Positions 1 through 64,000 of a stretch of DNA of 64,000 bases are shown piece after piece; within the stretch, counting starts at the first letter, position 1; each line of letters opens with the position of its first letter. This DNA comes from Minisyncoccota bacterium (lineage in GTDB: Bacteria > Patescibacteriota > Minisyncoccia > Phycocordibacterales > Phycocordibacteraceae), in NCBI GenBank assembly GCA_041663025.1, contig JBAZRE010000002.1, forward strand, positions 27,703 to 91,702. The letters run 5' to 3'. Below the pieces are notes generated by a model, which ran no database searches, was not told the origin of the DNA, and saw only the letters and a list, made by a program, of their open reading frames with translations. The position numbers were made by a program, and so were the translations under genes.

Positions 1-183
1 TTATCTGAAATTTCAAAAGAAGAATCAAAACTGATTGAACATATTAACGAGAAATGGAGAGGGAAGAGAACTGCCGACATTGTCACATTTACGCATAAGC
101 AAATGCCGTACCTATTTGCAGAGGACAACGACATAGTCTCGTATGAGGTATTCGGACAGGAGAATCCTGATGATATTTATTAG
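1..183 (+). CDS. hypothetical protein, C-terminal fragment truncated by window edge
   Basis: Open frame runs from the window start to TAG at 181-183 (...KWRGKRTADIVTFTHKQMPYLFAEDNDIVSYEVFGQENPDDIY*). No family recognised. Confidence 0.3.
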   Translation, partial: LSEISKEESKLIEHINEKWRGKRTADIVTFTHKQMPYLFAEDNDIVSYEVFGQENPDDIY

Positions 184-185
184 CT

Positions 186-584
186 ATGAAGTACGAGGTC
201 AATTTCAGGCCTTATACTGAAAGGCATTTCATCCGGACTTTTGCGAAGAAATACAAAGGCGCGTGGGATAAAACGCTCAAATCACTTGTTGTGGAATTTA
301 CTTTTGCCGATGTCCTGTTTGAGAAAAGTATTGCAGAAACTATTTGCATCTCTGCCGATAACGACATACGGATTTGTAAGACGGAGTTTAAAATTCTTGG
401 TACCGAAGTGTCCCGGCATGCATCGGGTAATAGATGTATTATCGCCGTACAAAAAAGCACAGCGATTGTACAAGTACTTCTTGTTTACGCAAAAGGCGAT
501 ATTAGAGGATCAAACGAAACTGCTGGCTGGAAAACTGTCATAAAAGATAATTACTCTGAATACAGAGAACTTTTAAACCCGTAA
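186..584 (+). CDS. hypothetical protein (132 aa)
   Basis: ORF starts 2 nt after the preceding ORF, suggesting a co-transcribed pair. Its TAA stop lies inside palindromic element 579-617. Confidence 0.35.
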   Translation: MKYEVNFRPYTERHFIRTFAKKYKGAWDKTLKSLVVEFTFADVLFEKSIAETICISADNDIRICKTEFKILGTEVSRHASGNRCIIAVQKSTAIVQVLLVYAKGDIRGSNETAGWKTVIKDNYSEYRELLNP

Positions 585-617
585 GGTGACACCTCGCGGC
601 GAGGAGTCACCTTACGG
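579..617. repeat. palindromic element family 1 (CCGTAAGGTGAC..CTCGCGGCGAG..GTCACCTTACGG)
   Basis: Near-perfect 39-bp palindrome. Related copies at 1380, 1832, 11838, 31218, 34087, 54967 and 54991. Supplies the stop codon of ORF 186-584. Confidence 0.8.
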
Positions 618-645
618 GGTGCGGGTACGTGCGTGATGGTATAAT

Positions 646-1047
646 TTGCAAATGAACACATACGAAACGTACCAAACATTGATCAAGCCCGAATGGGCGC
701 CGCCGGCGTGGGTGTTTGGGCCCGTGTGGATGGTGCTGTATGCCATTATGGTTATCTCATTTGGCAAGGTGTTCTATCGGGCTTTCATCAAGAAGGATAT
801 GTCGTGGAGAATCGCTCTCCCGTTTGTTCTCAATCTCATTTTCAATTTCTCTTTTACCTACTTCCAATTCGGATTAAAAAATAACACCCTCGCCGCAATC
901 GATATCCTCCTCGTCTTAAGCACGCTCATCTGGGCGATGATTGCTATATATCCGCGGATGAGATGGGTCGCGCTCGCTAACATCCCGTATCTCGCATGGG
1001 TCAGCTTCGCGACGGCTCTCCAACTAACCATCACGTTTCTTAACTAA
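646..1047 (+). CDS. TspO/MBR-family tryptophan-rich membrane protein (short form)
   Basis: N-terminal KPEWAPPAWVFGPVWMVLY matches the TspO signature (kPsW.PP..vFgpvW..LY). Multi-TM, 133 aa. Confidence 0.5.
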   Translation: MQMNTYETYQTLIKPEWAPPAWVFGPVWMVLYAIMVISFGKVFYRAFIKKDMSWRIALPFVLNLIFNFSFTYFQFGLKNNTLAAIDILLVLSTLIWAMIAIYPRMRWVALANIPYLAWVSFATALQLTITFLN

Positions 1048-1055
1048 ATATAAGC

Positions 1056-1373
1056 ATGAGCAACAAATACATTGAATACCTGAAGAATAATCCGCAGGGG
1101 TACTGGTTCAAGCGCAAGCTCTATGGCTGGGGCTGGGTCCCAGTGCGATGGCAGGGTTGGGCGGTGGTCGCTGTTTCAATGCTTTATATTGTCTTGGTTT
1201 CTCTGGACTTCTCCGAACAGGCAGAACTCGCGAAGGCGCTCGGCGCAGATCCGACAAATGGGGACCTAATTTCTTTTTTCGCCAAGATTGCGCTCGCCGT
1301 CGTCGTGATAATCAGCTTCTGCTATTGGAAGGGTGAGAGCCCGCGCTGGCAGTGGGGCGTCCCTAAGGATTGA
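1056..1373 (+). CDS. hypothetical small membrane protein
   Basis: 105-aa ORF with two hydrophobic helices. Tightly spaced after the previous gene. Confidence 0.4.
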   Translation: MSNKYIEYLKNNPQGYWFKRKLYGWGWVPVRWQGWAVVAVSMLYIVLVSLDFSEQAELAKALGADPTNGDLISFFAKIALAVVVIISFCYWKGESPRWQWGVPKD

Positions 1374-1379
1374 AATTAA

Positions 1380-1431
1380 TCCGTAAGGTAAACCCGTAAG
1401 GAGACACCTCGCGGCGAGGAGTCACCTTACG
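1380..1431. repeat. palindromic element family 1, extended copy
   Basis: ccgtaaggtaaacccgtaaggagacacctcgcggcgaggagtcaccttacgg, located 3' of ORF 1056-1373. Confidence 0.8.
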
Positions 1432-1455
1432 GAATAAGCTTGATATAATAAGCTT

Positions 1456-1830
1456 ATGAACAACCGAAAAATTTGGGCGGTGTTGGCAGTAATTGTGGTC
1501 TTGGATGGATGTTGGTATCTCTGGGAACGCTCGCAAGAAGTGACGCCTGGTACTCTGATTGGTGGAGAGAGAAGCGAACAAGGATGCCTCGGCCTGGCCG
1601 GATACAGCTTCGACGAGACTGTAGGTGCTTGCACTCGCAGTTTTGAATTGACGCCGGATATCAGACGGGCGGCAGGGATCGCTGTGGCCTCAGTCGGCCG
1701 CGATTGTGCACTCACTGTCGTCTCATTCAGCTCATATGAAGAAGTTGGTGCATACGACATCACGCTCGAACGCGGAACGGAGCGCGCGCGGCAGACGGTC
1801 GTCATTCGCAATTGGCAGGTAACAAAATAA
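1456..1830 (+). CDS. hypothetical secreted/membrane-anchored protein
   Basis: N-terminal hydrophobic anchor (IWAVLAVIVVL), 124 aa. The overlapping antisense 215-aa ORF 1422-2069 was judged spurious. Confidence 0.4.
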   Translation: MNNRKIWAVLAVIVVLDGCWYLWERSQEVTPGTLIGGERSEQGCLGLAGYSFDETVGACTRSFELTPDIRRAAGIAVASVGRDCALTVVSFSSYEEVGAYDITLERGTERARQTVVIRNWQVTK

Positions 1831-1831
1831 A

Positions 1832-1894
1832 CCGTAAGGTGACACCTTACGGATCGTGAGTTACGCACCCGCCTCGGCTTGCCGAGGCGGGGGA
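1832..1894. terminator. family-1 short palindrome plus a second GC hairpin (cccgcctcggcttgccgaggcggg)
   Basis: Two consecutive stem-loops after ORF 1456-1830. Confidence 0.45.
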
Positions 1895-1934
1895 GCTGTA
1901 TCATTAAATCGTTAGCCGATAACAATAATTTTGT

Positions 1935-2204
1935 ATGGATCAACATATGAGCCCGAGCAAAACTGCCATCACCTTTGCGGTTTTGCTGGGCGGTTTTCAC
2001 CTGGTGTGGTCCGTCTTGGTCGCGCTCGGTTGGGCGCAGGCGATGATGGACTTCATCTTCTGGGCGCACATGTTTAGCCTGGCATTCGTTGTGAAGGCCT
2101 TTGACGCGACGGCAGCCTTAACGCTCGTGATTATCACCGCGATCATGGGATACATCTTCGGCTACTTCATGGCGATCATCTGGAATCGTCTCCACCGCGC
2201 GTAA
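1935..2204 (+). CDS. hypothetical small membrane protein
   Basis: 89 aa with 3 hydrophobic helices. Confidence 0.4.
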   Translation: MDQHMSPSKTAITFAVLLGGFHLVWSVLVALGWAQAMMDFIFWAHMFSLAFVVKAFDATAALTLVIITAIMGYIFGYFMAIIWNRLHRA

Positions 2205-2281
2205 TACACACGTTGGGAGAAACTGGACAGGTTCAACTTGTCCAGGTGGTAGAATTACGTCATTAACAATTAGTATTCATT

Positions 2282-2656
2282 ATGGATATATCATTGGTTG
2301 CTGCAAAGATTTTGGGAGTGTATCTCGTCGTCAGCGGTCTCTTTCTTATAATTCGTGGGAAGACAATTCCGCGTTTGCTCAAGGATTTCTTTGATCACCC
2401 AGCTGTCGTGTATCTTGCTGGTGTCATTCTCATCTTCTTGTCATCGCTCATGTTGATCCAAAACAACGTCTGGGATGGCACGTGGAAAACGGTCATCACT
2501 ATCTTCTCGTGGCTCGTCCTCTTGAAGGGTATCGCATACATTCTCGCTCCTGACTCGTTGCACAAGTTTGTAAACAAGAAATTGCTCAGTATGCCATTTA
2601 ACGTTTATGGAATTATCGCGGTTGCCGCAGGCATCTTCCTCTACACCATCGGTTAA
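2282..2656 (+). CDS. hypothetical polytopic membrane protein
   Basis: 124 aa with 4 predicted TM helices. Confidence 0.45.
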   Translation: MDISLVAAKILGVYLVVSGLFLIIRGKTIPRLLKDFFDHPAVVYLAGVILIFLSSLMLIQNNVWDGTWKTVITIFSWLVLLKGIAYILAPDSLHKFVNKKLLSMPFNVYGIIAVAAGIFLYTIG

Positions 2657-2691
2657 ATACCGGTTGAAGGCCCATCTGATATGATGGGGGA

Positions 2692-3609
2692 ATGAATAAG
2701 TACCTCGTCACGCTTGGAGCATTTGCGCTGGCTGTTGCCATCGCGCTTTGGGTGATCGGTATACGCAAAGCGCAGGCGCCTGGCTCGCAGGCCTGCACCA
2801 TGGAGGCGAAGATTTGTCCCGACGGCTCCGCCGTCGGGCGTACCGGGCCTAATTGTGAATTCACACCGTGCCCAGATGCCGCGGCCACCAGCACCCTCGC
2901 TATAGGTGAGAGCGCGACCATAAACGGCACTACCATCGGCGTTCTTGAGCTCGTCGAGGACAGTCGTTGCCCGGTAGATGTGCAGTGCATTCAGGCGGGT
3001 ACCGTGCGCGTACTCGCTTCTGTTGATGCGTATAACAAAGACTTCACTTTCACACTCAGTAAGTCACAAGTTGTTGGGAATGCGACTATCACGCTTGCCT
3101 CGGTGACTCCCGCACAAAAGTATGCAAAGCAGACTCTGAAGCCAAGTGACTACCGCTTCACCTTCACTGTCGTGCCGAAGGTGTCGACTACTCCTGATGG
3201 CGGGAAAGCCTGCACCATGGAGGCAAAACTCTGTCCTGATGGTTCGTATGTTGGTCGCACAGGTCCCAACTGCGAATTCACCCCGTGTCCGACAGAAAGC
3301 ACCTCCGGTGTGAACGGAACCATCTCGCTCGGGCCGACCTGCCCCGTGATGCGAGATCCTCCTGATCCGCAGTGCGCCGACAAGCCGTATGCGACAGCGA
3401 TAACGGTATATCGTGCCGGCTCAAATACCCCTTTCATGTTGGGGAATTCAGACGCGACTGGCGCATTCAAATTCTCACTCCCGCCTGGCTCATACACTCT
3501 GAAGGCAACAGGTGGCACGATGCTCCCGCGCTGTAACCCGGTAGATGTGACCGTCACGGCGAACACCTACGCAACTGCGAACATCTCGTGCGACACCGGT
3601 ATTCGTTAG
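2692..3609 (+). CDS. secreted Cys-rich repeat protein with C-terminal carboxypeptidase-regulatory-like domain
   Basis: Signal anchor. Carries two copies of the motif ACTMEAK(I/L)CPDGSxVGRTGPNCEFTPCP (nt ~2795-2880 and ~3215-3300). C-terminus (VYRAGSNTPF..GSYTLKATGG) resembles a CarboxypepD_reg-like fold. Confidence 0.5.
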   Translation: MNKYLVTLGAFALAVAIALWVIGIRKAQAPGSQACTMEAKICPDGSAVGRTGPNCEFTPCPDAAATSTLAIGESATINGTTIGVLELVEDSRCPVDVQCIQAGTVRVLASVDAYNKDFTFTLSKSQVVGNATITLASVTPAQKYAKQTLKPSDYRFTFTVVPKVSTTPDGGKACTMEAKLCPDGSYVGRTGPNCEFTPCPTESTSGVNGTISLGPTCPVMRDPPDPQCADKPYATAITVYRAGSNTPFMLGNSDATGAFKFSLPPGSYTLKATGGTMLPRCNPVDVTVTANTYATANISCDTGIR

Positions 3610-3620
3610 GAGTTGGAGTG

Positions 3621-4484
3621 TTACATCGCGAGAAACACTAAGCCGATCGCAATCAAGACAAAGGATGCAACTTTAATCCATAACTTTTTCTCTCGGAAAT
3701 AGACGTGTCCGGATATCATGCAAAAAAGGATATTGAACGCGCGTTTCCCGGCGGTGATAATCGATGCCGCGCTAAAGAGGTATGCAAAACTCATAACGAC
3801 ACTGCTCACGCCCATAAGGAATGATTGCGCGAAGAACACCGGACGCTCGAGAAGGCGCAGTGGATTTTCCTTTGTTTTAACGAGCGCCATAGTCAAAAAG
3901 AAAATAACAAGGACGAGGCTCACGATCGCTTGTTCCGCCGAGACCGAATTAAAGTGACTAATATCATATTTGAAAAGAGAAATCGTCACGACGGCGTTCA
4001 CCGCGATAAAGGTGACCAGCCAAGCGCCCTGCCGACGGATGCCATGGTTCATGAAGAGTAGGATGAGACTCACGATGATAAGCACCATGCCGGCTATTTG
4101 GGAGAGACTCACTGAATAGGCGAGAATGATGTCAGTAACAAGCAGGAGGGGGATAGTGATGACACGCAAGAATCCAAACGTGCTTCGATCGGCGCGCATT
4201 ACCGCATAGACCGCTACATATTCTTGAAGTATCTCGAGTCCGACACGCGGAAGAAATGTCGGTAATGAGGACATGCTGAAGATAAAACCATGGGGAAAAC
4301 CCGCAATAAGGAAATTTTTTGGAATAAGAAAGGCAAGTGTGAGGAAGAATAACGTCGCCCAAAGGGAATTGAAGAAGCCCAGAGAAAAGACACTCTCTTT
4401 TCCGCGTGCTATCTCCCACTTGCCGACTGACGCACTTGCTTCTTCAGCGGCTGATGCACCGGCGGTGAGTAATAAACCAAGCAT
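3621..4484 (-). CDS. polytopic membrane protein (possibly DMT/EamA-like)
   Basis: About 10 TM helices. The start was trimmed to ATG at 4484 from a longer ORF whose N-terminal extension is basic, non-membrane and likely spurious. Confidence 0.45.
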   Translation of the reverse strand: MLGLLLTAGASAAEEASASVGKWEIARGKESVFSLGFFNSLWATLFFLTLAFLIPKNFLIAGFPHGFIFSMSSLPTFLPRVGLEILQEYVAVYAVMRADRSTFGFLRVITIPLLLVTDIILAYSVSLSQIAGMVLIIVSLILLFMNHGIRRQGAWLVTFIAVNAVVTISLFKYDISHFNSVSAEQAIVSLVLVIFFLTMALVKTKENPLRLLERPVFFAQSFLMGVSSVVMSFAYLFSAASIITAGKRAFNILFCMISGHVYFREKKLWIKVASFVLIAIGLVFLAM

Positions 4485-4523
4485 CTTGGTATTATTGCAC
4501 ACCCAATCTGGTAAGATGCCTGA

Positions 4524-6206
4524 ATGACTCAAGGCGAAGCGCTGACGATATTGAAGACGGGTGCGAACGTGTTCCTCACCGGAGAACCGGGGAGTGGAAA
4601 GACGCACACGATAAATGAATTCATTGGGTGGCTGCGGAGTTCTGGCATCGAGCCCTCGGTCACTGCCGCGACTGGCATCGCGGCTACACATGTCGCCGGT
4701 ATGACACTCCACTCATGGAGTGGTATCGGCATCGCAGATCATCTCTCGCGAGCTGATGTAGATCGAATCGCGACCAAGGAGCACATCGCGAAGCGCATTA
4801 TGAAGGCAAAAGTGCTCATCATAGAAGAGATCTCAATGCTCTCTGCTGCGACGTTTGAGATGGCAGACAAGATTTGTCGCGAGGTGCGCCGCGTTGACGC
4901 GCCATTCGGCGGACTCACCGTGATCTTGGTGGGAGACTTTTTCCAGCTCCCGCCTGTGTCGCGCAATAAGAATGTCGAATTCGCGTATTCCTCAAAGCTT
5001 TGGCGCGACTTGAATCTGCTCACCTGCTATATCACCGAACAGTATCGGCAGGACGATAGTGAATTTCTCGGTGTGCTCTCCGCGATTCGCGCTGGCGAGG
5101 TTGAAGAGATGCATCACGAGCAACTCATGGCGCGTCATGTTGAAGCAGCGGATCTTCCACTAGACGCCCCCAAGCTTTTTTCACACAACGCCGATGTCGA
5201 TCGCATCAATGCCGGTGAGCTCGCGAAGCTCACGGGCAAATCAAGCAAATTCACAATGAGTTCAAAAGGGAAGGATTCGATGTTTGAGGGGTTGAAGCGT
5301 GGCTGCCTCTCGCCCGAAGTGCTTGAATTGAAGGAGGGCGCGGCAGTGATGTTCACCAAGAACTCGCCGCAAGGGAAGTTTGTGAACGGCACACTCGGTG
5401 TAGTTATCGACTGGGCATTTGATGGGGCACCGATCGTGAAGACGAAGGATGGATTGAAGATAACCACTGAGCCGATGGAGTGGCAGCTCGAGGAACAAGG
5501 CAAGGTCAAGGCCTCAGTCGCGCAGTATCCGCTCCGGCTTGCCTATGCGATGACGGTGCACAAGAGCCAGGGGATGAGTATGGACGCGGCGATCATGGAT
5601 CTCTCAAAGGCGTTTGAATATGGGCAGGGATACGTCGCTCTCTCTCGCGTGCGGCGACTCTCCGGCGTGTATCTTACGGGATTGAATCAGCGCGCGCTGG
5701 AGGTGCATCCGGAGATTTTAAAAAAAGATAGAGACTTCCGCGCCGCGTCAGACGCGGCGCGTGATGCATTCTCTGAAATGCCAGAAGCAGAAAAAATAAC
5801 GATGCAAAAAAAGTTTGTGAAGGCGATGGGTGGAGCCTTTATAGACCCAAGCATCAAATCTCAAATCCCAAATCCCAAACAAATAATAAATTCAAAAAAT
5901 AAAATAGGATTGCCGGGTAGGTTAGCAGAGACGCTTCAAGCCGCGCGAGATGCCAAGAGTTTGAAGCAGGTAGCGAAGGATCGCGGACTGACCGTGAGCA
6001 CTATCGTTAAACATCTAGAAGAGCTCTCCGAGATAGGGAAGTTGGTGCGCGGCGACTTCGCACATCTCGTGCCGATCGACATCGTTGACGAGGTTCACGA
6101 GGCGCTCGCAGAAAATAAAGATGGTCGCCTCTCACCAATTTTTCACGCCCTCGGCGGCCGCCACTCTTTTGAGGTCATCCGCCTCGTCCGACTTATGCAT
6201 AACTAA
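4524..6206 (+). CDS. RecD/Pif1-family ATP-dependent 5'-3' DNA helicase
   Basis: Walker A GEPGSGKTH, Walker B/motif II VLIIEEISM. The AYAMTVHKSQG motif is typical of RecD/Pif1 motif VI. Confidence 0.8.
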   Translation: MTQGEALTILKTGANVFLTGEPGSGKTHTINEFIGWLRSSGIEPSVTAATGIAATHVAGMTLHSWSGIGIADHLSRADVDRIATKEHIAKRIMKAKVLIIEEISMLSAATFEMADKICREVRRVDAPFGGLTVILVGDFFQLPPVSRNKNVEFAYSSKLWRDLNLLTCYITEQYRQDDSEFLGVLSAIRAGEVEEMHHEQLMARHVEAADLPLDAPKLFSHNADVDRINAGELAKLTGKSSKFTMSSKGKDSMFEGLKRGCLSPEVLELKEGAAVMFTKNSPQGKFVNGTLGVVIDWAFDGAPIVKTKDGLKITTEPMEWQLEEQGKVKASVAQYPLRLAYAMTVHKSQGMSMDAAIMDLSKAFEYGQGYVALSRVRRLSGVYLTGLNQRALEVHPEILKKDRDFRAASDAARDAFSEMPEAEKITMQKKFVKAMGGAFIDPSIKSQIPNPKQIINSKNKIGLPGRLAETLQAARDAKSLKQVAKDRGLTVSTIVKHLEELSEIGKLVRGDFAHLVPIDIVDEVHEALAENKDGRLSPIFHALGGRHSFEVIRLVRLMHN

Positions 6207-6231
6207 CATGTAGGACGTAGTACGTCCTACA
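6207..6231. terminator. palindrome family 3 (ATGTAGGACGT..ACGTCCTACAT) between convergent genes
   Basis: Perfect 11-bp arms between the recD-like gene (+) and the HAD gene (-). A second copy lies in-frame inside dnaX at 35947. Confidence 0.5.
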
Positions 6232-6277
6232 TAAAAATATGGCCTAAAACCTAGCTTTTTTGTGAATTCTGTGGATG

Positions 6278-7048
6278 TCAGACATCCGCAAGAAGTTCTT
6301 TTATGAGAGTGGCAGTTTCGGAGGGATCTTTAACACTTTTTGTTTCAGCAGAAGTTTTAAATACTGCTTCGTCGTTGCCGCCAGCAGTGAGCTCGTCGCC
6401 GACGTAGAGCGATTCGGATTCATCAATACCGAGACGCTTGCAGAGCTGGCGAACGCCGTAGGCTTTATCAATATCACGTTTGGTGACATCGATCGTCGTC
6501 GCACCGCCCATGCCAACTGAAAAGTTTGGCAGGCGCGCAGCGATCGCCGCTTGGAGCGCATGGCGCTTGGTGTGATCGGGATCCCACGCCTTCTTCTCAA
6601 CGATCGGTGCTTCTTGGCCGAGCGCTGACATCGTCACTTGTCCACCGCGATACTCGATGCGCTCGCCCCACGCCGGCTCAGCAAAATTGATAAGGCCGGT
6701 CTCCTCGGCCGCCGCGCGCATCGCCGCGGCGATAGTATCCGACTCTTTTTCTGAAAGGCGTTCTTCATAAATTTTATCCCAGCCGCCACTGTCTACTCGG
6801 AGAGAATGTGAAGGATGGAATTCGTAGAGTGCGGCACCGGATGTGGGGAGCAGATAGAGATTCGCGAGATTCGCATCGACGGGGAGCCTCGCGACGACCT
6901 GTTTTAGGAATTGTGAGAATGCACCGCCCGAGACGATTGCTACTTTTATGCGCTTCAACAGTTCACAAAGCCTCACTGCCATTTCTGGCGAAATGGGCTG
7001 CTTGCTCTCGGCTAGCGTGCCATCTAAATCGAAAATGATTAGCTTCAT
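6278..7048 (-). CDS. HAD-IIB hydrolase, phosphomannomutase-like
   Basis: MKLIIFDLDGTL motif I followed by an SGG motif. Length and fold resemble eukaryotic-type PMM/Cof-type HAD. Overlaps the upstream GH130 gene by 4 nt, suggesting an operon. Confidence 0.55.
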   Translation of the reverse strand: MKLIIFDLDGTLAESKQPISPEMAVRLCELLKRIKVAIVSGGAFSQFLKQVVARLPVDANLANLYLLPTSGAALYEFHPSHSLRVDSGGWDKIYEERLSEKESDTIAAAMRAAAEETGLINFAEPAWGERIEYRGGQVTMSALGQEAPIVEKKAWDPDHTKRHALQAAIAARLPNFSVGMGGATTIDVTKRDIDKAYGVRQLCKRLGIDESESLYVGDELTAGGNDEAVFKTSAETKSVKDPSETATLIKELLADV

Positions 7049-8973
7049 GTCAGCGCGTCGACAATATGCGCGAGCGAGGCGGTCGCGACACCGAGCACTT
7101 TATCTGCTGCGCCGTAGTAGAGGAAGATCGTGTCACCGCGCACGACCGCGCCGCAAGAGAAGACGACGCGTGCCACGGTACCCTCTTGTTCATATTTCTC
7201 AAGCGGCTCGAAGATCGGGTCGGCGGTGCGCGCAAGGACTGTTATGCCGTCGGTGTCGAGAAGTGCCGCGCCGAGGCGATATGTCGACTTGCGCGAGACG
7301 CCGTGATAGATCATTAGCCACTTGTCGCCTTGACCTGGCACACTGACTTTAATAGGTGGGACAGCACTCCCGACCTTCAATCCATCCCACATGCCGTGTC
7401 GTGGAGCTATAACCTCGATGCAGCGGCTCGCGCGCTTGCCTGAAGAGAGATCGGGCAAGAGATCAGCAACAATCCTGTTGTTGACACGGTGGTAGAGAAG
7501 ATAATTCTCACCGATTTTTTCTGGCAAGAGCGCGAGGTCCTTATCATCGACGCCGTCGGGCGTGAGAATGAATGGCACACTCCATTTCTCCCACTGCCGC
7601 GCGACGAAGTCGTCAACACTGATTGATGAGATTGCTCCCGCCGGCACCCGCACACCATCATAGGCGGTGTAGGTCATGTGGAGCGTGTTGTCGATGCGCA
7701 CGATGCGCGGATCCTCGCAGCCAGAATTGCCGGTTGGGCTGCTGTGCTTCATTTCAAAATCGGCACGAGGCACATAGATCGGCTCAGTTAAACGTTCGTC
7801 GATAGCACTACCATCTTTAGAGACTGCGAGCCCGACGGTAGAGGTGTTCGCCTTATCCATCGCGCGATAGAGGATATACGCCGAGCCGTCAATATCGATC
7901 GCAGCAGCGTTCATCACCTCACCGCTCTCGAACCCTTCGCCTTGGGGCGAGAGAATGGGATTGTTCGCAGAACGGATGAATGTGCGCGCGGGTCGCTCAG
8001 GGTCAAGCGCGCGCAAGAGATCAGCAAGCTTCACTCGCGCCTTGGCGCAGACGGTATCTGCTGCGCCATACCAGATCTCGAGAAGGCCGTCTGCATCAAC
8101 AGAAGTGCTGGTGGGGAACACGATGTCAGGGACGAAGCCGTATTCTTCATAAAATTCTTGTGGCACAAAGATAGGCTCAGTGCATGAGATACGCTTCTGT
8201 GGATTGTCGCGGCTCAGGAGTTCCGCCTCGAAGGAGAAAACACGCTTGTCGCCGGCGTGGTAGTCCTGAATATAAGAATAGATCAGTAACCAGCCGTGTT
8301 CGGTCAGGATCGGTGCTGCACCGACCTCAACATGGTCTTGGTCAGTCCAGCGCATCTCGGTGAGTGCATGATCGGAGAGGTGGTCGTGCCAGCGATGCCA
8401 ATATTCGTGGTCAAAGAATTCTTCAATCTTTTTTGCACGTGCGATCGCAATGGTCGGCCACGGATGATCATCTGTTCGCTCGGTGTGCGCGGTGAGCAGC
8501 AGCACAATATCGCCGTCAATGCGCTCGGGGAAGAGGGTCGCGGCCTTGGCATTAAAAGGCGTGATGAGATGTCGCTCGGTAAAATTATCTGGTGAGTCGC
8601 CGATCGCGAGGGCGACCTTAATATTGTCAGCGCCGAAGGGATAGCCGCCGAGCGCAGTGTAGAAACAGTACCACCTACCCTCAAAGAAGCTTACGCGCGG
8701 ATCCTCGCAGCCGAAGTGATCCCATTTTTCTTGTGGCGCGATCACCTGTTGCCTTGATGAGAAGTGGACGCCATCTTCGGCAAAGGCGGTGCCGATAGTA
8801 GAGAGATTCGGGTGCGTCCCTAGGGCATCTTGTGATCCGACTGCGCGATAGAAGAGGCGTACACCCTCTGGAGTACGCACAGCTGATGGATTAAAAGTGG
8901 CTATAGATTCCCAAGGTCGCTCGCGTTGCGGCGCGATTATGGGGTTATGTGGCTCTCGTCGGATGACAAACAT
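7045..8973 (-). CDS. tandem two-domain GH130-family glycoside phosphorylase (DUF377)
   Basis: Two repeats of a beta-propeller module. Each carries FNP(S/A), GCEDPR and YG(A/G)AD motifs. Confidence 0.7.
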   Translation of the reverse strand: MFVIRREPHNPIIAPQRERPWESIATFNPSAVRTPEGVRLFYRAVGSQDALGTHPNLSTIGTAFAEDGVHFSSRQQVIAPQEKWDHFGCEDPRVSFFEGRWYCFYTALGGYPFGADNIKVALAIGDSPDNFTERHLITPFNAKAATLFPERIDGDIVLLLTAHTERTDDHPWPTIAIARAKKIEEFFDHEYWHRWHDHLSDHALTEMRWTDQDHVEVGAAPILTEHGWLLIYSYIQDYHAGDKRVFSFEAELLSRDNPQKRISCTEPIFVPQEFYEEYGFVPDIVFPTSTSVDADGLLEIWYGAADTVCAKARVKLADLLRALDPERPARTFIRSANNPILSPQGEGFESGEVMNAAAIDIDGSAYILYRAMDKANTSTVGLAVSKDGSAIDERLTEPIYVPRADFEMKHSSPTGNSGCEDPRIVRIDNTLHMTYTAYDGVRVPAGAISSISVDDFVARQWEKWSVPFILTPDGVDDKDLALLPEKIGENYLLYHRVNNRIVADLLPDLSSGKRASRCIEVIAPRHGMWDGLKVGSAVPPIKVSVPGQGDKWLMIYHGVSRKSTYRLGAALLDTDGITVLARTADPIFEPLEKYEQEGTVARVVFSCGAVVRGDTIFLYYGAADKVLGVATASLAHIVDALT

Positions 8974-8977
8974 ATGA

Positions 8978-9595
8978 TTATTGTACCGCTTTCACCTTCT
9001 TCGGGAAGCCGATATACGCACGAATAACTTTTGCGCCATTCACTGCGAGTGCAATTGAGCGCATACATCCATCATCAATGTCGCCTGCCATAACACGCTT
9101 AAGTCGCCGCCTCCCGCGAGTGCCTGTGTTGCCCTTGAAAATGATAGGTAAGAGATATTTTTCTTTTTGTAACAAATCAACATTAGTTGCGAGCATGTTG
9201 GAGACAGCATATCGCGCACGCTTGGTGAGAGACCTTGAATATTTTCCTAAAGCATCACGCACCTTGTCCGCTGTCTCTTGAAGTGAGCCGTTCGTCCATG
9301 GGAGTGGTAATCCGCCAGCTCTCTCCCAGACTCCAACCTCGTTTGTTGCAACCTCTCCCAAATACCAGTCACTTGCATCATAAGCACGAAGCCGTGGTGC
9401 GTATTCGAGTCTTTTGCCAAGTTGGGAATCGGTCATCTGGAGACCTTTTTGTTTTGATTGTTGGAATTCCTTTAAGAATTCTTCTCGGGATATTTTGTTT
9501 AAATACCTCCGACCACTCTTTTGAATGCGTATGCCATTTGCGATAACAAAAGTGCGTTTTACCTCGCGAACATTAACTTTTTTTAGGATTTTCAT
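8978..9595 (-). CDS. hypothetical protein
   Basis: 205 aa with no recognised family. Embedded between the two GH130 genes on the same strand. Confidence 0.4.
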   Translation of the reverse strand: MKILKKVNVREVKRTFVIANGIRIQKSGRRYLNKISREEFLKEFQQSKQKGLQMTDSQLGKRLEYAPRLRAYDASDWYLGEVATNEVGVWERAGGLPLPWTNGSLQETADKVRDALGKYSRSLTKRARYAVSNMLATNVDLLQKEKYLLPIIFKGNTGTRGRRRLKRVMAGDIDDGCMRSIALAVNGAKVIRAYIGFPKKVKAVQ

Positions 9596-9596
9596 A

Positions 9597-10775
9597 TCAG
9601 GTTTCTTGTGCGGGGATTGTCGTGAGGGAAGTCTGATTTCCCTTTATAATTGCATCAAGGAAGTCGTCCAGTGGCGCGGTCGCGACGCAGACGACCTTGT
9701 CCGCACCTCCATAGTAGACAAAGAGAGTCCCTTCGCGCACGACAGCGCCGCAGGCATAGACGATGCCCGGCTTCCCGGCGTTCTCGTAGTGTTCATCTGG
9801 CTCGATAACGGGCGCAACAGCGCGATAAAGAATCTTGGTCGGGTCAACGAGATCAAGCAGCATTGCGCCGAGCTTGTAGCGACTCGGCTCGTGTGCGTCA
9901 TGTGCATGATAGAAGACGAGCCATCCCTTATCTGTGCGGAGGGGCGGCGGGCCAGCACTGCGCACGTGCGTGTGCCAGGCGACAAGCATGTCAGGTACTC
10001 TTTGCGGATCGGGACTCGTGAATTTCCTCAGGGTCAGGTCTGCGAGATCATCAATGAATTCTACACGCACATGATTTTCATCATCGCCGATAATACTATG
10101 CAGAATAGCGAATTGCCCCGCAATTTTTTCTGGGAACAACATCCAATTTTTTTCTCGGTCGCTGTGCGTGAGAACGATTGGTCCCTCCCACCGGTGAAAT
10201 TGTTTTGCGAGGAAATCTTCTTCACTCATTGAGATCACCCCAACGCGGAGCATCCAATTTTCAAACATATTGAAGGTGACATAGACGCACCCATCTATAA
10301 CGACCATACGCGGATCCTCACACCCGCCCCAGCTACCGCCCGAGGGATACATCACTGGAGAATAACGGCGGCGCGAGCCAGGCAGGCTCCCGCCAGGGTT
10401 GCGCGATGCATAGGCGGGATATGGCAGACGCTCGTCGAATGTGATGCCATCAGCGCTTGAAGCGTAGCCAATGCGCGAGACGCCGTCGGTGCCTACCGCG
10501 CGATAGAGAAGGTGTGTCCGGCCGCCGATGACGGCCGCCGCCGGATTCAATACCGCCTCCGCGGTCCACGGATGACTCCCCGGTTTGAGGATTGGATTAC
10601 GAGAAGATTTGCTGAGTAAAAGGCGACGGAGATGCAGAATCTCCACTAGTTTTTCTCGAATAGGTTTCGAGAAAGCAGCACCAAGAATCGCTCCGACAAC
10701 GAAGAAGGAAAAGAGCAAAGCGATCATGTTCACGATGAAGGGGAATGTCATAGAAAGCTCTGTTAACAATACCAT
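9597..10775 (-). CDS. membrane-anchored GH130-family glycoside phosphorylase
   Basis: N-terminal TM helix followed by a single GH130 module carrying GCEDPR and YGGADK motifs. Confidence 0.7.
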   Translation of the reverse strand: MVLLTELSMTFPFIVNMIALLFSFFVVGAILGAAFSKPIREKLVEILHLRRLLLSKSSRNPILKPGSHPWTAEAVLNPAAAVIGGRTHLLYRAVGTDGVSRIGYASSADGITFDERLPYPAYASRNPGGSLPGSRRRYSPVMYPSGGSWGGCEDPRMVVIDGCVYVTFNMFENWMLRVGVISMSEEDFLAKQFHRWEGPIVLTHSDREKNWMLFPEKIAGQFAILHSIIGDDENHVRVEFIDDLADLTLRKFTSPDPQRVPDMLVAWHTHVRSAGPPPLRTDKGWLVFYHAHDAHEPSRYKLGAMLLDLVDPTKILYRAVAPVIEPDEHYENAGKPGIVYACGAVVREGTLFVYYGGADKVVCVATAPLDDFLDAIIKGNQTSLTTIPAQET

Positions 10776-10810
10776 TCACGCGGTGCATCGAGACGTGCTA
10801 TAGTCGCAAT

Positions 10811-11185
10811 ATGTTGGTAAATATGTGCATCGCAAAGCTACATCGAGCAACGGTAACAGACGCCGATCTCAACTATGTCGGCTCAATCACGATAGACGAG
10901 GTACTGATCGAGGCTGCTGGGCTAGTGGCAGGGCAGATGGTGCAGGTCAACAATCTCTCGAATGCCGCCACCTGGCGCACCTACATTTTGAAGGGTGAGA
11001 AGGGGAAAGGGGATATAATTCTAAATGGTCCACCAGCGAGACTCTTCCAGAAGGGTGACAAAGTTGTCATTCTCAGTGAGGGATTGGTTGATTCTAAGGA
11101 CGCTGCGAAGACGAGCCCAACGGTCGTCTTTATGGATGAAAAAAATCAGATTACTGAAGTGAAAAAAGGCTGGAGACCAGAGTGA
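10811..11185 (+). CDS. panD: aspartate 1-decarboxylase (pyruvoyl-dependent)
   Basis: AKLHRATVTDADLNYVGSITID matches the PanD N-terminus, including the Gly-Ser self-cleavage site. Typical length. Confidence 0.85.
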   Translation: MLVNMCIAKLHRATVTDADLNYVGSITIDEVLIEAAGLVAGQMVQVNNLSNAATWRTYILKGEKGKGDIILNGPPARLFQKGDKVVILSEGLVDSKDAAKTSPTVVFMDEKNQITEVKKGWRPE

Positions 11186-11194
11186 TTTTGCCTA

Positions 11195-11223
11195 TTGACA
11201 TAAAATTGTCAATATGGTAGTAT
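11195..11223 (+). promoter_or_regulatory. sigma70-like promoter (TTGACA-17-TAGTAT) containing inverted repeat TTGACAtaaaatTGTCAA
   Basis: The -35 and -10 hexamers have ideal spacing. The palindrome overlapping the -35 is a candidate operator for the 3D-domain gene. Confidence 0.35.
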
Positions 11224-11267
11224 AGAAATAACGAGGTAGCTACTGGCTATTTCGGTAACCAAATTCA

Positions 11268-11840
11268 ATGCTAAACATCGGAGCCCTTATGGGGTTTTTC
11301 CTTTTGTCAGGAGCCACTATGGCAACCGCACCAGCGAGTGTCCCTGTTGCGCCTGCGTTACCGAGCTATCCAGTGACGCTTACCGCCTATAATGCTGTGC
11401 CAGAACAGACCGATGACAGCCCACTTGAGACGGCGTCTGGTGCGTACTCAAATCCAGAAATTATCGCGGCTCGCTCGCAAGATCTCGCGAAGGAGCTCCC
11501 CTTCGGCACCATCGTTGAGCTCGTGATTGAGGGACCAGTTCTATCAGGGAATTCGTGCGGCTACAACATCGTCAAACCGATCATCGGTTATCGCGTTATC
11601 GCTGACACGATGAACGCGCGCTACACAGATCGCATTGACGTGCTTTTTGATACCGATTCAAACTACACACTTGCTGATGGTAAGGTGAAGAATGCTGGCA
11701 TGATACTTGGTATCTGTAATGGCATTACCGCGCGTGTTGTTGGTTTCGTAAATCTAAACAAAACGAGTCGCATCCCAAAGACACAATCTGAGCTCGTCGC
11801 GCTCGTAAACGGTACGAGTAAGACTATTGCGCTCAAATAA
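11268..11840 (+). CDS. 3D-domain (RlpA/MltA-like DPBB) secreted protein
   Basis: Signal peptide. TAYNAVPEQTDDSPLETASG and DRIDVLFDTD match 3D-domain conserved Asp motifs. Confidence 0.6.
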   Translation: MLNIGALMGFFLLSGATMATAPASVPVAPALPSYPVTLTAYNAVPEQTDDSPLETASGAYSNPEIIAARSQDLAKELPFGTIVELVIEGPVLSGNSCGYNIVKPIIGYRVIADTMNARYTDRIDVLFDTDSNYTLADGKVKNAGMILGICNGITARVVGFVNLNKTSRIPKTQSELVALVNGTSKTIALK

Positions 11841-11873
11841 GGTGACTCCTCGCCGCGAGGTGTCTCCTTACGG
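11838..11873. repeat. palindromic element family 1 (reverse orientation)
   Basis: taaggtgactcctcgccgcgaggtgtctccttacgg is the reverse complement of the core at 1401-1427. Overlaps the stop of the 3D-domain gene. Confidence 0.75.
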
Positions 11874-11898
11874 ATTAAATGCGGTATGCTAGAGGCGT

Positions 11899-12552
11899 AT
11901 GAAGCGCCTCACTCTGAAAGAATCAGGACTCACTCCAAAAGAATACGAGAAGCTGAAGAGTCTCTCGACGCCGATTAAGATTCAAGATTTTCTTGATACG
12001 TTTCCTTTCAATTTTGAGAAGAAGGGCGATACACATATGTCGCCTCGCCGCGTTTTGAAGGAGAAGAAGGCGCACTGCATCGAGGGAGCGCTTCTTGCTG
12101 CTGCTGCATTATGGATACACGGCGAGCCGCCACTCATCATGAATCTCTCGCCGCGCTATGGGCGCGGAGATGTTGACCATGTTGTCGCACTCTACAAGCG
12201 TGGCGGATTCTGGGGCGCGATTAGCAAAACGAATCATGCGTGCCTACGCTTCCGTGATCCGATTTACCGCACGCCGCGCGAGGTCGCGCTCTCTTATTTT
12301 CATGAATGGTTTATCAACGCGACAAGAGAAAAAGTACTTGAGCAATATTCAAAACCGCTTGATTTGCGTCGTTTTAAAACAGAATGGATCACTGCAGAAA
12401 AAGATTGGTGGGAAATTGATGATGCCCTCGACGAATTGCCCTACTACGACCTAGTGCCAAAAGGGAATTGGCGCCTCGTCCGCCCCGCAGACTCCATGGA
12501 GCTCAAAGCAGGCTCTTTTATCGAGTGGCAGAAGTCTAATCCAAAGACTTAA
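11899..12552 (+). CDS. hypothetical protein (possible transglutaminase/papain-like fold)
   Basis: 217 aa with conserved Cys (KAHCIEGA), His (DHVV) and Asp. No confident family assignment. Confidence 0.4.
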   Translation: MKRLTLKESGLTPKEYEKLKSLSTPIKIQDFLDTFPFNFEKKGDTHMSPRRVLKEKKAHCIEGALLAAAALWIHGEPPLIMNLSPRYGRGDVDHVVALYKRGGFWGAISKTNHACLRFRDPIYRTPREVALSYFHEWFINATREKVLEQYSKPLDLRRFKTEWITAEKDWWEIDDALDELPYYDLVPKGNWRLVRPADSMELKAGSFIEWQKSNPKT

Positions 12553-12579
12553 TATCAAGGCCTCGCCTCGCTGAAAAGT

Positions 12580-12600
12580 GGCCAACACCAGGTGTTGGCC
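12580..12600. terminator. hairpin ggccaacacc-a-ggtgttggcc
   Basis: 10-bp perfect stem immediately 3' of gene 11899-12552. Confidence 0.4.
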
Positions 12601-12693
12601 AAAATATGGTTAACTTGACGAGATTGTAATTTGAGTGTATGTTCCTTATCGGATACAATAAAAAACAAAACAATTAAGAAAGGAGAAGGTGTC

Positions 12694-13056
12694 ATGACTG
12701 AAAAGATGGGTGTGTGTATGGCCATGGACTTGCCACTTGCAAGTCGCCGCACTCTGGCCGTCCGAGCGGTTAGAGAGATTAGGGAGCGGATTAGAAAAAT
12801 GACAGAAACTGAACTTGAAGAACGGCAACATGAATCAGAAAAGGATAAGGATATGCTGAAACAAATCCACAACGAAGAAGCGCGCCTTAAGGTGGAAGAA
12901 CTTCAGAAAAGACTGGAGAATGATGTGAACAAAGCGGCAGATGCCTTGTACAAAGCCTTTTGGGAAACTGGGATGTATACCATTTGTTCTTTGCTTGGGA
13001 AAGATGCGGTTGATTTCGCACTGGAAACAACAAAGAACGAAAGTCTCGGGAATTGA
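12694..13056 (+). CDS. hypothetical coiled-coil protein
   Basis: Strong SD (AAAGGAGAAGG) 8 nt upstream of ATG 12694. Charged, coiled-coil-rich 120-aa product. Confidence 0.45.
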   Translation: MTEKMGVCMAMDLPLASRRTLAVRAVREIRERIRKMTETELEERQHESEKDKDMLKQIHNEEARLKVEELQKRLENDVNKAADALYKAFWETGMYTICSLLGKDAVDFALETTKNESLGN

Positions 13057-13127
13057 TTTCCAATTTCTTTACAAAAGAATGCCGCCCACAAAAGGCGGCT
13101 TCTTCTTTTCTTTATGCGCGCATGCCC

Positions 13128-13156
13128 TTGACAATATTATACCAGCTGCTATATTA
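13128..13156 (+). promoter_or_regulatory. promoter TTGACA-16-TATATT overlapped by perfect palindrome GCTGCTAtatTAGCAGC
   Basis: The -35/-10 hexamers are read directly. The palindrome is centred on the -10, making it a candidate repressor operator. Confidence 0.4.
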
Positions 13157-13191
13157 GCAGCGGAGCAAATAAATAAAAAAGGGGGTGTACT

Positions 13192-14466
13192 TTGAAAAAA
13201 TCACAAAGGTTAAAAGCGTCAGGAGGTACGGATGTCTTCAATCGTTTGGATGAAGCATACGCATGCTGGGAGGAGGACATGTGGCGAGCGCGAATGAGGC
13301 GCCGGCTTCATCAGTTTGTAACCCCTGGGTACAACCCAAGTATTACTGAAGTCGGATTTCCAGTTGATGGTGCACATAAGACCAAACAGCTTCTCCTAGA
13401 GTCGGTCTCGAGGAACAATTTGGATTATTTGCTTCCCGCGTTCCGTTCGAAGATAACTTCAATAGGGTTGCCGAGCATTGAAAAAATCCAGCAGGTCAAA
13501 GACACGAGGATCATGGGACAAGGAAATGCGCGGTTTACCGAAGAAGAAGAGGCGGCTACGCTGTGGGAAGAATTTCACTTTCCATATTATCTTGGGAAAT
13601 GGAATGCGTCTTCGCGTCGGATTTATTACATTCCGACCGATCTGATGCTTTTGCTCGAAGTAACAAGGTTGAAGGGGTTGACGTTTCGTAACGCGCGACT
13701 ACCTTTTTCTTCGTTCGGTATTGCATTGGAGACGCCTCTCGTGAATGAAGACGACAAGGAATTGGATTTCTTCCTCATCGGAGATTGTTCGAAAGAAGTA
13801 TTCGCATTCTATGGGCTCGCGCGCTCTCTTTCGAAGGTGAAATTGGTTGATCGGACCCTGCGGGCGAAAATCAGCGAAGCTGCAGACAAAGGTAATATTC
13901 GTCGATTCGTGCATTTGGCCGAGAAAGAGATGGGTCGGTCTTTACAGATAGGGGAGCATTGGGATTCGTATGTCGATATCGGCATTGAAGAAGATGACAT
14001 GGACGAGGATCTGGAAGTTGCGATGGCTGAAATCACCAAAGCTCAAAAAGATTGCTGGTTGGTGAGATTCATCCGCATACTCTTCGGACTTTGTGCCTAT
14101 ATGAGCACTTTTACTGCTGATAACGGTTCGATTCCGGAAGTGGTGCAGAAGACTTCCTACACAAAAAAGGTGTATGCAGGAGCTAAAGATGGCCCGGCAC
14201 TCGTGACTTCAGCGGAAGTCTTAAAAGTCCAGAGCGTTATTCGACTCTCGACCGAAGAAAGGGAAATCATTCGTGATCAGCTTTCAGGCCGTGGTGGATG
14301 GGAGGTAAAAGCACATTTCAGAGAAGGGTATTGGCGGCGCCCTAAGGGTGAAGGCCATAATCCAGATGCATCAAAGACAGTCTGGGTACGACCGACATTA
14401 GTTCGACGCGATCGTCTTCCTGACAACACTCTGCCACTTGGTGCAGAAAAAGTTCTTTACGCGTAA
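13192..14466 (+). CDS. hypothetical protein (424 aa, no recognised domain), probable TTG start
   Basis: GGGGG SD 8 nt upstream of TTG. Long uninterrupted ORF followed by terminator 14476-14508. Confidence 0.5.
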   Translation: MKKSQRLKASGGTDVFNRLDEAYACWEEDMWRARMRRRLHQFVTPGYNPSITEVGFPVDGAHKTKQLLLESVSRNNLDYLLPAFRSKITSIGLPSIEKIQQVKDTRIMGQGNARFTEEEEAATLWEEFHFPYYLGKWNASSRRIYYIPTDLMLLLEVTRLKGLTFRNARLPFSSFGIALETPLVNEDDKELDFFLIGDCSKEVFAFYGLARSLSKVKLVDRTLRAKISEAADKGNIRRFVHLAEKEMGRSLQIGEHWDSYVDIGIEEDDMDEDLEVAMAEITKAQKDCWLVRFIRILFGLCAYMSTFTADNGSIPEVVQKTSYTKKVYAGAKDGPALVTSAEVLKVQSVIRLSTEEREIIRDQLSGRGGWEVKAHFREGYWRRPKGEGHNPDASKTVWVRPTLVRRDRLPDNTLPLGAEKVLYA

Positions 14467-14475
14467 TGTTTATTA

Positions 14476-14508
14476 AAAAGCCGTCGATTCGTTCGGCGGC
14501 TTTTTTGT
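14476..14508 (+). terminator. rho-independent terminator
   Basis: aaaaagccgtcgattcgttcggcggcttttttg, a GC stem followed by a T-run. Confidence 0.45.
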
Positions 14509-14914
14509 GCTAAACTGCACTGATATGAAAGGATACATCACACATATTGAACAAGAGACGAAAGAGAACACCGATTATCGGCGGGTGGTTTATACCGCCA
14601 AACACTGTCAGTTAGTGCTGATGAGCCTTAACGCGGGCGAAGAGATCGGCGAAGAGGTGCACACACTTGATCAGTTTTTCAGATTTGAAGAAGGGCAAGG
14701 CAAGGTGATTATTGACGGCGTCGAACATGATGTGAAAGATGGCGATGCAGTTATAGTGCCAGAGGGCGCACTCCATAATGTCATCAACACCGGCCCAGGC
14801 GCGCTCAAGCTCTACACGATCTACGCACCGCCCAATCATAAAGACGGCACGGTACAGTCCACCAAGGCAGACGAGTTTGAAGAACACTTCGACAGCGTAA
14901 CTACGGAGAGTTAA
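14507..14914 (+). CDS. cupin-domain protein
   Basis: Small cupin beta-barrel signature (EEIGEEVH..DQFFRFEEGQGKV..DGDAVIVPEGALHNV). Confidence 0.55.
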   Translation: MLNCTDMKGYITHIEQETKENTDYRRVVYTAKHCQLVLMSLNAGEEIGEEVHTLDQFFRFEEGQGKVIIDGVEHDVKDGDAVIVPEGALHNVINTGPGALKLYTIYAPPNHKDGTVQSTKADEFEEHFDSVTTES

Positions 14915-14924
14915 GCAAAGATAT

Positions 14925-15326
14925 ATGACAAAAAAGAAACCGGTATATCCGGAGGGTGTCGTAGTGAAAAAATCGAGCGCAGGTATGGGGCTTTTTGCGA
15001 CCAGACCCTACAAGAAGGGTGAGCGTGTCATAGAGTATGTTGGCCGCTTTCTCGCACCAGGAGAGGAATATTCCAGCCGAAGCAAATATCTTTTTGAAGT
15101 TACGAAGAAGAAAACGATTGATGGCACAATGCGCGAAAATATTGCGCGCTACATCAATCATTCGTGTAAGCCGAATTGTGATCCAGAGATCGAGCGCGGG
15201 CGCATTTTTATTGATGCGATTAAAAACATCAAAACGGGTGAGGAATTTACTTATAATTATGGCGAGGAATATATCGATGAGCACATCAAGCCCTACGGAT
15301 GCCGGTGTGTGAAGTGTAAAAAATAA
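14925..15326 (+). CDS. SET-domain protein (putative lysine methyltransferase), paralog 1
   Basis: GxG..(F/Y)INHSCxPNC and C-terminal ELTYDY/EEFTYNYG plus post-SET Cys cluster (GCRCVKC). Confidence 0.7.
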   Translation: MTKKKPVYPEGVVVKKSSAGMGLFATRPYKKGERVIEYVGRFLAPGEEYSSRSKYLFEVTKKKTIDGTMRENIARYINHSCKPNCDPEIERGRIFIDAIKNIKTGEEFTYNYGEEYIDEHIKPYGCRCVKCKK

Positions 15327-15370
15327 AAAACAAGGGGCACCCTCGTTACGAGGGTGCCCCTTGTTTTTGC
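15325..15370. terminator. bidirectional rho-independent terminator
   Basis: caaggggcaccctcg-ttac-gagggtgccccttg flanked by an A-run and a T-run, between convergent SET and csp genes. Confidence 0.65.
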
Positions 15371-15382
15371 TTGACCTAAGAG

Positions 15383-15592
15383 TTAGATCTTGCTAACGCC
15401 AACGGCGTTCGGACCCTTCGGGCTGTCTCCAACCTCGAAAGAAACCTTGTCTCCCTCCTGGAGCTCGTCGAACGAAATGTTCTTAAGCTCGTTGGAATGG
15501 AAGAAAAGATCCTTAGAACCATCCGGTGCACCGGCGACTTTGATGAAGCCGAAGCCCTTGTCGTTCTTCTTGATGACTGTTCCTTCTTGCAT
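15383..15592 (-). CDS. csp: cold-shock protein (CspA family)
   Basis: MQEGTVIKKNDKGFGFIK.. with RNP1/RNP2-like motifs. 69 aa. Confidence 0.85.
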   Translation of the reverse strand: MQEGTVIKKNDKGFGFIKVAGAPDGSKDLFFHSNELKNISFDELQEGDKVSFEVGDSPKGPNAVGVSKI

Positions 15593-15711
15593 ACGTGATA
15601 GATATTGTGTGTGACTAAGTTATCAAATCAGTAGCCGAAGTAGAAGCTCGATCCCACTTCTCTGGATCCAGCGCTGGTTGATTTCTATATGATACCATAC
15701 TTACTATAAAT

Positions 15712-16380
15712 ATGGAACTACCACAGCCAGAGGCGTTTACCTGCAAGTGCTTGTTTGGACGCGAGTGGATTCGCTCGTTTCTTGGGGCACTCCTGCTGCT
15801 TGGTCTTGCATTCGTGTGTCAACACGCTGCGACGGTCTATGCACTCTCGTACCTGCTGCGCCCGACCTCGACCTATGTTGGCGATCTTCTCCTCGATAAT
15901 CTACCTATTGTTAATTTGAACTTTATTGTCATAGAGATTGCGTTGTTTGCCATTGTCTTCGGTACATTGTTTGTAGTGTTCTTCCGTCCACGCTATATCC
16001 TCTTTTCTCTCAAGGCGCTCGCACTCTTCATCGCAATTCGAGCACTCTTTATGTCGCTCACCCACGTCGGTATCTATCCGGGTTATATTATGCCGGGCAC
16101 GGGAATTTTTGCCGATATTTACTCATACTTCAATATGCAAACCGGATTCTTTTTTTCTGGTCATACGGGAATGCCAATCCTCATGGCGCTCATATTCTGG
16201 AAAAGACTGTTTGAGCGCAACATGTTCTTGATATTAGCTTTCGTTTTCGCAGTTTCGGTACTCTTCGCGCATATTCACTACTCGATCGATGTGCTCGCGG
16301 CGCCCTTCATGGCGTATGTCATATTCAATATGTCTCGGTATCTCTTCAAACGGGATTATGAGCTTATCGACTCACATTAG
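15712..16380 (+). CDS. PAP2-superfamily membrane phosphatase-like protein
   Basis: Multi-TM. Carries PAP2 motifs SGH (FFSGHTG) and HxxxD (HIHYSID). Confidence 0.55.
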   Translation: MELPQPEAFTCKCLFGREWIRSFLGALLLLGLAFVCQHAATVYALSYLLRPTSTYVGDLLLDNLPIVNLNFIVIEIALFAIVFGTLFVVFFRPRYILFSLKALALFIAIRALFMSLTHVGIYPGYIMPGTGIFADIYSYFNMQTGFFFSGHTGMPILMALIFWKRLFERNMFLILAFVFAVSVLFAHIHYSIDVLAAPFMAYVIFNMSRYLFKRDYELIDSH

Positions 16381-16382
16381 TC

Positions 16383-17621
16383 ATGTTTAACAAACGAACC
16401 CTCCTTCGCTTCGCTTCGGCGGGGCGCACGTATCTCGACTGTGCATCGGGCATAAATGGCAATCCATCATCTCCTCACACTGAAGGACGTCGTGCAAAGC
16501 TGATACTAGAAGACGCTCGGGTGACCATCGCACGTCTTGTTGAGGTACAGCCAGACGACGTAATTTTCACCAGCGGCGCGACCGAGGCGAACGCGCTCGC
16601 GATTCTTGGCAATTTAGGACTTACGAAGTCCCCAATATCAGGGCCAGTAATGTCAGGACTTCGTAAGTCCAAAATTCATATGCTCTATCTGCCGAGCGCG
16701 CACGCTTCTGTTGTTGAGAATATGAAATTGCTCAGTGAACGCGGTGTCGAAATTGAGGCACTTCCGATCAGGGACGGATGTGTTGATTGTGAAAAGTTGA
16801 AAGAGTTGTTGCGGCCAGAAACAAAACTGGTCAGTATGGATGCCGTCTGTGGAGAGACGGGTGTTATTTGGAACACAAGGGAAGTTGCAGAAACATTGAA
16901 AAGAACGCACAACGGAGGAAGCAATTTCCTTGCTCCTTCGGGCCTCATAGGAATGAGTCAGCCAGTCGCAGAGGAAACCACTTCCTCCTCCGTGCTCCAC
17001 GTTGACGCAAGTCAAGCGCCGCTGACTGAAAAAATAACTCGTGCGCATTTCGGTGCTGACCTGCTCACGCTTGACGGATCAAAAGTTGGCGCACGCGGCA
17101 TCGGCACTTTGATTGCACATCGCACCATTCCGATTTCTCCACTTTACTTAGGTGGAGGCCAAGAGCGAGGGCTTCGCCCGGGAACTGAAGTACCCGAGCT
17201 CGCAGAGAAGTTCGCGGCCTGCCTCCGGCAGGCCGCGCTTAGCCGCGAAGCATTTCTTGCTGCTGCAAAGAGAGATAGGGCAGAACTCATCAAGAAAATC
17301 TCGAGCATCCAACATATGTGCATAAACGAAGGCAGTAATCAATCTCCAAATATTTTAAACATTTCTCTTATTGGCCGTGACACTGATTATCTGGTCGCAC
17401 TCCTTGATGAAGCGGGATTCGCCGTCTCTACACGAAGCGCATGCGAGACCGATTCGCAGACGGGTTCTCGTGCCGTCTTTGCCATCACGGGAGACCAAGA
17501 TCGTGCTCGCGCGACATTGCGTATTTCCTGGGGGCCGAGCACTCGCTCGCGCGAATTGGTCCATTTTGCCAAAGCACTCGTACAGGCAGTCGCGTTTATT
17601 GACAGCAGTGACCAACGGTAG
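16383..17621 (+). CDS. class-V aminotransferase / cysteine desulfurase-like (IscS/NifS family)
   Basis: FTSGATEANALAI and SMDAVCGETG, with a PLP-fold pattern. Start 3 nt after the previous stop. Confidence 0.65.
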   Translation: MFNKRTLLRFASAGRTYLDCASGINGNPSSPHTEGRRAKLILEDARVTIARLVEVQPDDVIFTSGATEANALAILGNLGLTKSPISGPVMSGLRKSKIHMLYLPSAHASVVENMKLLSERGVEIEALPIRDGCVDCEKLKELLRPETKLVSMDAVCGETGVIWNTREVAETLKRTHNGGSNFLAPSGLIGMSQPVAEETTSSSVLHVDASQAPLTEKITRAHFGADLLTLDGSKVGARGIGTLIAHRTIPISPLYLGGGQERGLRPGTEVPELAEKFAACLRQAALSREAFLAAAKRDRAELIKKISSIQHMCINEGSNQSPNILNISLIGRDTDYLVALLDEAGFAVSTRSACETDSQTGSRAVFAITGDQDRARATLRISWGPSTRSRELVHFAKALVQAVAFIDSSDQR

Positions 17622-17633
17622 CATTATAGTCTT

Positions 17634-18398
17634 ATGAATATAGAGGAACTATCTAAAGCGCAGCTCATATTGCTTACGATTTTGGTCAATTTCGTCACGG
17701 CGGTCGCGACGGCTATTTTGACTGTTTCGATGCTTGACCATGCGCCACCGTTCGTTACACAGACCGTAAACCGAGTGGTTGAACATACCATAGAAACGGT
17801 TGCTCAAGTAGCACCGTCAATTATTCAGGCTCCGGCTCCATCAAACCAAGATCTCGTGACGGCAGCAATCGGTGCGGATGCGGCTCGCGCCGTTGCCATT
17901 TATGATGGAGAGACTGGCACTTCAACACCGGCTATTGCAATCGGTACTTATCTCCCTAAGTCGCGCGCTATCGCGACTGCGACTCAGGACTCCCTTCCGA
18001 AAGAAGCACTTATCGAGTTCACGAACGGTGCATATATCGACGCATCTCTCGCACATCAAGGAAGTGGTATTGCTATATACGGATTCGCAGACGATGCGGT
18101 TTTACCAAAGGCCGTTTCGCCGATCTTGATTGCTGAAGGAGATTTGAAGCTTGGTGCGACCGTGCTCGCGCTCAGCGCTGATGGTTTTGCCGCTACGGGC
18201 ATCATCGCGCGTGTGAGTGCGAAGGGCATTTACACCACTCTGCCTGATATAGGTACTGGGAGTGCGGCGGTCGATCTTTCGGGCAACCTTGTCGGCATCG
18301 GAGTAGGTTCGACGCCAGGGCTCTTAATAAGTGCAAGTAAAATAACTGCGCTTCTCACTGCAACATCAACCACCGCAACTTCAACAATAGCTCGCTAA
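17634..18398 (+). CDS. membrane-anchored protein with trypsin-like (S1/HtrA-like) C-terminal segment
   Basis: N-terminal TM. C-terminal GSAAVDLSGNLVGIGVG resembles the GxSGGP..G.vvGI region of S1 proteases. Retention of the active site is uncertain. Confidence 0.35.
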   Translation: MNIEELSKAQLILLTILVNFVTAVATAILTVSMLDHAPPFVTQTVNRVVEHTIETVAQVAPSIIQAPAPSNQDLVTAAIGADAARAVAIYDGETGTSTPAIAIGTYLPKSRAIATATQDSLPKEALIEFTNGAYIDASLAHQGSGIAIYGFADDAVLPKAVSPILIAEGDLKLGATVLALSADGFAATGIIARVSAKGIYTTLPDIGTGSAAVDLSGNLVGIGVGSTPGLLISASKITALLTATSTTATSTIAR

Positions 18399-18404
18399 TC
18401 GGAT

Positions 18405-21110
18405 ATGCCTCCCTTTAATAATTTCACTACCAAGGCCAAAGAAGCGGTGCGCCGCGCGCACGAACTTGCCATCGAGCGTGGTCAGAATCATGTTTCGCCG
18501 CTCCATCTGCTCGCTGCTCTCGTGCTTCAAGAAGAGTCACTTGTTTTCTCAATGCTTGATCGCATGGAAGTCGACACCGTCATGCTTGCCGATTCTGTGC
18601 TTGAGCACTTAGAGGCGCCAGAGAGTTCCTCGGTTCTCTCTCCTGCATATCAGATTTATCTCACGCCTGATCTCGCACAGGCACTTGAGGCATCGGGGAA
18701 GATTGCGGCGCGTATGAACGATACGTTTGTCGGTACTGAGCACCTTTTCCTCGCTGTTATAGAGCATCCAGGTGGTGCTGCAGATATCCTCACGCGCTTC
18801 TCGATCAATCAGAATGCAGCACTCGCTATACTTAAAGAGTTAAAGAATTCAAAAGACGGTCAGATTGCAGAACCGAAACAATTCCGCGCACTCTCTAAGT
18901 ACGCACGCAACCTCACCAAGCTCGCTGCCGACAATAAACTCGATCCAGTTATTGGTCGCGACAATGAAATCAACCGCGTTATTCAGATCCTCGCGCGCCG
19001 CACCAAGAACAACCCAGTGCTTATCGGCGAAGCAGGAGTCGGGAAGACAGCGATTGCTGAAGGTCTCTCGGCACGCATGGCGACTGGCGACGTCCCTGAA
19101 TCACTCAAGGGCAAGGAGCTTCTCTCGCTCGATCTCGGGCTCATGATCGCGGGCACTAAGTATCGCGGCGAATTCGAAGAACGTATGAAAAATGTGATGA
19201 AGGAGGTGGAGCGAGCAGAAGGGAAGGTGATCCTCTTCGTTGACGAGCTCCACACCCTCGTTGGAGCGGGTGGAGCCGAGGGTTCACTCGATGCGTCGAA
19301 TATGCTCAAGCCCGCTCTCTCTCGCGGTGAAATTCGCGTTATCGGCGCGACAACGTTGAAAGAGTATCAAAAATATATAGAAAAAGATGCGGCACTCACG
19401 CGTCGCTTTCAGTCAGTGTTTGTATCGGAACCGACGGTGGAGGACGGCATTGCCATATTGCGCGGTTTGCGCGACAAATATGAACTCTTCCACGGCGTGC
19501 GCATCACCGACGGTGCTATTGTTGCTGCAGTTGAGCTCTCGTCGCGCTATATCAGTGACCGATTTTTACCGGACAAAGCCATCGATCTTATTGATGAGGC
19601 CGCGAGTGGCTTGCGCATCGCGCTTGAAAACAAACCGCCTCTGCTCGAAGAGACTGATCGCAGGATTCGTCGTTTGGAGATCGAAAAGCAGGCGTTACAG
19701 AAAGATTTGGATGCAACTGCATCCGCCGGGAGCGGATCCGCCTCTGGCGGAAAAGAGATTAAGGAACGCATCAAGGATATCGATAAAGAAGTAGCCGACT
19801 TGAAGGAGAAGACAAGCGAACTTGAGTTGAAGTGGAAAAACGAGAAGGACATATTGACTGGTATTCGCGCTGCCAAGACTGAGCTCGAGTCGCTCAAGAT
19901 TCAAGCAGATAATGCTGAAGCTGCTGCTGATCTCGGTACCGTTGCGGAAATTCGCTATGGCAAGATACCGCATATTCAAAAAGATTTGGAAATGAAATTG
20001 AAGCGATTGAAAACGCTTCAAAAGTCGCGTCGTGTGTTAAACGAAGAAGTGGCTGAGCAGGATATCGCCTCGGTTGTCTCGCGTTGGACCGGTATCCCTG
20101 TCGTGCGCATGCTTGAAGAGGAAGCCGCAAAGCTTGGCCGCATGGAGGATTCTCTCAAAGCGAGCATCATCGGCCAGGATATCGCTGTTAAGAAGGTCAC
20201 CGATGCTGTGAAGCGCTCGCGCGTGGGCATAAGCGATCCTAATCGCCCGATTGGCTCATTCCTCTTCTTGGGGCCCACTGGAGTGGGGAAGACCGAGCTC
20301 TCCAAGAAGCTCGCGGAATTTATGTTTAATGACACCGATGCGCTCGTGCGTATCGACATGAGCGAATTTATGGAGAAGCACTCGGTCGCAAAGCTGATCG
20401 GCGCGCCGCCGGGCTATGTCGGCTATGAAGAATCTGGCACGCTGACCGAGCGTATCCGTCATCGTCCATATGCGGTGGTACTCTTTGATGAAATCGAGAA
20501 GGCACACCCAGAAGTATTCAATATCCTTTTGCAGGTATTAGACTCTGGCCATCTCACTGATGGTAAGGGGCGCAAAGTTAATTTCAAAAACACGATTATC
20601 GTGTTGACCTCTAATATTGGCGGAGAGTTCATCGATCGACTCGCGCATATCGGTTTCGGCACTGCCGGCGCGACTGAGGCGACACAATATGAAGAAACGA
20701 AAATACGCGTGATGGACGCGCTCAAGGAGCACTTCCGCCCAGAGTTCTTAAACCGTCTTGATGACATCATCATCTTTGATGTTCTGACCAAGGAAGCTCT
20801 TGCGAAGATTGTCGACACGCAGGTTGAAGAGGTGAAGAAGCGACTCGCACAGAAGCGTATCGCGCTGGTGATCGAGCCTCCGGTGCACCTCTGGCTCGCA
20901 GACAAAGGGTACAATCCGCAATATGGCGCGCGTCCGCTCCGCCGCACGATCCAAGACAAGATACTCACGCCGCTCGCGACACTCATGGTTGATCAGGGCG
21001 TGACAGAGGGCGGTACGGTGACGGTCTCTCTCAAGAATGGCGAACCGCATTTTGAGGTGAAGAAGAAACGCGCGCCTTCGGCGCGCGCAAAAGCGGACGC
21101 GATTGCGTAA
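18405..21110 (+). CDS. clpB: ATP-dependent chaperone ClpB
   Basis: Clp N-domain, two AAA+ modules ([16 protein letters not shown]) and a long middle coiled-coil. 901 aa. Confidence 0.95.
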
Positions 21111-21137
21111 AAGTCCCGTATCTGCTAGATTTCTCAT

Positions 21138-21308
21138 ATGTCACAAGAACGTCTTATCCGGATGCAATCATCCGCCTCAAAACATATATTGATTGTCCAC
21201 AAAAACAAGAAGAAAGTGGAGCGCAAAATTGCATTGAAAAAATATGACCCAATTGCTCGGAAACGTGTAGCTTATAAAGAAATCAAGTGGAAAGGCAAGG
21301 GAGGATGA
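21138..21308 (+). CDS. rpmG: 50S ribosomal protein L33
   Basis: 56-aa ORF missed by the ORF track (<60 aa). SSASKH..KNKKK..KIALKKYDPIARKRVAYKEIK aligns with the L33 consensus ([32 protein letters not shown]). Confidence 0.7.
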   Translation: MSQERLIRMQSSASKHILIVHKNKKKVERKIALKKYDPIARKRVAYKEIKWKGKGG

Positions 21309-21314
21309 CAAATC

Positions 21315-21346
21315 AAAAACCGCCTCGTCAACGAGGCGGTTTTTGA
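21315..21346 (+). terminator. rho-independent terminator
   Basis: aaaaaccgcctcg-tcaa-cgaggcggttttt, downstream of clpB and rpmG. Confidence 0.65.
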
Positions 21347-21348
21347 TT

Positions 21349-21424
21349 TGGCGGGCCCACCAGGACTCGAACCTGGAGTCGCTCGGTTTGGAGCCGAGAA
21401 TTTTAGCCTTTAAACTATGGACCC
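21349..21424 (-). tRNA. tRNA-Trp (anticodon CCA)
   Basis: Manual cloverleaf. Acceptor GGGTCCA/TGGGCCC, anticodon stem CTCGG/CCGAG with loop CTCCAAA, T-loop GGTTCGAGTCC. CCA is encoded. Confidence 0.85.
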
Positions 21425-21433
21425 TTTCTCAAC

Positions 21434-22096
21434 TCACTTTATCACATTTTCTAGGAAAGCTCTCGCTACGGCGCAGACCTTCCGAGAGACATAAACATCG
21501 TAGTACATAACATGTATACAACCCGGGTATCCTTCTTTGGTGTTTTTCCCCGTATGAGGTTTCCAATATGTTTGTCGGAATTGGCTCTGCGGAATTTCAG
21601 TTATCACTGACCAAAACCGTTTTTGCACATTCTCATTGTGGTATTCGTGAAGATGCATTCTCACTCGAAACTTTCGTTCGTCGAGTTCAAATGCGGTACG
21701 CATAAGTTTCAAGAACGCTTGGACAAGGACCGGATCAGAATTAGTAAAAGTGAACGTCTTATCATTAAGAGTTTTTGCTCCTTCGCACCAGTAGAGGAGT
21801 GAGCAAGTCACGAGGGCTGTGTATTTATCGAAATTCATTTTCTCGATAATGTCTATGGATTCATTTCGAATACGAAGTAGATTTTGCTGCGTTTTTGCCA
21901 TCTTTGATTTTCTGGCTGCTTTTTGCCCCGCGGTCTGTAGGGAAGCGATTCTCTCTTGTGCCTTAGGAGGCAGATCAAGATCTTTTACCCAGAGCGAAAC
22001 GGAACTTTTGGCAACCCCAAGTCTCGCAACTATCTCGTTGAACGTCTTGCCTTGTCGGCGAAGTCGAATCGCCTGTTCCTTTTCTTTCAATTTCAT
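21434..22096 (-). CDS. HTH-domain protein (resolvase/sigma-r4-like N-terminal HTH); weak LAGLIDADG-like motif
   Basis: N-terminal FNEIVARLGVAKSSVSLWVK is an HTH. The LLYWCEGAK motif is loosely LAGLIDADG-like, at low confidence. Confidence 0.45.
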   Translation of the reverse strand: MKLKEKEQAIRLRRQGKTFNEIVARLGVAKSSVSLWVKDLDLPPKAQERIASLQTAGQKAARKSKMAKTQQNLLRIRNESIDIIEKMNFDKYTALVTCSLLYWCEGAKTLNDKTFTFTNSDPVLVQAFLKLMRTAFELDERKFRVRMHLHEYHNENVQKRFWSVITEIPQSQFRQTYWKPHTGKNTKEGYPGCIHVMYYDVYVSRKVCAVARAFLENVIK

Positions 22097-22182
22097 GTAC
22101 TCATTTTAACATGCACAAGACCGTCTCTTTGATATGTGTGGGGAAAGCCGCCCCAAGCTGCAGCGAGGGGCGGTATGATGTA

Positions 22183-23301
22183 GATATGCGTTCTCGCGCT
22201 CCTTTATTCGCATTCCTGTTGGTAGTGGTTTCTTTTGCATTGCCGCTCGCCGCGCATGCGGCGATACCGTTTTTTGGGCCGATTATCCCTCCACAAAGCG
22301 TAACTGGTGTAGCTGGTTCAGATGTTTGTGCTGCTGGGTGGGGGATGATCATTATTGTCATAAATAACATCATCAGCTTCCTCATCACGATTGCGATTGT
22401 ATTCGTCGCGCCGCTCACCATCGCCTACGCCGGTTTTCTCTATGTTGTGAATCCGATGAATCCGAGCGGCATTACGAAAGCGAAAGGTATTTTATGGAAT
22501 ACCGTCATCGGCATTGTTGTCGCCCTTGCCGGCTGGATGATTGTGGATGCTGTGATGGCAGTGCTTTATAACTCAACGGCTCCTGTTTCTGATGGCAGCA
22601 CTCTCGAAACATGGTCAAACATAATAAATTGGAATGGTAATCCATGTTTGATTCAAGCAGGGTCAATGAAGGATTTAAAGCAGGCGGTGCCTACAGCCGG
22701 TGTTACCGTGGTCACGCCACAAACTGGCACGACTATTTCGACAGTTGGTCCGAGCGGGCAATCAGTCACCGTTTCATTTGCGCCGACGCAATCTAATGCG
22801 AGTCTCCAAGCTGGTTATACCGCAGCGAGTGCGTATAGTGCACAGATAGCAAGCGCGTGCAGTGCGAGCACCATTCCAAACTGTACAACAGTCATCACTG
22901 CGCTCATCGCGGCGGAATCAGGAGGAAAGCCGACCACAGGATGTAATTCATCGGGATCGTGCGGCATCATGCAACTCACACAAGCGAATGGAGGAACGAG
23001 TTGCGCATCAACCAACACTGTGTGTATCAGTACGCAAATAACCAAAGGGGTCCAACTCTTTCAGAAGGGATACAATAAATTCCCGAATATCCCGAACGCA
23101 CTTGCAGCGTACAATAGTGGTGGCACTACGCAGGCAAGGCAGAGCGCAAGCGGATTGAACTCCGCCATGGTATCTAGCGTAAATTGCCAAGGCTATTACG
23201 CATGGCAATGCCCGATTAATCCAGGCGGTCTCGTAGAGACGCAAAACTATGTCGCAAATATTTGCAAAAACATTGCCTCGCACGGAGGTACGTGCAACTA
23301 G
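22183..23301 (+). CDS. secreted two-TM (TrbC/VirB2 pilin-like) domain fused to lytic transglycosylase (SLT) domain
   Basis: Signal peptide and two hydrophobic helices. C-terminal AAESGGKPT..GSCGIMQLT..AAYNSGG matches SLT motifs (ES, GLMQ, AYNAG). Confidence 0.55.
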   Translation, partial: DMRSRAPLFAFLLVVVSFALPLAAHAAIPFFGPIIPPQSVTGVAGSDVCAAGWGMIIIVINNIISFLITIAIVFVAPLTIAYAGFLYVVNPMNPSGITKAKGILWNTVIGIVVALAGWMIVDAVMAVLYNSTAPVSDGSTLETWSNIINWNGNPCLIQAGSMKDLKQAVPTAGVTVVTPQTGTTISTVGPSGQSVTVSFAPTQSNASLQAGYTAASAYSAQIASACSASTIPNCTTVITALIAAESGGKPTTGCNSSGSCGIMQLTQANGGTSCASTNTVCISTQITKGVQLFQKGYNKFPNIPNALAAYNSGGTTQARQSASGLNSAMVSSVNCQGYYAWQCPINPGGLVETQNYVANICKNIASHGGTCN

Positions 23302-24194
23302 TTTTCGTCGAGGAGCTTACGAAGCCACGCTTTTTGACGACGGGCATACTGCCAGAGTTTGGCGGAGAGTGTTTCGATAAGCAACTTAGGGGTCGGACCC
23401 CCAAGTGAGAGATCGGCTCCTGAGTTGAGAAATTCGCCAACGATTTTGTATTCAAGACCTAGTTCGTTGAGGCGAGTGTCGCCGACTTGCTCGCGCACAC
23501 GCCGGACTTCATCAATGAGTCCGCGCTCGAGTGCGTTCACGAGGCGTGCGTCAATCCGCGCGCGCAATTCTTCTTTCGGTAGGTCAATCACGATCCAATC
23601 TACAGACAACAAGGGTGCCCCTTGCAGCAAGGGGCACCCTTGTTTTGAATCGCGCGCGGGGACTGAGCCGAGAGAGTTGATGATCTCAAGAGCGCGGATA
23701 AGACGGCGGCGATTCTGCGGATCGAGCTCGGCGGCGCGGCGCGGATCCTGTTCTCTAATTCGCGCGAATAGTTCTTCAGTTGGGAGCTTTTCAAGTTCAT
23801 CACGCAATGCGGGATTTGCATCAGTGCCCATCGGGAGGCCGTGCAGAAGCGCGTCAAAGTAGAAGTGTGTTCCGCCCGCCAAAATGGGTAGTCTTCCACG
23901 TGCTGAAATATCTTTTATGAGCTTCGTGGCGTCCTCAACAAATTCTCCAGCGGAATACCTTTGGGCGGGCTCGCGAATATCAATCAGATGATGCGGTACT
24001 CCACGCATCTCTTCTTTGGTAATTTTCTCCGTGCCGATGTCTAAGCCGCGATATACTTGTCGCGAGTCAACCGAAATGATCTCTCCGTTTTGCTTCAAAG
24101 CTTCTTCGACCGCGCGCGCAGATTTACCCGAGGCAGTCGGCCCCGCGATGCATAAAATCTTTATTGGATGTGATAGTGACATTTTTGAATCCAT
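23298..24194 (-). CDS. miaA: tRNA dimethylallyltransferase
   Basis: P-loop GPTASGKS and DSRQVYRGLDIGTEK. The N-terminal extension in the ORF track overlaps tRNA-Leu, so the start was trimmed to MDSKMSL. Confidence 0.85.
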   Translation of the reverse strand: MDSKMSLSHPIKILCIAGPTASGKSARAVEEALKQNGEIISVDSRQVYRGLDIGTEKITKEEMRGVPHHLIDIREPAQRYSAGEFVEDATKLIKDISARGRLPILAGGTHFYFDALLHGLPMGTDANPALRDELEKLPTEELFARIREQDPRRAAELDPQNRRRLIRALEIINSLGSVPARDSKQGCPLLQGAPLLSVDWIVIDLPKEELRARIDARLVNALERGLIDEVRRVREQVGDTRLNELGLEYKIVGEFLNSGADLSLGGPTPKLLIETLSAKLWQYARRQKAWLRKLLDEN

Positions 24195-24214
24195 CGCGCC
24201 CCAGCACGAAAACG

Positions 24215-24299
24215 CTGGTGCTGAAGGTGGGAATCGAACCCACAACCCTTGCGGGACACGATTTTGAGTCGTGCGCGTATACCAATTCCGCCACTTCAG
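24215..24299 (-). tRNA. tRNA-Leu (anticodon CAA), type II with long variable arm
   Basis: Acceptor GCTGAAG/CTTCAGC, anticodon stem CACGA/TCGTG with loop CTCAAAA, variable arm CCCGCAAGGG, T-loop GGTTCGATTCC. CCA is encoded. Confidence 0.85.
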
Positions 24300-24415
24300 C
24301 GTTTTCATGCGGGGCACGTCTACCAATTTTTACCCCGTACCAAATGTCTTCATTTGGTGTGGGGCCGCCATCCCTACATGTGGATTGTAGGATACCATAT
24401 GTTAAAATTATTTAT

Positions 24416-25396
24416 ATGCATGAGGATACTGGTTACGTGCCGACCAAATATGACTCAGTTTTTTGGATTGATCTCGACCGCATTCAACCCAACCCTTATC
24501 AGCCGCGGCGAGATTTCAGCGAAGAAGGCCTCAGATCGCTCGCTGAGAGTATTCGCCAATATGGGGTGCTGCAGCCGCTCGTCGTGAGCCGCACTGACGT
24601 CGAGAAGCCCGAGGGCGGTCTCGAGAGTCTCTATGAGCTTATTGCAGGTGAGCGCCGTCTACGCGCCTCGAAGCTCGCCGGTCTCAGACAGGTGCCCGTG
24701 GTAATCCGCCATGGCGATACGAATCTCACCAAGCTTGAGCTCGCCATTATTGAGAACTTGCAGAGAGAAGATCTCAACGCGATTGATCGTGCGAAGGCTC
24801 TCAAGAAGCTCATTGATGAATTTGGTATCTCGCACGCCGAGACTGCGGCAAAGATCGGCAAGAGTCGTGAATATGTCTCAAACTCACTCCGCCTTCTTTC
24901 GTTGCCAGAGCACATGCAGAGCGCCATCGTGGGGAAGGAGATCAGCGAGGGACATGCGCGGGCGCTTCTTGGGCTTCATGATCGCCCTGAAGAGCTTGAG
25001 ACTACATTTAAGGAAATAATATTGAAGCGTTTACCGGTTCGTGCCGTTGAGCGTATTGTGCGCTCTATCGCGCAAGAGCGCGTTCGCAAGCACCATCGCA
25101 AGACGCCTGAGATGATTGAGCTCGAGAAATCACTTACCGAAACCTTAGGCACGCGCGTTATTATTGAAACGAATGCGGAAGGCGGCCGATTGCTTATCGA
25201 CTTCTTCTCGCCTGACGATCTCTCAGCTCTTGTGGCATCGATTGCGGCGAGCTCGGCCTCGTCATCAACAGCTGAATTGTCTTCGACAGAAGCAGGAGAA
25301 TTCCCCAACACTTCTCAAATTGATCTTATTGCTCCTGCGGCGCCTGAAGAGGCAGATGATGATGAACTATATTCCGTGACTAATTTTTCGGTTTAA
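24416..25396 (+). CDS. parB: ParB/Spo0J-family partition protein
   Basis: ParB N-terminal box (GERRLRASKLAGLRQVPVVIR) and an HTH. Acidic/Ser-rich C-terminal tail. No adjacent parA. Confidence 0.8.
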   Translation: MHEDTGYVPTKYDSVFWIDLDRIQPNPYQPRRDFSEEGLRSLAESIRQYGVLQPLVVSRTDVEKPEGGLESLYELIAGERRLRASKLAGLRQVPVVIRHGDTNLTKLELAIIENLQREDLNAIDRAKALKKLIDEFGISHAETAAKIGKSREYVSNSLRLLSLPEHMQSAIVGKEISEGHARALLGLHDRPEELETTFKEIILKRLPVRAVERIVRSIAQERVRKHHRKTPEMIELEKSLTETLGTRVIIETNAEGGRLLIDFFSPDDLSALVASIAASSASSSTAELSSTEAGEFPNTSQIDLIAPAAPEEADDDELYSVTNFSV

Positions 25397-26971
25397 AATA
25401 AATTTTCTTTTTCGACGAGCAGGCTTAGCCGGCTCGGTCATGCCAAGCGCATTTCGAATATGTCGGCGTGCGAGTGAGGTGCGTGCGATCTCAAGCCACT
25501 TGGATGATGGGTGTGCAGAATCGCGTCTGATGATCTCGACAACCGCACCATTATCAAGCTTCGTGTCGAATGAGACGAGCTTCTCATTCACCTTCGCCCC
25601 TTGGAGATGGTTCCCAAGATCGCTATGTATCGCGTAGGCGAAGTCAATCGGTGTTGATTCTGCGGGGAGGTCAATCACATCGCCATTCGGGGTAAATACG
25701 AATACACGATGGGAGAAGAAATCCTCCTTTAATCCCTCAACAAACTCTTCAGATCCCGCAACGTCACTATGAGCTTCAGCGAGCTCTGCGAGCCATGGCG
25801 GGACCTTCACTGCGCCGGTAACTTCACTCCTCTTTTCTGACACCTTCATTAGTGAAGGGATAAGCGAGCGAACCCATGGGAATGAGAGGGAAGAAAACAT
25901 ATTTTTCTGAACCACTTTATCGAGCTTCTCGACTCTTTTACCGAGCTGTTTGTAGGACATGTGCGAAGCAATACCGAACGATGCACGTCGATGCATCTCC
26001 TCGGTGCGAATCTGAATCTCGACAATACCTGCTTCAGGCGTCACGACGGTCGTATGGAGTGATTGATAGCCGTTCGGCTTCGGGAAGGCTATATAATCTT
26101 TAAATTCGCCCGGCAATGGTTTATAGAGTGCATGCACAATCCCGAGCGTCGCATAACAATCTTCAATCTTCGGTACGACAATGCGCAGAGCGGCAATATC
26201 GTGGATGAGACTAATGTCGTCATGTTTTCTTTTAAGTTTTTCATGTAGACTCCACAAGCCCTTCATACGAATATCGGTACGAAATATAGTTAGACCCTTT
26301 TTAGCCAATTCTTTTTTAAGTTCCTTTTGCACATCTGCAAGGCCGACCTCAGTCTCCTGCGTTTTCAACTTACGAACTTCTGCAGCATGCGATGCTGCGT
26401 CAGGATCTACATAAGGGAAGGCGAGATCCTCAAGGAGACTTTTCATTTTCCCCATCCCGAGACGATCGGCAATTGGGGCATAGATCTCAAGTGTCTCAAG
26501 CGCGATACGTCGACGCTTTGACTCAGGCACGTGCTGAAGTGTCTGCATGTTGTGTTTGCGATCGGCGAGCTTCACGATTAAAACTCGAATATCGCTTGCC
26601 GTTGCGACCAGTAAACGTCTGAGCGATTCGGCATGGCGTTCAGCGCCGCGATATTTATGTCTGCCAAGTTTAGTGACGCCATCGACTATGAACGATACTT
26701 CTTTGCCGAATTCTTTTTCAATCTCTTTCTGCTCGATGCAGCCATCTTCAACAGCATCGTGGAGAAGCCCTGCGGCGATTGTCGTCGCGTCCATGTCATA
26801 TTCCGCAAGTATCTTTGCGGTCGCTGCGGGGTGGATAAAATAGGGTTCGCCCGAATGGCGTTCGCGGCCCTCATGCGCCTTCTTCGACACCTCGTATGCC
26901 TTCTCGATAAGGGCGACATCCTCAGCTGATGGATTAGACATCTCGCCAATAATCTCCTTGACGGTGGTCAT
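25367..26971 (-). CDS. rel: RelA/SpoT-homolog (p)ppGpp synthetase/hydrolase, short form
   Basis: HD hydrolase domain (HDAVED), synthetase domain (RIVVPKIED..YQSLHTTV) and TGS domain. No ACT domain. Confidence 0.85.
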   Translation of the reverse strand: MTTVKEIIGEMSNPSAEDVALIEKAYEVSKKAHEGRERHSGEPYFIHPAATAKILAEYDMDATTIAAGLLHDAVEDGCIEQKEIEKEFGKEVSFIVDGVTKLGRHKYRGAERHAESLRRLLVATASDIRVLIVKLADRKHNMQTLQHVPESKRRRIALETLEIYAPIADRLGMGKMKSLLEDLAFPYVDPDAASHAAEVRKLKTQETEVGLADVQKELKKELAKKGLTIFRTDIRMKGLWSLHEKLKRKHDDISLIHDIAALRIVVPKIEDCYATLGIVHALYKPLPGEFKDYIAFPKPNGYQSLHTTVVTPEAGIVEIQIRTEEMHRRASFGIASHMSYKQLGKRVEKLDKVVQKNMFSSLSFPWVRSLIPSLMKVSEKRSEVTGAVKVPPWLAELAEAHSDVAGSEEFVEGLKEDFFSHRVFVFTPNGDVIDLPAESTPIDFAYAIHSDLGNHLQGAKVNEKLVSFDTKLDNGAVVEIIRRDSAHPSSKWLEIARTSLARRHIRNALGMTEPAKPARRKRKFILNRKISHGI

Positions 26972-27005
26972 GAGGAGTACTATACACCCATGTCTTGTGT
27001 CTTGC

Positions 27006-29495
27006 TTATTTTAGGTAATCGGCGGCTTCGGCGGGAGAGAGAGAATCAGGAGTGACAGAGTCTGGAAGGTAGATGCGACGGAGGCCTTTTTTTAAGAAGA
27101 GACCCTGTTTTGATTTATAGAGGACGAGTGATTTGCCGGTGCGCGGATGTTTGCCGATTTCTTTTACTATTTCAACACCCTTTGGAGGTTGCTTTGGTGT
27201 GGCGAGGAGAGTGAGTGCTTCATCAAGAGTGATGGTGTATGGATCGCCCACTTTGGGCTTAAGGGAGCGGAATTCGCCATCACTGCCGACATAGGGGCCG
27301 AAGCGTCCGGTCGAAGCGAACACCGCTTTACCGGTCGAAGGGTGCATCCCGAGCTCACGCGGGAGCGAGAGATACTTGAGTGCATCTGCAAGGGTCACGT
27401 CTGCAGGATTCGTACCCGCAGGGATACTCGCGCGCTTGGCGGCAACCTTTGGTCGCCCTCGGCCTTTCTTCGTTTTCGAGGGTTTTTTTGTTTCCGACTC
27501 CTCTTTCGTGCTTCGTGCTTCGTGTTTCGTGCTTTCATCTTGCAGTGCCATTTCCACATACGGTCCAAATCTTCCCGTCTTCACATAAATAGGTGCACCA
27601 GTCTCCGGGTGATTCCCAATTGGTTCATCACCGTGCATCTCAACACCTTCTTCATTTCGTGCACCGAGACAGTCGGGATAGCGTTTGCAGCTCATGAAGA
27701 CACCGCCGCGACCGAGCTTAAATTCCATCGGGCTCCCGCAGAGTGGGCAAGAGAATTCGCTCGAAGCATCGCCCAGCGACGTTGCCTTAGGCAATTTATC
27801 TTTTGCATGCACTGCTTTCTCAAATGGGCCATAGAAGGCCGAAAGGGTTTCGGTATAGCCGCGCTCACCACGCGCGATCTCGTCGAGTTCATTTTCCATC
27901 TCTGCAGTGAAGGTGTCGCTCACGTAGGTAGGGAAATGTTCTTCAAGCCAGCCAGAGACGACCATGCCAGTGGCGGTCGGCTTCAGTGCACGGGCGAGCT
28001 TCTCGACGTAACCACGATCTTGAATCGTCTTCATGATAGAAGCATAGGTCGATGGGCGGCCGATGCCACGCTTCTCTAATTCTTTAATCAACCCAGCTTC
28101 GGTATATCGATTGGGCGGCTCAGTTTGCTTTTCTTCTGATGAGAGCGAGAGGAGCGTGAGCGGGTCGCCCGTTGCGAGCTTCGGCAACTCGACATCTTCA
28201 CCGCGCGCTTTTGTATCAAGAGCCAGCCAACCAAGGAAGATGATGCGAGAACCGTTGGCGGTGAAGAGCGGAATACTTGCCTCGCCGGAGTGAGACGAAG
28301 GCGGGTCAGCCTTTGCAGAAATGTTCGTGCGCATCACGCGTGCGGGGGCCATCTGCGAAGCGAGAGAGCGAACACGGATGAGCTCATAGAGCTGTGTTTC
28401 GTCTGGCGTCGACCCCGCGCGTGCTTGAGAAGGGTCGGTGGGGCGGACTGCCTCATGTGCCTCTTGCGCATTTTTGCTTGTGGTTTTATAGACGCGCACC
28501 TGGAGATATTCTTTGCCAAATTGCTTTTCAACAACACTCGCCATCTTCGCAACCGCCTCCTTCGAGAGGTTTACCGAGTCGGTGCGCATATAGGTAATAT
28601 GGCCGGCTTCATAGAGCTTCTGCGCTGCACGCATCGTGCGCGAGGGCGCGAAGCCGAGACGGGTCGAAGCAGTCTGTTGGAGGGTCGAGGTGGTGAAGGG
28701 CGGACGAGGATTACGGTCCTCGGCTTTTTCAGTTACGCCGGCAACACTCCACGTAGCGCTTCTTCCATCTTTCACAATTCTTTCCGCCTCTTCTTTTGTT
28801 TTCGGCTGTTCGGTGCAAATGGTATTTAAGGTCGAACCTTGAGAATCGGATTTAAGGTTCGACCTTGTCTGAAAAAGCGCGTTAAGAACAAAATAGGTTA
28901 CGGGTATAAAAGCCTTAATCTCGCGCTCTCTCTCAGCGAGGATGCGCAGTGCCGGTGATTGCACACGACCAGCCGAGAGGCCGTAGCGTACTTTTTTCCA
29001 AATCAATCCCGAGAGATCGTAGCCGACAATACGGTCGAGCACACGCCGAGCCTCCTGCGCTTGTCGCAGATTCTGATCAATATCGCGCGGATGTGCGATA
29101 GCGTCCTTGATAGCGCTCTCGGTAATCTCGTGATACACGACTCTCTTGATTGGTTTCGTGCTTCGTTTTTCGTGCTTCGTTTTTCCCGAATCATCCTGGA
29201 TGATTTGGGCAATATGCCACGCGATCGCCTCGCCCTCACGGTCGGGGTCGGTTGCGAGATAGACCTCGTCTGCCTTTGCCGCTGCGCGCTTTATCTTCTC
29301 AATGATCTCGTGCTTATCAGCGGAGATAACGTAGCGCGGGATAAAGCCGCCCTCAATATCGACGGCGTCCTTGTTGCTCTTCGGCAAATCGCGCACATGA
29401 CCAACTGAAGCGAGAACGTCGTAGTTCTTGCCGAGATAGTGCCCTATAGTGCGCGCCTTGGTTGGCGATTCAACAATAAGTAATTTGGTGCTCAC
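27006..29495 (-). CDS. topA: DNA topoisomerase I
   Basis: TOPRIM (LLIVESPTKA), catalytic YMRTDS, zinc-ribbon repeats and a basic C-terminal tail. Contains the in-frame palindromic insert at 28828-28866. Confidence 0.95.
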   Translation of the reverse strand: MSTKLLIVESPTKARTIGHYLGKNYDVLASVGHVRDLPKSNKDAVDIEGGFIPRYVISADKHEIIEKIKRAAAKADEVYLATDPDREGEAIAWHIAQIIQDDSGKTKHEKRSTKPIKRVVYHEITESAIKDAIAHPRDIDQNLRQAQEARRVLDRIVGYDLSGLIWKKVRYGLSAGRVQSPALRILAEREREIKAFIPVTYFVLNALFQTRSNLKSDSQGSTLNTICTEQPKTKEEAERIVKDGRSATWSVAGVTEKAEDRNPRPPFTTSTLQQTASTRLGFAPSRTMRAAQKLYEAGHITYMRTDSVNLSKEAVAKMASVVEKQFGKEYLQVRVYKTTSKNAQEAHEAVRPTDPSQARAGSTPDETQLYELIRVRSLASQMAPARVMRTNISAKADPPSSHSGEASIPLFTANGSRIIFLGWLALDTKARGEDVELPKLATGDPLTLLSLSSEEKQTEPPNRYTEAGLIKELEKRGIGRPSTYASIMKTIQDRGYVEKLARALKPTATGMVVSGWLEEHFPTYVSDTFTAEMENELDEIARGERGYTETLSAFYGPFEKAVHAKDKLPKATSLGDASSEFSCPLCGSPMEFKLGRGGVFMSCKRYPDCLGARNEEGVEMHGDEPIGNHPETGAPIYVKTGRFGPYVEMALQDESTKHEARSTKEESETKKPSKTKKGRGRPKVAAKRASIPAGTNPADVTLADALKYLSLPRELGMHPSTGKAVFASTGRFGPYVGSDGEFRSLKPKVGDPYTITLDEALTLLATPKQPPKGVEIVKEIGKHPRTGKSLVLYKSKQGLFLKKGLRRIYLPDSVTPDSLSPAEAADYLK
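28828..28866. repeat. palindromic element family 2 (AAGGTCGAACCTT-gagaatcggattt-AAGGTTCGACCTT) inserted in-frame in topA
   Basis: Encodes the TopA segment RSNLKSDSQGSTL. Related copies at 33391-33430 (in ftsQ) and 34976-35015 (dus stop/intergenic). Confidence 0.8.
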
Positions 29496-29529
29496 GTTAT
29501 TAACTCATAACGCGTGTACCTATATATAG

Positions 29530-30300
29530 TCAAGCGACTTCGATACAAACGGGATGATGATCGGAGCCCATGCGGTCGGCAATAACTTCAATATGTTTGA
29601 TAGAGAATGAAGGGGAGACGAGGATATGATCAAGCTGGCTCTGCGCGAATGCGTGCGTGTTCTGCCCGCGGAGTGGATTGCTTAAGGCGTGCGCAGAAAA
29701 ACTCTCCTCAATGCGTGTCCTCTCACGATGATAGAAGAGCGCATCACTCAGAGATCCGCCCAGGAGCCAATTAAGAGGGGCTATAAAAGGCGATTCGATG
29801 ATGTTGAAATCACCACAGACAATGGTGGGTTGTGCAGAGTCCTTTTTCGTCATTGCCAGCTCAAATTCTTTCAGGCGCCACGTCGGCTGGGCGAGGATGA
29901 GATGGAGACATAATATGCGCAATAATTTTCCTCCCACACTAATGTCCGCGTATAAAGCACCGCGATTCTGGATCTTTGAGAACTTTTTATCCGGCATGAT
30001 GAGGACAAATAGCCGCGTGCGCAGAGGGAGATGATGCCAGTATTCTGGGAAGCGAATACCGCCCTGCGTCGTGATGGGGTGTCGCGAGAGAATGACGTTG
30101 AACATGGGAATTCTTGGTTCGGTAATCTTCTCGACGTCAATGCAATAGGCGATATGAAATGGGAGCGATTTTAATCGTGAGAGAAAATTTTCGGGCACCT
30201 CTTGCAAACAGAAAATATCAAAGTCAGCATCACGGATAAAAGAAAAAGCGCGATCGAGTTCGCGATTGCTGAACAGCATGTTCCAAGAATAAATAACCAT
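29530..30300 (-). CDS. endonuclease/exonuclease/phosphatase (EEP) family protein
   Basis: N-terminal CLQEV and C-terminal SDHHPV catalytic motifs. Confidence 0.7.
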   Translation of the reverse strand: MVIYSWNMLFSNRELDRAFSFIRDADFDIFCLQEVPENFLSRLKSLPFHIAYCIDVEKITEPRIPMFNVILSRHPITTQGGIRFPEYWHHLPLRTRLFVLIMPDKKFSKIQNRGALYADISVGGKLLRILCLHLILAQPTWRLKEFELAMTKKDSAQPTIVCGDFNIIESPFIAPLNWLLGGSLSDALFYHRERTRIEESFSAHALSNPLRGQNTHAFAQSQLDHILVSPSFSIKHIEVIADRMGSDHHPVCIEVA

Positions 30301-30326
30301 ATTTAAATGTTCAAATATTTAAAGAT

Positions 30327-31205
30327 TCACGTGCGGCGCCATGCACCGAATTCTTCACGCGCGAGGCCGCGCAGCTCAAGTGCGACGAGGGCAGTGAGAG
30401 TCTCACCAGCAGAAGCGAGGCTCCCGCGGAGAATCTCATCCCGCGTCTTCGGTTCGTCAATCATATTCCATACAACAAGCTCAGCATCTTCAAGGTCGCT
30501 CGGCGCTACGGTTGAGCTTGTTTCTCTGGGTGCGATATGAAGTGCTTCAAGAATGTGCAGCGGCTCACAGATGAGTGCTGCGCCGAGGCGGATGAAGAGG
30601 TGTGGGCCGAAGGCGTGTGGATCGCCGATGCGGTGGGGGATGCAGAGTAGGTCGCGGTTATACTCGCTCGCCAGCCGAGCCGTGATGAGCGTGCCCGACT
30701 TCGGTCCCGCTTCAATCATCAACACCGCATCAGAGAGCCCGACCATGAGCCGATTGCGTTCGGGGAAATAATAGATGCGCGAAGGTTGGTCAGGCGCGTA
30801 TTCAGAGAGGAAACCGCCGCCTGCTTTTAAAATTTCTTTTGCAAACGGGCGATTGCTTCTCGGATAGAGCACAGTATCGCCGAGACCGGAGCCGGGCACT
30901 ACGAGCGTGTGAAGACCGGCGGCCAAGGCCGCCTTGTGTGCGCAAGTGTCCATGCCGAGTGCGAGGCCGCTCACAATAGAGATAGGATACCCGGCGAGGC
31001 CGGCGATGAGTCGCTGGCATGCTTCTTCGCCATAGCGCGTCATCGCGCGGCTGCCGACGACCGTGAGCAACTTCGTTCCTTCTGGCGGCAAATTACCCCG
31101 CACCCACAGCCGCTTCGGCTGTTGCGGGATCTCCAAGAGTTGTCCCGGCCACTCACTCTTCTCTAATTCTCGTATCTCCATCTTTGCAGTATAACCGAGC
31201 CTCAA
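30327..31205 (-). CDS. dprA: DNA-processing protein DprA (Smf)
   Basis: Rossmann-like DprA core (VVGSR..SGLALGMD..HKAAL..GGFLSEY..ERNRL). Confidence 0.85.
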   Translation of the reverse strand: MRLGYTAKMEIRELEKSEWPGQLLEIPQQPKRLWVRGNLPPEGTKLLTVVGSRAMTRYGEEACQRLIAGLAGYPISIVSGLALGMDTCAHKAALAAGLHTLVVPGSGLGDTVLYPRSNRPFAKEILKAGGGFLSEYAPDQPSRIYYFPERNRLMVGLSDAVLMIEAGPKSGTLITARLASEYNRDLLCIPHRIGDPHAFGPHLFIRLGAALICEPLHILEALHIAPRETSSTVAPSDLEDAELVVWNMIDEPKTRDEILRGSLASAGETLTALVALELRGLAREEFGAWRRT

Positions 31206-31217
31206 AACATGCTATTA

Positions 31218-31238
31218 CCGTAAGGCGACGCCTTACGG
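31218..31238. repeat. palindromic element family 1, short variant (ccgtaaggcgacgccttacgg)
   Basis: Perfect palindrome followed by a T-run. Lies upstream of dprA and downstream of nothing on the + strand. Confidence 0.6.
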
Positions 31239-31329
31239 TTTTTCTCGTGTTATAATGTTAGTTGACAATCGGATATGTTTAGTATAAGTTGCAAGCAGAA
31301 GTTATTTCGAAAAAGAAAGGAGAACGCAC

Positions 31330-31656
31330 ATGCCCATAGAGCACCACGTTTTTCATGTCGACTGCAAAGGGAGGGGCTTTGACCTCAAAGAGGTTTTAGA
31401 GAAATCAATCAACGTCGAAGTATCTGTTCGCCGGAACGAAAACGGGAAGAGTATCTCTATGTCGGTCAAATGTCCTCATAATACTGGGGGTCATGGACAG
31501 AGGTGTAAGGCGTCGCATCCGGAGGTAGATAAAGTTGGGAAGGGTGTACTTTGTGCTTTTGCTGTTGATCTGCCCCATGCTTCGGATATGTACTCCCGCG
31601 TTCTGCATACCATGGAAGCCTTCCCAAGGATCTTGGATGCTCTCGGTTTTGGGTAA
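31330..31656 (+). CDS. hypothetical Cys/His-containing small protein
   Basis: Strong SD (AAAGGAGA) 8 nt before ATG. 108 aa. Carries Cys at DCKG, KCPH, QRCK and LCAF. Confidence 0.45.
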   Translation: MPIEHHVFHVDCKGRGFDLKEVLEKSINVEVSVRRNENGKSISMSVKCPHNTGGHGQRCKASHPEVDKVGKGVLCAFAVDLPHASDMYSRVLHTMEAFPRILDALGFG

Positions 31657-31675
31657 ACCCGCCCGCCGCAGAAAT

Positions 31676-31709
31676 CGCCCATTGGATTTCTCGGTGGGCG
31701 TTTCTGTTT
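31676..31709 (+). terminator. rho-independent terminator
   Basis: cgccca-ttggatttctcgg-tgggcg followed by tttctgttt. Confidence 0.5.
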
Positions 31710-31743
31710 GTATAGCCAAAACGGGTGATATACTGGAGCGCAT

Positions 31744-33012
31744 ATGTTGGACATACGCTTTATTCGGGAGAATGCCGATATTGTGAAGGCAGGGGCGGTG
31801 AAAAAACACATTGAGGTTGATATTGATCGCCTGCTCTCTGTTGATGACGAGCGCAAGAGATTGCGACAAGAGCTTGACGCGAAGCGCAATGAGCAGATTC
31901 GCCGCAGCAACGAGATGCCCCGCGTTAAGGACGAGGAGCGCGTGAAGCTGCTTGAGGCGATGAGGCATCTCAAAGATGGTATGACTGAGAGCGAAGAGAA
32001 GCTGAAGCAGGTCATGGATGAGTGGCAGAAGTTGATGCTCACCGTACCAAACATTCCTGACATGTCAGTGCCAGATGGCGAGAGCGATGCGGATAATAAG
32101 GAGGTGAAGAAATGGGGAACGCCTACAGAGTTTTCATTTAAGCCGAATAATCATGTTGACTTGATGACGGCGCTAGACATTGCTGACTTCGAACGTGGCT
32201 CAAAGGTGTCTGGATTCCGCGGCTACTTCTTGAAGGGCGATGGCGTGTTGCTCGCAAATGCGGTATGGCAACTGGCATTGAAGCATTTTTCTGCAAAAGG
32301 TCTCCTGCCGATGAGTGTGCCATCGCTTGTGCGCCGCGAATCGTTTATGGGCACGGGCTACTTGCCACAGGGCGAGGAGGACCTCTATAAGACACAAGAC
32401 GGCGAATATCTCGCCGGCACTGCCGAAGTTGCCACTATGGGTTATTACATGAACGAAGTGCTAGATGAGGGTAAGTTACCGGTACAATTCCTCTCATTCT
32501 CGCCCTGCTTCCGTCGCGAGGCAGGCGCACACGGAAAGGATGTCTGCGGTCTTATTCGCGTGCACGAATTCTTCAAATGGGAGCAGGTCATTCTCTGCAG
32601 GTCTGAACATGACGAATCAGTTCGCTTGCATGAATGGATTAATCGCAATACTGAAGAGTTTATCGAGCTCTTGAATATCCCCTATCACACCGTTACCAAT
32701 TGCGGCGGCGACCTCGGGCTTGGGCAGGTGAAGAAATATGATATTGAGCTTTGGGTCCCCGGCGAGGAGACGTATCGTGAGATAAGCTCGGCATCCTACT
32801 TCCACGACTTCCAGACGCGTCGGCTCAACATCCGCTATCGTGATGCAGAAGGGAACATGCGCTTCCCGCACTCCTTAAACTCCACTGCTATTCCGACACC
32901 GCGCATCCTGGTATCAATTGTTGAGAATTACCAACAAGAAGACGGTACGATTAAAGTGCCTGAGGCCCTGGTGCCCTATGTTGGGAAAACTATCATCGGC
33001 GGAACGCGGTAG
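31744..33012 (+). CDS. serS: seryl-tRNA synthetase
   Basis: N-terminal coiled-coil arm and class II motifs (FRRE, GLIRVHEF, CGGDLG..). 422 aa. Confidence 0.95.
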   Translation: MLDIRFIRENADIVKAGAVKKHIEVDIDRLLSVDDERKRLRQELDAKRNEQIRRSNEMPRVKDEERVKLLEAMRHLKDGMTESEEKLKQVMDEWQKLMLTVPNIPDMSVPDGESDADNKEVKKWGTPTEFSFKPNNHVDLMTALDIADFERGSKVSGFRGYFLKGDGVLLANAVWQLALKHFSAKGLLPMSVPSLVRRESFMGTGYLPQGEEDLYKTQDGEYLAGTAEVATMGYYMNEVLDEGKLPVQFLSFSPCFRREAGAHGKDVCGLIRVHEFFKWEQVILCRSEHDESVRLHEWINRNTEEFIELLNIPYHTVTNCGGDLGLGQVKKYDIELWVPGEETYREISSASYFHDFQTRRLNIRYRDAEGNMRFPHSLNSTAIPTPRILVSIVENYQQEDGTIKVPEALVPYVGKTIIGGTR

Positions 33013-33841
33013 TGACAGGTTGGCTGCGCGGCGGCGGCAGGGCCGCCGCCGCGGGCTCATCGCCTTTGGCGTTATTCTTTGCATCATATGTGGCGCGCTT
33101 ATTTGGGGACTTCAACAAAACACAGCGCGCATTGCGCGTGTGCAGATCTTTGGTGCAGATCAATCGTTGTCAGAGATTGCGCATACCGCGATGCAGGGGG
33201 AATATCTGGGAATCATTCCGCGTGACTCAATATTCTTTTTCCCAGAGGATCGTATTCGTGCAGACATTCTCGCAGCACACGCAGAGATTGCCGCAGTTTC
33301 AATATTCCGCAACGGCCTGACTGGTCTAACCATCAAAATAGATGATCGCATCCCCGTCGCACGGTGGTGTGGTCTCGCGCCTGACGCAACAAGGTTCGAC
33401 CTTAATGCAAGTTCCTCAAGGTCGAACCTTGTTACATCGAACTGCTACCTTTTTGATGTGAAGGGGTATATCTTCGCTGCTGCCGCAACAACCACACAAA
33501 CGATCAATTCCTTTGTTTTGTATGCGCCTCTTGCGAATGAGATTTTAGAACCACTACGTGCAACTATCGCGAATGCCGAAAAACTTCCCTCCGCTTTTGA
33601 CTTCGCACGCCAGCTCACAACCCTTGGTTCATCGGTCACGCGCATTATCCTACGCGATGGTGAGGTAGACACCTATCTCACAAGCGGCACGCGCATCACC
33701 TATCTTCTCGACGATGAACAGAATGCTTTTACCGCGCTGGTGTCTGCTCGTGCGAACATGAATCTCGCGGATGGCTCGGTTGAGTATGTTGATCTGCGTT
33801 TCGGCGGCAAGGTGTATCTGAAAAAGAAAGGTGATATTTAG
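32978..33841 (+). CDS. ftsQ: FtsQ/DivIB-like cell-division protein (POTRA domain)
   Basis: Basic N-terminus, single TM, POTRA-like VQIFGADQS..IKIDDRIPVARW. Start uncertain: ATG 32978 overlaps serS, and TTG 33017 is an alternative. Contains an in-frame palindromic insert. Confidence 0.55.
   Translation: MLGKLSSAERGSDRLAARRRQGRRRGLIAFGVILCIICGALIWGLQQNTARIARVQIFGADQSLSEIAHTAMQGEYLGIIPRDSIFFFPEDRIRADILAAHAEIAAVSIFRNGLTGLTIKIDDRIPVARWCGLAPDATRFDLNASSSRSNLVTSNCYLFDVKGYIFAAAATTTQTINSFVLYAPLANEILEPLRATIANAEKLPSAFDFARQLTTLGSSVTRIILRDGEVDTYLTSGTRITYLLDDEQNAFTALVSARANMNLADGSVEYVDLRFGGKVYLKKKGDI
33391..33430. repeat. palindromic element family 2 variant inserted in-frame in ftsQ-like gene
   Basis: aaggttcgacctt-aatgcaagttcctc-aaggtcgaacctt encodes TRFDLNASSSRSNLVT. 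Confidence 0.75.
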
Positions 33842-33883
33842 GGACATCGTAAGTCCCTCATGCAATTTGGACTTACGATGTCC
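33842..33883. terminator. palindrome family 4 hairpin (GGACATCGTAAGTCC..GGACTTACGATGTCC)
   Basis: 15-bp arms between the ftsQ-like gene and dus. A related copy lies inside dus at 34738-34779. Confidence 0.5.
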
Positions 33884-33891
33884 AAACATGG

Positions 33892-34983
33892 ATGGTATGG
33901 TACTTTGCATTTATGGATAACTTTTGGAATAACTTACCGAGGCCGTTTTTTGTCATGGCGCCCATGAAAGACGTCACTGACGTCGCCTTCCGTGCGCTTA
34001 TCGCCAAGCACTGCAAGCCCGACGTCTTCTGGACGGAGTTCGTCGCGGCAGACGGTCTTTATCACACCATCGAGAAGTACGAGAGACAAGGAGACTCCTC
34101 GCGCAAGGTGACTCCTCGCAGCGAGGTGTCTCCTTGTGGGAGCGCTAACGAGTTGAATCCGCTCCTGCGCGATCTCGCTTTTGACAAAGAAGCAGAACGG
34201 CCAATCGTCGCACAAATTTTTTCAAGCAAGCCAGAGATGATCGCGTATGCGACGAAGCTCGTTGCCGAACTCGGCTTTGATGGCGTTGATATCAACATGG
34301 GCTGCCCTGATCGCGCGATAGAGAAGCAGGGGTGCGGCTCGGCGATGATTAAGAATCCAGAACTCGCGCGCGAGATTATCCGCGCTGCAAAAAGTGCGTC
34401 CACACTGCCGGTATCAGTGAAGACGCGTGTTGGCTACAACAAAGAATCGCTCGACGAATGGTTGCCGGTCATTTTTGAAGAAGCGCCTGCGGCTATCACG
34501 ATTCACCTACGCACGCGCAAAGAGCTCTCACTAGTCCCGGCGAATTGGGAACTAATGAAAAAAGCAGTAGAGATTCGCAATCGCGTAAATCCCGATGTGC
34601 TGATCATAGGTAACGGTGATGTTGAGAGTGTTGAAGAAGGGAAGCATCTTGTCGCAGAGACCGGCTGCGATGGTATCATGATCGGCCGCGCGATGTTCGG
34701 CAACCCATGGATCTTCTCTGGTCTCTGGGATTCTCAGGGACATCGGATGTCCTCTTCTGAAATTGAACATCCGATGTCCAACCATGGGCTCCCCGAGAAA
34801 TTAGATGCTCTAATTGAGCTCGCCCACAACTTTGAAAAAATCTCCCCGCCCAAAAACTTCTCTATTCTTAAAAAACATATCAAAGCATTCGTCACCGGCT
34901 TCGCTGGAGCTGCCGACCTCCGCGCCAAATTAATGGAAGCCACCTCCGCCGCCGACCTTGAGCGTATCGCAAAACAAGGTTAA
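33892..34983 (+). CDS. dus: tRNA-dihydrouridine synthase
   Basis: TIM-barrel Dus motifs (MAPMKDVTD, DGVDINMGCP, KTRVG). Carries two in-frame palindromic inserts, and its TAA stop lies in a family-2 element. Confidence 0.85.
   Translation: MVWYFAFMDNFWNNLPRPFFVMAPMKDVTDVAFRALIAKHCKPDVFWTEFVAADGLYHTIEKYERQGDSSRKVTPRSEVSPCGSANELNPLLRDLAFDKEAERPIVAQIFSSKPEMIAYATKLVAELGFDGVDINMGCPDRAIEKQGCGSAMIKNPELAREIIRAAKSASTLPVSVKTRVGYNKESLDEWLPVIFEEAPAAITIHLRTRKELSLVPANWELMKKAVEIRNRVNPDVLIIGNGDVESVEEGKHLVAETGCDGIMIGRAMFGNPWIFSGLWDSQGHRMSSSEIEHPMSNHGLPEKLDALIELAHNFEKISPPKNFSILKKHIKAFVTGFAGAADLRAKLMEATSAADLERIAKQG
34087..34136. repeat. palindromic element family 1 variant inserted in-frame in dus
   Basis: ggagactcctcgcgcaaggtgactcctcgcagcgaggtgtctcc encodes GDSSRKVTPRSEVSPCG. 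Confidence 0.75.
34738..34779. repeat. palindromic element family 4 inserted in-frame in dus
   Basis: ggacatcggatgtcc-tcttctgaaatt-gaacatccgatgtcc encodes GHRMSSSEIEHPMS. Confidence 0.7.
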
Positions 34984-35015
34984 ACCTTGAGGATTCGGAT
35001 TTAAGGTTTAACCTT
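34976..35015. repeat. palindromic element family 2 variant spanning dus stop codon
   Basis: aaggttaaacctt-gaggattcggattt-aaggtttaacctt. A TCGAAC>TTAAAC variant creates the dus TAA stop. Confidence 0.75.
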
Positions 35016-35036
35016 GTTTTGCGTTATACTGCACCC

Positions 35037-36092
35037 ATGGCGCATCAGAGTTTATACCGGATACATAGACCGACAACATTTGCGGACGTGATAGGGCAAG
35101 AACATGTAACGAAGCCATTGGAGGAGGCAGTGAAGGCGAAGAAGATCGGCCATGCCTACCTCTTCGCCGGTACGCGAGGGTTGGGGAAGACTAGCGTAGC
35201 GCGCATCTTCGCTAGCGCGATCGGCTGCGGCGAGAATGATCTCTATGAAGTTGATGCCGCTAGTAATAATAGTGTTGAGGATATTCGAGCGCTCACCGAG
35301 GGCGTCTACACTTTACCTTTCCAATCTCCTTATAAAGTTTATATTCTCGACGAAGTGCACATGCTCTCAAAGAGCGCATGGAATGCTTTTCTTAAAACGC
35401 TTGAAGAGCCGCCAGCTCACGCAGTTTTTATTCTTGCCACTACTGAATTGGAGAAAGTCCCAGAGACCGTGCAGTCGCGCTGTCAGGTATTTGAATTTAA
35501 GAAGCCGACACGCGCCATCCTCGCTAAGATGACTGCGGCTGTGGCGAAAAAAGAGGGCTACACGCTCGCGCCTGATGCCGCCGACTTGATCTCGATGCTG
35601 GCCGATGGTTCATTCCGCGATGCTCTCTCGGTCTTGCAGAAAGTGCTGGGTTCATCAGCAGACAAAAAGTTATCGCGAGCAGAAGTAGAGCAGGCGACCG
35701 GCGCGCCGCGCCAAGAACAAGTGCATGCGCTCATAAACGCGCTCGCCGCGGGCGAGCGCGGGAAGGCTCTTGAAGCGATAGAGCAGGCAGCAAAAGCCGA
35801 TGCTGATATGAAGCTCTTCTTGCAGCTCGTGCTTGAAGCGCTTCGTGCAACCTTGCTCATCAAATTTGCACCCGACCTCCGCGCCTCACTCCAGAGCGAG
35901 CTCGGCGCGGACGAATTTGCCGCGCTTGAAAAATTCGCCCTATCAAATGTAGGACGTCCGACGTCCTACATTACGCATCAGACACTCCTGGCGTTTTTGA
36001 TCGCCGCCGATCGCATCCGCTATGCACCCATTCCCGTGCTGCCACTCGAATTGGCGATCTTGGAACTCTTTCCCGAAAACGCAACTAAGTGA
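35037..36092 (+). CDS. dnaX: DNA polymerase III subunit gamma/tau (short form)
   Basis: Clamp-loader AAA+ signature (GTRGLGKTS, DEVHMLS, SRC motif TVQSRCQVFEF). Contains an in-frame family-3 palindrome at 35947-35971 (encodes NVGRPTSYIT). Confidence 0.8.
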   Translation: MAHQSLYRIHRPTTFADVIGQEHVTKPLEEAVKAKKIGHAYLFAGTRGLGKTSVARIFASAIGCGENDLYEVDAASNNSVEDIRALTEGVYTLPFQSPYKVYILDEVHMLSKSAWNAFLKTLEEPPAHAVFILATTELEKVPETVQSRCQVFEFKKPTRAILAKMTAAVAKKEGYTLAPDAADLISMLADGSFRDALSVLQKVLGSSADKKLSRAEVEQATGAPRQEQVHALINALAAGERGKALEAIEQAAKADADMKLFLQLVLEALRATLLIKFAPDLRASLQSELGADEFAALEKFALSNVGRPTSYITHQTLLAFLIAADRIRYAPIPVLPLELAILELFPENATK

Positions 36093-37660
36093 TAATGTAT
36101 CTCTATTGGGAGATCGTCTAACGGTAGGACAGCGCCCTTTGAAGGCGTGAATCGGGGTTCGATTCCCTGTCTCCCAGCCCGAATAAAACTTGGGTCAGAT
36201 TCTGAAAAATTTTCCCGCGCGGCGCAGAGCGCCGCGTATGGTGGAGAAGGGATTTCTCGGACTTCTTTGTTATGCAAGTGCAGGTTCGAGCCGAAGAGTT
36301 TTTGGAGGGGGGATTTTTTGGAGGGGGTATCTTCTGATTTTGCTATTTCGTCCAGCATTGACGCCTCTTTTACCCATTCTCGCATCGGTTCGAGCCAGTG
36401 TCCGGCGTTCGCTTCAAGACGAGCCGTTTGCTCCTCGACCGACTTCTTCTCCAACACAAGAACGCGACGGCGCGCGAGGTAGTCCTCGCGCTCGATGTCT
36501 TGGGCGATATAGAGGTCGGTCAGGCGGTCGAGCTTGCGGGAAATGTCGTGGATTTTGTCCCGCAATTCTTGAACGAACGCCGCGGTCTGGAGAGACGAGG
36601 TATTTTCGTCTTCTGCTATCAACCTTTCAAATTCTGTCTGCCACGCCGAAGGCATCGCGTAGTTTCGGATTAACTCATCCAGTTGAGGTATTAGCGCTTC
36701 TTCTCGAACATACGGCTGGGAGCATGCACCTTTCTTTTTCGTACAGCGATAATAAACATAATGATGAGCGTTGCCGTTTTGCTGGTGCTTCGTCTTTTCT
36801 TCAGCCGTAATACCCATACCGCACTCGCCACAACGCAAAAGCCCACAGAGATCCTTTGGCTCGTTCTGGGCTTTCATCGGATGACCGCGTTCGACAATGA
36901 CTCGTTGCACTTTGTCGAATAGTCGCTTTTCAACGATGGGCGTATGTCGCCCTTCGCGTATTTCGCCGCCGTATGTAAAGAGGCCAACATAGAATGCATT
37001 GGTGAGAATGAACCTCACTCGGTCTTTGTGAAAATGGAGACCGCCAAAACTTCGCACTCCATTTTCATACATAAAATTAGAAATATCTTCAAGCCGCGAA
37101 TTACCTTTTGCATATAACTCGAACGCGGAGCGAATCACTTTTGACTTCTTGCGGTCAATAACAATAGTCTTCGCGCGTACATCATTCAAATAGCCGACAG
37201 GCGCAGTACTTGGGAATTCGCCACGCTTCACTTTGGCGCGCAAACCTCGCTTCACATTGGAACTCAAATCGCGAATAAACTGATTCGCCATGCCGAACTC
37301 TACCGACATCATCAACACATTGTCGCTCGGATAATGACTTCGGTCGTGCGTGCGAATATGCTGGATAATATTTTCTTGCAACAGCCAGCTTATCTGCCCG
37401 CCGTCCACCGGATTACGCGACAAGCGATCGAGCTTCCAACACACGATGCCCTGTGCCTCGCCCTTATGTATCCGCTTCAGCATTTCATTGAACACCGGAC
37501 GGCCGGGCATTTTCGCGCTCCGCTTCTCCACGAACTCCGCGACGACTTCTAACCTCTCGCTTTTGGCGAGCGCTCGTAATTCGGACAACTGCGCCTCAAT
37601 GGACAAAACTTGTTTGTCCTCAACATCGGTAGATTTTCGTGCGTAGAGAAAATAGCGCAT
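36020..37660 (-). CDS. large serine recombinase (resolvase catalytic domain + recombinase domain + zinc ribbon + coiled coil)
   Basis: N-terminal YARKSTDVEDKQVLSIEAQ with catalytic Ser, GIVCWKLDRLSRN, Cys cluster CGECG..C..C, and a long coiled-coil. The last roughly 100 codons read through repeat X and antisense tRNA-Gln, so the functional stop is uncertain. Confidence 0.75.
   Translation of the reverse strand: MRYFLYARKSTDVEDKQVLSIEAQLSELRALAKSERLEVVAEFVEKRSAKMPGRPVFNEMLKRIHKGEAQGIVCWKLDRLSRNPVDGGQISWLLQENIIQHIRTHDRSHYPSDNVLMMSVEFGMANQFIRDLSSNVKRGLRAKVKRGEFPSTAPVGYLNDVRAKTIVIDRKKSKVIRSAFELYAKGNSRLEDISNFMYENGVRSFGGLHFHKDRVRFILTNAFYVGLFTYGGEIREGRHTPIVEKRLFDKVQRVIVERGHPMKAQNEPKDLCGLLRCGECGMGITAEEKTKHQQNGNAHHYVYYRCTKKKGACSQPYVREEALIPQLDELIRNYAMPSAWQTEFERLIAEDENTSSLQTAAFVQELRDKIHDISRKLDRLTDLYIAQDIEREDYLARRRVLVLEKKSVEEQTARLEANAGHWLEPMREWVKEASMLDEIAKSEDTPSKKSPLQKLFGSNLHLHNKEVREIPSPPYAALCAARENFSESDPSFIRAGRQGIEPRFTPSKGAVLPLDDLPIEIHYHLVAFSGKSSKIANSSGSTGMGA
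36107..36177 (+). tRNA. tRNA-Gln (anticodon TTG)
   Basis: Acceptor TGGGAGA/TCTCCCA, D-arm GTCT/GGAC, anticodon stem GCGCC/GGCGT with loop CTTTGAA, T-loop GGTTCGATTCC. The 3' end abuts island repeat X. Confidence 0.8.
36178..36311. repeat. island repeat X (attL arm); identical in inverse orientation to 39303-39388, diverged further out
   Basis: 36178-36262 is the exact reverse complement of 39303-39388. Weaker similarity continues to about 36311 versus 39245. Confidence 0.8.
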
Positions 37661-37674
37661 AGGAGTATTATACA

Positions 37675-39159
37675 ATGACCATGAACATAGGACGGAACGA
37701 AAAATGCCCATGTGGAAGTGGTTTGAAATATAAAAAATGCCATATGGGAAAAGAACAAGATATGGGTAAAAATACCAAAAGATATCGTCATTTTTCGGGC
37801 GTTGTTTTCGATGGCTCTGGAGCCAATCTTTCGCTCTACGAAAAAAATATGACTTTGGTCGAAGCGATCATCGATATCTTTGGATTTACGGAAGGGCGAG
37901 ATTTAAGTGATATCAAGAGAACAGTCTCTCGCGAGCATGTAGCGGAATTGCATAAATTGGTGGCATGGCTTTGGCCACCTGATACGGACGTGACGAAATT
38001 TCTACCAGCCCCATCCAATAATTTGAGAGCACTCTATATGGGAAATATGCGGCCTCAAACAATTTTGAGAAGTGTCGGGAGATATTCGTTGTACTGCGAC
38101 GAAATACTGGTAATGGATCCTTTCATGAATCCATGGTTCATAGCACCTGACTACAATCCCATAATGCACCCAGAGGAGTACGTCTCTAATACATGGAAAT
38201 GGGTGTTATTTATTATCCAACTTGCACCATGGATATACGATAAACAGGTATTGTTGCTTCCAAACCCTCTCGACTTCGACTCGTCGTTGCGGAAAGAAAT
38301 GTGGGCTAGTGCGGAGAAACGATTAAATCCACAAAAGAACGATTTGCTGAAATTCCTCGAACAAGACGATTCCATGGGAGAAACTGCAAAAGAGGAATTT
38401 AAACGAACATGGATGTCTATTCCTGAATATGCACAACGAAAGAAAATAAAAGAGTTTGACAATAAAATGACGGAAGAAGAGGTCGATGGAATGATTAAGT
38501 ATATAGACAAAATGAAGGAAGAAGATCCTTACTTCGTGACAAATCCAAACGAAAAAGGAGGATTTGGTATCAGCACCCATACAATGGGCGGGAACTTGGA
38601 GCAGGGTTTATATATTTCTCAGCTAACCGGAGCTCATTTATACACAGATTTTGAATTTAGGTGGAGAGAGATTTTATCAGCTCAAACAGATACATCAGAA
38701 AAAAGCCCATGGAGTCCCATTGCGTATGGCTTCCAAAATCTCGATTTCAAATTTTTGGACGGCACAGATTTGAAATTCGTCCATAAAATAAAAGCAGACG
38801 GAAGATTGTCTAATTTGCGGAATTTCCTCCGAAAGACATGGAAAGAAGTATCAGCAGACGAGACACCAAATTATGAGAAGGCAAACAAACTTGCTTTGGA
38901 ATTTGCAGACGAACTGAAGGAACAGTATTCAAAAGCAGAGTCTGAATGGGAAGGTATAGACACAGATTTAACAAAATGGCTCTTGAGTAGAAGTGGGCTC
39001 GGGACCCTCGTTGCTACTGGAGGTGTAAATTGGACGATCCCCGCACTCGGCTTTGCAATGGAAGGCGTAAATCAGCTACTTACAGCACGGCATGAACGAA
39101 AGAATTTCAGGAAAAATGTACCACTTTCGGTCTTTGTTGATTTAAAAAAGAGAAAGTAA
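37675..39159 (+). CDS. SEC-C-motif protein of unknown function (494 aa)
   Basis: N-terminal CPCGSGLKYKKCH is a SEC-C zinc-binding motif. The rest has no recognised family. AT-rich gene, divergent from the recombinase with overlapping starts. Confidence 0.55.
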   Translation: MTMNIGRNEKCPCGSGLKYKKCHMGKEQDMGKNTKRYRHFSGVVFDGSGANLSLYEKNMTLVEAIIDIFGFTEGRDLSDIKRTVSREHVAELHKLVAWLWPPDTDVTKFLPAPSNNLRALYMGNMRPQTILRSVGRYSLYCDEILVMDPFMNPWFIAPDYNPIMHPEEYVSNTWKWVLFIIQLAPWIYDKQVLLLPNPLDFDSSLRKEMWASAEKRLNPQKNDLLKFLEQDDSMGETAKEEFKRTWMSIPEYAQRKKIKEFDNKMTEEEVDGMIKYIDKMKEEDPYFVTNPNEKGGFGISTHTMGGNLEQGLYISQLTGAHLYTDFEFRWREILSAQTDTSEKSPWSPIAYGFQNLDFKFLDGTDLKFVHKIKADGRLSNLRNFLRKTWKEVSADETPNYEKANKLALEFADELKEQYSKAESEWEGIDTDLTKWLLSRSGLGTLVATGGVNWTIPALGFAMEGVNQLLTARHERKNFRKNVPLSVFVDLKKRK

Positions 39160-39189
39160 AGGGAGCTTTGCTGATTAGAACTTTTCAGC

Positions 39190-39227
39190 GAAGGGGCTGG
39201 TGCGCGCACGGGTGGGAGGGGCAAGCA
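39190..39227. repeat. direct repeat DR1 (gaagggNctNNtgcgcgcacgggtgggagGGGCAAGCA)
   Basis: Matches 45423-45492 (DR2) apart from a 26-bp hairpin insertion in DR2. Confidence 0.6.
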
Positions 39228-39244
39228 CACTACGGGCGAGTTTG

Positions 39245-39554
39245 TGTTGTATTACCCCCTCCAAAAACTCTTCGGCTTCTGAATTTTGAACCTGCATTGC
39301 AAGTCAGAGAAATCCCTTCTCCACCATACGCGGCGCTCTGCGCCGCGCGGGAAAATTTTTCAGAATCTGACCCAAGTTTTATTCGGGCTACATTATACGA
39401 CCAAGTCCGAACTTTTTTCCAGCGCGCCCAATGATTACTCGCCCGCTCGCAGACTCGCGGGCTCGCCGCCGCGGACGGCGGCCCCTCGCTCCTGCCGCTC
39501 TCTATGCTTTGTTTTTTGGCGGGGGATGTCTTTGGAAAAGGAATGGAGCGGCAG
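39245..39554. repeat. internal inverted att-like block X'Y (reverse complement of Y'+X)
   Basis: 39245-39388 is the reverse complement of X, and 39387-39554 is the exact reverse complement of 45953-46120. The junction shares only AGC with both outer sites. Confidence 0.75.
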
Positions 39555-39611
39555 GGCGAGGGTCGATTTTGGGTAAATAGCCCTATTGCCCCTTATGTTA
39601 TTATTTCTTAT

Positions 39612-40451
39612 ATGCCCACGACGAACATAATTCGCGCTCTAGTAAACCTCGCGACAGCGAGAAATTTTGATCTCCCGGATGGTCCACAAGGGGCAAACCG
39701 AATTACAACCGTGGGTGCTCCGTTGGAATGCTTCATCAGAGATGCTTTTTGTAATTCCGCGCAAATTACGGATTTGCGCGAAAAAGAAACCGCCCATCGG
39801 GAGCATTTGTCATATCTCGGAAATTCAAAAAATCCGCCGGATTTTGTCATAAGAGCGGGCGATGCCGTAGAAGTTAAGAAAATCGAAAATCCGCTGTCAG
39901 GAATCGCGCTCAATAGTTCTTATCCTAAAGACCATATATACGTCGACGACCCGATGCTCTCCGCGGGATGCCGAGACTGTGAAGAAGGATGGCAACAGAA
40001 GGATTTAATTTATGCCATTGGAGTGGTTTCTGAAAATACAATCCAGTCCCTGCTATTCGTTTATGGAGATTGTTATGCAGCTAATCGCGAAGTATACGAA
40101 AGAATAAAGCAAAGAATTATCGCTGGGGTTGCACAATCGGAAGAAGTTGAATTCTCGGACACGAACGAACTTGCAAGGGTCAATCAAGTTGACCCGTTAG
40201 GCATTACTTATTTGCGAGTGCGAGGAATGTGGGGAATAGAAAATCCGCGCCGCGTTTTTGCTGACCTTAATTTCAATTCAAGAGAAGGTAGACCACTTGT
40301 TGCAACAATAATGCTCAGGTCAAAGTTTGAAAGTTTTCCTACCGAGGATAGGAATGCTCTAGCACAAGCTGCGGATAGGATTGAAGACATACAGATACGA
40401 AACCCTAACAACCCGGCACAGATGCTTGATGCAAAACTCATCGTCTTATGA
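39612..40451 (+). CDS. putative Type II restriction endonuclease (PD-(D/E)xK)
   Basis: NPPDFVIRAGDAVEVKK is a PD..x10..EVK catalytic motif. Overlaps the downstream C5-MTase by 4 nt. Start trimmed to ATG 39612. Confidence 0.55.
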   Translation: MPTTNIIRALVNLATARNFDLPDGPQGANRITTVGAPLECFIRDAFCNSAQITDLREKETAHREHLSYLGNSKNPPDFVIRAGDAVEVKKIENPLSGIALNSSYPKDHIYVDDPMLSAGCRDCEEGWQQKDLIYAIGVVSENTIQSLLFVYGDCYAANREVYERIKQRIIAGVAQSEEVEFSDTNELARVNQVDPLGITYLRVRGMWGIENPRRVFADLNFNSREGRPLVATIMLRSKFESFPTEDRNALAQAADRIEDIQIRNPNNPAQMLDAKLIVL

Positions 40452-41497
40452 AAATCATTTCTCTTTTTACTGGTGCTGGCGGACTTGATCTTGGGTTCAA
40501 GAAAGCTGGTTTTGACATTGTATGGGCAAATGAATACGACCCGGTAATTTGGGATACTTTTGAATCAAATTTCCCAGAGACGATACTAGATCGGAGAAGC
40601 ATAACTGACATACCTGCATCTGATGTTCCTGACGCATTTGGAATGATAGGCGGACCCCCGTGTCAGAGTTGGAGCGAAGCTGGAGCTGGTCGTGGAATTA
40701 ATGACAAGCGAGGTCAATTATTCTTTGAATACATCCGCCTCATTAAAGAAAAGCAACCGCTATTTTTTCTAGCCGAAAATGTTTCAGGCATTCTTTTTCC
40801 GCAACATGAAAAAGCATTTAGTACGATACTCAAGCAATTTAGCGATGTTGGCTACAATGTTAAATATCAACTATTGAATGCCAATGACTACGAGGTTCCT
40901 CAAGACCGCTTGCGCGTTATCGTAATCGGATATAGAAAAGACCTCGGTATTAGTTTTGAATTTCCAGAACCGCAACCCAAACGCCTTACTTTGCGCGATG
41001 CAATTTTTGATCTCCGCAACGCAAAACAAGCAAAAGAATTCAACAAGACAAACGGCGATGCACTTGAAATTCCAAATCACGAATATATGAATGGCGGTTT
41101 TTCAACGATTTATATGTCACGCAACCGAGTTCGTTCATGGGACGAACCGTCTTTCACTATTCAAGCCGGCGGTCGTCATGCTCCAATCCATCCGCAAGCG
41201 CCAAAAATGAAGTTCGTCTCGCAAAATGTGAGAATATTCGTTCCGGGTAAAGAAAAACTCTATCGCCGTTTATCAGTTCGCGAATGTGCACGGATACAAA
41301 CATTTCCTGACAACTTCATTTTCAAGTATAGAGATGTCGCAGACGGCTACAAGATGATAGGCAATGCAGTACCGGTCGAATTTGCTCATCACATTGGCAA
41401 AAAGATATATGCGGACCTTATTGCTGTAGGCAAGGTTCCTAGTCCTTACGACAAATTGTTCAAGGACAAGAAAACTCAAAATGTTCATCTACAATGA
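40448..41497 (+). CDS. dcm: DNA (cytosine-5)-methyltransferase
   Basis: Motif I FTGAGGLDLGF, motif IV GGPPCQSWS, motif VI ENV, and C-terminal GN(A/S)VPV-like motif. Confidence 0.9.
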   Translation: MKIISLFTGAGGLDLGFKKAGFDIVWANEYDPVIWDTFESNFPETILDRRSITDIPASDVPDAFGMIGGPPCQSWSEAGAGRGINDKRGQLFFEYIRLIKEKQPLFFLAENVSGILFPQHEKAFSTILKQFSDVGYNVKYQLLNANDYEVPQDRLRVIVIGYRKDLGISFEFPEPQPKRLTLRDAIFDLRNAKQAKEFNKTNGDALEIPNHEYMNGGFSTIYMSRNRVRSWDEPSFTIQAGGRHAPIHPQAPKMKFVSQNVRIFVPGKEKLYRRLSVRECARIQTFPDNFIFKYRDVADGYKMIGNAVPVEFAHHIGKKIYADLIAVGKVPSPYDKLFKDKKTQNVHLQ

Positions 41498-41527
41498 GAG
41501 AAAAACTAGTCTAATTAACTAGACCAT

Positions 41528-43162
41528 ATGTATATATCACACGCGAAAATTTCTAATTTCAGGGCTCTACAAGAGGTAGATGTTCCTCTTAATAAATGCT
41601 CGATTCTACTCGGAGAAAATGATGTGGGGAAAACATCTTTTCTCTTGGCACTTGACCGATTTTTTGCAAACAAGAAGATTTCAGACGAGGAAGATTTCTT
41701 TAATCGGGATACTTCGGCGGATATAACTTTAACGCTTACTTTCTCTGATTTACCTACAGACCCAACACTAGATTCAATTCAAAAAGCAGACGGGACGATT
41801 ACAGTTCGAAAAACCTTTTCATTTAATGAGACACCCGATACCAAAGCAATTATGGACGATTCTTCCACAAAGGCTGTGGACAAGTCGATTCTAAACGACT
41901 TACTATCAAGCGACGCGTTCCACTTCATTCCCGTGCGCAGAGATCTCAGTGTTCAATTTTCGATGACAAAAACTTCACTTCTAGGGAAAACTTTACGGGT
42001 ACGAATGCACGAAGCAATTAAAAATAATGACGCCGACCAATCTTTAGGGAAAGTTGAACAATTGCTTGTCGAAGCGATTAAGGGACCGCAGGAAGAATTA
42101 CAGGCTTTTTTAAGAGAGCAAATGCACAACGAAGACATGCGTCTCGTTTTCGACGCGCTAAATGTTGACCCAATAGAGGGGGTTTCGTTTAAAGTGAAAC
42201 TGGGCGATGACAAGATTGAAGATATTCTTGTGGAAAATCGCGGTGCCGGAACACAAAACAACCTAATAATCGCCTTATTCAGGCTCGTTGCTGGTCTTCA
42301 TGTTGAAGGAAAACTAATCTTTGCTATGGAAGAGCCAGAGAACAGTCTTCATCCTAAAGCACAAAGGCAACTATTTTCAGTACTCCAAGAAGTCAGCGAA
42401 AAATCTCAAGTCATTATTACTACTCACTCGCCAGTCTTTCTAGAAAGGAGCAGTTTTGAAAATAACATTATCCTTACCCGAACGGCAAAAGGAAATACTG
42501 TGGCTAAAGTATTTGACCATACACAACTAGAGGAGCTTAGAACAGATTTGGGTATCCGTCCTTCTGATGCTCTCCTTAAGGGTGGAGGTAATTGCGCAAT
42601 TCTTGTAGAAGGCAATACTGAGGAGGAGGCATATCCAATCTTTATGGAAATGCTTGGTCTAAGCGAATTCAAGCTGGGAATTGCGATAGTTAATATGCGC
42701 GGTAGCGATACTTCATTGGTTAGTAACACTGCTCGATTGCTAGGAGCATATGATATCCCGTGTGTGGTAGTACTAGATCAAGATGCCAAAGCAACTGCTG
42801 ATGATATCGTACGCGAAAGTAATGCTGGTCTTAAAAATGTTAAGAAAGTCTTTTGCTTAACCCAAGGAACAATGGAGGACTACTATCCTTTAGATATAGT
42901 GGCTGAAGTTATCAATCAAAGTTTTAATCCGACTCAGGCAGTAGTAGTTGCTGATTTTGATGATTCAAAACACGGTGCGGATAGGCTTAGTGACTTTAAG
43001 AAAGTTATGTACGAGAAAGGATTGGGTAAATCGCTAGGATACCTCAAAAGATTAATAGGTTCGAACGGTACTAAAATTATGAAAGAGAAAGGATTACCCG
43101 TGCCCGAAGAACTGGCGGGAGTGTTTGCAGAGGTAGTCAAGATTGTAAATGAAGGAGTTTAG
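41528..43162 (+). CDS. OLD-family / PARIS-like ATP-dependent nuclease (ABC-type ATPase + TOPRIM)
   Basis: Walker A GENDVGKTS, Walker B/D-loop VIITTHSP after EPENSLHP, C-terminal TOPRIM (ILVEGNTEE..VVVLDQDAKA). AT-rich. Confidence 0.7.
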   Translation: MYISHAKISNFRALQEVDVPLNKCSILLGENDVGKTSFLLALDRFFANKKISDEEDFFNRDTSADITLTLTFSDLPTDPTLDSIQKADGTITVRKTFSFNETPDTKAIMDDSSTKAVDKSILNDLLSSDAFHFIPVRRDLSVQFSMTKTSLLGKTLRVRMHEAIKNNDADQSLGKVEQLLVEAIKGPQEELQAFLREQMHNEDMRLVFDALNVDPIEGVSFKVKLGDDKIEDILVENRGAGTQNNLIIALFRLVAGLHVEGKLIFAMEEPENSLHPKAQRQLFSVLQEVSEKSQVIITTHSPVFLERSSFENNIILTRTAKGNTVAKVFDHTQLEELRTDLGIRPSDALLKGGGNCAILVEGNTEEEAYPIFMEMLGLSEFKLGIAIVNMRGSDTSLVSNTARLLGAYDIPCVVVLDQDAKATADDIVRESNAGLKNVKKVFCLTQGTMEDYYPLDIVAEVINQSFNPTQAVVVADFDDSKHGADRLSDFKKVMYEKGLGKSLGYLKRLIGSNGTKIMKEKGLPVPEELAGVFAEVVKIVNEGV

Positions 43163-43180
43163 TAAAGTGGTCAGCCCGAT

Positions 43181-43474
43181 ATGAACTACCCTATCTTCAT
43201 CATCGTCGCTCTAGCTGGAATCGCTCTCGGGATGTATCTCGCACGGCGAGGTAAGAGCGATTTAATTTCTGAACAAGAGAAACGGAAAACCGAGAATAAG
43301 AAAAAGATTCTTGAATTTGTGCAGGCAAACGGAAAAATACAGAACAACGATGTGGAAAAACTAGCCAGAGTATCCAACGCAACCGCCGAGCGGTATTTGG
43401 ACGAGCTAGAAAAGGAGGGGAAACTGGTACAGCACGGCGACATTGGTCAAGGCGTTTTCTATAGCGCAAAATAA
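43181..43474 (+). CDS. membrane-anchored DeoR-like winged-HTH protein
   Basis: N-terminal TM (IFIIVALAGIALGMYL). C-terminal DVEKLARVSNATAERYLDELEKEGKLV matches the DeoR/HTH_11 pattern (VS..TirRdL..Le..G.l). Confidence 0.5.
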   Translation: MNYPIFIIVALAGIALGMYLARRGKSDLISEQEKRKTENKKKILEFVQANGKIQNNDVEKLARVSNATAERYLDELEKEGKLVQHGDIGQGVFYSAK

Positions 43475-43502
43475 GCACATTTTTGACGAATAACTCAACG
43501 GG

Positions 43503-43838
43503 TTGAGTTATTCGTACAGCCAGTCATCAACCTGCTATGCTAGGGTAATGTATCCGAAACTGACATCAGAGGAATTTCAGGCCCTTCTACTGTATAAGAG
43601 GGATTTCTTAGATTTATACGACATCAAAACGATTCCCCTTTATAGGCAAGTAGCTACCGGCTTACATCACCTCGCTGTATCCAAATCGATTGGAGGATAT
43701 GTGAATTGGAGAACGCACGAATGGAACGAAGTGAAAAAGAATATACAAGAAGCGACAATTCACTATTTGAAGGCGTGTTTGTATGACCCGAAATATCTCT
43801 CCTTCTCGGCAACTCGCGAAGCTTTCGGGTTGAGTTAA
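43503..43838 (+). CDS. hypothetical protein (111 aa)
   Basis: ORF preceded by a palindromic terminator-like hairpin (gacgaataactcaac-ggg-ttgagttattcgtac). No family recognised. Confidence 0.35.
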   Translation: MSYSYSQSSTCYARVMYPKLTSEEFQALLLYKRDFLDLYDIKTIPLYRQVATGLHHLAVSKSIGGYVNWRTHEWNEVKKNIQEATIHYLKACLYDPKYLSFSATREAFGLS

Positions 43839-43841
43839 TCG

Positions 43842-44780
43842 CTAGGGCCAGCAAACATCAGGCGTTTCGCCTATGTCTGATTCAAGCTTCTGCCAGACCT
43901 CTGCCTTCGTGCCGAGTTGATCAATAAGCCCATTACGGAGCGCCATCGCGCCGAGCATCGTGGAGCCGTCTGCGAGCGCGGTCACTTTCGCGACCGAAAG
44001 ATTGCGATTCGTCGCCACGGCATTGATGAAATTCTGGTGGAGAATGTCGAGATCGCGCTGTATCAGTGAACGCTCGGTCGCGGTCAGTGGCTTGTCGGAG
44101 CTTCCCATATCTTTATACAGACCCGCTGTAAGTTGGTTGTAGGTCAGACCGTCTTTCAAGTTCTGTTTTGCATTATCAACATACGAGGTCGTAACCCCGA
44201 TGCCACCGACATCTGAATTTTCTGAAGCGATAATGGTGTCGGCCGCACTCGCGATCCAGTATGCGGCTGAATCGGCGCTCTCGCGCACCCATGCGATGGA
44301 GGGCTTACCGAAATTCTTCACCGCGCTGGCTATCTCGTCGGCGGCAACTGGAGAACCGCCGCCTGAATCGATTTCAAGAACGAGTGCTTTAATCTGCGAA
44401 TTGCTCGACGCCTCTTCAATCGCCCAAATGACATCTTCAGATGAAGTGATAGTGTCGCAGTAGTTCAGGCCATCGCTGGGCGGATTATTTTCAGCATCGG
44501 GTTTATACGTGGCGATGCAGTCCCGTATCTCGATACCAATCGCGTTACAATTTTCATCAATGCCTCCGGTGTCTGAAGATTCCGAATCATACGTACTGTC
44601 ATCTGAACCTGTGGGGATAGCGTAGATAATTAAAAATCCCGCGACTGTTGCAACAGTCATGAGTAAGAATATTGAAACAAGAAGACCGACACTCGTAAAT
44701 CGTGATTCAAGCCATGTGAATGGCCACACGAGACCAGAAAAGAATTCCTTTATCTTGGCATAGGCATTCTTGTCAATCAT
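43842..44780 (-). CDS. S49-family (SppA-like) serine peptidase, membrane-anchored
   Basis: N-terminal TM. DSGGGSPVAADE..SAADTIIASENSDVGGIGV resembles the SppA/ClpP-fold catalytic region. Confidence 0.55.
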   Translation of the reverse strand: MIDKNAYAKIKEFFSGLVWPFTWLESRFTSVGLLVSIFLLMTVATVAGFLIIYAIPTGSDDSTYDSESSDTGGIDENCNAIGIEIRDCIATYKPDAENNPPSDGLNYCDTITSSEDVIWAIEEASSNSQIKALVLEIDSGGGSPVAADEIASAVKNFGKPSIAWVRESADSAAYWIASAADTIIASENSDVGGIGVTTSYVDNAKQNLKDGLTYNQLTAGLYKDMGSSDKPLTATERSLIQRDLDILHQNFINAVATNRNLSVAKVTALADGSTMLGAMALRNGLIDQLGTKAEVWQKLESDIGETPDVCWP

Positions 44781-44821
44781 TGTTTCGAGTATAGCACTCG
44801 CGTTTAGGTTAGAATAAAAGC

Positions 44822-45331
44822 ATGCCTGAAGAAACTACACCTCAAGTCCCTGAACCTGCGACAGAGCCGACCGTGCCTCCACAGGAGACGCCGCCTGCTC
44901 AAGCGCCTGAAGCCGTCCCAAGCGAGCTGACAGTCGAAGTTTCTCCACCCGTAGAGGTCCAAACGGATCAGCCCCCAACCCAAACGGGTCAAATACCACC
45001 AAATGACCCGTTGCCTCCGGAAAGTGAACCGATTGAACCCGCCCCCGAGCCGCCGTCTGCGGCGGCTCCAGCACAAACCGGCATCCTGCACTCCGCTCGC
45101 GATCTCCTGAACAAAGCCCGCATCTCAATTCAAGACCGCAAGCGCAAGAAGCGAGATAAAATCATGGAAGCACTGACGAAGAAAACCAAAATCACCAACG
45201 ACGAAGTTGAAAAACTCCTGCATGTTTCGGATTCAACAGCGGAGCGGTATCTCTCGGTGCTTGTGAAAGAAGGAAAAATTAAACAAGACAGAAGAACCGG
45301 GGCGGGCGTAAGTTATTCAAGAGCGCCCTAA
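44822..45331 (+). CDS. Pro-rich protein with C-terminal DeoR-like winged HTH (paralog of 43181 C-terminus)
   Basis: C-terminus KITNDEVEKLLHVSDSTAERYLSVLVKEGKIKQ parallels 43181..43474. N-terminal 100 aa are PxxP-rich and low complexity. Confidence 0.5.
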   Translation: MPEETTPQVPEPATEPTVPPQETPPAQAPEAVPSELTVEVSPPVEVQTDQPPTQTGQIPPNDPLPPESEPIEPAPEPPSAAAPAQTGILHSARDLLNKARISIQDRKRKKRDKIMEALTKKTKITNDEVEKLLHVSDSTAERYLSVLVKEGKIKQDRRTGAGVSYSRAP

Positions 45332-45338
45332 AATTTTT

Positions 45339-45410
45339 GCCCTCGTAAGCTAACGGATAAACTGCCTCGATTCTAGCGAGGACTTGGGAGTTCGAATCTT
45401 CCCGAGGGCG
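45339..45410 (+). tRNA. tRNA-Arg (anticodon TCT)
   Basis: Acceptor GCCCTCG/CGAGGGC, anticodon stem CCTCG/CGAGG with loop ATTCTAG, T-loop GTTCGAATC. No encoded CCA. Lies inside the island. Confidence 0.8.
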
Positions 45411-45952
45411 CAGATATTTCTTGAAGGGAGTCTTCGCATGCGCGCACGGGTGGGAGAAGTCCGCGCGTAATCGCGCGGACTTGGGGCAAGCATTTGCATT
45501 TGCCTCGGGGCTGTTTCCGCTATGAGCGTCCATGGCGAAGGACGAGCGCCGACCCTCATCGAAGCATCAGGGTTTCGAAGCGGAAGCGACAAGATAAACA
45601 CAAAAATGAAAACGAGGAGAGGGGTTGTGCGATGGGCGGAATCCGAAGGAACGAGGATGAGCCCGAGCTGGGGAGAGGATTCCTTCCTCTCCCCAAACAA
45701 GAGCCGCCCCGAGCTCCGCTCAGCAGAGCGGAGTGCGAGGATAAGGCGGCACAAACGAATCTAGGCGCTCGTAGCCATAGCGGAAACAGCCCCGAGGCGG
45801 ATGCCGAGGGGTGGATTGCCTTTGCCAATGGACGACAACTACAGAGCGGAGAAAACAGCTCGAGACCACAGGAAATTTGCATTTGGGCTGAACGGCTCAT
45901 TTCTTCCCATGTGAGCCGTTAGGCGGGAAGAAGTGAGCCGTTCCCCGAGCCA
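45411..45952. other. about 540-bp GC-rich non-coding region with multiple inverted repeats (candidate structured RNA or cis-acting site)
   Basis: Only short, mutually overlapping Arg/Gly-rich ORFs. Inverted repeats include ctcggggctgtttccgctatg (45472) versus catagcggaaacagccccgag (45775), ggggagagg-attcctt-cctctcccc, and gcatttgcatttgcc versus ggaaatttgcatttggg. Confidence 0.45.
45423..45492. repeat. direct repeat DR2 with inserted hairpin (aagtccgcgcgtaatcgcgcggactt)
   Basis: Direct match to DR1 at 39190-39227, starting 13 bp after tRNA-Arg. Confidence 0.6.
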
Positions 45953-46120
45953 CTGCCGCTCCATTCCTTTTCCAAAGACATCCCCCGCCAAAAAACAAAG
46001 CATAGAGAGCGGCAGGAGCGAGGGGCCGCCGTCCGCGGCGGCGAGCCCGCGAGTCTGCGAGCGGGCGAGTAATCATTGGGCGCGCTGGAAAAAAGTTCGG
46101 ACTTGGTCGTATAATGTAGC
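45953..46120. repeat. island repeat Y' (attR arm), exact reverse complement of 39387-39554
   Basis: 168/168 identity. Followed immediately by the ASCH-gene leader (putative B' flank). Confidence 0.8.
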
Positions 46121-46129
46121 TAATTATTT

Positions 46130-46471
46130 ATGAAAAACTGGACGTTACGGTTTCGGGCGGTTGATAAAGATAATTTTGACGAAGTAAAGATTGGTATCAA
46201 ATCTATCGAAACGCGTGCCGCGACAATTAAATATCAGCCAATAAAAATTAGTGACACTCTCACCTTTGTTTGCGGGAAAGAAAAGTGTGTTAAGAAGATT
46301 AGTAAGAAATTTCATTGGCCAAGCATTGATGCGATGGTGAAGGGGGTTGATTTCAAAAAAATAATGCCCTCGGTCGATTCCGTAGAGGAAATGAAAAAGA
46401 TCTACGCCTCATATCCCGACTACGAAAAGAAAATCAAAGAACATGGATTATTTGGATTTGAGCTTGAATAG
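46130..46471 (+). CDS. ASCH/PUA-like domain protein
   Basis: About 110 aa. The KIGIKSIETRA..D motif resembles the ASCH GxKxxExR signature. Confidence 0.45.
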   Translation: MKNWTLRFRAVDKDNFDEVKIGIKSIETRAATIKYQPIKISDTLTFVCGKEKCVKKISKKFHWPSIDAMVKGVDFKKIMPSVDSVEEMKKIYASYPDYEKKIKEHGLFGFELE

Positions 46472-46660
46472 AGCAAGGTCAAAAATCGGGTATACTTCCT
46501 CTATGAAAAACCTCAAACTCGGCACCAACTTCTCTATCTTCATTATTTTCTTCGGCGTGGCGGCTCTGGATGCGCTGCAGACACAAAATTGGCTTCGGGT
46601 CGCATTTTGGGTGGGTATCGGCGCATACTTCTTCTGGGCAGATAAAAAGAAATCCTAATT

Positions 46661-47083
46661 ATGAAAATTGGCATTATCGGCAGCATGCAATATACCGAGC
46701 AGATGGTGAAGGCGCGTGATGATTTGCGGGCGCTCGGACATGACGCTTTTCTTACTGACCTGCACAAAACTCTTGTGGGCAAGAGCGATGAAGAAAAAGA
46801 GGTAATAAAAATAGAGCAAAAAAATAATCAAGACGCTATCCGAGAATTTTGGCACCAGATGCAAGGCGCAGATGCGGTGTTAGCGGTCAATCTCGATAAG
46901 CATGGTATCAAAAATTATATTGGTGGAAACACTCTTATGGAGATCGGATTCGCGCATGTGTTGAATCAGAAGATTTATCTCCTGAACCCGATTCCCTGCA
47001 TCTCGTTCTACAAGTCTGAAATAGAAGCAATGCGCCCTACTATCCTCAACGGTGACTTGTCTCTCATCAAGGTTAAACCTTGA
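46661..47083 (+). CDS. nucleoside 2-deoxyribosyltransferase-like protein
   Basis: MKIGIIGSM Rossmann start, GADAVLAV..GGNTLMEIGFA resembles the Nuc_deoxyrib_tr fold (sD.v.a...G.D.GT.fEiGyA). Confidence 0.5.
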   Translation: MKIGIIGSMQYTEQMVKARDDLRALGHDAFLTDLHKTLVGKSDEEKEVIKIEQKNNQDAIREFWHQMQGADAVLAVNLDKHGIKNYIGGNTLMEIGFAHVLNQKIYLLNPIPCISFYKSEIEAMRPTILNGDLSLIKVKP

Positions 47084-47285
47084 TATCTACTGCTCAATGA
47101 ATCGCGCGGAAGGCGCGGATGTGTCGTTGTCGCCGGAACTCCCACAGCTCTCTCTTGCGAGCAAAAAAGGCAAAGAGCCTCTCAATGGATTTTTTCATTC
47201 CCTAGATAGACGATGATGATAGCTGATTCTTACATATGATAAAAAACGGCCACGCACGTGACCGTTTTTTACTACGTGTTCGTTG

Positions 47286-48074
47286 CTAGATAGTAACCGT
47301 CTGGCCGAGGGCGCCAAGTAGATAGTTCGCGAGAAGTGCTGTGGCGCTTGAAGAATGTCCGATCCCGCCAAATGCAGCGGTAGCGTCTGTGCCGCAGAGT
47401 GACACGATCGCCTGCACACCGCCGGGATGATATGGAACATAGGCAGTAATGTTATACACATTGCTGCCAATAGTTAACCAACAACTATTCTGAGTGTTGT
47501 GCGTCGCGATAACGGCTGACGTTAAGGTGACCTGATTTGTTGTTGACAGTGGTGCGGTAGTAAACGATGTTTGGCTTGAGGTAGCCGAGCCGTTTGCAGC
47601 GCTTACCGATGCGACAACCACATAATACGTGGTGCTTGCGGTAAGACCGGTAAGGCCGATCGAATGGCTCTTCACTGGCGTTGCGCTGGTCACTGACGAA
47701 GCAGCGAGCAAGCTCAGTGGCGAGGTTGTGCCGAAGTACACCTTGCTTGAAGAGGTTACATTCGTCGTCCAGCTAACGAGAGCGCTTGAGGTGCTCACGT
47801 TGGTAATAGCGAGTCCTCGCAGAGCGAGAGTAGTGGCTGGAGTTGTCGTTGATGTTCGATGCTCACCTCTCCCCTCGTCATCGTCCTGATCGCCCTTTTC
47901 GCCGCGTTCTCTCACATGAGTATGCGCGAACGCGGACTTCCCGTGTATCTTCGGGTGACGGTCTCCATTTTTATTGTTCAAGTGTTCTCCACCATCCGCT
48001 AAAACGAATGCTGGAGAGAGGAGTAGTGCCGCAAAGAGGACGAGGCTGGATATTTTTTTGGTAAATGTTGTCAT
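47286..48074 (-). CDS. secreted protein with His/Asp-rich region, Ig/FN3-like beta domain and C-terminal cytochrome b5-like heme-binding domain
   Basis: Signal peptide. C-terminal CWLTIGSNVYNITAYVPYHPGG..GTDATAAFGGIGHS carries the b5 HPGG heme-ligand motif and a second His. Confidence 0.55.
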   Translation of the reverse strand: MTTFTKKISSLVLFAALLLSPAFVLADGGEHLNNKNGDRHPKIHGKSAFAHTHVRERGEKGDQDDDEGRGEHRTSTTTPATTLALRGLAITNVSTSSALVSWTTNVTSSSKVYFGTTSPLSLLAASSVTSATPVKSHSIGLTGLTASTTYYVVVASVSAANGSATSSQTSFTTAPLSTTNQVTLTSAVIATHNTQNSCWLTIGSNVYNITAYVPYHPGGVQAIVSLCGTDATAAFGGIGHSSSATALLANYLLGALGQTVTI

Positions 48075-48223
48075 AATGATTGTCGTATATTACGCGGTTA
48101 ATTTAGGCCTAAGGTTGCGCAGAGTGCGCCACTTCTTATATACTTGACCTCTCACTCATAAGGGAGACGGTAGTGCTCGGGTATCCTTACCGTAAGAATG
48201 TGTGCCATGATGCGTCTCAAGAT

Positions 48224-48760
48224 ATGGAACAAGATATTTCAAAAAACCAATTCATTCAGCTCTACACCAATGAATCTGATGCGATATACAGATTCTGCCT
48301 TTTGAGGACATCTGATAAGGATGTGGCGGTTGATCTGATGCAAGACACTTTTATGCGATTCTGGAATGTTCTTTCGCAGGGTGAGAAGAAAGTTGAGAAC
48401 AAACGAGCGTTTCTCTTCACCGTCGCGCGAAATAGTATCATTGATTGGTACCGGAAGAAGAAAACACTCTCGCTCGATGCGTTGGCAGAAGGGTCAGAAA
48501 CAGACGCCGAAACATTTATGCCAGTCGGTCAAAAGAAGGAGGACATAGAAATGACGCATGAGGCCAAATTTCTTCTGGAGAGAATAAGAGAACTCGATCC
48601 GCTCTACCAACAAGTCGTGTATCTCAGATTCGTCGAAGGTCTCGGGCCTAAAGATATCGCAGAAATTATCGGGGAGTCAGCGAACGTCGTGTCAGTGCGT
48701 ATCAATCGGGGATTACAGCAATTACGGAAAGTGGCGGGGTATGATGAAGAACAACCATAA
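48224..48760 (+). CDS. ECF-type RNA polymerase sigma-70 factor
   Basis: Region 2 (LMQDTFMRFW..RNSIIDWYRKK) and region 4 HTH (GPKDIAEIIGESANVVSVRINRGLQQLR). Confidence 0.8.
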   Translation: MEQDISKNQFIQLYTNESDAIYRFCLLRTSDKDVAVDLMQDTFMRFWNVLSQGEKKVENKRAFLFTVARNSIIDWYRKKKTLSLDALAEGSETDAETFMPVGQKKEDIEMTHEAKFLLERIRELDPLYQQVVYLRFVEGLGPKDIAEIIGESANVVSVRINRGLQQLRKVAGYDEEQP

Positions 48761-49544
48761 AAATATGAAAAATGATTTAAATAAAGGGGCGCAAGAAATA
48801 CGAGATATAAAACTTTCTCCAGAAGAGAAGAAGGTTGTTCTCTCGCGTTTGCTCGCGCATATGGATGAACATCCTGTTCGGTTTGTGGTGAGTCCGTATC
48901 AACACTTCTTTCATTCTCGTTTTGCCTATGCGCTTGCGGGAGCTCTCCTCATGTTCTCTGTAACCAGCGGTGGTGTCGCATTGGCCTCTGAAGGGGCGTT
49001 GCCAGGAGACCTGCTCTACCCGGTCAAGATCTATGTGACCGAGCCGGTGCGTGGAGCGTTAATAATCGGGACGGTGCAGAAGGCGCAATGGGTTGAAGAG
49101 AAGACTGTTCGTAGATTTGATGAGGCAGAATCTCTCGCGACACAAGGACGTTTGAGCACCACTACTATCCAAACCATCAAGGAGAATGTTGAGAAAAATA
49201 CAAATGAATTTCACGCCATCGTTCAGGCTTCTGAAGCACAGGCATCTTCAACGGAGATGGAGCGGGTGCATACTGATTTTGAAAAAGAGATAGAGTCTCG
49301 CGCGCAGATTTTGAATATCGCTACCAGCACACCTCGCGTTCGGTCGGAGGAGAGTACGCGAGAAAACGCTCGTACGGCGACAAGTACTTCGAGAGGCACG
49401 AGAGAAAGAGAAGAAGAGGATTCTGAAAATTCTAACGATCGGTATCAGGCTCTGCCGGCATCGGTTATACGAGCGACTGAGACACGACAAGCGACCAGTA
49501 CCAAGAGGGTGCGAGAGTCTGACTCAAGAGGAGAGAGAGATTAA
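48741..49544 (+). CDS. putative anti-sigma factor (DUF5667-like, single TM)
   Basis: Overlaps the sigma gene by 20 nt. One TM, and the extracytoplasmic LPGDLLYPVK motif is characteristic of DUF5667 proteins paired with ECF sigmas. Low-complexity acidic/Arg-rich tail. Confidence 0.5.
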   Translation: MMKNNHKNMKNDLNKGAQEIRDIKLSPEEKKVVLSRLLAHMDEHPVRFVVSPYQHFFHSRFAYALAGALLMFSVTSGGVALASEGALPGDLLYPVKIYVTEPVRGALIIGTVQKAQWVEEKTVRRFDEAESLATQGRLSTTTIQTIKENVEKNTNEFHAIVQASEAQASSTEMERVHTDFEKEIESRAQILNIATSTPRVRSEESTRENARTATSTSRGTREREEEDSENSNDRYQALPASVIRATETRQATSTKRVRESDSRGERD

Positions 49545-49545
49545 C

Positions 49546-50586
49546 TTACTTCCCACGACCAAAATATTTTTTGAGGAGCGCGACGTGCTCGGCGTAGGTG
49601 TTGGTGCAGTGGAACTGCCCCGCGTTGTCGTGGAAGTAGAAGAGACAGTCTGTATTTTTTGGATTGAGCGCTGCCAACACTGCGGCGACCGAAGGATTCG
49701 CGATTGGCGTCGGAGGCAGACCCTTATTTTTGTAAGTGTTGTAGGGTGACTTGCGGAAGGCGTCCGCTGGCACCACTCTCGGCCACCAACTGGTGACTGA
49801 CTTACTATTCGCTTTTGCGTATTGGAGTGTGGCGTCTATCTGGAGATTCATATTGATGAAAAGTCGATTCCAGATGATGCCCGATATGATGCGCATATCA
49901 TCGGGCCCACCTGCTTCGCGTTGAATAAGTGATGCAATAGTGAGTGCCTGATCGAGAGGCACGATCTCAGCTGTCGAGGTGCCGTAATGATCAAGAATCT
50001 CTTCAGAAAAACGTTTGTTCACGAGCATTTGTGCTTCTGTTGGCGTTGTCCCAACGTCAACAAGGTAAGTACCCGGTGAAAACGAACCTTCAGACAAAGG
50101 GAGTGTCGACGATGCTGCTGCGGTTGTGAAATTCTTTGCCTGAGTACTATTCCACGCAAGCGCTTTTGCAAATGTATTTGCCACCTGCTCCTTTCGCATT
50201 CCTGGAGTGATGATAACGACACGACCACCTGCAGCGGCGATATTCTGATACCACGATGCAGTAGTGAGAGTTGATGTAATCCACTCAAAAATACCCCACA
50301 ACACGTTTTGAGCATTTATCGCTGCTGCTTGAAATGGAGAAGTGGTACTCTCGAGGAAAGTATTTACCGTCGTATTCTCCACAATTATTTTATTCTGCGG
50401 ATCGACGGTAACGGGGAATTGTGTGGACATCGCAGAAAGTGCCTGCTGCTCTTCTTGCTGCAGATGCCACGCGACTATGCCGGGAAATGAGAAAATAATA
50501 CCCAGCGTGACAATCGAAAAAAGCACAGCGAGGCTGAGTATGCCAAACACACGTCTCATACCGCCCTTTCCATCCACTCCTCTCAT
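49546..50586 (-). CDS. mltG: endolytic murein transglycosylase MltG (YceG family)
   Basis: N-terminal TM plus the YceG core including LQIDATLQYA (compare LQSDPTVIY). Confidence 0.7.
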   Translation of the reverse strand: MRGVDGKGGMRRVFGILSLAVLFSIVTLGIIFSFPGIVAWHLQQEEQQALSAMSTQFPVTVDPQNKIIVENTTVNTFLESTTSPFQAAAINAQNVLWGIFEWITSTLTTASWYQNIAAAGGRVVIITPGMRKEQVANTFAKALAWNSTQAKNFTTAAASSTLPLSEGSFSPGTYLVDVGTTPTEAQMLVNKRFSEEILDHYGTSTAEIVPLDQALTIASLIQREAGGPDDMRIISGIIWNRLFINMNLQIDATLQYAKANSKSVTSWWPRVVPADAFRKSPYNTYKNKGLPPTPIANPSVAAVLAALNPKNTDCLFYFHDNAGQFHCTNTYAEHVALLKKYFGRGK

Positions 50587-50601
50587 TTCCTTACTATACC
50601 A

Positions 50602-52155
50602 CTACGCAAAGCCGGGGAAGTAGTCGGTCTTAATGTGGCGGCGGGAGATGCCCATAGCGCGAAGTGTCTTACGCGATGCCTCAACCATGACGGGCGGCCC
50701 TGAGATATAAAAGGTGCGCTCTATGTAGTCAGGAATTTGTTCAGCGATCAACTTTTCATCAATTCTTCCCGCATGAGCCCACGGGAGTGGTTTCGGCTCG
50801 CGAGTTAGTGCATATATCGTTTTCATACCAATTTTCTTCGCGGCTTCGTTGAAGGTCTCAATATAGGCGATTTCTGATGCGGTGCGGTTTGAGTAGAGGA
50901 GCATCACCTCGCGCGTATCATTGGTATCTATCAAATGGCGCACCATGCTGACAAAAGGCGTGATACCAATACCGCCAGCGACAAAGACGAGTTTCTTTTT
51001 TGGATTCTTCGGAAGGACGAAGTCTCCGGCGAGTTGTGAGACCGAGAGTGTATCGCCCGCGCCCATTGCAGCGAGCGCACGTTTAAAACTGCTCTCAGGC
51101 TCATAGAACTTCACGCCCAAACGCACGACTTTTTCAGCGGGCGATGAGGCGATCGTGAAGTAGCGGCGATTGCCGCGATCGTCGGAGAAGCGGTGTGGCA
51201 ATGTCCACTCCAGATACTGTCCTGGGCGGAAGTTGAAGAGCCAGTCGGGCTTGAATACAAATTCATAAAGGCCATCGGCGAGCTCTCTTTTATCAATGAG
51301 CTTTAAGGTGAAACGTCCTTCAGGGCTCACAAAATAGACAAAGAGATTGCCTACCAGAAGTGCGAGCTCTGGTGTGAAATAGAACGAGCCGAGGTGAATG
51401 TTGGGGGCAAAAAGGAATCCAACGATTGCGCCGTAGAAGATCCTCCCGAGACGCGTGGGTGACATGGTCAGCGGCTCGGTGAGCATCACCAGTGCGAGGA
51501 AGAAGAATGGCGAATGCAAGAACGTCTGTGTGATCGGCGTTAAATAATTGCTACTTGTCGATGTAGCGACAATAGTCGCGAGTGCCACAATCGAAAATGA
51601 CCATACCAGATCGAATCGCTGGATCTTACGAGCAATCAATAATCCGCCGATCACTACGAAGGCCATGAGTGGCAGATTCCCGCCGACCCACCACGTCGCT
51701 CCTTGGTTAAGCGCAAGTGCCGAGAACGCGATGCCAAACGCTGCCGGATTGAAAATATGTTTCTTATGGATAGCCAAGATAAACTTAGAGGCCATTGCCC
51801 ACGCCGATGCGAAAATAAGGAATCCTATGCCGGCATAATCGGTGTATGCGACAGGAGAGATGATGAGCGCGAGAATGAGTGCCGTGATATAAACCGATTC
51901 AACATTTGTCGCTGCGTTGAAGCTTTTTGCAAATACCGTATTGACGAGCCAACACACCGCGAGAATAAGGAGTGTCGAGAGGGCGAGATTAGCAGGATTG
52001 ATAGGGAGCCAACCAAGGGTGCCGAAGAGTGCTGCTAAGATAAACAATACGACGAGATAGTACAGCACGAGGCGATACATCGTGATCTTATTAAGGAAGT
52101 TGTCGATAAAGGCGGGCATACTATTAGTTTTTTGCCTGTGTGAGCGCCGATGCAA
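50602..52155 (-). CDS. polytopic membrane domain fused to FNR-type FAD/NAD(P)-binding oxidoreductase
   Basis: About 280-aa multi-TM N-terminus. C-terminus has FNR motifs (RRYFTIAS FAD-binding RxYS-like, GGIGITP NAD-binding, C-terminal YISGPP). Confidence 0.65.
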   Translation of the reverse strand: MHRRSHRQKTNSMPAFIDNFLNKITMYRLVLYYLVVLFILAALFGTLGWLPINPANLALSTLLILAVCWLVNTVFAKSFNAATNVESVYITALILALIISPVAYTDYAGIGFLIFASAWAMASKFILAIHKKHIFNPAAFGIAFSALALNQGATWWVGGNLPLMAFVVIGGLLIARKIQRFDLVWSFSIVALATIVATSTSSNYLTPITQTFLHSPFFFLALVMLTEPLTMSPTRLGRIFYGAIVGFLFAPNIHLGSFYFTPELALLVGNLFVYFVSPEGRFTLKLIDKRELADGLYEFVFKPDWLFNFRPGQYLEWTLPHRFSDDRGNRRYFTIASSPAEKVVRLGVKFYEPESSFKRALAAMGAGDTLSVSQLAGDFVLPKNPKKKLVFVAGGIGITPFVSMVRHLIDTNDTREVMLLYSNRTASEIAYIETFNEAAKKIGMKTIYALTREPKPLPWAHAGRIDEKLIAEQIPDYIERTFYISGPPVMVEASRKTLRAMGISRRHIKTDYFPGFA

Positions 52156-52648
52156 GAGATTGTTGGAATGCTTCGCTCGTAAAGGTTGCGCCAGACGCAG
52201 TATCTACTCGTGCATTTTGAGCAACGATGGCTTCTCGTATCAAGATCGGCATCGCATAATTATTTACGGCGACTGAGGTGCTTCGGTCACTCGGGTGCTG
52301 CAAGAATTTCACATCAGCGATCTTTCCGTTTTGGATAATCGCTTGGACCTGCACGGTGCCGTAGTAGGCGTCAGCAGGAGTGCCTACGTAGGTACCATCT
52401 CGGTAAAGGCCAAGTGGCTTTGGTGATTGGGTGGTAGTTGTTGCTGTTTGCGTCGGGACATTTTGTGCGGCAATGGGTTGCGTTGTATTTGAAGTAATCG
52501 GTGCTGTTACTACCACAGATTGTTGTTCACCGCCAAGAAACTGCCACAAGGTATAGGTGGCTGAGACAATACCAATCACAATCGCAAGGGGAAGCTTGCC
52601 GCTCGAGATTCGTTGAGGAGGCATATTGATAGTATATACGCAATACAC
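52124..52648 (-). CDS. FMN-binding-domain protein (flavinylation substrate)
   Basis: N-terminal anchor. FMN_bind domain with ApbE target motif DTASGAT. Overlaps the downstream FNR gene (operon). Confidence 0.65.
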   Translation of the reverse strand: MYCVYTINMPPQRISSGKLPLAIVIGIVSATYTLWQFLGGEQQSVVVTAPITSNTTQPIAAQNVPTQTATTTTQSPKPLGLYRDGTYVGTPADAYYGTVQVQAIIQNGKIADVKFLQHPSDRSTSVAVNNYAMPILIREAIVAQNARVDTASGATFTSEAFQQSLASALTQAKN

Positions 52649-52685
52649 ACGGGATTATTACGCCTAGGCTGATGTAAGAATCTAG

Positions 52686-53384
52686 ATGTATCTCCGTCTC
52701 CCCTCACATACCATGAAAAAGATGATTGCCGTGGCAGTATTTCTTGTATCCTCGACCGCATTTGTCTTTGCGCGACAGTCTGCGGTGGCGACAGCGGCGC
52801 AGAGTGTTCAAGATGTCCCTGAGAGTATGGCGAACATAAACGAGAATGATGCGACCACTTCAGACATGCTCGCCTCTCAGATACAAGCACTTGAGGCGAA
52901 TATCTCGCAAATAGAAAGTGCAAATATTGAAGCGGCATCTGTCTTGAGCCAAGTCGTGACAGCGGTATCGAAACCAAAACCGCAAGTTTCTCCGACAGTG
53001 CGGATTACACCAGTCGCAATGCCGACCTCTACACCTATCGTGACACGGGTGCCGACAACAACTCCTGCCGCGATCGTCGTCTACGGTCAATCGACCTATA
53101 ACAGCGGCAATGGTGTGCTCTTATATGCCAACGGGACTCCAGTTACCGCTCCGGATGGTGCGCGGCAAAGTTCAAATGGGTATTGGTATCTTGGTGGGCA
53201 GATCTATGCGATTGGTCCAGAAATCGGGATTCCATACACACCAGAGACAAACATCGTGTATGAGCAAGCCCCTATTATTACTCCTACTATCGTTGCTTCC
53301 GTGACGCCATCACCAGCACCAGTTCTCGTATCAACAAGCACTTCGCGTTCACGCACGCGTCACGAAGAGCGTGATGATGATTAA
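52686..53384 (+). CDS. secreted hypothetical protein (coiled-coil + Pro/Thr-rich)
   Basis: Signal peptide. Shares N-terminal coiled-coil architecture with the next gene. No recognised domain. Confidence 0.4.
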   Translation: MYLRLPSHTMKKMIAVAVFLVSSTAFVFARQSAVATAAQSVQDVPESMANINENDATTSDMLASQIQALEANISQIESANIEAASVLSQVVTAVSKPKPQVSPTVRITPVAMPTSTPIVTRVPTTTPAAIVVYGQSTYNSGNGVLLYANGTPVTAPDGARQSSNGYWYLGGQIYAIGPEIGIPYTPETNIVYEQAPIITPTIVASVTPSPAPVLVSTSTSRSRTRHEERDDD

Positions 53385-53386
53385 GT

Positions 53387-54199
53387 ATGAAGAAGATATT
53401 TTTACCAATTGTTTTTATCGGCGTTTCTTTTTTATATATGTTCTCGCGCAGTCCTGCGGCAGTGCTCGCGGGACTCTCCGATAGTTCCAACACAAGTGCA
53501 GGGACTGACATCACCATCCCCACCACGGTAAGCAGTACAACAACAAGTCTCGCGAGTAGCACTGAATCGCTTTCTGTGCAGCTAGCGATGCTTCAGGAGC
53601 GTCTTGCAAAACTGGAGAGTGCTAAAAAATCAGCACCGCAAACACGCATTGTTGTTATTCCAGCGGCGCCAGTTCCAGAATCATTCCCAGCGCCAGATTC
53701 CCCAGTTCAAGAGCCCGTTGTCTCGATACCGATGACCCTAGAACCAACACCGACACCAGCAGCACCCACTCTGGTTCCAGTGGTTGTTATTCCTCCGCCA
53801 CCATTCACCACACTTCCTCAGACTCCTCTTCCAGCGCCAATACTCCCGTCGACAACGCCTGCGCTAGCATCAACGCCAACACCTCCTCCCGCTCCCACAC
53901 CTCCGCCTGTGCCGGCCGGCCCTAAAGATGGCACCTATACGGGGAGTGTCGCTCAAGCTGGAAGTCGTGGCCCTGTCCAAGTACAGGTGGTGATTGCAGG
54001 AGGAAAAATCACCAACATCAGCTTCCTCTCTTCTCCAACCGCATCTCCGGTCTCAGTTTCTATCTTTGACACAGCGTCACCGACGCTCGTGCAAGAAGCT
54101 ATTGCAGCGCAGAGTGCGAACGTGACAACCGTTTCAGGAGCTACGCTTACCAGTAATGCATTTAAACAATCACTTGCGTCGGCGCTCGCGCAGGCGTGA
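53387..54199 (+). CDS. FMN-binding-domain protein with long Pro/Thr-rich linker
   Basis: Signal/anchor, coiled-coil, roughly 90-aa P/T-rich spacer, then FMN_bind domain with TTVSGAT flavinylation motif. Confidence 0.65.
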   Translation: MKKIFLPIVFIGVSFLYMFSRSPAAVLAGLSDSSNTSAGTDITIPTTVSSTTTSLASSTESLSVQLAMLQERLAKLESAKKSAPQTRIVVIPAAPVPESFPAPDSPVQEPVVSIPMTLEPTPTPAAPTLVPVVVIPPPPFTTLPQTPLPAPILPSTTPALASTPTPPPAPTPPPVPAGPKDGTYTGSVAQAGSRGPVQVQVVIAGGKITNISFLSSPTASPVSVSIFDTASPTLVQEAIAAQSANVTTVSGATLTSNAFKQSLASALAQA

Positions 54200-54214
54200 A
54201 GAGGGATGTAGCAT

Positions 54215-54997
54215 ATGATCATCATGAGGATCAGAGACGTGCGGCTTATCATGGGCATGCCCATAGAAATTGAGATTGTAGATGACAGCGCGAGAGACAC
54301 ACTCGAATCCGCCTTCGCATATCTCGTGTCTGTCGATGAACGTTTCAGTACGTATAAAGAAGACAGTGAAATTTCGCGTATCAATCGCAGTGAGATTGAA
54401 TCAGATGTCGTGAGTGTCGAGATGCGGGAAGTTTTTGCCATCGCTGAGAAGACAAGAATAGAAACAAACGGATACTTTAATATCAAAAAACCTGATAGCA
54501 CTATTGATCCTTCAGGTATTGTGAAGGGATGGGCGATACGCAATGCTGCCGCGCTTATCCGCGAAGCGGGATATGAGCATTATTTTGTGAATGCCGGTGG
54601 CGACATTGCGACGAGTGGTAAAAATATCGATGGAGGTGAGTGGAGTGTTGGTATCCGCAATCCCTTCAACAGTAATGAAATTGTGAAAGTGGTCTATCCA
54701 CACGGGAAGGGTATCGCAACCTCTGGTTCATATATCCGGGGGAATCATATCTACAATCCCCACAATACAAAAGAAGAGTTGCATGACATCGTGAGCATCA
54801 CGGTCATAGGCCCTGATGTTCTTGAAGCCGATCGTTTTGCGACTGCAGCGTTTGCAATGGGAAAGGGCGGCATCACTTTTATTGCACAACTATCGGGTTT
54901 TGAAGGCTACGCCATAAATGTGGACGGTATTGCTACGATGACGAGCGGCTTCGCCGAATATACAAATCCGCAAGGTGACACCTTACGGCAACCGTAA
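54215..54997 (+). CDS. apbE: FAD:protein FMN transferase (ApbE family)
   Basis: ApbE core motifs (SEISRIN, GIVKGWA, VNAGGDI, GIATSGSY). The last 9 codons and the TAA stop are encoded by a family-1 palindromic element. Confidence 0.8.
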   Translation: MIIMRIRDVRLIMGMPIEIEIVDDSARDTLESAFAYLVSVDERFSTYKEDSEISRINRSEIESDVVSVEMREVFAIAEKTRIETNGYFNIKKPDSTIDPSGIVKGWAIRNAAALIREAGYEHYFVNAGGDIATSGKNIDGGEWSVGIRNPFNSNEIVKVVYPHGKGIATSGSYIRGNHIYNPHNTKEELHDIVSITVIGPDVLEADRFATAAFAMGKGGITFIAQLSGFEGYAINVDGIATMTSGFAEYTNPQGDTLRQP

Positions 54998-55011
54998 GGT
55001 GTCACCTTGCG
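54967..55011. repeat. two tandem inverted family-1 short palindromes (ccgcaaggtgacaccttacgg caa ccgtaaggtgtcaccttgcgg)
   Basis: The first copy encodes the apbE C-terminus PQGDTLRQP. The TAA of ccgTAAgg is the stop codon. Confidence 0.75.
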
Positions 55012-55265
55012 GAGTGCGCAGGGAGCCAGTTCATCACTACCTTGCGGTGTTGATCGAGCGACCATGAGTCACTGTGCTTGAAAAGCGTTGCATGTCCCTT
55101 TCTAAACTCTCGTAAGAGCGGTAATGAAGCACGGGGAAATTCAAAAGGGAGACCCTCGTTATAGGACTTTAAAAAGGCGGGAAGTGAGAGGAGTTTCTCG
55201 CTCCGTTCTCGATCGAGGTCAGGTGATCTCATTACCCCTGATAATACCACGAACTTTATACTAAA

Positions 55266-55916
55266 TCAATTCGTCCGTTTAATTCTGGCAAAGATGACGT
55301 AAGAATATATAATGCTGATCAAAGTGGCGGCGATGATCGGAATGAGGATGAACCAAGTGGCAACTTTTGGCGATACGAAAATGCCCGCAAAGATGAAGAG
55401 TGCTGCGACTTCGAAGAGTGTGCCACCAAGCCTGTGCGTCTTGTCCCAAACGATGTCGTCCGAGATAGTCCATGGAGTACGGATGCCGATGAACCAATTG
55501 CGCTTCATATAGGGCATGAGCGCGCCAAGGATTAATATGAAGAGAGCAAGCGCCGGCAGAGTCATTGTGAGCATGTTGAATTGCCACCCCAGATTAGCTC
55601 CAAGCGAGAGCGCATATACATAGGCAAGAAAGGCGATAAGCAAAAAGAAGAAGAAGTCATAGACATAGCGGAAACTCTTAAATCCTGGTGCGATCGGGTC
55701 AATACGTGGTAGAAACGACCACAGGCCAGAGAATGCGAGCATCATAAGCGGCAAGAGGAATGTACCCCAGAATTTGCCCATCGTGCCGTTTGCCCGCCCT
55801 GCGGCGTCCCAATGAGAGATAAGTGTCGCTGACAAATTTGGGTAGACAATGACCCCAGTCGCAATACACGCGAGAATAATGATGAGCAGGAGAGTGCCGA
55901 CGAAGCGAGGGCTCAT
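55266..55916 (-). CDS. SdpI/YhfL-family (DUF1648) membrane protein
   Basis: Multi-TM with NWFIGIRTPWTISDDIVWDKTH matching the SdpI-family conserved loop. Confidence 0.6.
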   Translation of the reverse strand: MSPRFVGTLLLIIILACIATGVIVYPNLSATLISHWDAAGRANGTMGKFWGTFLLPLMMLAFSGLWSFLPRIDPIAPGFKSFRYVYDFFFFLLIAFLAYVYALSLGANLGWQFNMLTMTLPALALFILILGALMPYMKRNWFIGIRTPWTISDDIVWDKTHRLGGTLFEVAALFIFAGIFVSPKVATWFILIPIIAATLISIIYSYVIFARIKRTN

Positions 55917-55985
55917 GGGGGAAGTATACCAAATATCCGAGGTGTAAATACAAAAATCTCCGTCGGCTTGATAGCGCGACGGAGA

Positions 55986-56540
55986 TTATAACTTATTGAT
56001 TCGATTCAGTGCCTTTTTACTGGCGTTTAGGCACCGTTTCAAATCAGCCATATCTTTTTCACTCGCTCCACGTGCTTGTGAAAGTTCAATGACTTGGTGG
56101 AGGTGGTGGAGACAGTCTCCCAGGAAAGAGAGACGCAGAGTCTTTCTTAAATGGGCAAGGGTCTTCCGTGCGAGTGGTGTCAGTTTCAGTTTTTCTGCCT
56201 CATCGAGATCAAACCATCGAAGCTCGACAATTCCTTCTCGCACTAATGGCGTGGGCGGCTTATCTCCAAAGTAGTGTCCGATGGAGATGTCGAAAACATA
56301 CAGGGCGCCACTCTTCTGCCACTCATGGCAACTAAACAGCAACTGTTGGTCAAAAATTTCCTCAAGTTTGGATTCCTCCCACACCTCTCTCGTTACAGTT
56401 CGATGCCTCCCCCGGTCTTCTTTTTCCCGGTGGCCACCTAACAGCCACCACTGGCCGTCTTTGAGGGCCAAGAGGATTTGTTTCTTTGCGTTAAGCAAGG
56501 CCACCAACGCAATGGTGTGCAATGACATTTTTTTGTGCAT
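55986..56540 (-). CDS. NUDIX-family hydrolase-like protein
   Basis: LLGGHREKEDRGRHRTVTREVWEESKLE approximates the Nudix box GX5EX7REUXEEXGU with slightly atypical spacing. Confidence 0.45.
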   Translation of the reverse strand: MHKKMSLHTIALVALLNAKKQILLALKDGQWWLLGGHREKEDRGRHRTVTREVWEESKLEEIFDQQLLFSCHEWQKSGALYVFDISIGHYFGDKPPTPLVREGIVELRWFDLDEAEKLKLTPLARKTLAHLRKTLRLSFLGDCLHHLHQVIELSQARGASEKDMADLKRCLNASKKALNRINKL

Positions 56541-56693
56541 ACCTCACGCCCCCTTTCTTGTTATATTTGTTTTTTGTCAAAAAACTTGTTTACTCGATTC
56601 CATCGGGTATATAACCATTTTTAACACCCCGCGTCAACCGATCAAGGTGACCTTGTCTTCTCGCGGTTGAAGAGGATGTTCTATTCGTAACGG

Positions 56694-58154
56694 TTATGCA
56701 AATAGTAATCTGAATACCGTACCCTCATTTTCTTTTGATTCGAAAGAGATTCCAACATTAATTTTATCGGCTATCTTCTTTGTCATGTAGAGTCCCATGC
56801 CGCTACCATCCTTAATGAGAGACGTTACATTATCTCCTCTGAAATTACTTTTTAATATTTGAGATTGCTGCTTATCTGGTATTCCGTATCCAGAGTCTCT
56901 CACGATGATTGTCAGTGTTGGTTTCGCGATGGCCGTGATTTCAACATTACTGTTTGGCCGAGAATACTTGATGGCGTTGCTTAAGATATTTTCAAATACG
57001 ATACTCAGGAGTTGTTGATCAGATTTGATACAGGGAAGGATCATCCCCTCGACCCTGTTGGTGATCGAGACGTTTCTTTCTTTTGCAATTCGTTCGAGCT
57101 CCGTGATTGTCTCTTGGATGAGTACCGTGGGGTCAACACTCTCTTCTTTCACCTCCGCGATCCCGAGCTCAATTTTGGTCACGTTCAGAAGCGTGTCAAT
57201 GATTTTTTTCATCCGGAAGACCGCATGGCTGATGTCATCGGTATAGCGATGATACAGGGGAAAACTGGTTGAAAAAGATACATCAGTCTTCATCATGTCG
57301 GCGGAGAGAAGAATAACTGAGAGAGGGTTCTTGAGTTGATGTGAAGCGAGAGATAAGAATTCACTTTTTGCGATATTGAGATCGTTCAGATTTTTGAACA
57401 TAAGACGGTACGGCTCCATCATGTTGATTTCGATCAGGCCGGCATAGAGAAAGAAGAAGGTGATGATTTTGAATATGTGCCCGAGTAGATTGAACTCATC
57501 GGTTACGGCGAAGTAGAGCGTGAACATGAATTCAGAGATTATCGCTGATACGATAGCGAAGACGATATAGCGATATACCTCTCGATCAAGCCGATCCCTC
57601 TTCGTATAGAAGCCATAGAGTGCTCCACCCATCATGAGAATGATGACATATTCGCTGTAGATCTTAAACGACGTGAGCCCGCGACCTTCAATATAGGCAT
57701 CGGGGAAGAGGTGAAAAGTGAAGAAGAGGAGGAGGATAGCCGCGAGGATACCGATCATTCCGTAGAGGATGAACTCTTTCTTTTTTATTTTGTCAGCAAC
57801 AAAAGGGGCAGCGAGGAGTGCAATGCTGAAAAAGTAGCGACCAATAAGCCAGAGCTGCGTCGGCATATTGGCGGTTATGTTCTCAAATATAAAAACTCCT
57901 TTGAATGCGAATGTGTGAAGTGAATCGATGACCGCTAGAGGGAGCATCGCCATCGCGACAAAGAATAGGGTTTTGTTGTCGAGATAGTTTCGCGAATTCC
58001 ACGCCACGATGAAGATGGTAAAGGCGACCACGATGCTCAAGAGCTCGGCGAAGCTGTGGAAGAGGAGGTAATTATATAAATGGAGAGAATAGACCAGCGC
58101 TAGGATCAACAGCAACTGTAGATAGGTGCCATACGTTTTGAGGAAGCGGAACAT
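56694..58154 (-). CDS. sensor histidine kinase with large polytopic membrane sensor domain
   Basis: About 7 TM helices, then HisKA (LASHQLKNPLS) and HATPase_c (NAIKYS, DSGYGIP, GSGMGL). No adjacent response regulator. Confidence 0.8.
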   Translation of the reverse strand: MFRFLKTYGTYLQLLLILALVYSLHLYNYLLFHSFAELLSIVVAFTIFIVAWNSRNYLDNKTLFFVAMAMLPLAVIDSLHTFAFKGVFIFENITANMPTQLWLIGRYFFSIALLAAPFVADKIKKKEFILYGMIGILAAILLLFFTFHLFPDAYIEGRGLTSFKIYSEYVIILMMGGALYGFYTKRDRLDREVYRYIVFAIVSAIISEFMFTLYFAVTDEFNLLGHIFKIITFFFLYAGLIEINMMEPYRLMFKNLNDLNIAKSEFLSLASHQLKNPLSVILLSADMMKTDVSFSTSFPLYHRYTDDISHAVFRMKKIIDTLLNVTKIELGIAEVKEESVDPTVLIQETITELERIAKERNVSITNRVEGMILPCIKSDQQLLSIVFENILSNAIKYSRPNSNVEITAIAKPTLTIIVRDSGYGIPDKQQSQILKSNFRGDNVTSLIKDGSGMGLYMTKKIADKINVGISFESKENEGTVFRLLFA

Positions 58155-58334
58155 GGCTCTTCTCCATAGTCTATGCCGAATATCTCTTTCTGCAACCAGC
58201 TCTCAAAAGAGTCTGTGAGCCCTGAGGTGCTCGACATATTTTTCTCAGCGCACAACAACATAGAGCCGGTCATCGTTGGTTGGATCTTGCAAAGGTTTGC
58301 GAATCCACTAAATACTTCGTCAAACTTTACTCAA

Positions 58335-59840
58335 TCATCTCATGTACGCCATCAGCATTCCGATAATGCCGACCAAGACAAGATATGTTATGCAAGGGAT
58401 AAAGACTCCCTTCAGGATCTGCCGTTCCTGATCCTTTACTCCAACAACCGCCTCGGCCGCAAGCATGTCGGCCAATGCTATCATGTTGCCAGCTGCCGCG
58501 CCTACGACTCCTAATGACAAGATGATGCTGACGTTAAAACCAAGAGCTTGTCCTGCGGTATTGAAGAAATTCCCGAACATAATATTTGAAATTGTAGCGC
58601 TGCCGGTTATGAAGCTGCCAAAAGCTCCGACAAACGGTGCAAAGAAAGGCAACCAGCTCGTTTCAAAAACTTTTGCGACGAGCGTAATGGCCGCCGGCAA
58701 GCCAGAATAATTCTGGCCCGAATTGATCATTATTTGAACGAGTGACGACATAAAAACAATTATAAAAAACGGACTTAACGTTCCCCAGAACGCACTGGTG
58801 ACTGAAGATGAAAAAATCCTTTTTCCACTTTTCCATATAAAAATGGCCACTAATCCAGCAATCATAAAGGCGAAGCCGGGATTAAACAGATTGAAAGTTT
58901 GAGCTGTTATGAATGTGAAAGGAATGTTGACGCCGCTCAACATAAGTTTGCCGACGATCAGAAACAAAACCAAAAGGCCGTAGGGCAAAAAAGCTCTGAA
59001 GGCAGACATGGTTTGAGTCAAGGACTGTTTTCCTTCTAGAGATAAGACGTTCTTGGGTGTGAAGATTCTCAATTTGGTTGAGGCCATAACCAGAAGCAAC
59101 CCGACGATTGAACCGATGATCGAAGGGAGTTCTTGTCCAAAAAACGTCGCGATCAACAATGATGGAATGACGAATGCGATGCCAGACCAGATCGCAAACG
59201 GCAACCCGTCAAAAAATTCTTCCCTTCTGTTTTTGCGACTGGACGTGATTACCCAAAGCATAAAAACAGGCACGATAAAGCCGATGCAGTTTATAAGTGC
59301 CGAGAGATAGGGGACCATAGAAACGTCTAGTCCAGCAAAACCTGTTCGAATCGGCGTCCCGGCAGCTCCGAAAACTACTGAGGCGCTATTGCCTAAGAGC
59401 GCGACTACCAAGGCGCTGATGACCGGCAAGCCTAGGCCTATGAGGAGCGGGGCAACAACGGCCACAGGAGTTCCGAACCCAGCCGTTCCTTCTATGAAAT
59501 TTTCAAAAAACCAGGCCAATATGATTATTTGTACCCGGTAATCTTTTGAGAAGTGCTCCAGATAATACGAGATATTTTTTATTACTCCCAATCCCTGCAT
59601 TATCTTCAAGAAGAAAATTGCCCCAAAAATAATAATGAAAATATCAAAGGCAACAAAAAATCCCTTGGCATAAGAAACTAAAAGCAAATTCTGAAATATT
59701 CTCCAATACCACACTGCCAGAAACGTACCGACAACGAATGTGACGGCAGAAGCTCGCAGAAGAGATGTCTTGACCCAAAGGAGTAGAACAACAAAAATCA
59801 GAAATGGTAGTATCGACAGCGCAATCGGCAGATAAGACAT
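58335..59840 (-). CDS. lctP: L-lactate permease (LctP family)
   Basis: 501 aa with about 14 TM helices. FFENFIEGTAGFGTPVA and GNSASVVFGAAGTP match LctP conserved segments. Confidence 0.8.
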   Translation of the reverse strand: MSYLPIALSILPFLIFVVLLLWVKTSLLRASAVTFVVGTFLAVWYWRIFQNLLLVSYAKGFFVAFDIFIIIFGAIFFLKIMQGLGVIKNISYYLEHFSKDYRVQIIILAWFFENFIEGTAGFGTPVAVVAPLLIGLGLPVISALVVALLGNSASVVFGAAGTPIRTGFAGLDVSMVPYLSALINCIGFIVPVFMLWVITSSRKNRREEFFDGLPFAIWSGIAFVIPSLLIATFFGQELPSIIGSIVGLLLVMASTKLRIFTPKNVLSLEGKQSLTQTMSAFRAFLPYGLLVLFLIVGKLMLSGVNIPFTFITAQTFNLFNPGFAFMIAGLVAIFIWKSGKRIFSSSVTSAFWGTLSPFFIIVFMSSLVQIMINSGQNYSGLPAAITLVAKVFETSWLPFFAPFVGAFGSFITGSATISNIMFGNFFNTAGQALGFNVSIILSLGVVGAAAGNMIALADMLAAEAVVGVKDQERQILKGVFIPCITYLVLVGIIGMLMAYMR

Positions 59841-59865
59841 TTTCTCTATAATAACCTATTCAAAT

Positions 59866-60288
59866 TCACTTATTCTGAAACGGTTGGCATTTCTGGCAGA
59901 GACAACCCTTCGGCTTGAGGTGCATATCGAAGTACTCGGTGTCATAGTCGTAGGTGAGTTCTTCACTTGCCTTGATGTTTTTCTTGGCGAAGACATAAAT
60001 TCTGCGATTTCGTATATCTATCTCACAGTTCGGCGCACAGGAGTGGTTGATAAAACGCGCTTTGTTTTCTTTAATGTTTCCGTTAATCATCGTACTGTCG
60101 CTCGTCCAGAAAAGGTATTTACCTCGATTCGCTTTTTGTTCAGCCGGAGTAGCCGGCCGCCCTGTATATTCAATAATGCATGCGCCTCTCGGTATAGCTT
60201 CTTCAGCGAACATGCCAAGGCCAGTGCGCGAACGCCCGACGCGAAGCGCATATGTTCCCGGTACAAACCTTCTACGAATCTTTTTCAT
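59866..60288 (-). CDS. SET-domain protein, paralog 2
   Basis: RFINHSCAPNC, ELTYDYD, post-SET CLCQKC. About 45% identical to the 14925-15326 product by eye. Confidence 0.7.
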   Translation of the reverse strand: MKKIRRRFVPGTYALRVGRSRTGLGMFAEEAIPRGACIIEYTGRPATPAEQKANRGKYLFWTSDSTMINGNIKENKARFINHSCAPNCEIDIRNRRIYVFAKKNIKASEELTYDYDTEYFDMHLKPKGCLCQKCQPFQNK

Positions 60289-60971
60289 CTCGCTTCCTAC
60301 AATACCATTGAAAATTTACTCCGCTGGGTAGGGGATGTTCGAACCTGTGGGATATAGGGAAAGAGAAATTCGTGTGTCGACCTCAGATTTAAGGAGTAGG
60401 TGTGGGGCTTGTTACGGGATTTTGTGGAAGCGTTACGTTGATATTGGTTCCACCGCTCGTAGCAGGTGCTGTACCGCGGTAATGCAGCCAGAAGTATGCC
60501 CCGACGCCAATGACTGCAAGAAGTATGAGGACTGCGACCGCCCAGCCGGCACCACTGTCTCCACCGTCTGTATTTGAAGGAGTATTAATTACGGTCGTCA
60601 TAATGTGATAGTTGTTAAGATAATAATATTAAAGTAGCTCTATAGCTCTAAGATTAGAGCCGTTTCTGCGAGAAAGGCATTACAAAACGAAGAGAGCTGT
60701 AATAATTTCTTTTTGCATCCGGCAAGTTATTAGTGAGAACGGCTCGGGGAATGAATTGAATTATTCATTTATATTTCTACTATGGACGACCAACACATTA
60801 AGGACGCACAGGCAGACACTGCAGATGAGAAGGCTAAGGAAGCGGAAAAAATAGCAGGAGAAGCTCACGAGTCTGCTGCAGACGCGCATAAAGTTGCGGC
60901 AGATGCTCACGAAGCGAGAGCTGAAGCAGAGAAAACAGAGGAAGAAGAGGAGAAAAACGCCAGTTGAGAAA

Positions 60972-61008
60972 TAAAAACACCTCTCCTTGTGAGAGGTGTT
61001 TTTATTTC
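60972..61008 (+). terminator. rho-independent terminator
   Basis: acacctctc-cttgt-gagaggtgt followed by tttttatttc, after the 61-aa acidic ORF 60782-60967. Confidence 0.55.
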
Positions 61009-61113
61009 TGCTCCGCCTCGCGGACAAGTTCAGAACAGTAAATTTGGTACATGTTGAGAGGGAAGTGAGTCAATTGAGCTGTGATAGAGGATGTTAGAAC
61101 TTGGTACGACGAG

Positions 61114-62991
61114 CTACTTCGTTGTCAAGAAATTATACCAAGGAAGTTGTTCCGACAATGTATCGCCATTCTCGGCGTCTGCGGTTACGGTCTTTTGGCT
61201 ATTAAACGGAATAAACCCGAACAGTTTTCGGCGTTCATCAATCCTCATAGTATAGACCGCTTTCGCATCTTCCTCTTTTAATTCAATTGTTGTCGGTTCA
61301 AGACCAAGTTTTTCTGTTACCTCGCTTGCTGACATTTTCACATCCACACCGCCTACGCTCAATACATTTTCTTTAATCATAACTTCATCCGTGTTCACTT
61401 CCAATCCTTTATCTCGAATAAGAACTTGGTCTGCAGTTGGTTCAATACTCACTGGTCTGTCTCCAATGTTGGCAAGCATTTTTTTCTCCGTAGTTTTTAC
61501 AGATATATCATCGGCTTTAATTTCTCCACGACTTACTTTTACTTCTTTTACTAGAGTATTAAGCTCACTCACTTCCAGCTCATTTCTGCTTTTGATGAGG
61601 TTAGAAATAAGCCCATCTATTTCGTCCCGTAATGCTTTAAGTTCTTGTATTTGTTTTTCTTCTCCTTTTGCAGAAACAGCCTTTTCCAGTCTGGCTTTAT
61701 AGTACGTGCCGATCTCTTGTCCTGATTCAATAACCACTGGTCGTACAGTTTCTGTGATAAATGCTGACCCCGTTGTCGCGGTGGCTCTCGTTATGACGGG
61801 TGTCTTTTCCTGACTGCCACACTGAGCCCTTACTTTTTCAATACCAAATGAAAGTTCTTGAAGGATTTTTCCAATTTCTTCTCGCGAAAATCCACTTTTC
61901 TTTAGTTCATCATCGCTTAAGTCTCTAAGTTTTTTATAGTAGACAATTTTATTTTCCCACTGAGTGACTTCATTACAACGATTCATTGCTACGGCAACTG
62001 GTTTATTTTCTGTTAATAATTGCTGGACTGTTGATGCCGGTTGTATTATTTTTGAGGTTTGTTGCAGGGGTGTATTAATACATTTTTGTTGTTGTGTTGA
62101 AATCTGCTGTTTTAATTCGATTATTTGTTTGGTTATTTCTTCAACTCTTGTTTTATCAGATTCTGATTTTTGTAACTCAATAATAAGTTGATTATATTTC
62201 TGCATTAAACTATCGTTGATATAACATACGGGAGTTGTCCTCGGTATTTCTACTGGTTTTACTGTTGTGGCAACAGGTTTGCTTTCTGTTTCTTTGGGTG
62301 GGGCCCCTACTTGCCAAGCCCTTTGTGGATCCGTGGAGCAGGCTTTCTTTACCTCTGTCATATATTTTTCTTGGTTTTTCAGGGTCTGAGTTAGACTTTC
62401 TATTTTCCCCTCGCTAGATAGCGCTTCTTGTTTTTGTAGTTCAAGAACAGTCTCATTATAATTTTGAGTTAAACGGTCGATGGTTGTGCAGACAGATACC
62501 CATTCTTGTTCCACTATCGGTACTGATGATGGTCCAAGAGGCGTATATCTATTTCCTCCTTCAGTGGTCTCTTTGTAATAATAAATGGGAGTCGGTACTG
62601 GTGTTGAAGCAGTACCTGATACTCCTACGTTTGAGCAATGATTTGCGCATGCTTCTTTTGCATACTGATTCCATAAATCAGCAGGTTTGCACGAAGACTC
62701 TGATGCTCCTAAATTAGTTTCATAACCGTCGTAGCATTGAGCATAAACATTTTTATATACGCCAAGGCCACATTCGTTAGAGACCGAAAAAGAATTCACT
62801 CCGCATTTTATGTTTGGCGAGGTGGCGGCGACGGTTGTTTGTGTAGAAGTAACACCAGGCGTTGTTGATTTTTCGGATGTTGCTGTTGTGGCTGACTGAA
62901 TTGATGTGGCCTGAATTTCTGAAGTTTGCGCTAGCCCGATAACAGGAAATATCATTAAACCAGCAACAGATAAAATTCTTAATATTTTCAT
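61114..62991 (-). CDS. large secreted Thr/Ser-rich coiled-coil protein with Cys-containing repeats
   Basis: Signal peptide. Repeated modules (..LTQNYNETVLELQKQEA.. / ..LMQKYNQLIIELQKSES..). No recognised family. Confidence 0.5.
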   Translation of the reverse strand: MKILRILSVAGLMIFPVIGLAQTSEIQATSIQSATTATSEKSTTPGVTSTQTTVAATSPNIKCGVNSFSVSNECGLGVYKNVYAQCYDGYETNLGASESSCKPADLWNQYAKEACANHCSNVGVSGTASTPVPTPIYYYKETTEGGNRYTPLGPSSVPIVEQEWVSVCTTIDRLTQNYNETVLELQKQEALSSEGKIESLTQTLKNQEKYMTEVKKACSTDPQRAWQVGAPPKETESKPVATTVKPVEIPRTTPVCYINDSLMQKYNQLIIELQKSESDKTRVEEITKQIIELKQQISTQQQKCINTPLQQTSKIIQPASTVQQLLTENKPVAVAMNRCNEVTQWENKIVYYKKLRDLSDDELKKSGFSREEIGKILQELSFGIEKVRAQCGSQEKTPVITRATATTGSAFITETVRPVVIESGQEIGTYYKARLEKAVSAKGEEKQIQELKALRDEIDGLISNLIKSRNELEVSELNTLVKEVKVSRGEIKADDISVKTTEKKMLANIGDRPVSIEPTADQVLIRDKGLEVNTDEVMIKENVLSVGGVDVKMSASEVTEKLGLEPTTIELKEEDAKAVYTMRIDERRKLFGFIPFNSQKTVTADAENGDTLSEQLPWYNFLTTK

Positions 62992-63276
62992 AACACCATT
63001 ATATCAAATATATCAAACACAATTGGGCTCCGTTGAGTAGAGGGCGTTCAAACCTGTTTTAATCAGAATTTTTCTTCTTTTTCTTTATTATACCTACAAT
63101 ACCCGTAATAATTATCAGTAAACCTAATAACTGTCCTCCGGGACTATCATCAATTTCGCCATAGACAAACAGAAACATCCCGAACAGTATTGCGACAATG
63201 AAACACAGCATTTTAATTCTGTCCATATAAAAATTCTAACACAAATATATATATAGGACTTGTTAACAGAAATTTG

Positions 63277-63348
63277 CTCCGGAGACAGGGATCGAACCTG
63301 TGACCTTACGATTAACAGTCGTTTGCTCTACCGCTGAGCTACTCCGGA
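63277..63348 (-). tRNA. tRNA-Asn (anticodon GTT)
   Basis: Acceptor TCCGGAG/CTCCGGA, D-arm GCTC-AGCGGTA-GAGC, anticodon loop CTGTTAA, T-loop GGTTCGATCCC. CCA is not encoded. Confidence 0.85.
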
Positions 63349-63397
63349 ATACAACTATTCTAGCTTAAAAAGCATTTACCGCAATGGTAGGATAGAG

Positions 63398-63613
63398 ATG
63401 ATGTATATCAAAGTATTTGTCACGCCGAGCGCGAAGAAGGAGAAAATAGAGGAAAAAGGCGAAACATTGGCGATTTCTGTGAGAGAACCAGCGACAGGGA
63501 ATCGCGCCAATCTGCGGGTGCGCGAGATTATTGCTGAGAGGATGGGGAGGCCGCTCGGGCAAGTGCGCATCCTGACAGGACACCGTTCCCGAGTTAAGAT
63601 GATAAGTGTTTAG
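63398..63613 (+). CDS. DUF167/YggU-family protein
   Basis: 71 aa. KVFVTPSAKKEKI..LAISVREPATGNRANLRVREIIAERMG matches the YggU pattern (v.v.P.A..i...l.v.v.a.P..GkAN). Confidence 0.55.
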   Translation: MMYIKVFVTPSAKKEKIEEKGETLAISVREPATGNRANLRVREIIAERMGRPLGQVRILTGHRSRVKMISV

Positions 63614-63630
63614 CAGCTAACTTCTCACAT

Positions 63631-63993
63631 ATGAATATCACGATCAATGCGGCTAAGTTCAGACTTACTCCAGAGAACGAAGCGCTTATTGAAGAAAAGT
63701 TAGCGGCGCCGCTCCGCCTTCTTGGAGAGGCGAGTGAGACAGCGTTGTTAGAAATAGAAATAGAACAAGCACCGCCAGAAGGGCGTTCATCAGAGCCGTG
63801 TCGGCTTGTCGCGCGACTTATAGTGAATGATCAAGTATTTCATGCCGAAGCGGTGAAGCCGACGCCAGAAAGCGCAGCAGACAGGGTGCGAAGCACTCTT
63901 GAGGCAGAAATACGTCGCTCGCGCGGGCGCGCGCACAAACTCTTCAAACGTGGCGGAGCAGCGATAAAGAGAATGTTGCGTTTCGGGAATTAG
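63631..63993 (+). CDS. hpf: ribosome hibernation-promoting factor-like (HPF/RaiA family)
   Basis: 120 aa with N-terminal MNITINAAKFRLTPENEALIEEKL matching the HPF N-terminus (M.i.i.g..ieit.alr.yveekl). Confidence 0.5.
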   Translation: MNITINAAKFRLTPENEALIEEKLAAPLRLLGEASETALLEIEIEQAPPEGRSSEPCRLVARLIVNDQVFHAEAVKPTPESAADRVRSTLEAEIRRSRGRAHKLFKRGGAAIKRMLRFGN

Positions 63994-64000
63994 TTTTGTG

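Follow-up and report, generated by a model that had tools for sequence, protein, structure and literature searches.

A probable integrative mobile element of a Candidatus Paceibacterota bacterium with a defence cargo slot and a wHTH/RNA backbone

What holds together seven consecutive genes for a Type II restriction-modification (R-M) pair, an ATPase-TOPRIM nuclease, two wHTH proteins, an S49 peptidase and a 111-aa protein in a 64,000-nucleotide stretch of DNA (the window)? The original prediction had described them as defence cargo with a membrane-bound regulatory module, and all seven open reading frames were confirmed in position and strand (Table 1). In our analysis these genes ride in an element of ~9.9 kb that spans window positions 36176-46120 and sits at a tRNA-Gln 3' end. 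We regard this block with good confidence as an integrative mobile element of a Candidatus Paceibacterota (CPR) bacterium, with a defence cargo slot and a wHTH/RNA backbone. The element family is previously undescribed and its host is an ultra-small (CPR) bacterium. Its conserved backbone is composed of a large serine recombinase, a ~300-nt inverted repeat, a TM-anchored wHTH protein (TM-wHTH) with a Pro-rich paralog and a ~530-nt structured RNA. The mobile-element setting, recombinase, inverted repeats, tRNA attachment site and structured RNA are missing from the original prediction.

Table 1. Features of the element and its target site (window coordinates).
Feature	Position	Strand	Basis or remark
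Large serine recombinase, presumed integrase	36020..37711	-	Resolvase 3e-21, Recombinase 3.5e-13, Zn_ribbon_recom 4.6e-10
tRNA-Gln(ttg), chromosomal attachment target	36106..36180	+	ARAGORN, Rfam
Outer repeat arm a, left terminus of element	36176..36329	+	89 nt 99% complementary to 39301-39389
494-aa protein, N-terminal SEC-C zinc motif	37675..39159	+	Pfam
Intact internal repeat unit (a'.b) with attP-like site	39253..39554	.	a|b boundary 39385-39392
Conserved 18 nt, left edge of cargo slot	39555..39572	+	common to window, L071/L062, L052, L102
Type II restriction endonuclease, NgoPII family, cargo	39612..40451	+	RE_NgoPII PF09521 1.2e-94; PADLOC REase_II 7e-93
C5-cytosine DNA methyltransferase, endonuclease partner, cargo	40448..41497	+	PF00145 8.8e-96; TIGR00675 1.2e-82
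Class 1 OLD-family ATPase-TOPRIM nuclease, 544 aa, cargo	41528..43162	+	AAA_15 1.3e-38, AAA_21 1.5e-18, OLD-like_TOPRIM 1.4e-9
TM-anchored wHTH protein, 97 aa, annotated 'DUF977 family'	43181..43474	+	HTH_24 9e-7
111-aa protein	43503..43838	+	homolog directly after TM-wHTH in L114/L122
Membrane S49 (SppA-type) peptidase, 312 aa	43842..44780	-	PF01343 2e-35
Pro-rich wHTH paralog, 169 aa, second backbone gene	44822..45331	+	homologs in other loci
tRNA-Arg(tct), carried on element	45339..45411	+	ARAGORN, Rfam
Large conserved structured RNA candidate, ~530 nt	45424..45958	+	conservation and covariation
Outer repeat arm b', right terminus of element	45953..46120	+	168 nt 100% complementary to 39387-39554

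The left end of the element, AGCCCGAATAAAAC, begins in the final bases of tRNA-Gln (attL, 36176-36180), and identical left ends lie directly 3' of a tRNA in the window, L107 and L064. The right terminus reads ...GTCGTATAATGTAGC (attR, 46118-46120) in the window and likewise in L107, L071 and L076, four independent insertions whose right ends are identical and whose flanking DNA is unrelated. Two relatives present the empty site. In L134 (dnaX 90% identical), the ASCH gene starts 2 nt past tRNA-Gln with AGC at the junction, and in L136 the alignment to the window stops at 36188 and picks up again at 46502. In five genomes, the recombinase module directly adjoins the 3' end of a tRNA (for Gln, Gln, Glu, Phe and Lys). 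Three further assemblies contain the 6.4-kb stretch of the seven genes with 100% identity, so that this block is not an assembly artefact.

These sites also bear on the reading of the locus as a defence hot spot of the chromosome: host core would then include the wHTH pair, RNA, tRNA-Arg and S49 gene, and the R-M and OLD genes, with or without the recombinase, would alone be mobile. The GC content of S49, tRNA-Arg and the Pro-rich wHTH is host-like (0.50-0.55 versus 0.41-0.45 in the cargo), the conservation of TM-wHTH is as high as in a core gene and for many TM-wHTH loci the nearest 8 kb contain no recombinase, all of which would fit such a hot spot. However, the empty sites miss the whole 36.18-46.12 kb block, including both wHTH genes, S49, tRNA-Arg and RNA, and already largely refute this reading; in addition, the terminus shared by the four insertions lies beyond the RNA, and one 693-kb contig holds at least 4 TM-wHTH copies, 2 recombinase modules and at least 2 RNA copies. 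We therefore consider a hot spot highly improbable. The lack of a nearby recombinase at many loci, and of the Pro-rich partner and RNA at about half of the TM-wHTH loci, suggests that the element family is heterogeneous or that many copies have decayed.

The recombinase is presumed to be the integrase through which the element would have inserted at the tRNA-Gln 3' end. Its open reading frame runs through arm a and, antisense, through tRNA-Gln; the true start is likely near 37660. CcrB and XisF are the closest NCBIfam families, and homologs occupy the same place and strand in L052, L064, L085, L107 and L112 and are inverted in L122. The adjoining 494-aa gene, in which Pfam found nothing beyond the SEC-C motif, occupies a second variable slot where other elements carry unrelated genes of 214-486 aa. 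No replication, conjugation or packaging genes were recognisable in the element, and no TM-wHTH relatives were found among IMG/VR viral contigs.

A perfect 168-nt inverted repeat (39387-39554 and 45953-46120) brackets the seven-gene block. Gapped similarity of arm a to the inner copy reaches 36329/39253, and this arm, which is conserved right after the tRNAs of L107 and L064, holds a minus-strand hairpin that resembles a terminator (36228-36214). On the reverse strand, the internal unit reads as the right end fused seamlessly to the left end (...TATAATGTAGCCCGAATAAAAC...), and this seamless junction is present in six loci (window, L107, L064, L071, L062 and L074). The inner copy contains a terminator-like site (39337-39351) and an outward promoter-like site (10/12 match, 39421->39392); its counterpart in arm b' (10/12 match, 46086-46115) points outward at the host ASCH gene. 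The repeats are real, because MEGAHIT k141 contigs end exactly 141 nt inside each arm, and the same paired arms are also seen in L071, L107, L076 and L064.

From this arrangement we infer a circular form containing the ~300-nt unit twice in inverted orientation, with the attachment site mid-unit at the a|b boundary and AGC as the shared bases. The predicted attP would read …TATAATGT AGC CCGAATAAAAC…, with the tRNA-Gln 3' end as the predicted attB. No excised circle and no molecule with attP alone was seen. Integration would split one repeat copy, whose halves become the outer arms a and b', and leave the other (a'.b) intact inside. The two copies would thus divide the element into one arc with the recombinase and the variable gene and a second with the cargo slot and the backbone, and recombination between them would flip one arc against the other. 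The cargo arc of L122 is indeed inverted relative to its recombinase arc; such flipping probably occurs by homologous recombination.

Perfect inverted repeats could also make the cargo arc an invertible on/off switch for the defence or flanking genes, that is, phase variation. The identity of the arms (100% over 168 nt), the existence of both arc orientations (window and L122), the recombinase gene alongside and the location of the region's best promoter-like sites within the repeat arms are all compatible with a switch. However, these promoter-like sites are identical and both outward, so that inversion alters no promoter-gene junction, and the repeats are fully accounted for by one attP-bearing unit split by integration. 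Four assemblies of the strain give one orientation or cannot resolve it, and to our knowledge large serine integrases do not invert attP-type sites. Phase variation thus seems quite unlikely as compared to integration of a circular element.

The cargo slot of the element spans from the 18 nt past the inner repeat, GGCGAGGGTCGATTTTGG, downstream of which the sequences turn cargo-specific, to the TM-wHTH start codon, and its defence genes vary widely between genomes. Among the genes immediately upstream of TM-wHTH, 48 of 75 are singletons, and in 59 of 68 loci the upstream gene is co-directional with it. Pfam identified type I, II, IIG/ISP and III R-M, Mrr, GmrSD, Vsr, reverse transcriptases, SocA, NADAR-DarT1 and helicase-nucleases in upstream genes; of the 16 immediate neighbours with an annotation, 14 belong to R-M, toxin-antitoxin or defence systems. 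As 17 of 33 immediate upstream genes gave no Pfam match, the term defence cargo holds for the annotated half only. The word cargo was nevertheless well chosen in the original prediction, since the R-M and OLD genes occupy the element's variable slot. L073 pairs this S49-bearing backbone with another R-M system, and L102 carries the same NgoPII cargo as the window. Such turnover might come about when whole elements move, or through homologous exchange within the conserved flanks.

The R-M pair is as originally described: the endonuclease carries a PD-ExK motif (PD(76-77)...E87-V-K89), and its gene overlaps that of the methyltransferase, in which motifs I, IV, VI, VIII and X (FTGAGG, GGPPCQ, ENV, QDR and GNAV) were found, by 4 nt. 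The specificity predicted from the family is GGCC; depletion of this site is modest (O/E 0.68, close to 0.73 for TCGA). The methylase would shield GGCC sites and the endonuclease would cut unmodified incoming DNA. With adjacent, overlapping genes for an RE_NgoPII endonuclease and a C5 methyltransferase with canonical motifs, the pair resembles NgoPII/HaeIII-type Type II systems and differs from them in no notable respect.

The 544-aa protein is a stand-alone Class 1 OLD. Its best solved relative, Thermus scotoductus Class 1 OLD (6P74, 1.7e-19), covers both the ATPase and the TOPRIM. Walker A K35, Walker B E268/E269, H275 and H300 are present in the ATPase, and TOPRIM residues E361, E365, D417 and D419 align with TsOLD E377, D381, D431 and D433, suggesting a two-metal TOPRIM DNase joined to an ABC head that binds ATP. 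The predicted ATPase-TOPRIM OLD architecture is thus supported, whereas the PARIS or fused AriA-AriB identity was rejected, as the PADLOC AriA model matches the ATPase half only. Neither a DUF4435/AriB signal nor a GajB-like helicase was found beside the gene in the window or beside three of its homologs, and Gabija was likewise rejected. Compared with Class 1 OLD proteins of P2 (Old), Thermus scotoductus (6P74) and Vibrio cholerae (PMC7049728, PMC10568477, PMC12392090), the protein likewise has ABC ATPase and TOPRIM in one chain, keeps the first metal-B residue along with those of metal A and is without helicase, RT or AriB partner. According to a review, Class 1 OLD genes do not lie close to other defence genes (PMC10568477); the present subfamily differs in adjoining Type II R-M in three of the four contexts examined and, here, in being aboard a mobile element.

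Such neighbourhoods could be taken as a sign of functional coupling, with OLD as, for example, a back-up nuclease triggered once R-M is inhibited; PARIS, which senses the anti-restriction protein Ocr, would be the model. However, the R-M family accompanying OLD is different each time, namely the NgoPII type in the window, Vsr with an MvaI/BcnI-type enzyme and C5 MTase in L131 and an MjaI-type enzyme with N4/N6 MTase in L132. The closest homolog (L130, 78% identical) stands solo amid housekeeping genes, other elements of the family carry R-M without OLD, and defence genes gather in islands anyway. Coupling is therefore unlikely, and R-M and OLD would rather work independently as a layered defence. 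The R-M and OLD genes are genuine yet ordinary; their interest lies in their carriage on a CPR mobile element.

TM-wHTH, with its N-terminal TM helix, is the first conserved backbone gene and forms the right edge of the cargo slot. More than 700 homologs are 73-87% identical and almost all 97-98 aa long. An AF2 model (pLDDT 77) comprises the TM helix, a long helix and the wHTH, and the fold search returned generic wHTH matches only. The wHTH of the Pro-rich protein is paralogous to it (phmmer 4e-13, 43% identity). This protein is the usual downstream partner: homologs of 166-218 aa starting with 'MPPEE...' lie 66-78 nt past TM-wHTH in 15 of the 41 loci with sufficient downstream sequence. In the window, the S49 gene and the 111-aa gene, the latter without a match in family searches, are inserted between the two. 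The membrane wHTH, the opposite-strand S49 and the Pro-rich paralog are all as predicted; the SppA_dom score of S49 (154.3) falls just below the cut-off (155.45). Both wHTH genes and the RNA are probably transcribed through read-through from the cargo, and might help to maintain, partition or regulate the element, perhaps as a complex of protein and RNA.

The original prediction had gone further and linked the wHTH genes to the R-M and OLD genes, with S49 cleaving the membrane-tethered wHTH so that the freed transcription factor turns on the adjacent defence genes. Each of the two proteins has a TM segment at its N-terminus, their genes are neighbours in the window, and the adjacency recurs in L004 and L073, with S49 in the same position, and in one further locus. 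However, among 52 non-redundant TM-wHTH loci just 2 have S49 as the next gene downstream, and conservation thus lends regulated proteolysis no support. Most S49 relatives have no wHTH neighbour (L005, where S49 lies among core genes, and L007-L011), and TM-wHTH retains its 73-87% identity across lineages without S49 nearby. It also sits downstream of the cargo (regulators are usually upstream), and, as an N-out/C-in protein, it would already have its wHTH in the cytoplasm; the active sites of SppA-type peptidases face outward. Cleavage is therefore very unlikely, and the wHTH genes accompany many unrelated defence cassettes rather than R-M and OLD in particular, which speaks against the link itself. 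S49 is a passenger confined to one element sublineage and the 111-aa gene an occasional backbone passenger; together with tRNA-Arg they are lineage-specific passengers of the element. L107 has the same tRNA-Arg between TM-wHTH and RNA; in L070, L100, L119 and L123 it lies close to the module. Housekeeping-like genes such as S49 and tRNA-Arg are unusual aboard a small element and count against the element reading.

The structured RNA candidate, which may reach into b' to ~46070, is 78-93% identical across ~30 loci. RNAalifold predicted 117 pairs in 18 helices, with 97.5% of cells paired (40-49% in slid controls) and 25 covarying pairs (3-8 in controls), a level attained in 0 of 500 shuffles. 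None of the 4227 models of Rfam 15 matched it at E<=10, and it has so far been found only in Paceibacterota-like CPR contigs. The element family is thus of note for a conserved DNA-binding protein pair and a large uncatalogued structured RNA. Large ornate bacterial RNAs (ROOL, GOLLD, HEARO, OLE) often occur near tRNAs or on mobile elements. The present RNA resembles them in its length (>500 nt), in its many covarying helices, one of them long-range and 30 bp in length, and in adjoining a tRNA aboard a mobile element; it differs in its Rfam status and CPR confinement, and in lying directly after a wHTH gene pair.

In the yeast 2-micron plasmid and in plastid genomes, two large inverted repeats split a circle into two flipping arcs. 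The likeness to our putative circle with two arcs in both orientations (window and L122) is one of geometry only; the element has no Flp-type recombinase. The element also resembles integrons and framed defence hot spots in that a recombinase gene diverges from a slot of unrelated co-directional cassettes, framed by conserved left and right sequences. Unlike in integrons, no attC-like sites lie between the cargo genes (gaps of 18-30 nt), the recombinase is serine-type and the slot travels with the whole element. Tycheposons of Prochlorococcus (bioRxiv 10.1101/2020.12.28.424599) and actinomycete AICEs (PMC2440964) are likewise small, have site-specific recombinases, integrate at tRNA 3' ends with several tRNA targets over lineages and combine a conserved backbone with variable cargo. 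In contrast to these, the present element has no recognisable replication or transfer genes; it has a CPR host, a large serine recombinase, an attachment site at the centre of a ~300-nt unit that occurs as two inverted copies, and a backbone of a wHTH pair and a large structured RNA.

Relatives with a dnaX gene 86–90% identical to that of the window keep the synteny on both sides and lack the block 36176–46120. In one such empty site (locus L134), tRNA-Gln(ttg) is followed by 2 nt and then by the start of an ASCH gene (ctcccc-AGC-cagtATG), and another relative (L136) aligns to the window until 36188 and resumes at 46502. Window 36176–46120 is therefore an insertion of ~9.9 kb, and the reading of the region as a chromosomal hot spot is rejected in view of the same empty sites. 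The insertion contains a large serine recombinase, a SEC-C protein, a restriction-modification (R-M) system, an ATPase-TOPRIM protein (OLD), two winged helix-turn-helix (wHTH) proteins, a 111-aa gene, an S49 peptidase, tRNA-Arg(tct) and a noncoding stretch. The dnaX-proximal tRNA-Gln is itself a hot spot for different elements, and in L135 it is occupied by a different one with a tyrosine integrase (11020–13963). A 245-aa LAGLIDADG-like ORF is present between dnaX and tRNA-Gln in L134 (11106–11843). On the host side of the element, the ASCH gene and a 140-aa gene (46130–47083) are low in GC (0.38 for ASCH) and have homologues within the cargo region carried by a different element (L074, 1962–5441); an older island may have left them behind.

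All seven ORFs of the original prediction were found at their predicted positions and strands, and profile searches confirmed their identities. Details of these genes and of the RNA candidate are presented in the table. The 6.4-kb stretch with the seven genes is 100% identical to three other public assemblies, and close relatives of the S49, wHTH and dnaX genes place the organism in Candidatus Paceibacterota (CPR).

Features of the integrated element and the profile or alignment evidence for each
Feature	Position	Strand	Evidence
NgoPII-family REase	39612–40451	+	PF09521 1.2e-94; motif PD76-77...E87-V-K89
C5 methyltransferase	40448–41497	+	PF00145 8.8e-96; 4-nt overlap with REase; motifs I, IV, VI, VIII, X
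ATPase-TOPRIM protein (OLD), 544 aa	41528–43162	+	AAA_15 and AAA_21 (ATPase, Pfam); OLD-like_TOPRIM
wHTH protein with N-terminal TM helix (TM-wHTH), 97 aa	43181–43474	+	HTH_24
111-aa protein	43503–43838	+	no family match
Membrane S49/SppA-type peptidase	43842–44780	-	PF01343
Pro-rich protein (Pro-rich wHTH), 169 aa	44822–45331	+	C-terminal wHTH paralogous to the 97-aa protein
Large conserved structured RNA candidate	45424–45958, possibly to ~46070	+	covariation

The ends of the element are marked by repeats. A perfect 168-nt inverted repeat (b, 39387–39554; b', 45953–46120) surrounds the seven genes, while a second inverted pair (a, 36176–36264, extending to 36329; a', 39301–39389, extending from 39253) encloses the recombinase and the SEC-C protein. 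The inner arms a' and b abut, and arm a starts within the final bases of tRNA-Gln. The a'/b junction inside the element corresponds, on the reverse strand, to the end of b' fused seamlessly to the start of a (...GTCGTATAATGT-AGC-CCGAATAAAAC...), and from this intact internal copy the attP is predicted to lie around TATAATGT-AGC-CCGAATAAAAC, with the predicted attB around the 3' end of tRNA-Gln. Related loci from other genomes show the same arrangement: the left end lies directly after a tRNA in L107 (another tRNA-Gln) and L064, the right end is followed by unrelated DNA in L107, L071 and L076, and the seamless internal junction is seen in L107, L064, L071, L062 and L074. The recombinase, with Resolvase, Recombinase and Zn_ribbon_recom domains, is located at one end of the element, and its module directly follows the 3' end of a tRNA in five genomes (Gln, Gln, Glu, Phe and Lys). 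The simplest reading of these sequences is a circular element bearing two inverted copies of one ~300-nt unit with the attachment site at its centre, one copy having been split by integration.

We reject an assembly artefact as the source of the inverted repeats because k141 contigs assembled independently end 141 nt inside each arm and the same paired arms are present in other genomes. In L122 the cargo arc is inverted relative to the recombinase arc; therefore, both isomers exist. The best promoter-like matches of the region (10/12) sit in both b arms and face outward, and the a arms bear terminator-like hairpins. A single 693-kb contig carries at least four TM-wHTH copies together with two recombinase modules.

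Several further features of the repeat region were observed. The recombinase ORF (36020–37711, minus strand) stays open to 36020, running through arm a, antisense across tRNA-Gln and into the end of dnaX. On the inferred circle its frame would end 14 codons into b (...SFIRATLYDQVRTFFQRAQ*, compare ORF 39168–39434), and integration would therefore alter the C-terminal tail of the recombinase. In L071 (7506–7610), an isolated second copy of the 21-nt left-end sequence (AGCCCGAATAAAACTTGGGTC) is located 82 nt past the right end of the element, possibly a scar left by a previous or tandem insertion. In sample ERZ27249449, a contig with dnaX, recombinase and SEC-C genes (L042) differs from window 30535–39325 at 55 positions (99.4% identity) and stops at 39325; the cargo-arc contig from that sample matches the window at 100% identity. 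This pattern may reflect strain heterogeneity or a cargo arc common to strains.

Residues 4–262 of the REase align to positions 1–256 of the 262 in the RE_NgoPII profile (PF09521, Pfam), and the protein also matches the PADLOC model REase_II (7e-93). In the methyltransferase, the motifs are located at positions 7 (FTGAGG), 68 (GGPPCQ), 110 (ENV), 152 (QDR) and 305 (GNAV). The target predicted from family membership is GGCC. As indirect evidence, this is the most depleted of the eight 4-base palindromes tested over the whole window (O/E 0.68), and the R-M and OLD genes (39612–43162) contain none of the 3.9 sites expected. GATC and TCGA are likewise depleted in the window, so the genome may have additional R-M activities.

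The original prediction had described the 544-aa protein as an ATPase-TOPRIM nuclease of OLD or PARIS-like (fused AriA-AriB) architecture, beside a Type II R-M system. Profile matches bear out the R-M system and the OLD-type nuclease; the PARIS-like assignment fails. Among solved structures, the Class 1 OLD from Thermus scotoductus (TsOLD, 6P74) is the best match and aligns across both ATPase and TOPRIM (1.7e-19), and OLD-like_TOPRIM is found in the C-terminal part (1.4e-9). Residues were placed against the published catalytic residues of TsOLD (PMC7049728). K35 (Walker A), E268/E269 (Walker B) and H300 (H-loop) align with K34, E276 and H310 of TsOLD, the D-loop residue being H275, while the metal-A triad of the TOPRIM domain, E361, D417 and D419, aligns with E377, D431 and D433, and E365 with D381. 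The HMMER alignment stops at residue 421, short of the counterparts of TsOLD S478, E480 and R487; T448-x-E450 is a candidate for the further metal-B motif, with no basic residue 7 positions beyond.

As for PARIS, the protein has OLD-like_TOPRIM and no DUF4435 (Pfam), the PADLOC AriA match is confined to the ATPase half (residues 1–304), and no AriB model is present among the PADLOC matches listed. Gabija is likewise rejected: GajA structures match over the ATPase only (~1e-11), more weakly than TsOLD, GajA chains are 575–598 aa in length against 544 aa here, and no GajB-type helicase is present anywhere in the element. The immediate neighbours of OLD are the methyltransferase and TM-wHTH, and no UvrD/PcrA-like helicase, RT/ncRNA or AriB adjoins it in the window; nor does a helicase adjoin its homologues in the three contexts examined (L130, L131 and L132). 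Since TsOLD is the best match, DUF4435 is missing and no helicase is adjacent, the protein is a Class 1 OLD rather than a component of PARIS or Gabija. Class 1 OLD genes have been described as single and not proximal to other defence genes (PMC10568477). This description does not hold here, as the gene lies 30 nt 3' of the R-M genes in the window and homologues adjoin a Vsr, an MvaI/BcnI-type REase and a C5 methyltransferase in L131 and a MjaI-type R-M in L132; the homologue in L130 is solo among housekeeping genes. The subfamily is often found beside Type II R-M, a departure from Class 1 that is descriptive and not mechanistic. As genes, the R-M system and OLD are unremarkable: each adds a member to an already known kind.

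In 59 of 68 loci the gene upstream of TM-wHTH runs in the same direction, and in 44 the gap is 50 nt or less. These upstream neighbours are extremely diverse, 48 of 75 being singletons. Pfam matches among the upstream genes include components of type I, II, IIG/ISP and III R-M systems, Mrr, GmrSD and Vsr, as well as reverse transcriptases, SocA/Panacea, NADAR-DarT1 and helicase-nuclease fusions. When 33 immediate upstream neighbours were scanned singly, 16 had a Pfam match, which was of R-M, toxin-antitoxin or defence type in 14. The 18 nt following the inner end of b (GGCGAGGGTCGATTTTGG) are conserved and the sequence beyond is cargo-specific. The NgoPII cargo of the window recurs in L102, while L073 carries a different R-M within the same S49-bearing backbone. 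An integron-like cassette array was considered and rejected because the gaps between cargo genes are 18–30 nt and lack repeated sites.

The gene beside the recombinase likewise differs between elements. In the window, this second variable slot holds a 494-aa protein (37675–39159, plus strand) whose sole recognisable feature is an N-terminal SEC-C zinc motif; unrelated genes occupy it elsewhere, such as a 486-aa P-loop protein (L064) and a DUF3800-like protein (L062). The SEC-C protein may be a further unrecognised defence gene.

The TM-wHTH family has more than 700 members, which are 73–87% identical and nearly all 97–98 aa in length, with hosts among Paceibacterota, Kaiser-, Uhr- and Roizmanbacteria. 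It had been proposed that the S49 peptidase releases this membrane-anchored protein by regulated proteolysis. The peptidase matches PF01343 at 122 bits (cut-off 24.9) and falls slightly under the cut-off of TIGR00706 (154.3 against 155.45); an N-terminal hydrophobic segment is seen in its sequence, and its close relatives are present in Paceibacterota MAGs. The adjacency of the two genes is kept in L004. In L005, S49 is found among homologues of window genes at 1.4–9 kb with no wHTH near, and in L007–L011 it has no wHTH neighbour, as is the case for most S49 relatives. Among 80 metagenomic loci with TM-wHTH whose neighbours we examined, S49 is the downstream neighbour in 2 of 52 non-redundant loci, and the Pro-rich wHTH lies 66–78 nt 3' of TM-wHTH in 15 of the 41 with enough sequence. 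These frequencies identify the two wHTH proteins as the conserved pair, and conservation gives no support to regulated proteolysis of TM-wHTH by S49. In the window and in L073, S49 and the 111-aa gene are inserted between the two wHTH genes.

When the AlphaFold model (pLDDT 77) of TM-wHTH was compared with the PDB by Foldseek, the matches were generic wHTH proteins only (E ~2e-3), plasmid centromere binders and MarR-type regulators being among them. A phage or provirus origin was rejected, as no relatives of TM-wHTH were found in IMG/VR viral contigs.

The 540 nt 3' of tRNA-Arg (45412–45952) are 78–93% identical across ~30 loci, and in most loci the conserved stretch begins a few bases past the stop codon of the Pro-rich wHTH. 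From an alignment of 13 sequences, RNAalifold yields 117 pairs in 18 helices, one of them a long-range helix of 30 bp, with compensatory double changes at 25 pairs. Of the alignment cells, 97.5% are paired, compared with 40–49% when partners are slid by 1–3 columns; covarying pairs number 25 against 3–8 in these slid controls, and none of 500 shuffles reached the observed values. G-U pairs assign the RNA to the plus strand, and its hairpins run on into b', where covariation is seen in the alignment.

A protein-coding reading of this stretch is rejected because 1-nt indels are compensated on the partner strand and the G-U pairs are valid on the plus strand only. Known RNA families, tmRNA and RNase P were also set aside: Rfam 15 gave no match at E<=1 over 34000–48500 and none credible at E<=10 over 45400–46130, and ARAGORN reported no tmRNA. 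The idea of a tRNA interrupted by a group I intron, prompted by PMC13011429, is rejected because the RNA starts 2–10 nt past the Pro-rich wHTH stop codon in most loci, too close for a 5' exon to fit.

An exact 18-nt direct repeat (TGCGCGCACGGGTGGGAG) occurs at 39201–39218 and 45439–45456. The copy at 45439–45456 makes up the RNA's first hairpin. The other, in the conserved spacer that separates the SEC-C gene from the inner repeat, is followed by GGGCAAGCA, which resembles the 5' region of the RNA; this region may be a partial second copy of the RNA 5' domain. The tRNA-Arg(tct) (45339–45411, plus strand) accompanies the wHTH/RNA module in L107 (8431–8503), L070, L100, L119 and L123, often with tRNA-Phe.

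We propose that integration at the AGC core was the work of the serine recombinase and that homologous recombination of the repeat copies would flip the arcs. Defence would come in two independent layers, the Class 1 OLD and the R-M system (GGCC from its family), and cargo could turn over through recombination in the conserved flanks or movement of the whole element. The wHTH pair and the RNA may function in element maintenance or regulation.

CPR bacteria (Patescibacteria) constitute a large share of bacterial diversity; their genomes are tiny and in most cases without CRISPR, and they are believed to depend on R-M systems. To our knowledge, their mobile elements are almost unknown, and we know of no genetic tool currently available for them. 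For a family of small elements that shuffle CPR defence genes, the present locus supplies a comparative series together with precisely placed boundaries, an attachment site and an empty site. The predicted attP/attB and the serine integrase are directly testable and could become a CPR genetic tool. The ~530-nt RNA, with strong covariation and no Rfam family, is a candidate addition to the few large bacterial RNAs that still lack an assigned function, and the wHTH pair offers two candidate protein partners for it.

Taken jointly, the locus could be one member of a CPR (Paceibacterota) mobile-element family that has not been described before and that combines three unusual traits; we put this forward as a tentative reading, somewhat less likely than not. 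The first trait would be a serine recombinase attachment site placed centrally in a ~300-nt unit that is present twice in inverted orientation, so that the circle consists of two arcs that can flip. The second would be an exchangeable slot spreading very diverse defence systems among hosts mostly without CRISPR. As the third, TM-wHTH, its Pro-rich paralogue and the RNA of ~530–650 nt would form a ribonucleoprotein for maintenance, segregation or transfer of the element. The literature searched on CPR mobile elements, DUF977 and CPR structured RNAs, incomplete in coverage, contains no description of this element architecture or of the RNA. The two-arc, flippable circle of the joint reading would be reminiscent of the 2-micron plasmid, and the nearest described analogues of the element are integrative elements that target tRNA genes, tycheposons among them.

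Follow-up and report, generated by a model that had tools for sequence, protein, structure and literature searches.

A predicted flavin-only electron-export locus of the NQR/RNF-like type in a Minisyncoccota bacterium

The window is the whole stretch of 64,000 nucleotides that was analysed, taken from contig JBAZRE010000002.1 of the Minisyncoccota assembly GCA_041663025.1. Positions 50602-54997 encode a fusion of an NqrB/RnfD-like membrane domain with an FNR module, two FMN_bind proteins, an ApbE and an orphan secreted protein. These genes and the features around them are as follows.

48173-48760, + strand: ECF sigma factor (Pfam)
48741-49544, + strand: DUF5667 anti-sigma factor (Pfam)
50602-52119, - strand: fusion protein, 505 aa (PF03116 and PF00175; start set by an exact 505-aa match)
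50602-51318, - strand: FNR-type FAD/NAD(P)H-binding module, C-terminal ~238 aa of the fusion protein
51325-52119, - strand: NqrB/RnfD-like polytopic membrane domain, N-terminal ~265 aa of the fusion protein
52124-52624, - strand: FMN_bind-A, NqrC/RnfG-like, ~166 aa (Pfam FMN_bind, 37.3 bits)
52625-52712: intergenic region of ~88 bp separating two divergent operons
52713-53384, + strand: orphan secreted protein, 223 aa from MKKMIAV, first gene of the divergent operon
53387-54199, + strand: FMN_bind-B, 270 aa (Pfam FMN_bind, 41 bits)
54215-54997, + strand: leaderless compact ApbE-type FAD:protein FMN transferase, 260 aa (Pfam ApbE, 144 bits)
54967-55013: perfect hairpin with a 20-bp stem (terminator scan), overlapping the ApbE stop codon and lying between convergent genes

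Pfam searches found the domains claimed in the original prediction (ApbE, FMN_bind twice, NAD_binding_1 and a membrane domain), with one exception. FAD_binding_6 was not called in the fusion protein, and the FAD/NAD(P) fold over residues ~265-505 is supported by NCBIfam and PDB alignments, an AF2 model and Foldseek. In the open reading frame 50602-52155(-), NAD_binding_1 (PF00175) scores 61 bits and NQR2_RnfD_RnfE (PF03116) 28.6 bits, the latter barely exceeding its cut-off of 27.7. The overlap previously described between the FMN_bind and fusion genes is an ORF-calling artefact, which arose because the longest ORF, from TTG at 52155, was taken. The true start is ATG 52119, 4 nt past the FMN_bind-A stop; the resulting 505-aa product is identical to a called gene of another assembly, and homologues have 504-505 aa.

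A profile of the membrane domain matches RnfD (8ahx_D, E 6e-5, the best sequence match among solved structures) over RnfD residues 221-329 and Vibrio cholerae NqrB (7xk3_B, E 4e-4) over NqrB residues 144-210 and 272-393, with a shared TEP/TDP motif. In this alignment the loop carrying NqrB Thr236 is cut from ~62 to ~14 residues. A residual A-[S/T]-W-W motif stands at the former acceptor loop, with Ser/Thr in 56 of 70 homologues, and therefore the membrane domain might conceivably carry a covalent flavin. The AF2 model of the full-length protein (pLDDT 94.8, pTM 0.89) matches FNR-family and NqrF FAD domains in Foldseek (E down to 3e-18). The family alignment contains the motifs RRYFTIAS, GGIGITP and Y-x-SGP and the C-terminal aromatic F501, and the FNR cofactor motifs are invariant or almost so in 70 diverse homologues. 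Helix order in the model and the placement of Lys/Arg suggest that K119/K120 and R164/K165/R168 share the side of the FNR module and that residues 138-148, the A-T-W-W loop, lie across the membrane from it.

FMN_bind-A is carried on the open reading frame 52124-52648(-), with a probable start at ATG 52624 (166 aa). An N-terminal signal anchor occupies residues 13-31, preceded by R5 and K10, and the C-terminal FMN-binding domain carries the motif DTASGAT, in which Thr147 (codon 52184-52186) is the predicted acceptor. FMN_bind-B consists of a signal peptide or anchor, a Ser/Thr-rich stretch, a short helix, a Pro-rich spacer and a C-terminal FMN_bind domain with the motif TTVSGAT and predicted acceptor Thr253 (codon 54143-54145). 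Both motifs had been named before and were read directly here; the Pro/Thr-rich spacer, put earlier at about 90 aa, measures 98 aa (residues 83-180, nt 53633-53926; 35% Pro, 18% Thr+Ser). Where the full D-x-x-[ST]-[GAS]-A-[ST] motif is present (56 FMN_bind copies), the acceptor lies 18-20 residues before the C-terminus. Lys and Arg are more numerous on the N-terminal flank of the FMN_bind anchor in 62 of 68 copies and the reverse is seen in none, which predicts an N-in/C-out orientation and agrees with the extracytosolic placement first proposed. A Tat-like twin-arginine motif occurs at one of 78 FMN_bind N-termini. Only three of 84 related loci have a second FMN_bind gene. FMN_bind-B has an orthologue in the related loci L002/L003.

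The orphan secreted protein was absent from the original prediction. It comprises a signal peptide, a short helical segment, a Pro/Thr-rich stretch, a Gly/Tyr-rich C-terminal region of ~60 aa and a charged tail. It matches no Pfam family, a search of 5.8 billion proteins returned only itself, and its relatives are restricted to L002 and L003 (E 8e-31). The N-terminal 129 aa weakly resemble the N-terminus of FMN_bind-B (26% identity, E 3e-4). Promoters for the two operons presumably lie within 52625-52712, where a scan for the sigma-70 consensus gave no convincing site. The hairpin at 54967-55013 is probably a bidirectional terminator.

The ApbE is separate from FMN_bind-B because two in-frame stops (TGA, TAG) lie 5' of it; an alternative start at 54224 would give 257 aa. 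Aligned to E. coli ApbE it keeps SGSY, H-I-x-x-P and EAD-x-x-x-T and lacks ~45 aa equivalent to E. coli residues 105-151, and the ApbEs of this clade are ~50 residues shorter than solved ApbEs. The best Foldseek match of its AF2 model (pLDDT 88.8) is Listeria FmnB, and TM-scores are 0.78-0.85 when query-normalised and 0.65-0.71 when normalised to solved ApbE, FmnB and Ftp. Judged from alignment and model, its catalytic motifs and fold are intact. A protein named 'FAD:protein FMN transferase [Candidatus Paceibacterota bacterium]' (P0121) is 100% identical.

Neither a signal peptide nor a hydrophobic segment is present in the window ApbE. Likewise, none of 63 full-length copies from close loci and none of three from distant loci, a sample that takes in the diderm Mesorhizobium, has a signal peptide, lipobox or transmembrane segment. 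This conflicts with a secreted or anchored ApbE working outside, as had been implied, and against the outward-facing predicted substrates it could mean that the topology model is incomplete. A JBC review (PMC12052999) documents cytoplasmic ApbEs acting on cytoplasmic FMN_bind proteins. In Klebsiella pneumoniae such an ApbE also lacks a signal peptide, but its substrate there is cytoplasmic (a soluble NADH:fumarate reductase), whereas the substrates here are predicted to be signal-anchored or secreted. No discussion of the leaderless state of the cluster ApbE, or of its compactness in this clade, was found in the accessible portions of Méheust et al. 2021 (PMC8238504) and Huang et al. 2024 (PMC11334425).

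Databases contain over 7,900 homologues of the fusion protein; the best 120 are all Patescibacteria-type, and the nearest among them are all from Paceibacteria. The cluster had been called unexpected in a reduced genome. It is not, because the system is known mainly from Actinobacteria and the candidate phyla radiation, which is one of its two main homes (Méheust et al. 2021). The core arrangement across the 84 related loci places FMN_bind ahead of the fusion gene, directly adjoining in at least 71, and an FMN_bind-ApbE-fusion operon occurs in at least 44, 17 of them alphaproteobacterial. Cultured Mesorhizobium also has the system, with homologues of 53-56% identity, and these are not discussed in the accessible portions of Méheust et al. 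2021 or Huang et al. 2024. In contrast to the usual operon, ApbE has here moved into the divergent operon with the Pro-tethered FMN_bind-B and the orphan gene, an arrangement seen in the window and in L002/L003 only.

The lactate permease, the ECF sigma and DUF5667 anti-sigma factors and the secreted cytochrome b5 protein previously placed near the cluster are all present, but a link with the cytochrome b5 protein fails in other loci (0 of 86 searched). The sigma/anti-sigma pair converges on the fusion operon, with a YceG gene between, and is a candidate regulator of the cluster. Of the 84 related loci, 20 encode an ECF sigma homologue within 3 kb of the fusion gene, often on the same strand, 1.3-1.5 kb upstream and with a gene of ~236 aa between; only one sigma-family match comes from an alphaproteobacterial locus. 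We found no discussion of this recurrent sigma factor in the accessible portions of Méheust et al. 2021 and Huang et al. 2024. Histidine kinases occur near the system in 22 loci, and the window and L002 share a MASE3 kinase in synteny.

The cluster belongs to the flavinylation system described as 'NQR/RNF-like' by Méheust et al. 2021 and Huang et al. 2024. As in that system, an N-terminal PF03116 and a C-terminal PF00175 domain are joined in one protein, an NqrC/RnfG-like FMN_bind subunit adjoins and ApbE is in the cluster, the canonical NqrB/RnfD flavinylation loop is lost, and the host lies in the candidate phyla radiation; the published VIT1 association appears here in relatives. This type of system has been known by bioinformatics since 2021 and is common in these tiny bacteria, and no biochemical characterisation of any family member was found in the accessible literature on it. 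We consider it likely that the cluster is a two-subunit 'Nqr/Rnf-like' transmembrane electron-export module, accompanied by a flavin transferase and a lineage-specific outer extension.

From the domain identities, motifs, gene order, conservation and predicted folds observed or computed here, we infer cofactor content, topology, the side of the membrane on which flavinylation occurs, direction of electron flow, acceptor and hence an electron-transfer function; cofactors, direction and acceptor rest on homology. The locus is predicted to be a flavin-only membrane system that transfers electrons from NAD(P)H inside to flavoproteins outside. NAD(P)H would reduce FAD in the cytoplasmic FNR module of the 505-aa protein, and a non-covalent flavin of the NqrB/RnfD-like domain would take the electrons across the membrane. 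At the outer face they would pass to FMN linked by a phosphoester to Thr147 of the signal-anchored FMN_bind-A, and this FMN may sit in the vacated NqrB pocket. In this organism and its closest relative, FMN_bind-B (Thr253), on its 98-aa Pro-rich tether, could relay them further outward, possibly to an external oxidant as end acceptor. Both FMNs would be installed by ApbE from FAD. The same export mechanism was proposed for the NQR/RNF-like system by Méheust et al. 2021 and Huang et al. 2024; the membrane-FNR donor to extracytosolic FMN_bind proteins in the original prediction is that same proposal, and it is compatible with our tests of domains, motifs, topology and synteny. NOX, MsrQ-like-NAD_binding and ferric-reductase-domain fusions follow the same logic of a cytoplasmic FNR module and a polytopic transmembrane electron carrier, and the FNR module of Streptococcus pneumoniae NOX (PDB 8qq7) is among the sequence and fold matches of the fusion protein. 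Those proteins have a six-helix domain with two b-type haems, whereas this one has an NqrB/RnfD fold and presumably flavins only.

A leaderless ApbE could instead flavinylate FMN_bind inside the cell, leaving all flavin components cytoplasmic in a membrane-associated NAD(P)H oxidoreductase resembling the cytoplasmic NADH:fumarate and NADH:acrylate reductases that depend on ApbE, with the NqrB-like domain as an anchor or as donor to a membrane-soluble acceptor. The uniform lack of leaders, Mesorhizobium included, the documented cytoplasmic pairs (PMC12052999) and the near absence of Tat-like motifs speak for this arrangement. It is nevertheless unlikely: the positive-inside rule orients the FMN_bind anchors outward, both FMN_bind-B and the orphan protein start with classical signal peptides and contain long Pro/Thr-rich linkers of the kind typical for surface proteins, the pocket left by the shortened Thr236 loop is predicted from the model to face away from the FNR module, and in a published AlphaFold-multimer model the FMN_bind subunit sits on the extracytosolic face (Huang et al. 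2024). That the fusion protein is a subunit of an ion-pumping RNF or Na+-NQR with its other subunits elsewhere in the genome is highly improbable, although homologues are annotated 'RnfABCDGE type electron transport complex subunit D'. The homology is detectable: the membrane domain and FMN_bind-A correspond to NqrB and NqrC of V. cholerae Na+-NQR (PDB 7xk3, 8a1t), FMN_bind-A is equivalent to RnfG of RNF (PDB 8ahx), the FNR module is homologous to the NqrF FAD/NADH domain, and FMN is attached to Thr by ApbE at an S-G-A-T motif in Na+-NQR and, by prediction, here. Partner subunits are lacking, however, as NqrA, NqrD, NqrE and a 2Fe-2S domain, as well as RnfA, RnfB, RnfC, RnfE and a ferredoxin link, are absent from the cluster, and unbiased clustering of neighbours in ~83 loci gave no recurrent RnfA/E/C/B or NqrA/D/E family. 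NCBIfam scores are far under cut-off (rnfD 18.7 against 207, nqrB 16 against 349.9), the direct fusion of the donor module to the NqrB-like domain makes NqrF or RnfC/B unnecessary, and the loop bearing the conserved FMN-Thr of RnfD/NqrB is truncated. The sequences give no support for ion pumping, and the predicted path is one-way outward rather than semicircular to quinone as in Na+-NQR. Méheust et al. 2021 view such systems as partial and unidirectional.

Flavin-based extracellular electron transfer in Listeria monocytogenes runs from the quinone pool to a surface flavoprotein (Ndh2, demethylmenaquinone, EetA/B, PplA, FmnB). The cluster shares with it an ApbE-family transferase, a surface FMN_bind protein as terminal extracytosolic carrier and the idea of a fermentative cell discharging NADH electrons outside, and FmnB is the top structural match of the ApbE model. 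PplA has two FMN_bind domains and a lipobox, whereas the carriers here have a single domain and a signal anchor. In place of Ndh2 and quinone, this cluster has a direct NAD(P)H-FNR/NqrB-like fusion as donor, no Ndh2, EetA/EetB or DmkA-type genes were found among the scanned window genes or recurrent neighbours, and FmnB is a lipoprotein (PMC12052999) whereas this ApbE is leaderless. The Listeria pathway itself is thus scarcely credible at this locus; the functional likeness with another membrane donor, as first suggested, agrees with the published view of the architecture. Recurrent ECF sigma factors and histidine kinases, and the syntenic MASE3 kinase, might tie the module to signalling rather than bulk export, as mainly a redox sensor, or the flow might be reversed, from an external reductant to NAD(P)+. 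We regard this as very unlikely. Adjacent regulators more simply control the operon, and the sigma factor is missing in most loci; the FNR modules of such fusions are normally NAD(P)H-oxidising, and uphill reduction of NAD(P)+ without energy coupling is unlikely from flavin midpoint potentials.

For the preferred reading as an electron-export module, comparative context hints at metal ions for uptake (Fe3+/Fe2+, perhaps Mn or Cu) as the physiological acceptor. Metal-transporter families occur near the system as Nramp (6 loci), VIT1 (5) and P-type ATPases with a His-rich N-terminus (10), VIT1 was reported in six clusters by Méheust et al. 2021, and on a Mesorhizobium plasmid VIT and cytochrome b adjoin the operon. 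In the window no metal transporter lies within 6 kb of the cluster, and the closest suggestive gene is the lactate permease. The module might also serve as a general sink for reducing equivalents from NAD(P)H: the permease, together with the 2-hydroxyacid dehydrogenase found in 14 related loci, would fit a role in NAD+ regeneration equally well.

The interval 50602-54997 contains five genes, which gene calls and reading of the sequence place in two divergent operons. These genes, the intergenic gap and the nearest neighbours are as follows.

47286-48074, minus strand: secreted protein with an fn3 / purple-acid-phosphatase-N domain, then a cytochrome b5 haem-binding domain
48173-49544: ECF sigma factor and DUF5667 anti-sigma factor
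50602-52119, minus strand: fusion protein (NqrB/RnfD-like membrane domain plus FNR module), 505 aa, starting 4 nt downstream of FMN_bind-A
52124-52624, minus strand: FMN_bind-A, the NqrC/RnfG-like partner, ~166 aa
between the divergent operons: intergenic gap, ~88 bp
52713-53384, plus strand: orphan secreted protein, no Pfam family
53387-54199, plus strand: FMN_bind-B, 270 aa, Pfam FMN_bind
54215-54997, plus strand: ApbE, PF02424, 144 bits

The fn3/cytochrome b5 gene is divergent from the ECF sigma / DUF5667 anti-sigma pair, and YceG, an SdpI-like protein, a NUDIX protein, a MASE3 histidine kinase and an L-lactate permease are further neighbours; the permease, the sigma/anti-sigma pair and the cytochrome b5-domain protein are thus all present nearby, as the original prediction had said. 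The MASE3-domain histidine kinase (56694-58154, minus strand) is also syntenic with the cluster in L002, a locus of the closest named relative. The predicted flavinylation motifs can be read in FMN_bind-A (DTASGAT, Thr codon 52184-52186) and FMN_bind-B (TTVSGAT, Thr codon 54143-54145), and the long spacer expected in FMN_bind-B comprises 98 residues, 35% of them proline. The overlap proposed between the FMN_bind and fusion genes is an artefact of choosing the longest ORF. Starting from the ATG at 52119 yields the 505-aa form; a gene called in a second assembly has exactly this sequence, and the lengths of homologues are 504-505 aa. Exact-sequence look-ups with the 517-aa fusion ORF and a 260-aa ApbE found no match because the start codons differ. 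FMN_bind-B and ApbE lie in the same frame, but a TGA and then a TAG separate them and the ApbE ATG has a GAGGG ribosome-binding site ahead of it, so a read-through fusion was rejected. A perfect hairpin with a 20-bp stem (54967-55013) extends over the ApbE stop codon, encodes the last ApbE residues and is situated between convergent genes. A sigma-70 promoter scan matched the real sequence less often than a shuffled one and found no site between the divergent operons, and is uninformative for this organism.

The fusion protein is polytopic over its N-terminal ~265 aa, and its C-terminal ~240 aa align to many FNR-family reductases including NqrF. Pfam assigns PF03116 (NQR2_RnfD_RnfE, 28.6 bits against a cut-off of 27.7) to ORF residues 164-275 and PF00175 (NAD_binding_1, 61 bits) to ORF residues 391-495. 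Among the Pfam families anticipated for the cluster, ApbE, FMN_bind and NAD_binding_1 were matched, and FAD_binding_6 was not reported by Pfam for the fusion protein; NCBIfam and PDB alignments of the FNR module span residues ~265-505. FNR-like proteins are recognised by an FAD beta-barrel with R-x-Y-[ST], a Rossmann domain with G-G-x-G-x-x-P and a C-terminal aromatic residue, and the fusion protein conserves RRYFT (Tyr replaced by Phe), GGIGITP, YISGP and F501. RRYFT, GGIGITP, Y-x-SGP and the C-terminal Phe are invariant or near-invariant in 70 homologues whose identity is only 39-75%. The AF2 model is confident (pLDDT 94.8, pTM 0.89), and Foldseek matches its FNR half to structures of NqrF and other FNR proteins (E 2.8e-18). 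Profile comparison of the membrane domain with the PDB identified RnfD (E 6e-5) and Vibrio cholerae NqrB (E 4e-4), with NqrB 144-210 aligned to residues 60-129 and NqrB 272-393 to residues 143-260. Between these two blocks, the equivalent of NqrB 210-272, which bears the FMN acceptor position Thr236, is therefore shortened from ~62 residues to ~14. An A-[S/T]-W-W motif is left at the shortened loop, with the Trp invariant and Ser/Thr in 56/70 homologues, and it is without the upstream D-x-x-[ST]-G context of ApbE recognition.

In Méheust et al. 2021 (PMC8238504), an NQR/RNF-like system is defined by a protein with N-terminal PF03116 and C-terminal PF00175 in a flavinylation-associated cluster, that is, no more than five genes from an ApbE or FMN_bind gene and with a signal peptide predicted for at least one of them. 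The fusion protein has both domains, backed by the RnfD/NqrB profile match, and FMN_bind-A is adjacent; counting on from FMN_bind-A, FMN_bind-B is the second gene and ApbE the third. DTASGAT in FMN_bind-A provides the [S/T]GA[S/T] acceptor of an NqrC/RnfG-like partner. The predicted architecture of the cluster is that of the NQR/RNF-like system of Méheust et al. 2021. In Huang et al. 2024 (PMC11334425), a two-subunit complex of Ktedonobacter racemifer was modelled, the NqrB/RnfD flavinylation site was found not to be conserved in the membrane subunit, and the FMN of the NqrC/RnfG-like subunit was proposed to reach a flavin site in the membrane subunit. Our analyses are in line with this proposed two-subunit arrangement. 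The original interpretation as an extracytosolic electron-transfer module is essentially the published hypothesis for the class; its genes, motifs and architecture were confirmed, and the gene overlap, the unexpectedness in a reduced genome and a conserved cytochrome b5 link were not. A literature search for experimental work on the NQR/RNF-like system in Patescibacteria gave none beyond these two bioinformatic papers.

A genuine RNF or Na+-NQR comprises a full RnfABCDGE or NqrABCDEF set and a D or B subunit of equivalog-level similarity. The fusion protein scores 18.7 bits with NCBIfam rnfD (cut-off 207) and 16 with nqrB (349.9), and no other Rnf or Nqr subunit was found among the window genes scanned or the recurrent neighbours at ~83 loci. 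With scores so far below the cut-offs and no partner at those loci, the protein does not appear to be a known NQR/RNF subunit with separate partners, the alternative raised at the outset. Flavin-based extracellular electron transfer of the Listeria type uses Ndh2, EetA/EetB and DMK biosynthesis feeding PplA, together with the lipoprotein FmnB. None of these partners was found among the window genes scanned or the conserved neighbours, and the ApbE here is leaderless, in contrast to FmnB.

The cluster had been thought unexpected in a reduced genome. The fusion protein has >7,900 database homologues, and the best 120 of these are 64-100% identical, the named ones being Paceibacteria, Minisyncoccia, Kaiserbacteria and 'Patescibacteria group', which makes the system a common one here. 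An ApbE of identical sequence is recorded from a 'Candidatus Paceibacterota bacterium' MAG, and a sensitive search with the membrane domain alone retrieved 296 clusters at 50% identity (E <= 1e-30). A scan of species-representative genomes gave 80 loci, ~20 of them from Alphaproteobacteria at 53-58% identity, including several cultured Mesorhizobium isolates; one copy is carried on the 460-kb plasmid of Mesorhizobium sp. B2-1-1 (pB2-1-1, L087, 188558-191659). Cultured Mesorhizobium strains hold FMN_bind-ApbE-fusion operons at L046, L050, L058, L062, L065, L073, L080 and L087 that are 53-56% identical to CPR ones. This likeness exceeds what would be expected for such distant phyla and suggests that the operon may have been transferred horizontally.

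Of 87 related loci searched, 84 were non-redundant and were analysed. In at least 71/84 loci an FMN_bind gene immediately precedes the fusion gene on the same strand, the three-gene operon FMN_bind-ApbE-fusion occurs in at least 44/84 (27 CPR or other, 17 alphaproteobacterial), and ApbE lies within 10 kb in 62/84. Three more distant members (~38-39% identity in the membrane domain) have the same operon. The Thr/Ser acceptor is present in every one of the 82 FMN_bind matches, as a full D-x-x motif in 56 and as an SGAT-like motif only in 26. A variant partner of 246-268 aa is encoded at L004, L006, L007, L011, L021 and L028; it has a conserved ~45-aa N-terminal soluble domain (MTTPxLIAxxRxQLAxG...GWxxxDI) before the FMN domain and is often accompanied by an ECF sigma factor lying 1.3-2.0 kb upstream. 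ApbE is placed in a divergent operon with the orphan and a second FMN_bind gene in the window and in L002/L003 (75% identity). The second FMN_bind gene is found in only 3/84 loci, and the 223-aa orphan matched only itself in a large database, with relatives confined to L002/L003, so it was rejected as a conserved component. This makes the outer pair a recent addition to the conserved core, specific to the lineage. The N-terminal 129 residues of the orphan weakly resemble the N-terminus of FMN_bind-B.

N-terminal signals and topology were judged by heuristics, for the signals by hydropathy rather than SignalP, and both FMN_bind-A and FMN_bind-B have N-terminal hydrophobic signals. By the positive-inside rule 62/68 FMN_bind anchors are N-in/C-out and 0/68 the reverse, so the FMN_bind domains are predicted to lie outside the membrane, as originally proposed. 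For the fusion protein, helix order in the AF2 model and the positions of Lys and Arg would place K119/K120 and R164/K165/R168 on the FNR (cytoplasmic) side, and the A-T-W-W loop probably faces the far side, where NqrB carries FMN.

ApbE enzymes carry S-G-S-Y, a catalytic His in H-x-x-[DN]-P and Mg2+ ligands D...T, and the corresponding TSGSY, NHIYNP and EADRFAT align to Escherichia coli ApbE with the catalytic motifs intact; these motifs presumably serve FAD binding, catalysis by His and Mg2+ ligation. The AF2 model covers the ApbE core and matches all solved ApbE/FmnB/Ftp structures with TM-scores of 0.78-0.85 (query-normalised), or 0.65-0.71 when normalised to the longer solved structures. 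ApbEs of the close clade are without ~45 residues equivalent to E. coli ApbE 105-151. The cluster ApbE is not of the canonical extracytosolic form, since it shows neither a signal peptide nor a lipobox nor any hydrophobic segment; its ORF cannot be extended upstream because of in-frame TGA and TAG codons. All 63 full-length close-locus orthologues are leaderless (median 247 aa), in CPR and diderm Mesorhizobium alike, and all 63 start with M(K/R)ETRxxMGMP at residue 1 and have no lipobox. A signal peptide hidden behind an upstream start was rejected, since the ORFs are already maximal and conservation across the family begins at residue 1. The three distant orthologues (282-291 aa) likewise have no leader.

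Canonical ApbEs are secreted lipoproteins acting outside the membrane, and cytoplasmic ApbEs are known only with cytoplasmic substrates (review PMC12052999). The available portions of Méheust et al. 2021 and Huang et al. 2024 hold no comment on the mismatch between a leaderless ApbE and an outward-facing substrate. A tentative proposal, held with less than even confidence, is that the NQR/RNF-like system is always served by its own leaderless ApbE (a 'mini' form of ~247 aa in CPR and Mesorhizobium), with FMN added in the cytoplasm before membrane crossing or ApbE leaving the cell by an unrecognised route. Three explanations may account for the mismatch. The signal-anchored protein may be flavinylated in the cytoplasm, at a site in its C-terminal tail 17-20 residues from the end, before this tail crosses, with export by Sec afterwards. 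Tat export of pre-flavinylated FMN_bind was rejected as a general route, as only 1/78 N-termini has a twin-arginine-like motif. ApbE may itself be exported by a non-classical route, or the whole module may be cytoplasmic, which the topology evidence from the FMN_bind anchor and the fusion protein argues against. If pre-export flavinylation or an unrecognised ApbE route is correct, the biogenesis of these extracytosolic flavoproteins would be unlike that in every characterised ApbE system; in all such systems known to us for extracytosolic covalent flavoproteins, the enzyme is outside the membrane. The leaderless ApbE poses an answerable question about the site and manner of flavinylation of exported flavoproteins.

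Clustering of the genes within 6 kb of the system (~83 loci), made with no prior assumptions, gave the following families.

Histidine kinases: 22 loci
ECF sigma factors: 17 loci (within 3 kb in 20/84 loci)
D-2-hydroxyacid dehydrogenase: 14 CPR loci
Probable anti-sigma factor: 12 loci
P-type ATPase with His-rich N-terminus: 10 loci
PepSY: 9 alphaproteobacterial loci
Nramp: 6 loci
Cytochrome b561: 6 loci
VIT1: 5 loci

The Mesorhizobium sp. B2-1-1 plasmid has a cytochrome b gene and a VIT-family gene running divergently from the operon, with PepSY and a two-component system as further neighbours. A link between VIT1 and NQR/RNF-like clusters is noted by Méheust et al. 2021 (PMC8238504). The plasmid neighbours extend that observation and lend modest support to a role in reductive metal acquisition; NAD+ regeneration is an equally good fit for the D-2-hydroxyacid dehydrogenase of CPR loci and the lactate permease of the window. 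The cytochrome b5 protein, considered here as a conserved acceptor, has no homologue within 10 kb in any other related locus and was therefore left out of the system. To our knowledge an extracytoplasmic b5 domain is unusual in a CPR genome.

Patescibacteria, as far as we know, have no respiratory chains, and their redox balancing and metal acquisition are poorly understood. A widespread, flavin-only module powered by NAD(P)H may count among their few transmembrane electron routes, and could be used for iron or manganese uptake or for disposal of reducing equivalents at the host-cell interface. Homologous operons in cultured, genetically tractable Mesorhizobium, one of them on a plasmid by VIT and cytochrome b genes, make the system testable. 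To the published picture we add the tethered second flavoprotein, the ECF-sigma/metal-transporter context, the tractable Mesorhizobium homologues and the consistently leaderless ApbE.

Elsewhere in the window, the ~700 nt downstream of tRNA-Arg(tct) (45339-45411), at 45412-46129, contain only short, mutually overlapping ORFs and no Rfam match, and may represent non-coding sequence of an uncharacterised kind or the remains of a gene. A bacterial SET-domain protein is encoded at 59866-60288 (minus strand). A low-GC island (36020-43162; 0.41-0.45 against ~0.50 elsewhere) adjoins tRNA-Gln (36106-36180) and encodes a large serine recombinase, a SEC-C-motif protein, an OLD-family AAA/TOPRIM nuclease, an NgoPII-type restriction endonuclease and a C5 cytosine methylase; it resembles an integrated island of the mobile or defence kind.
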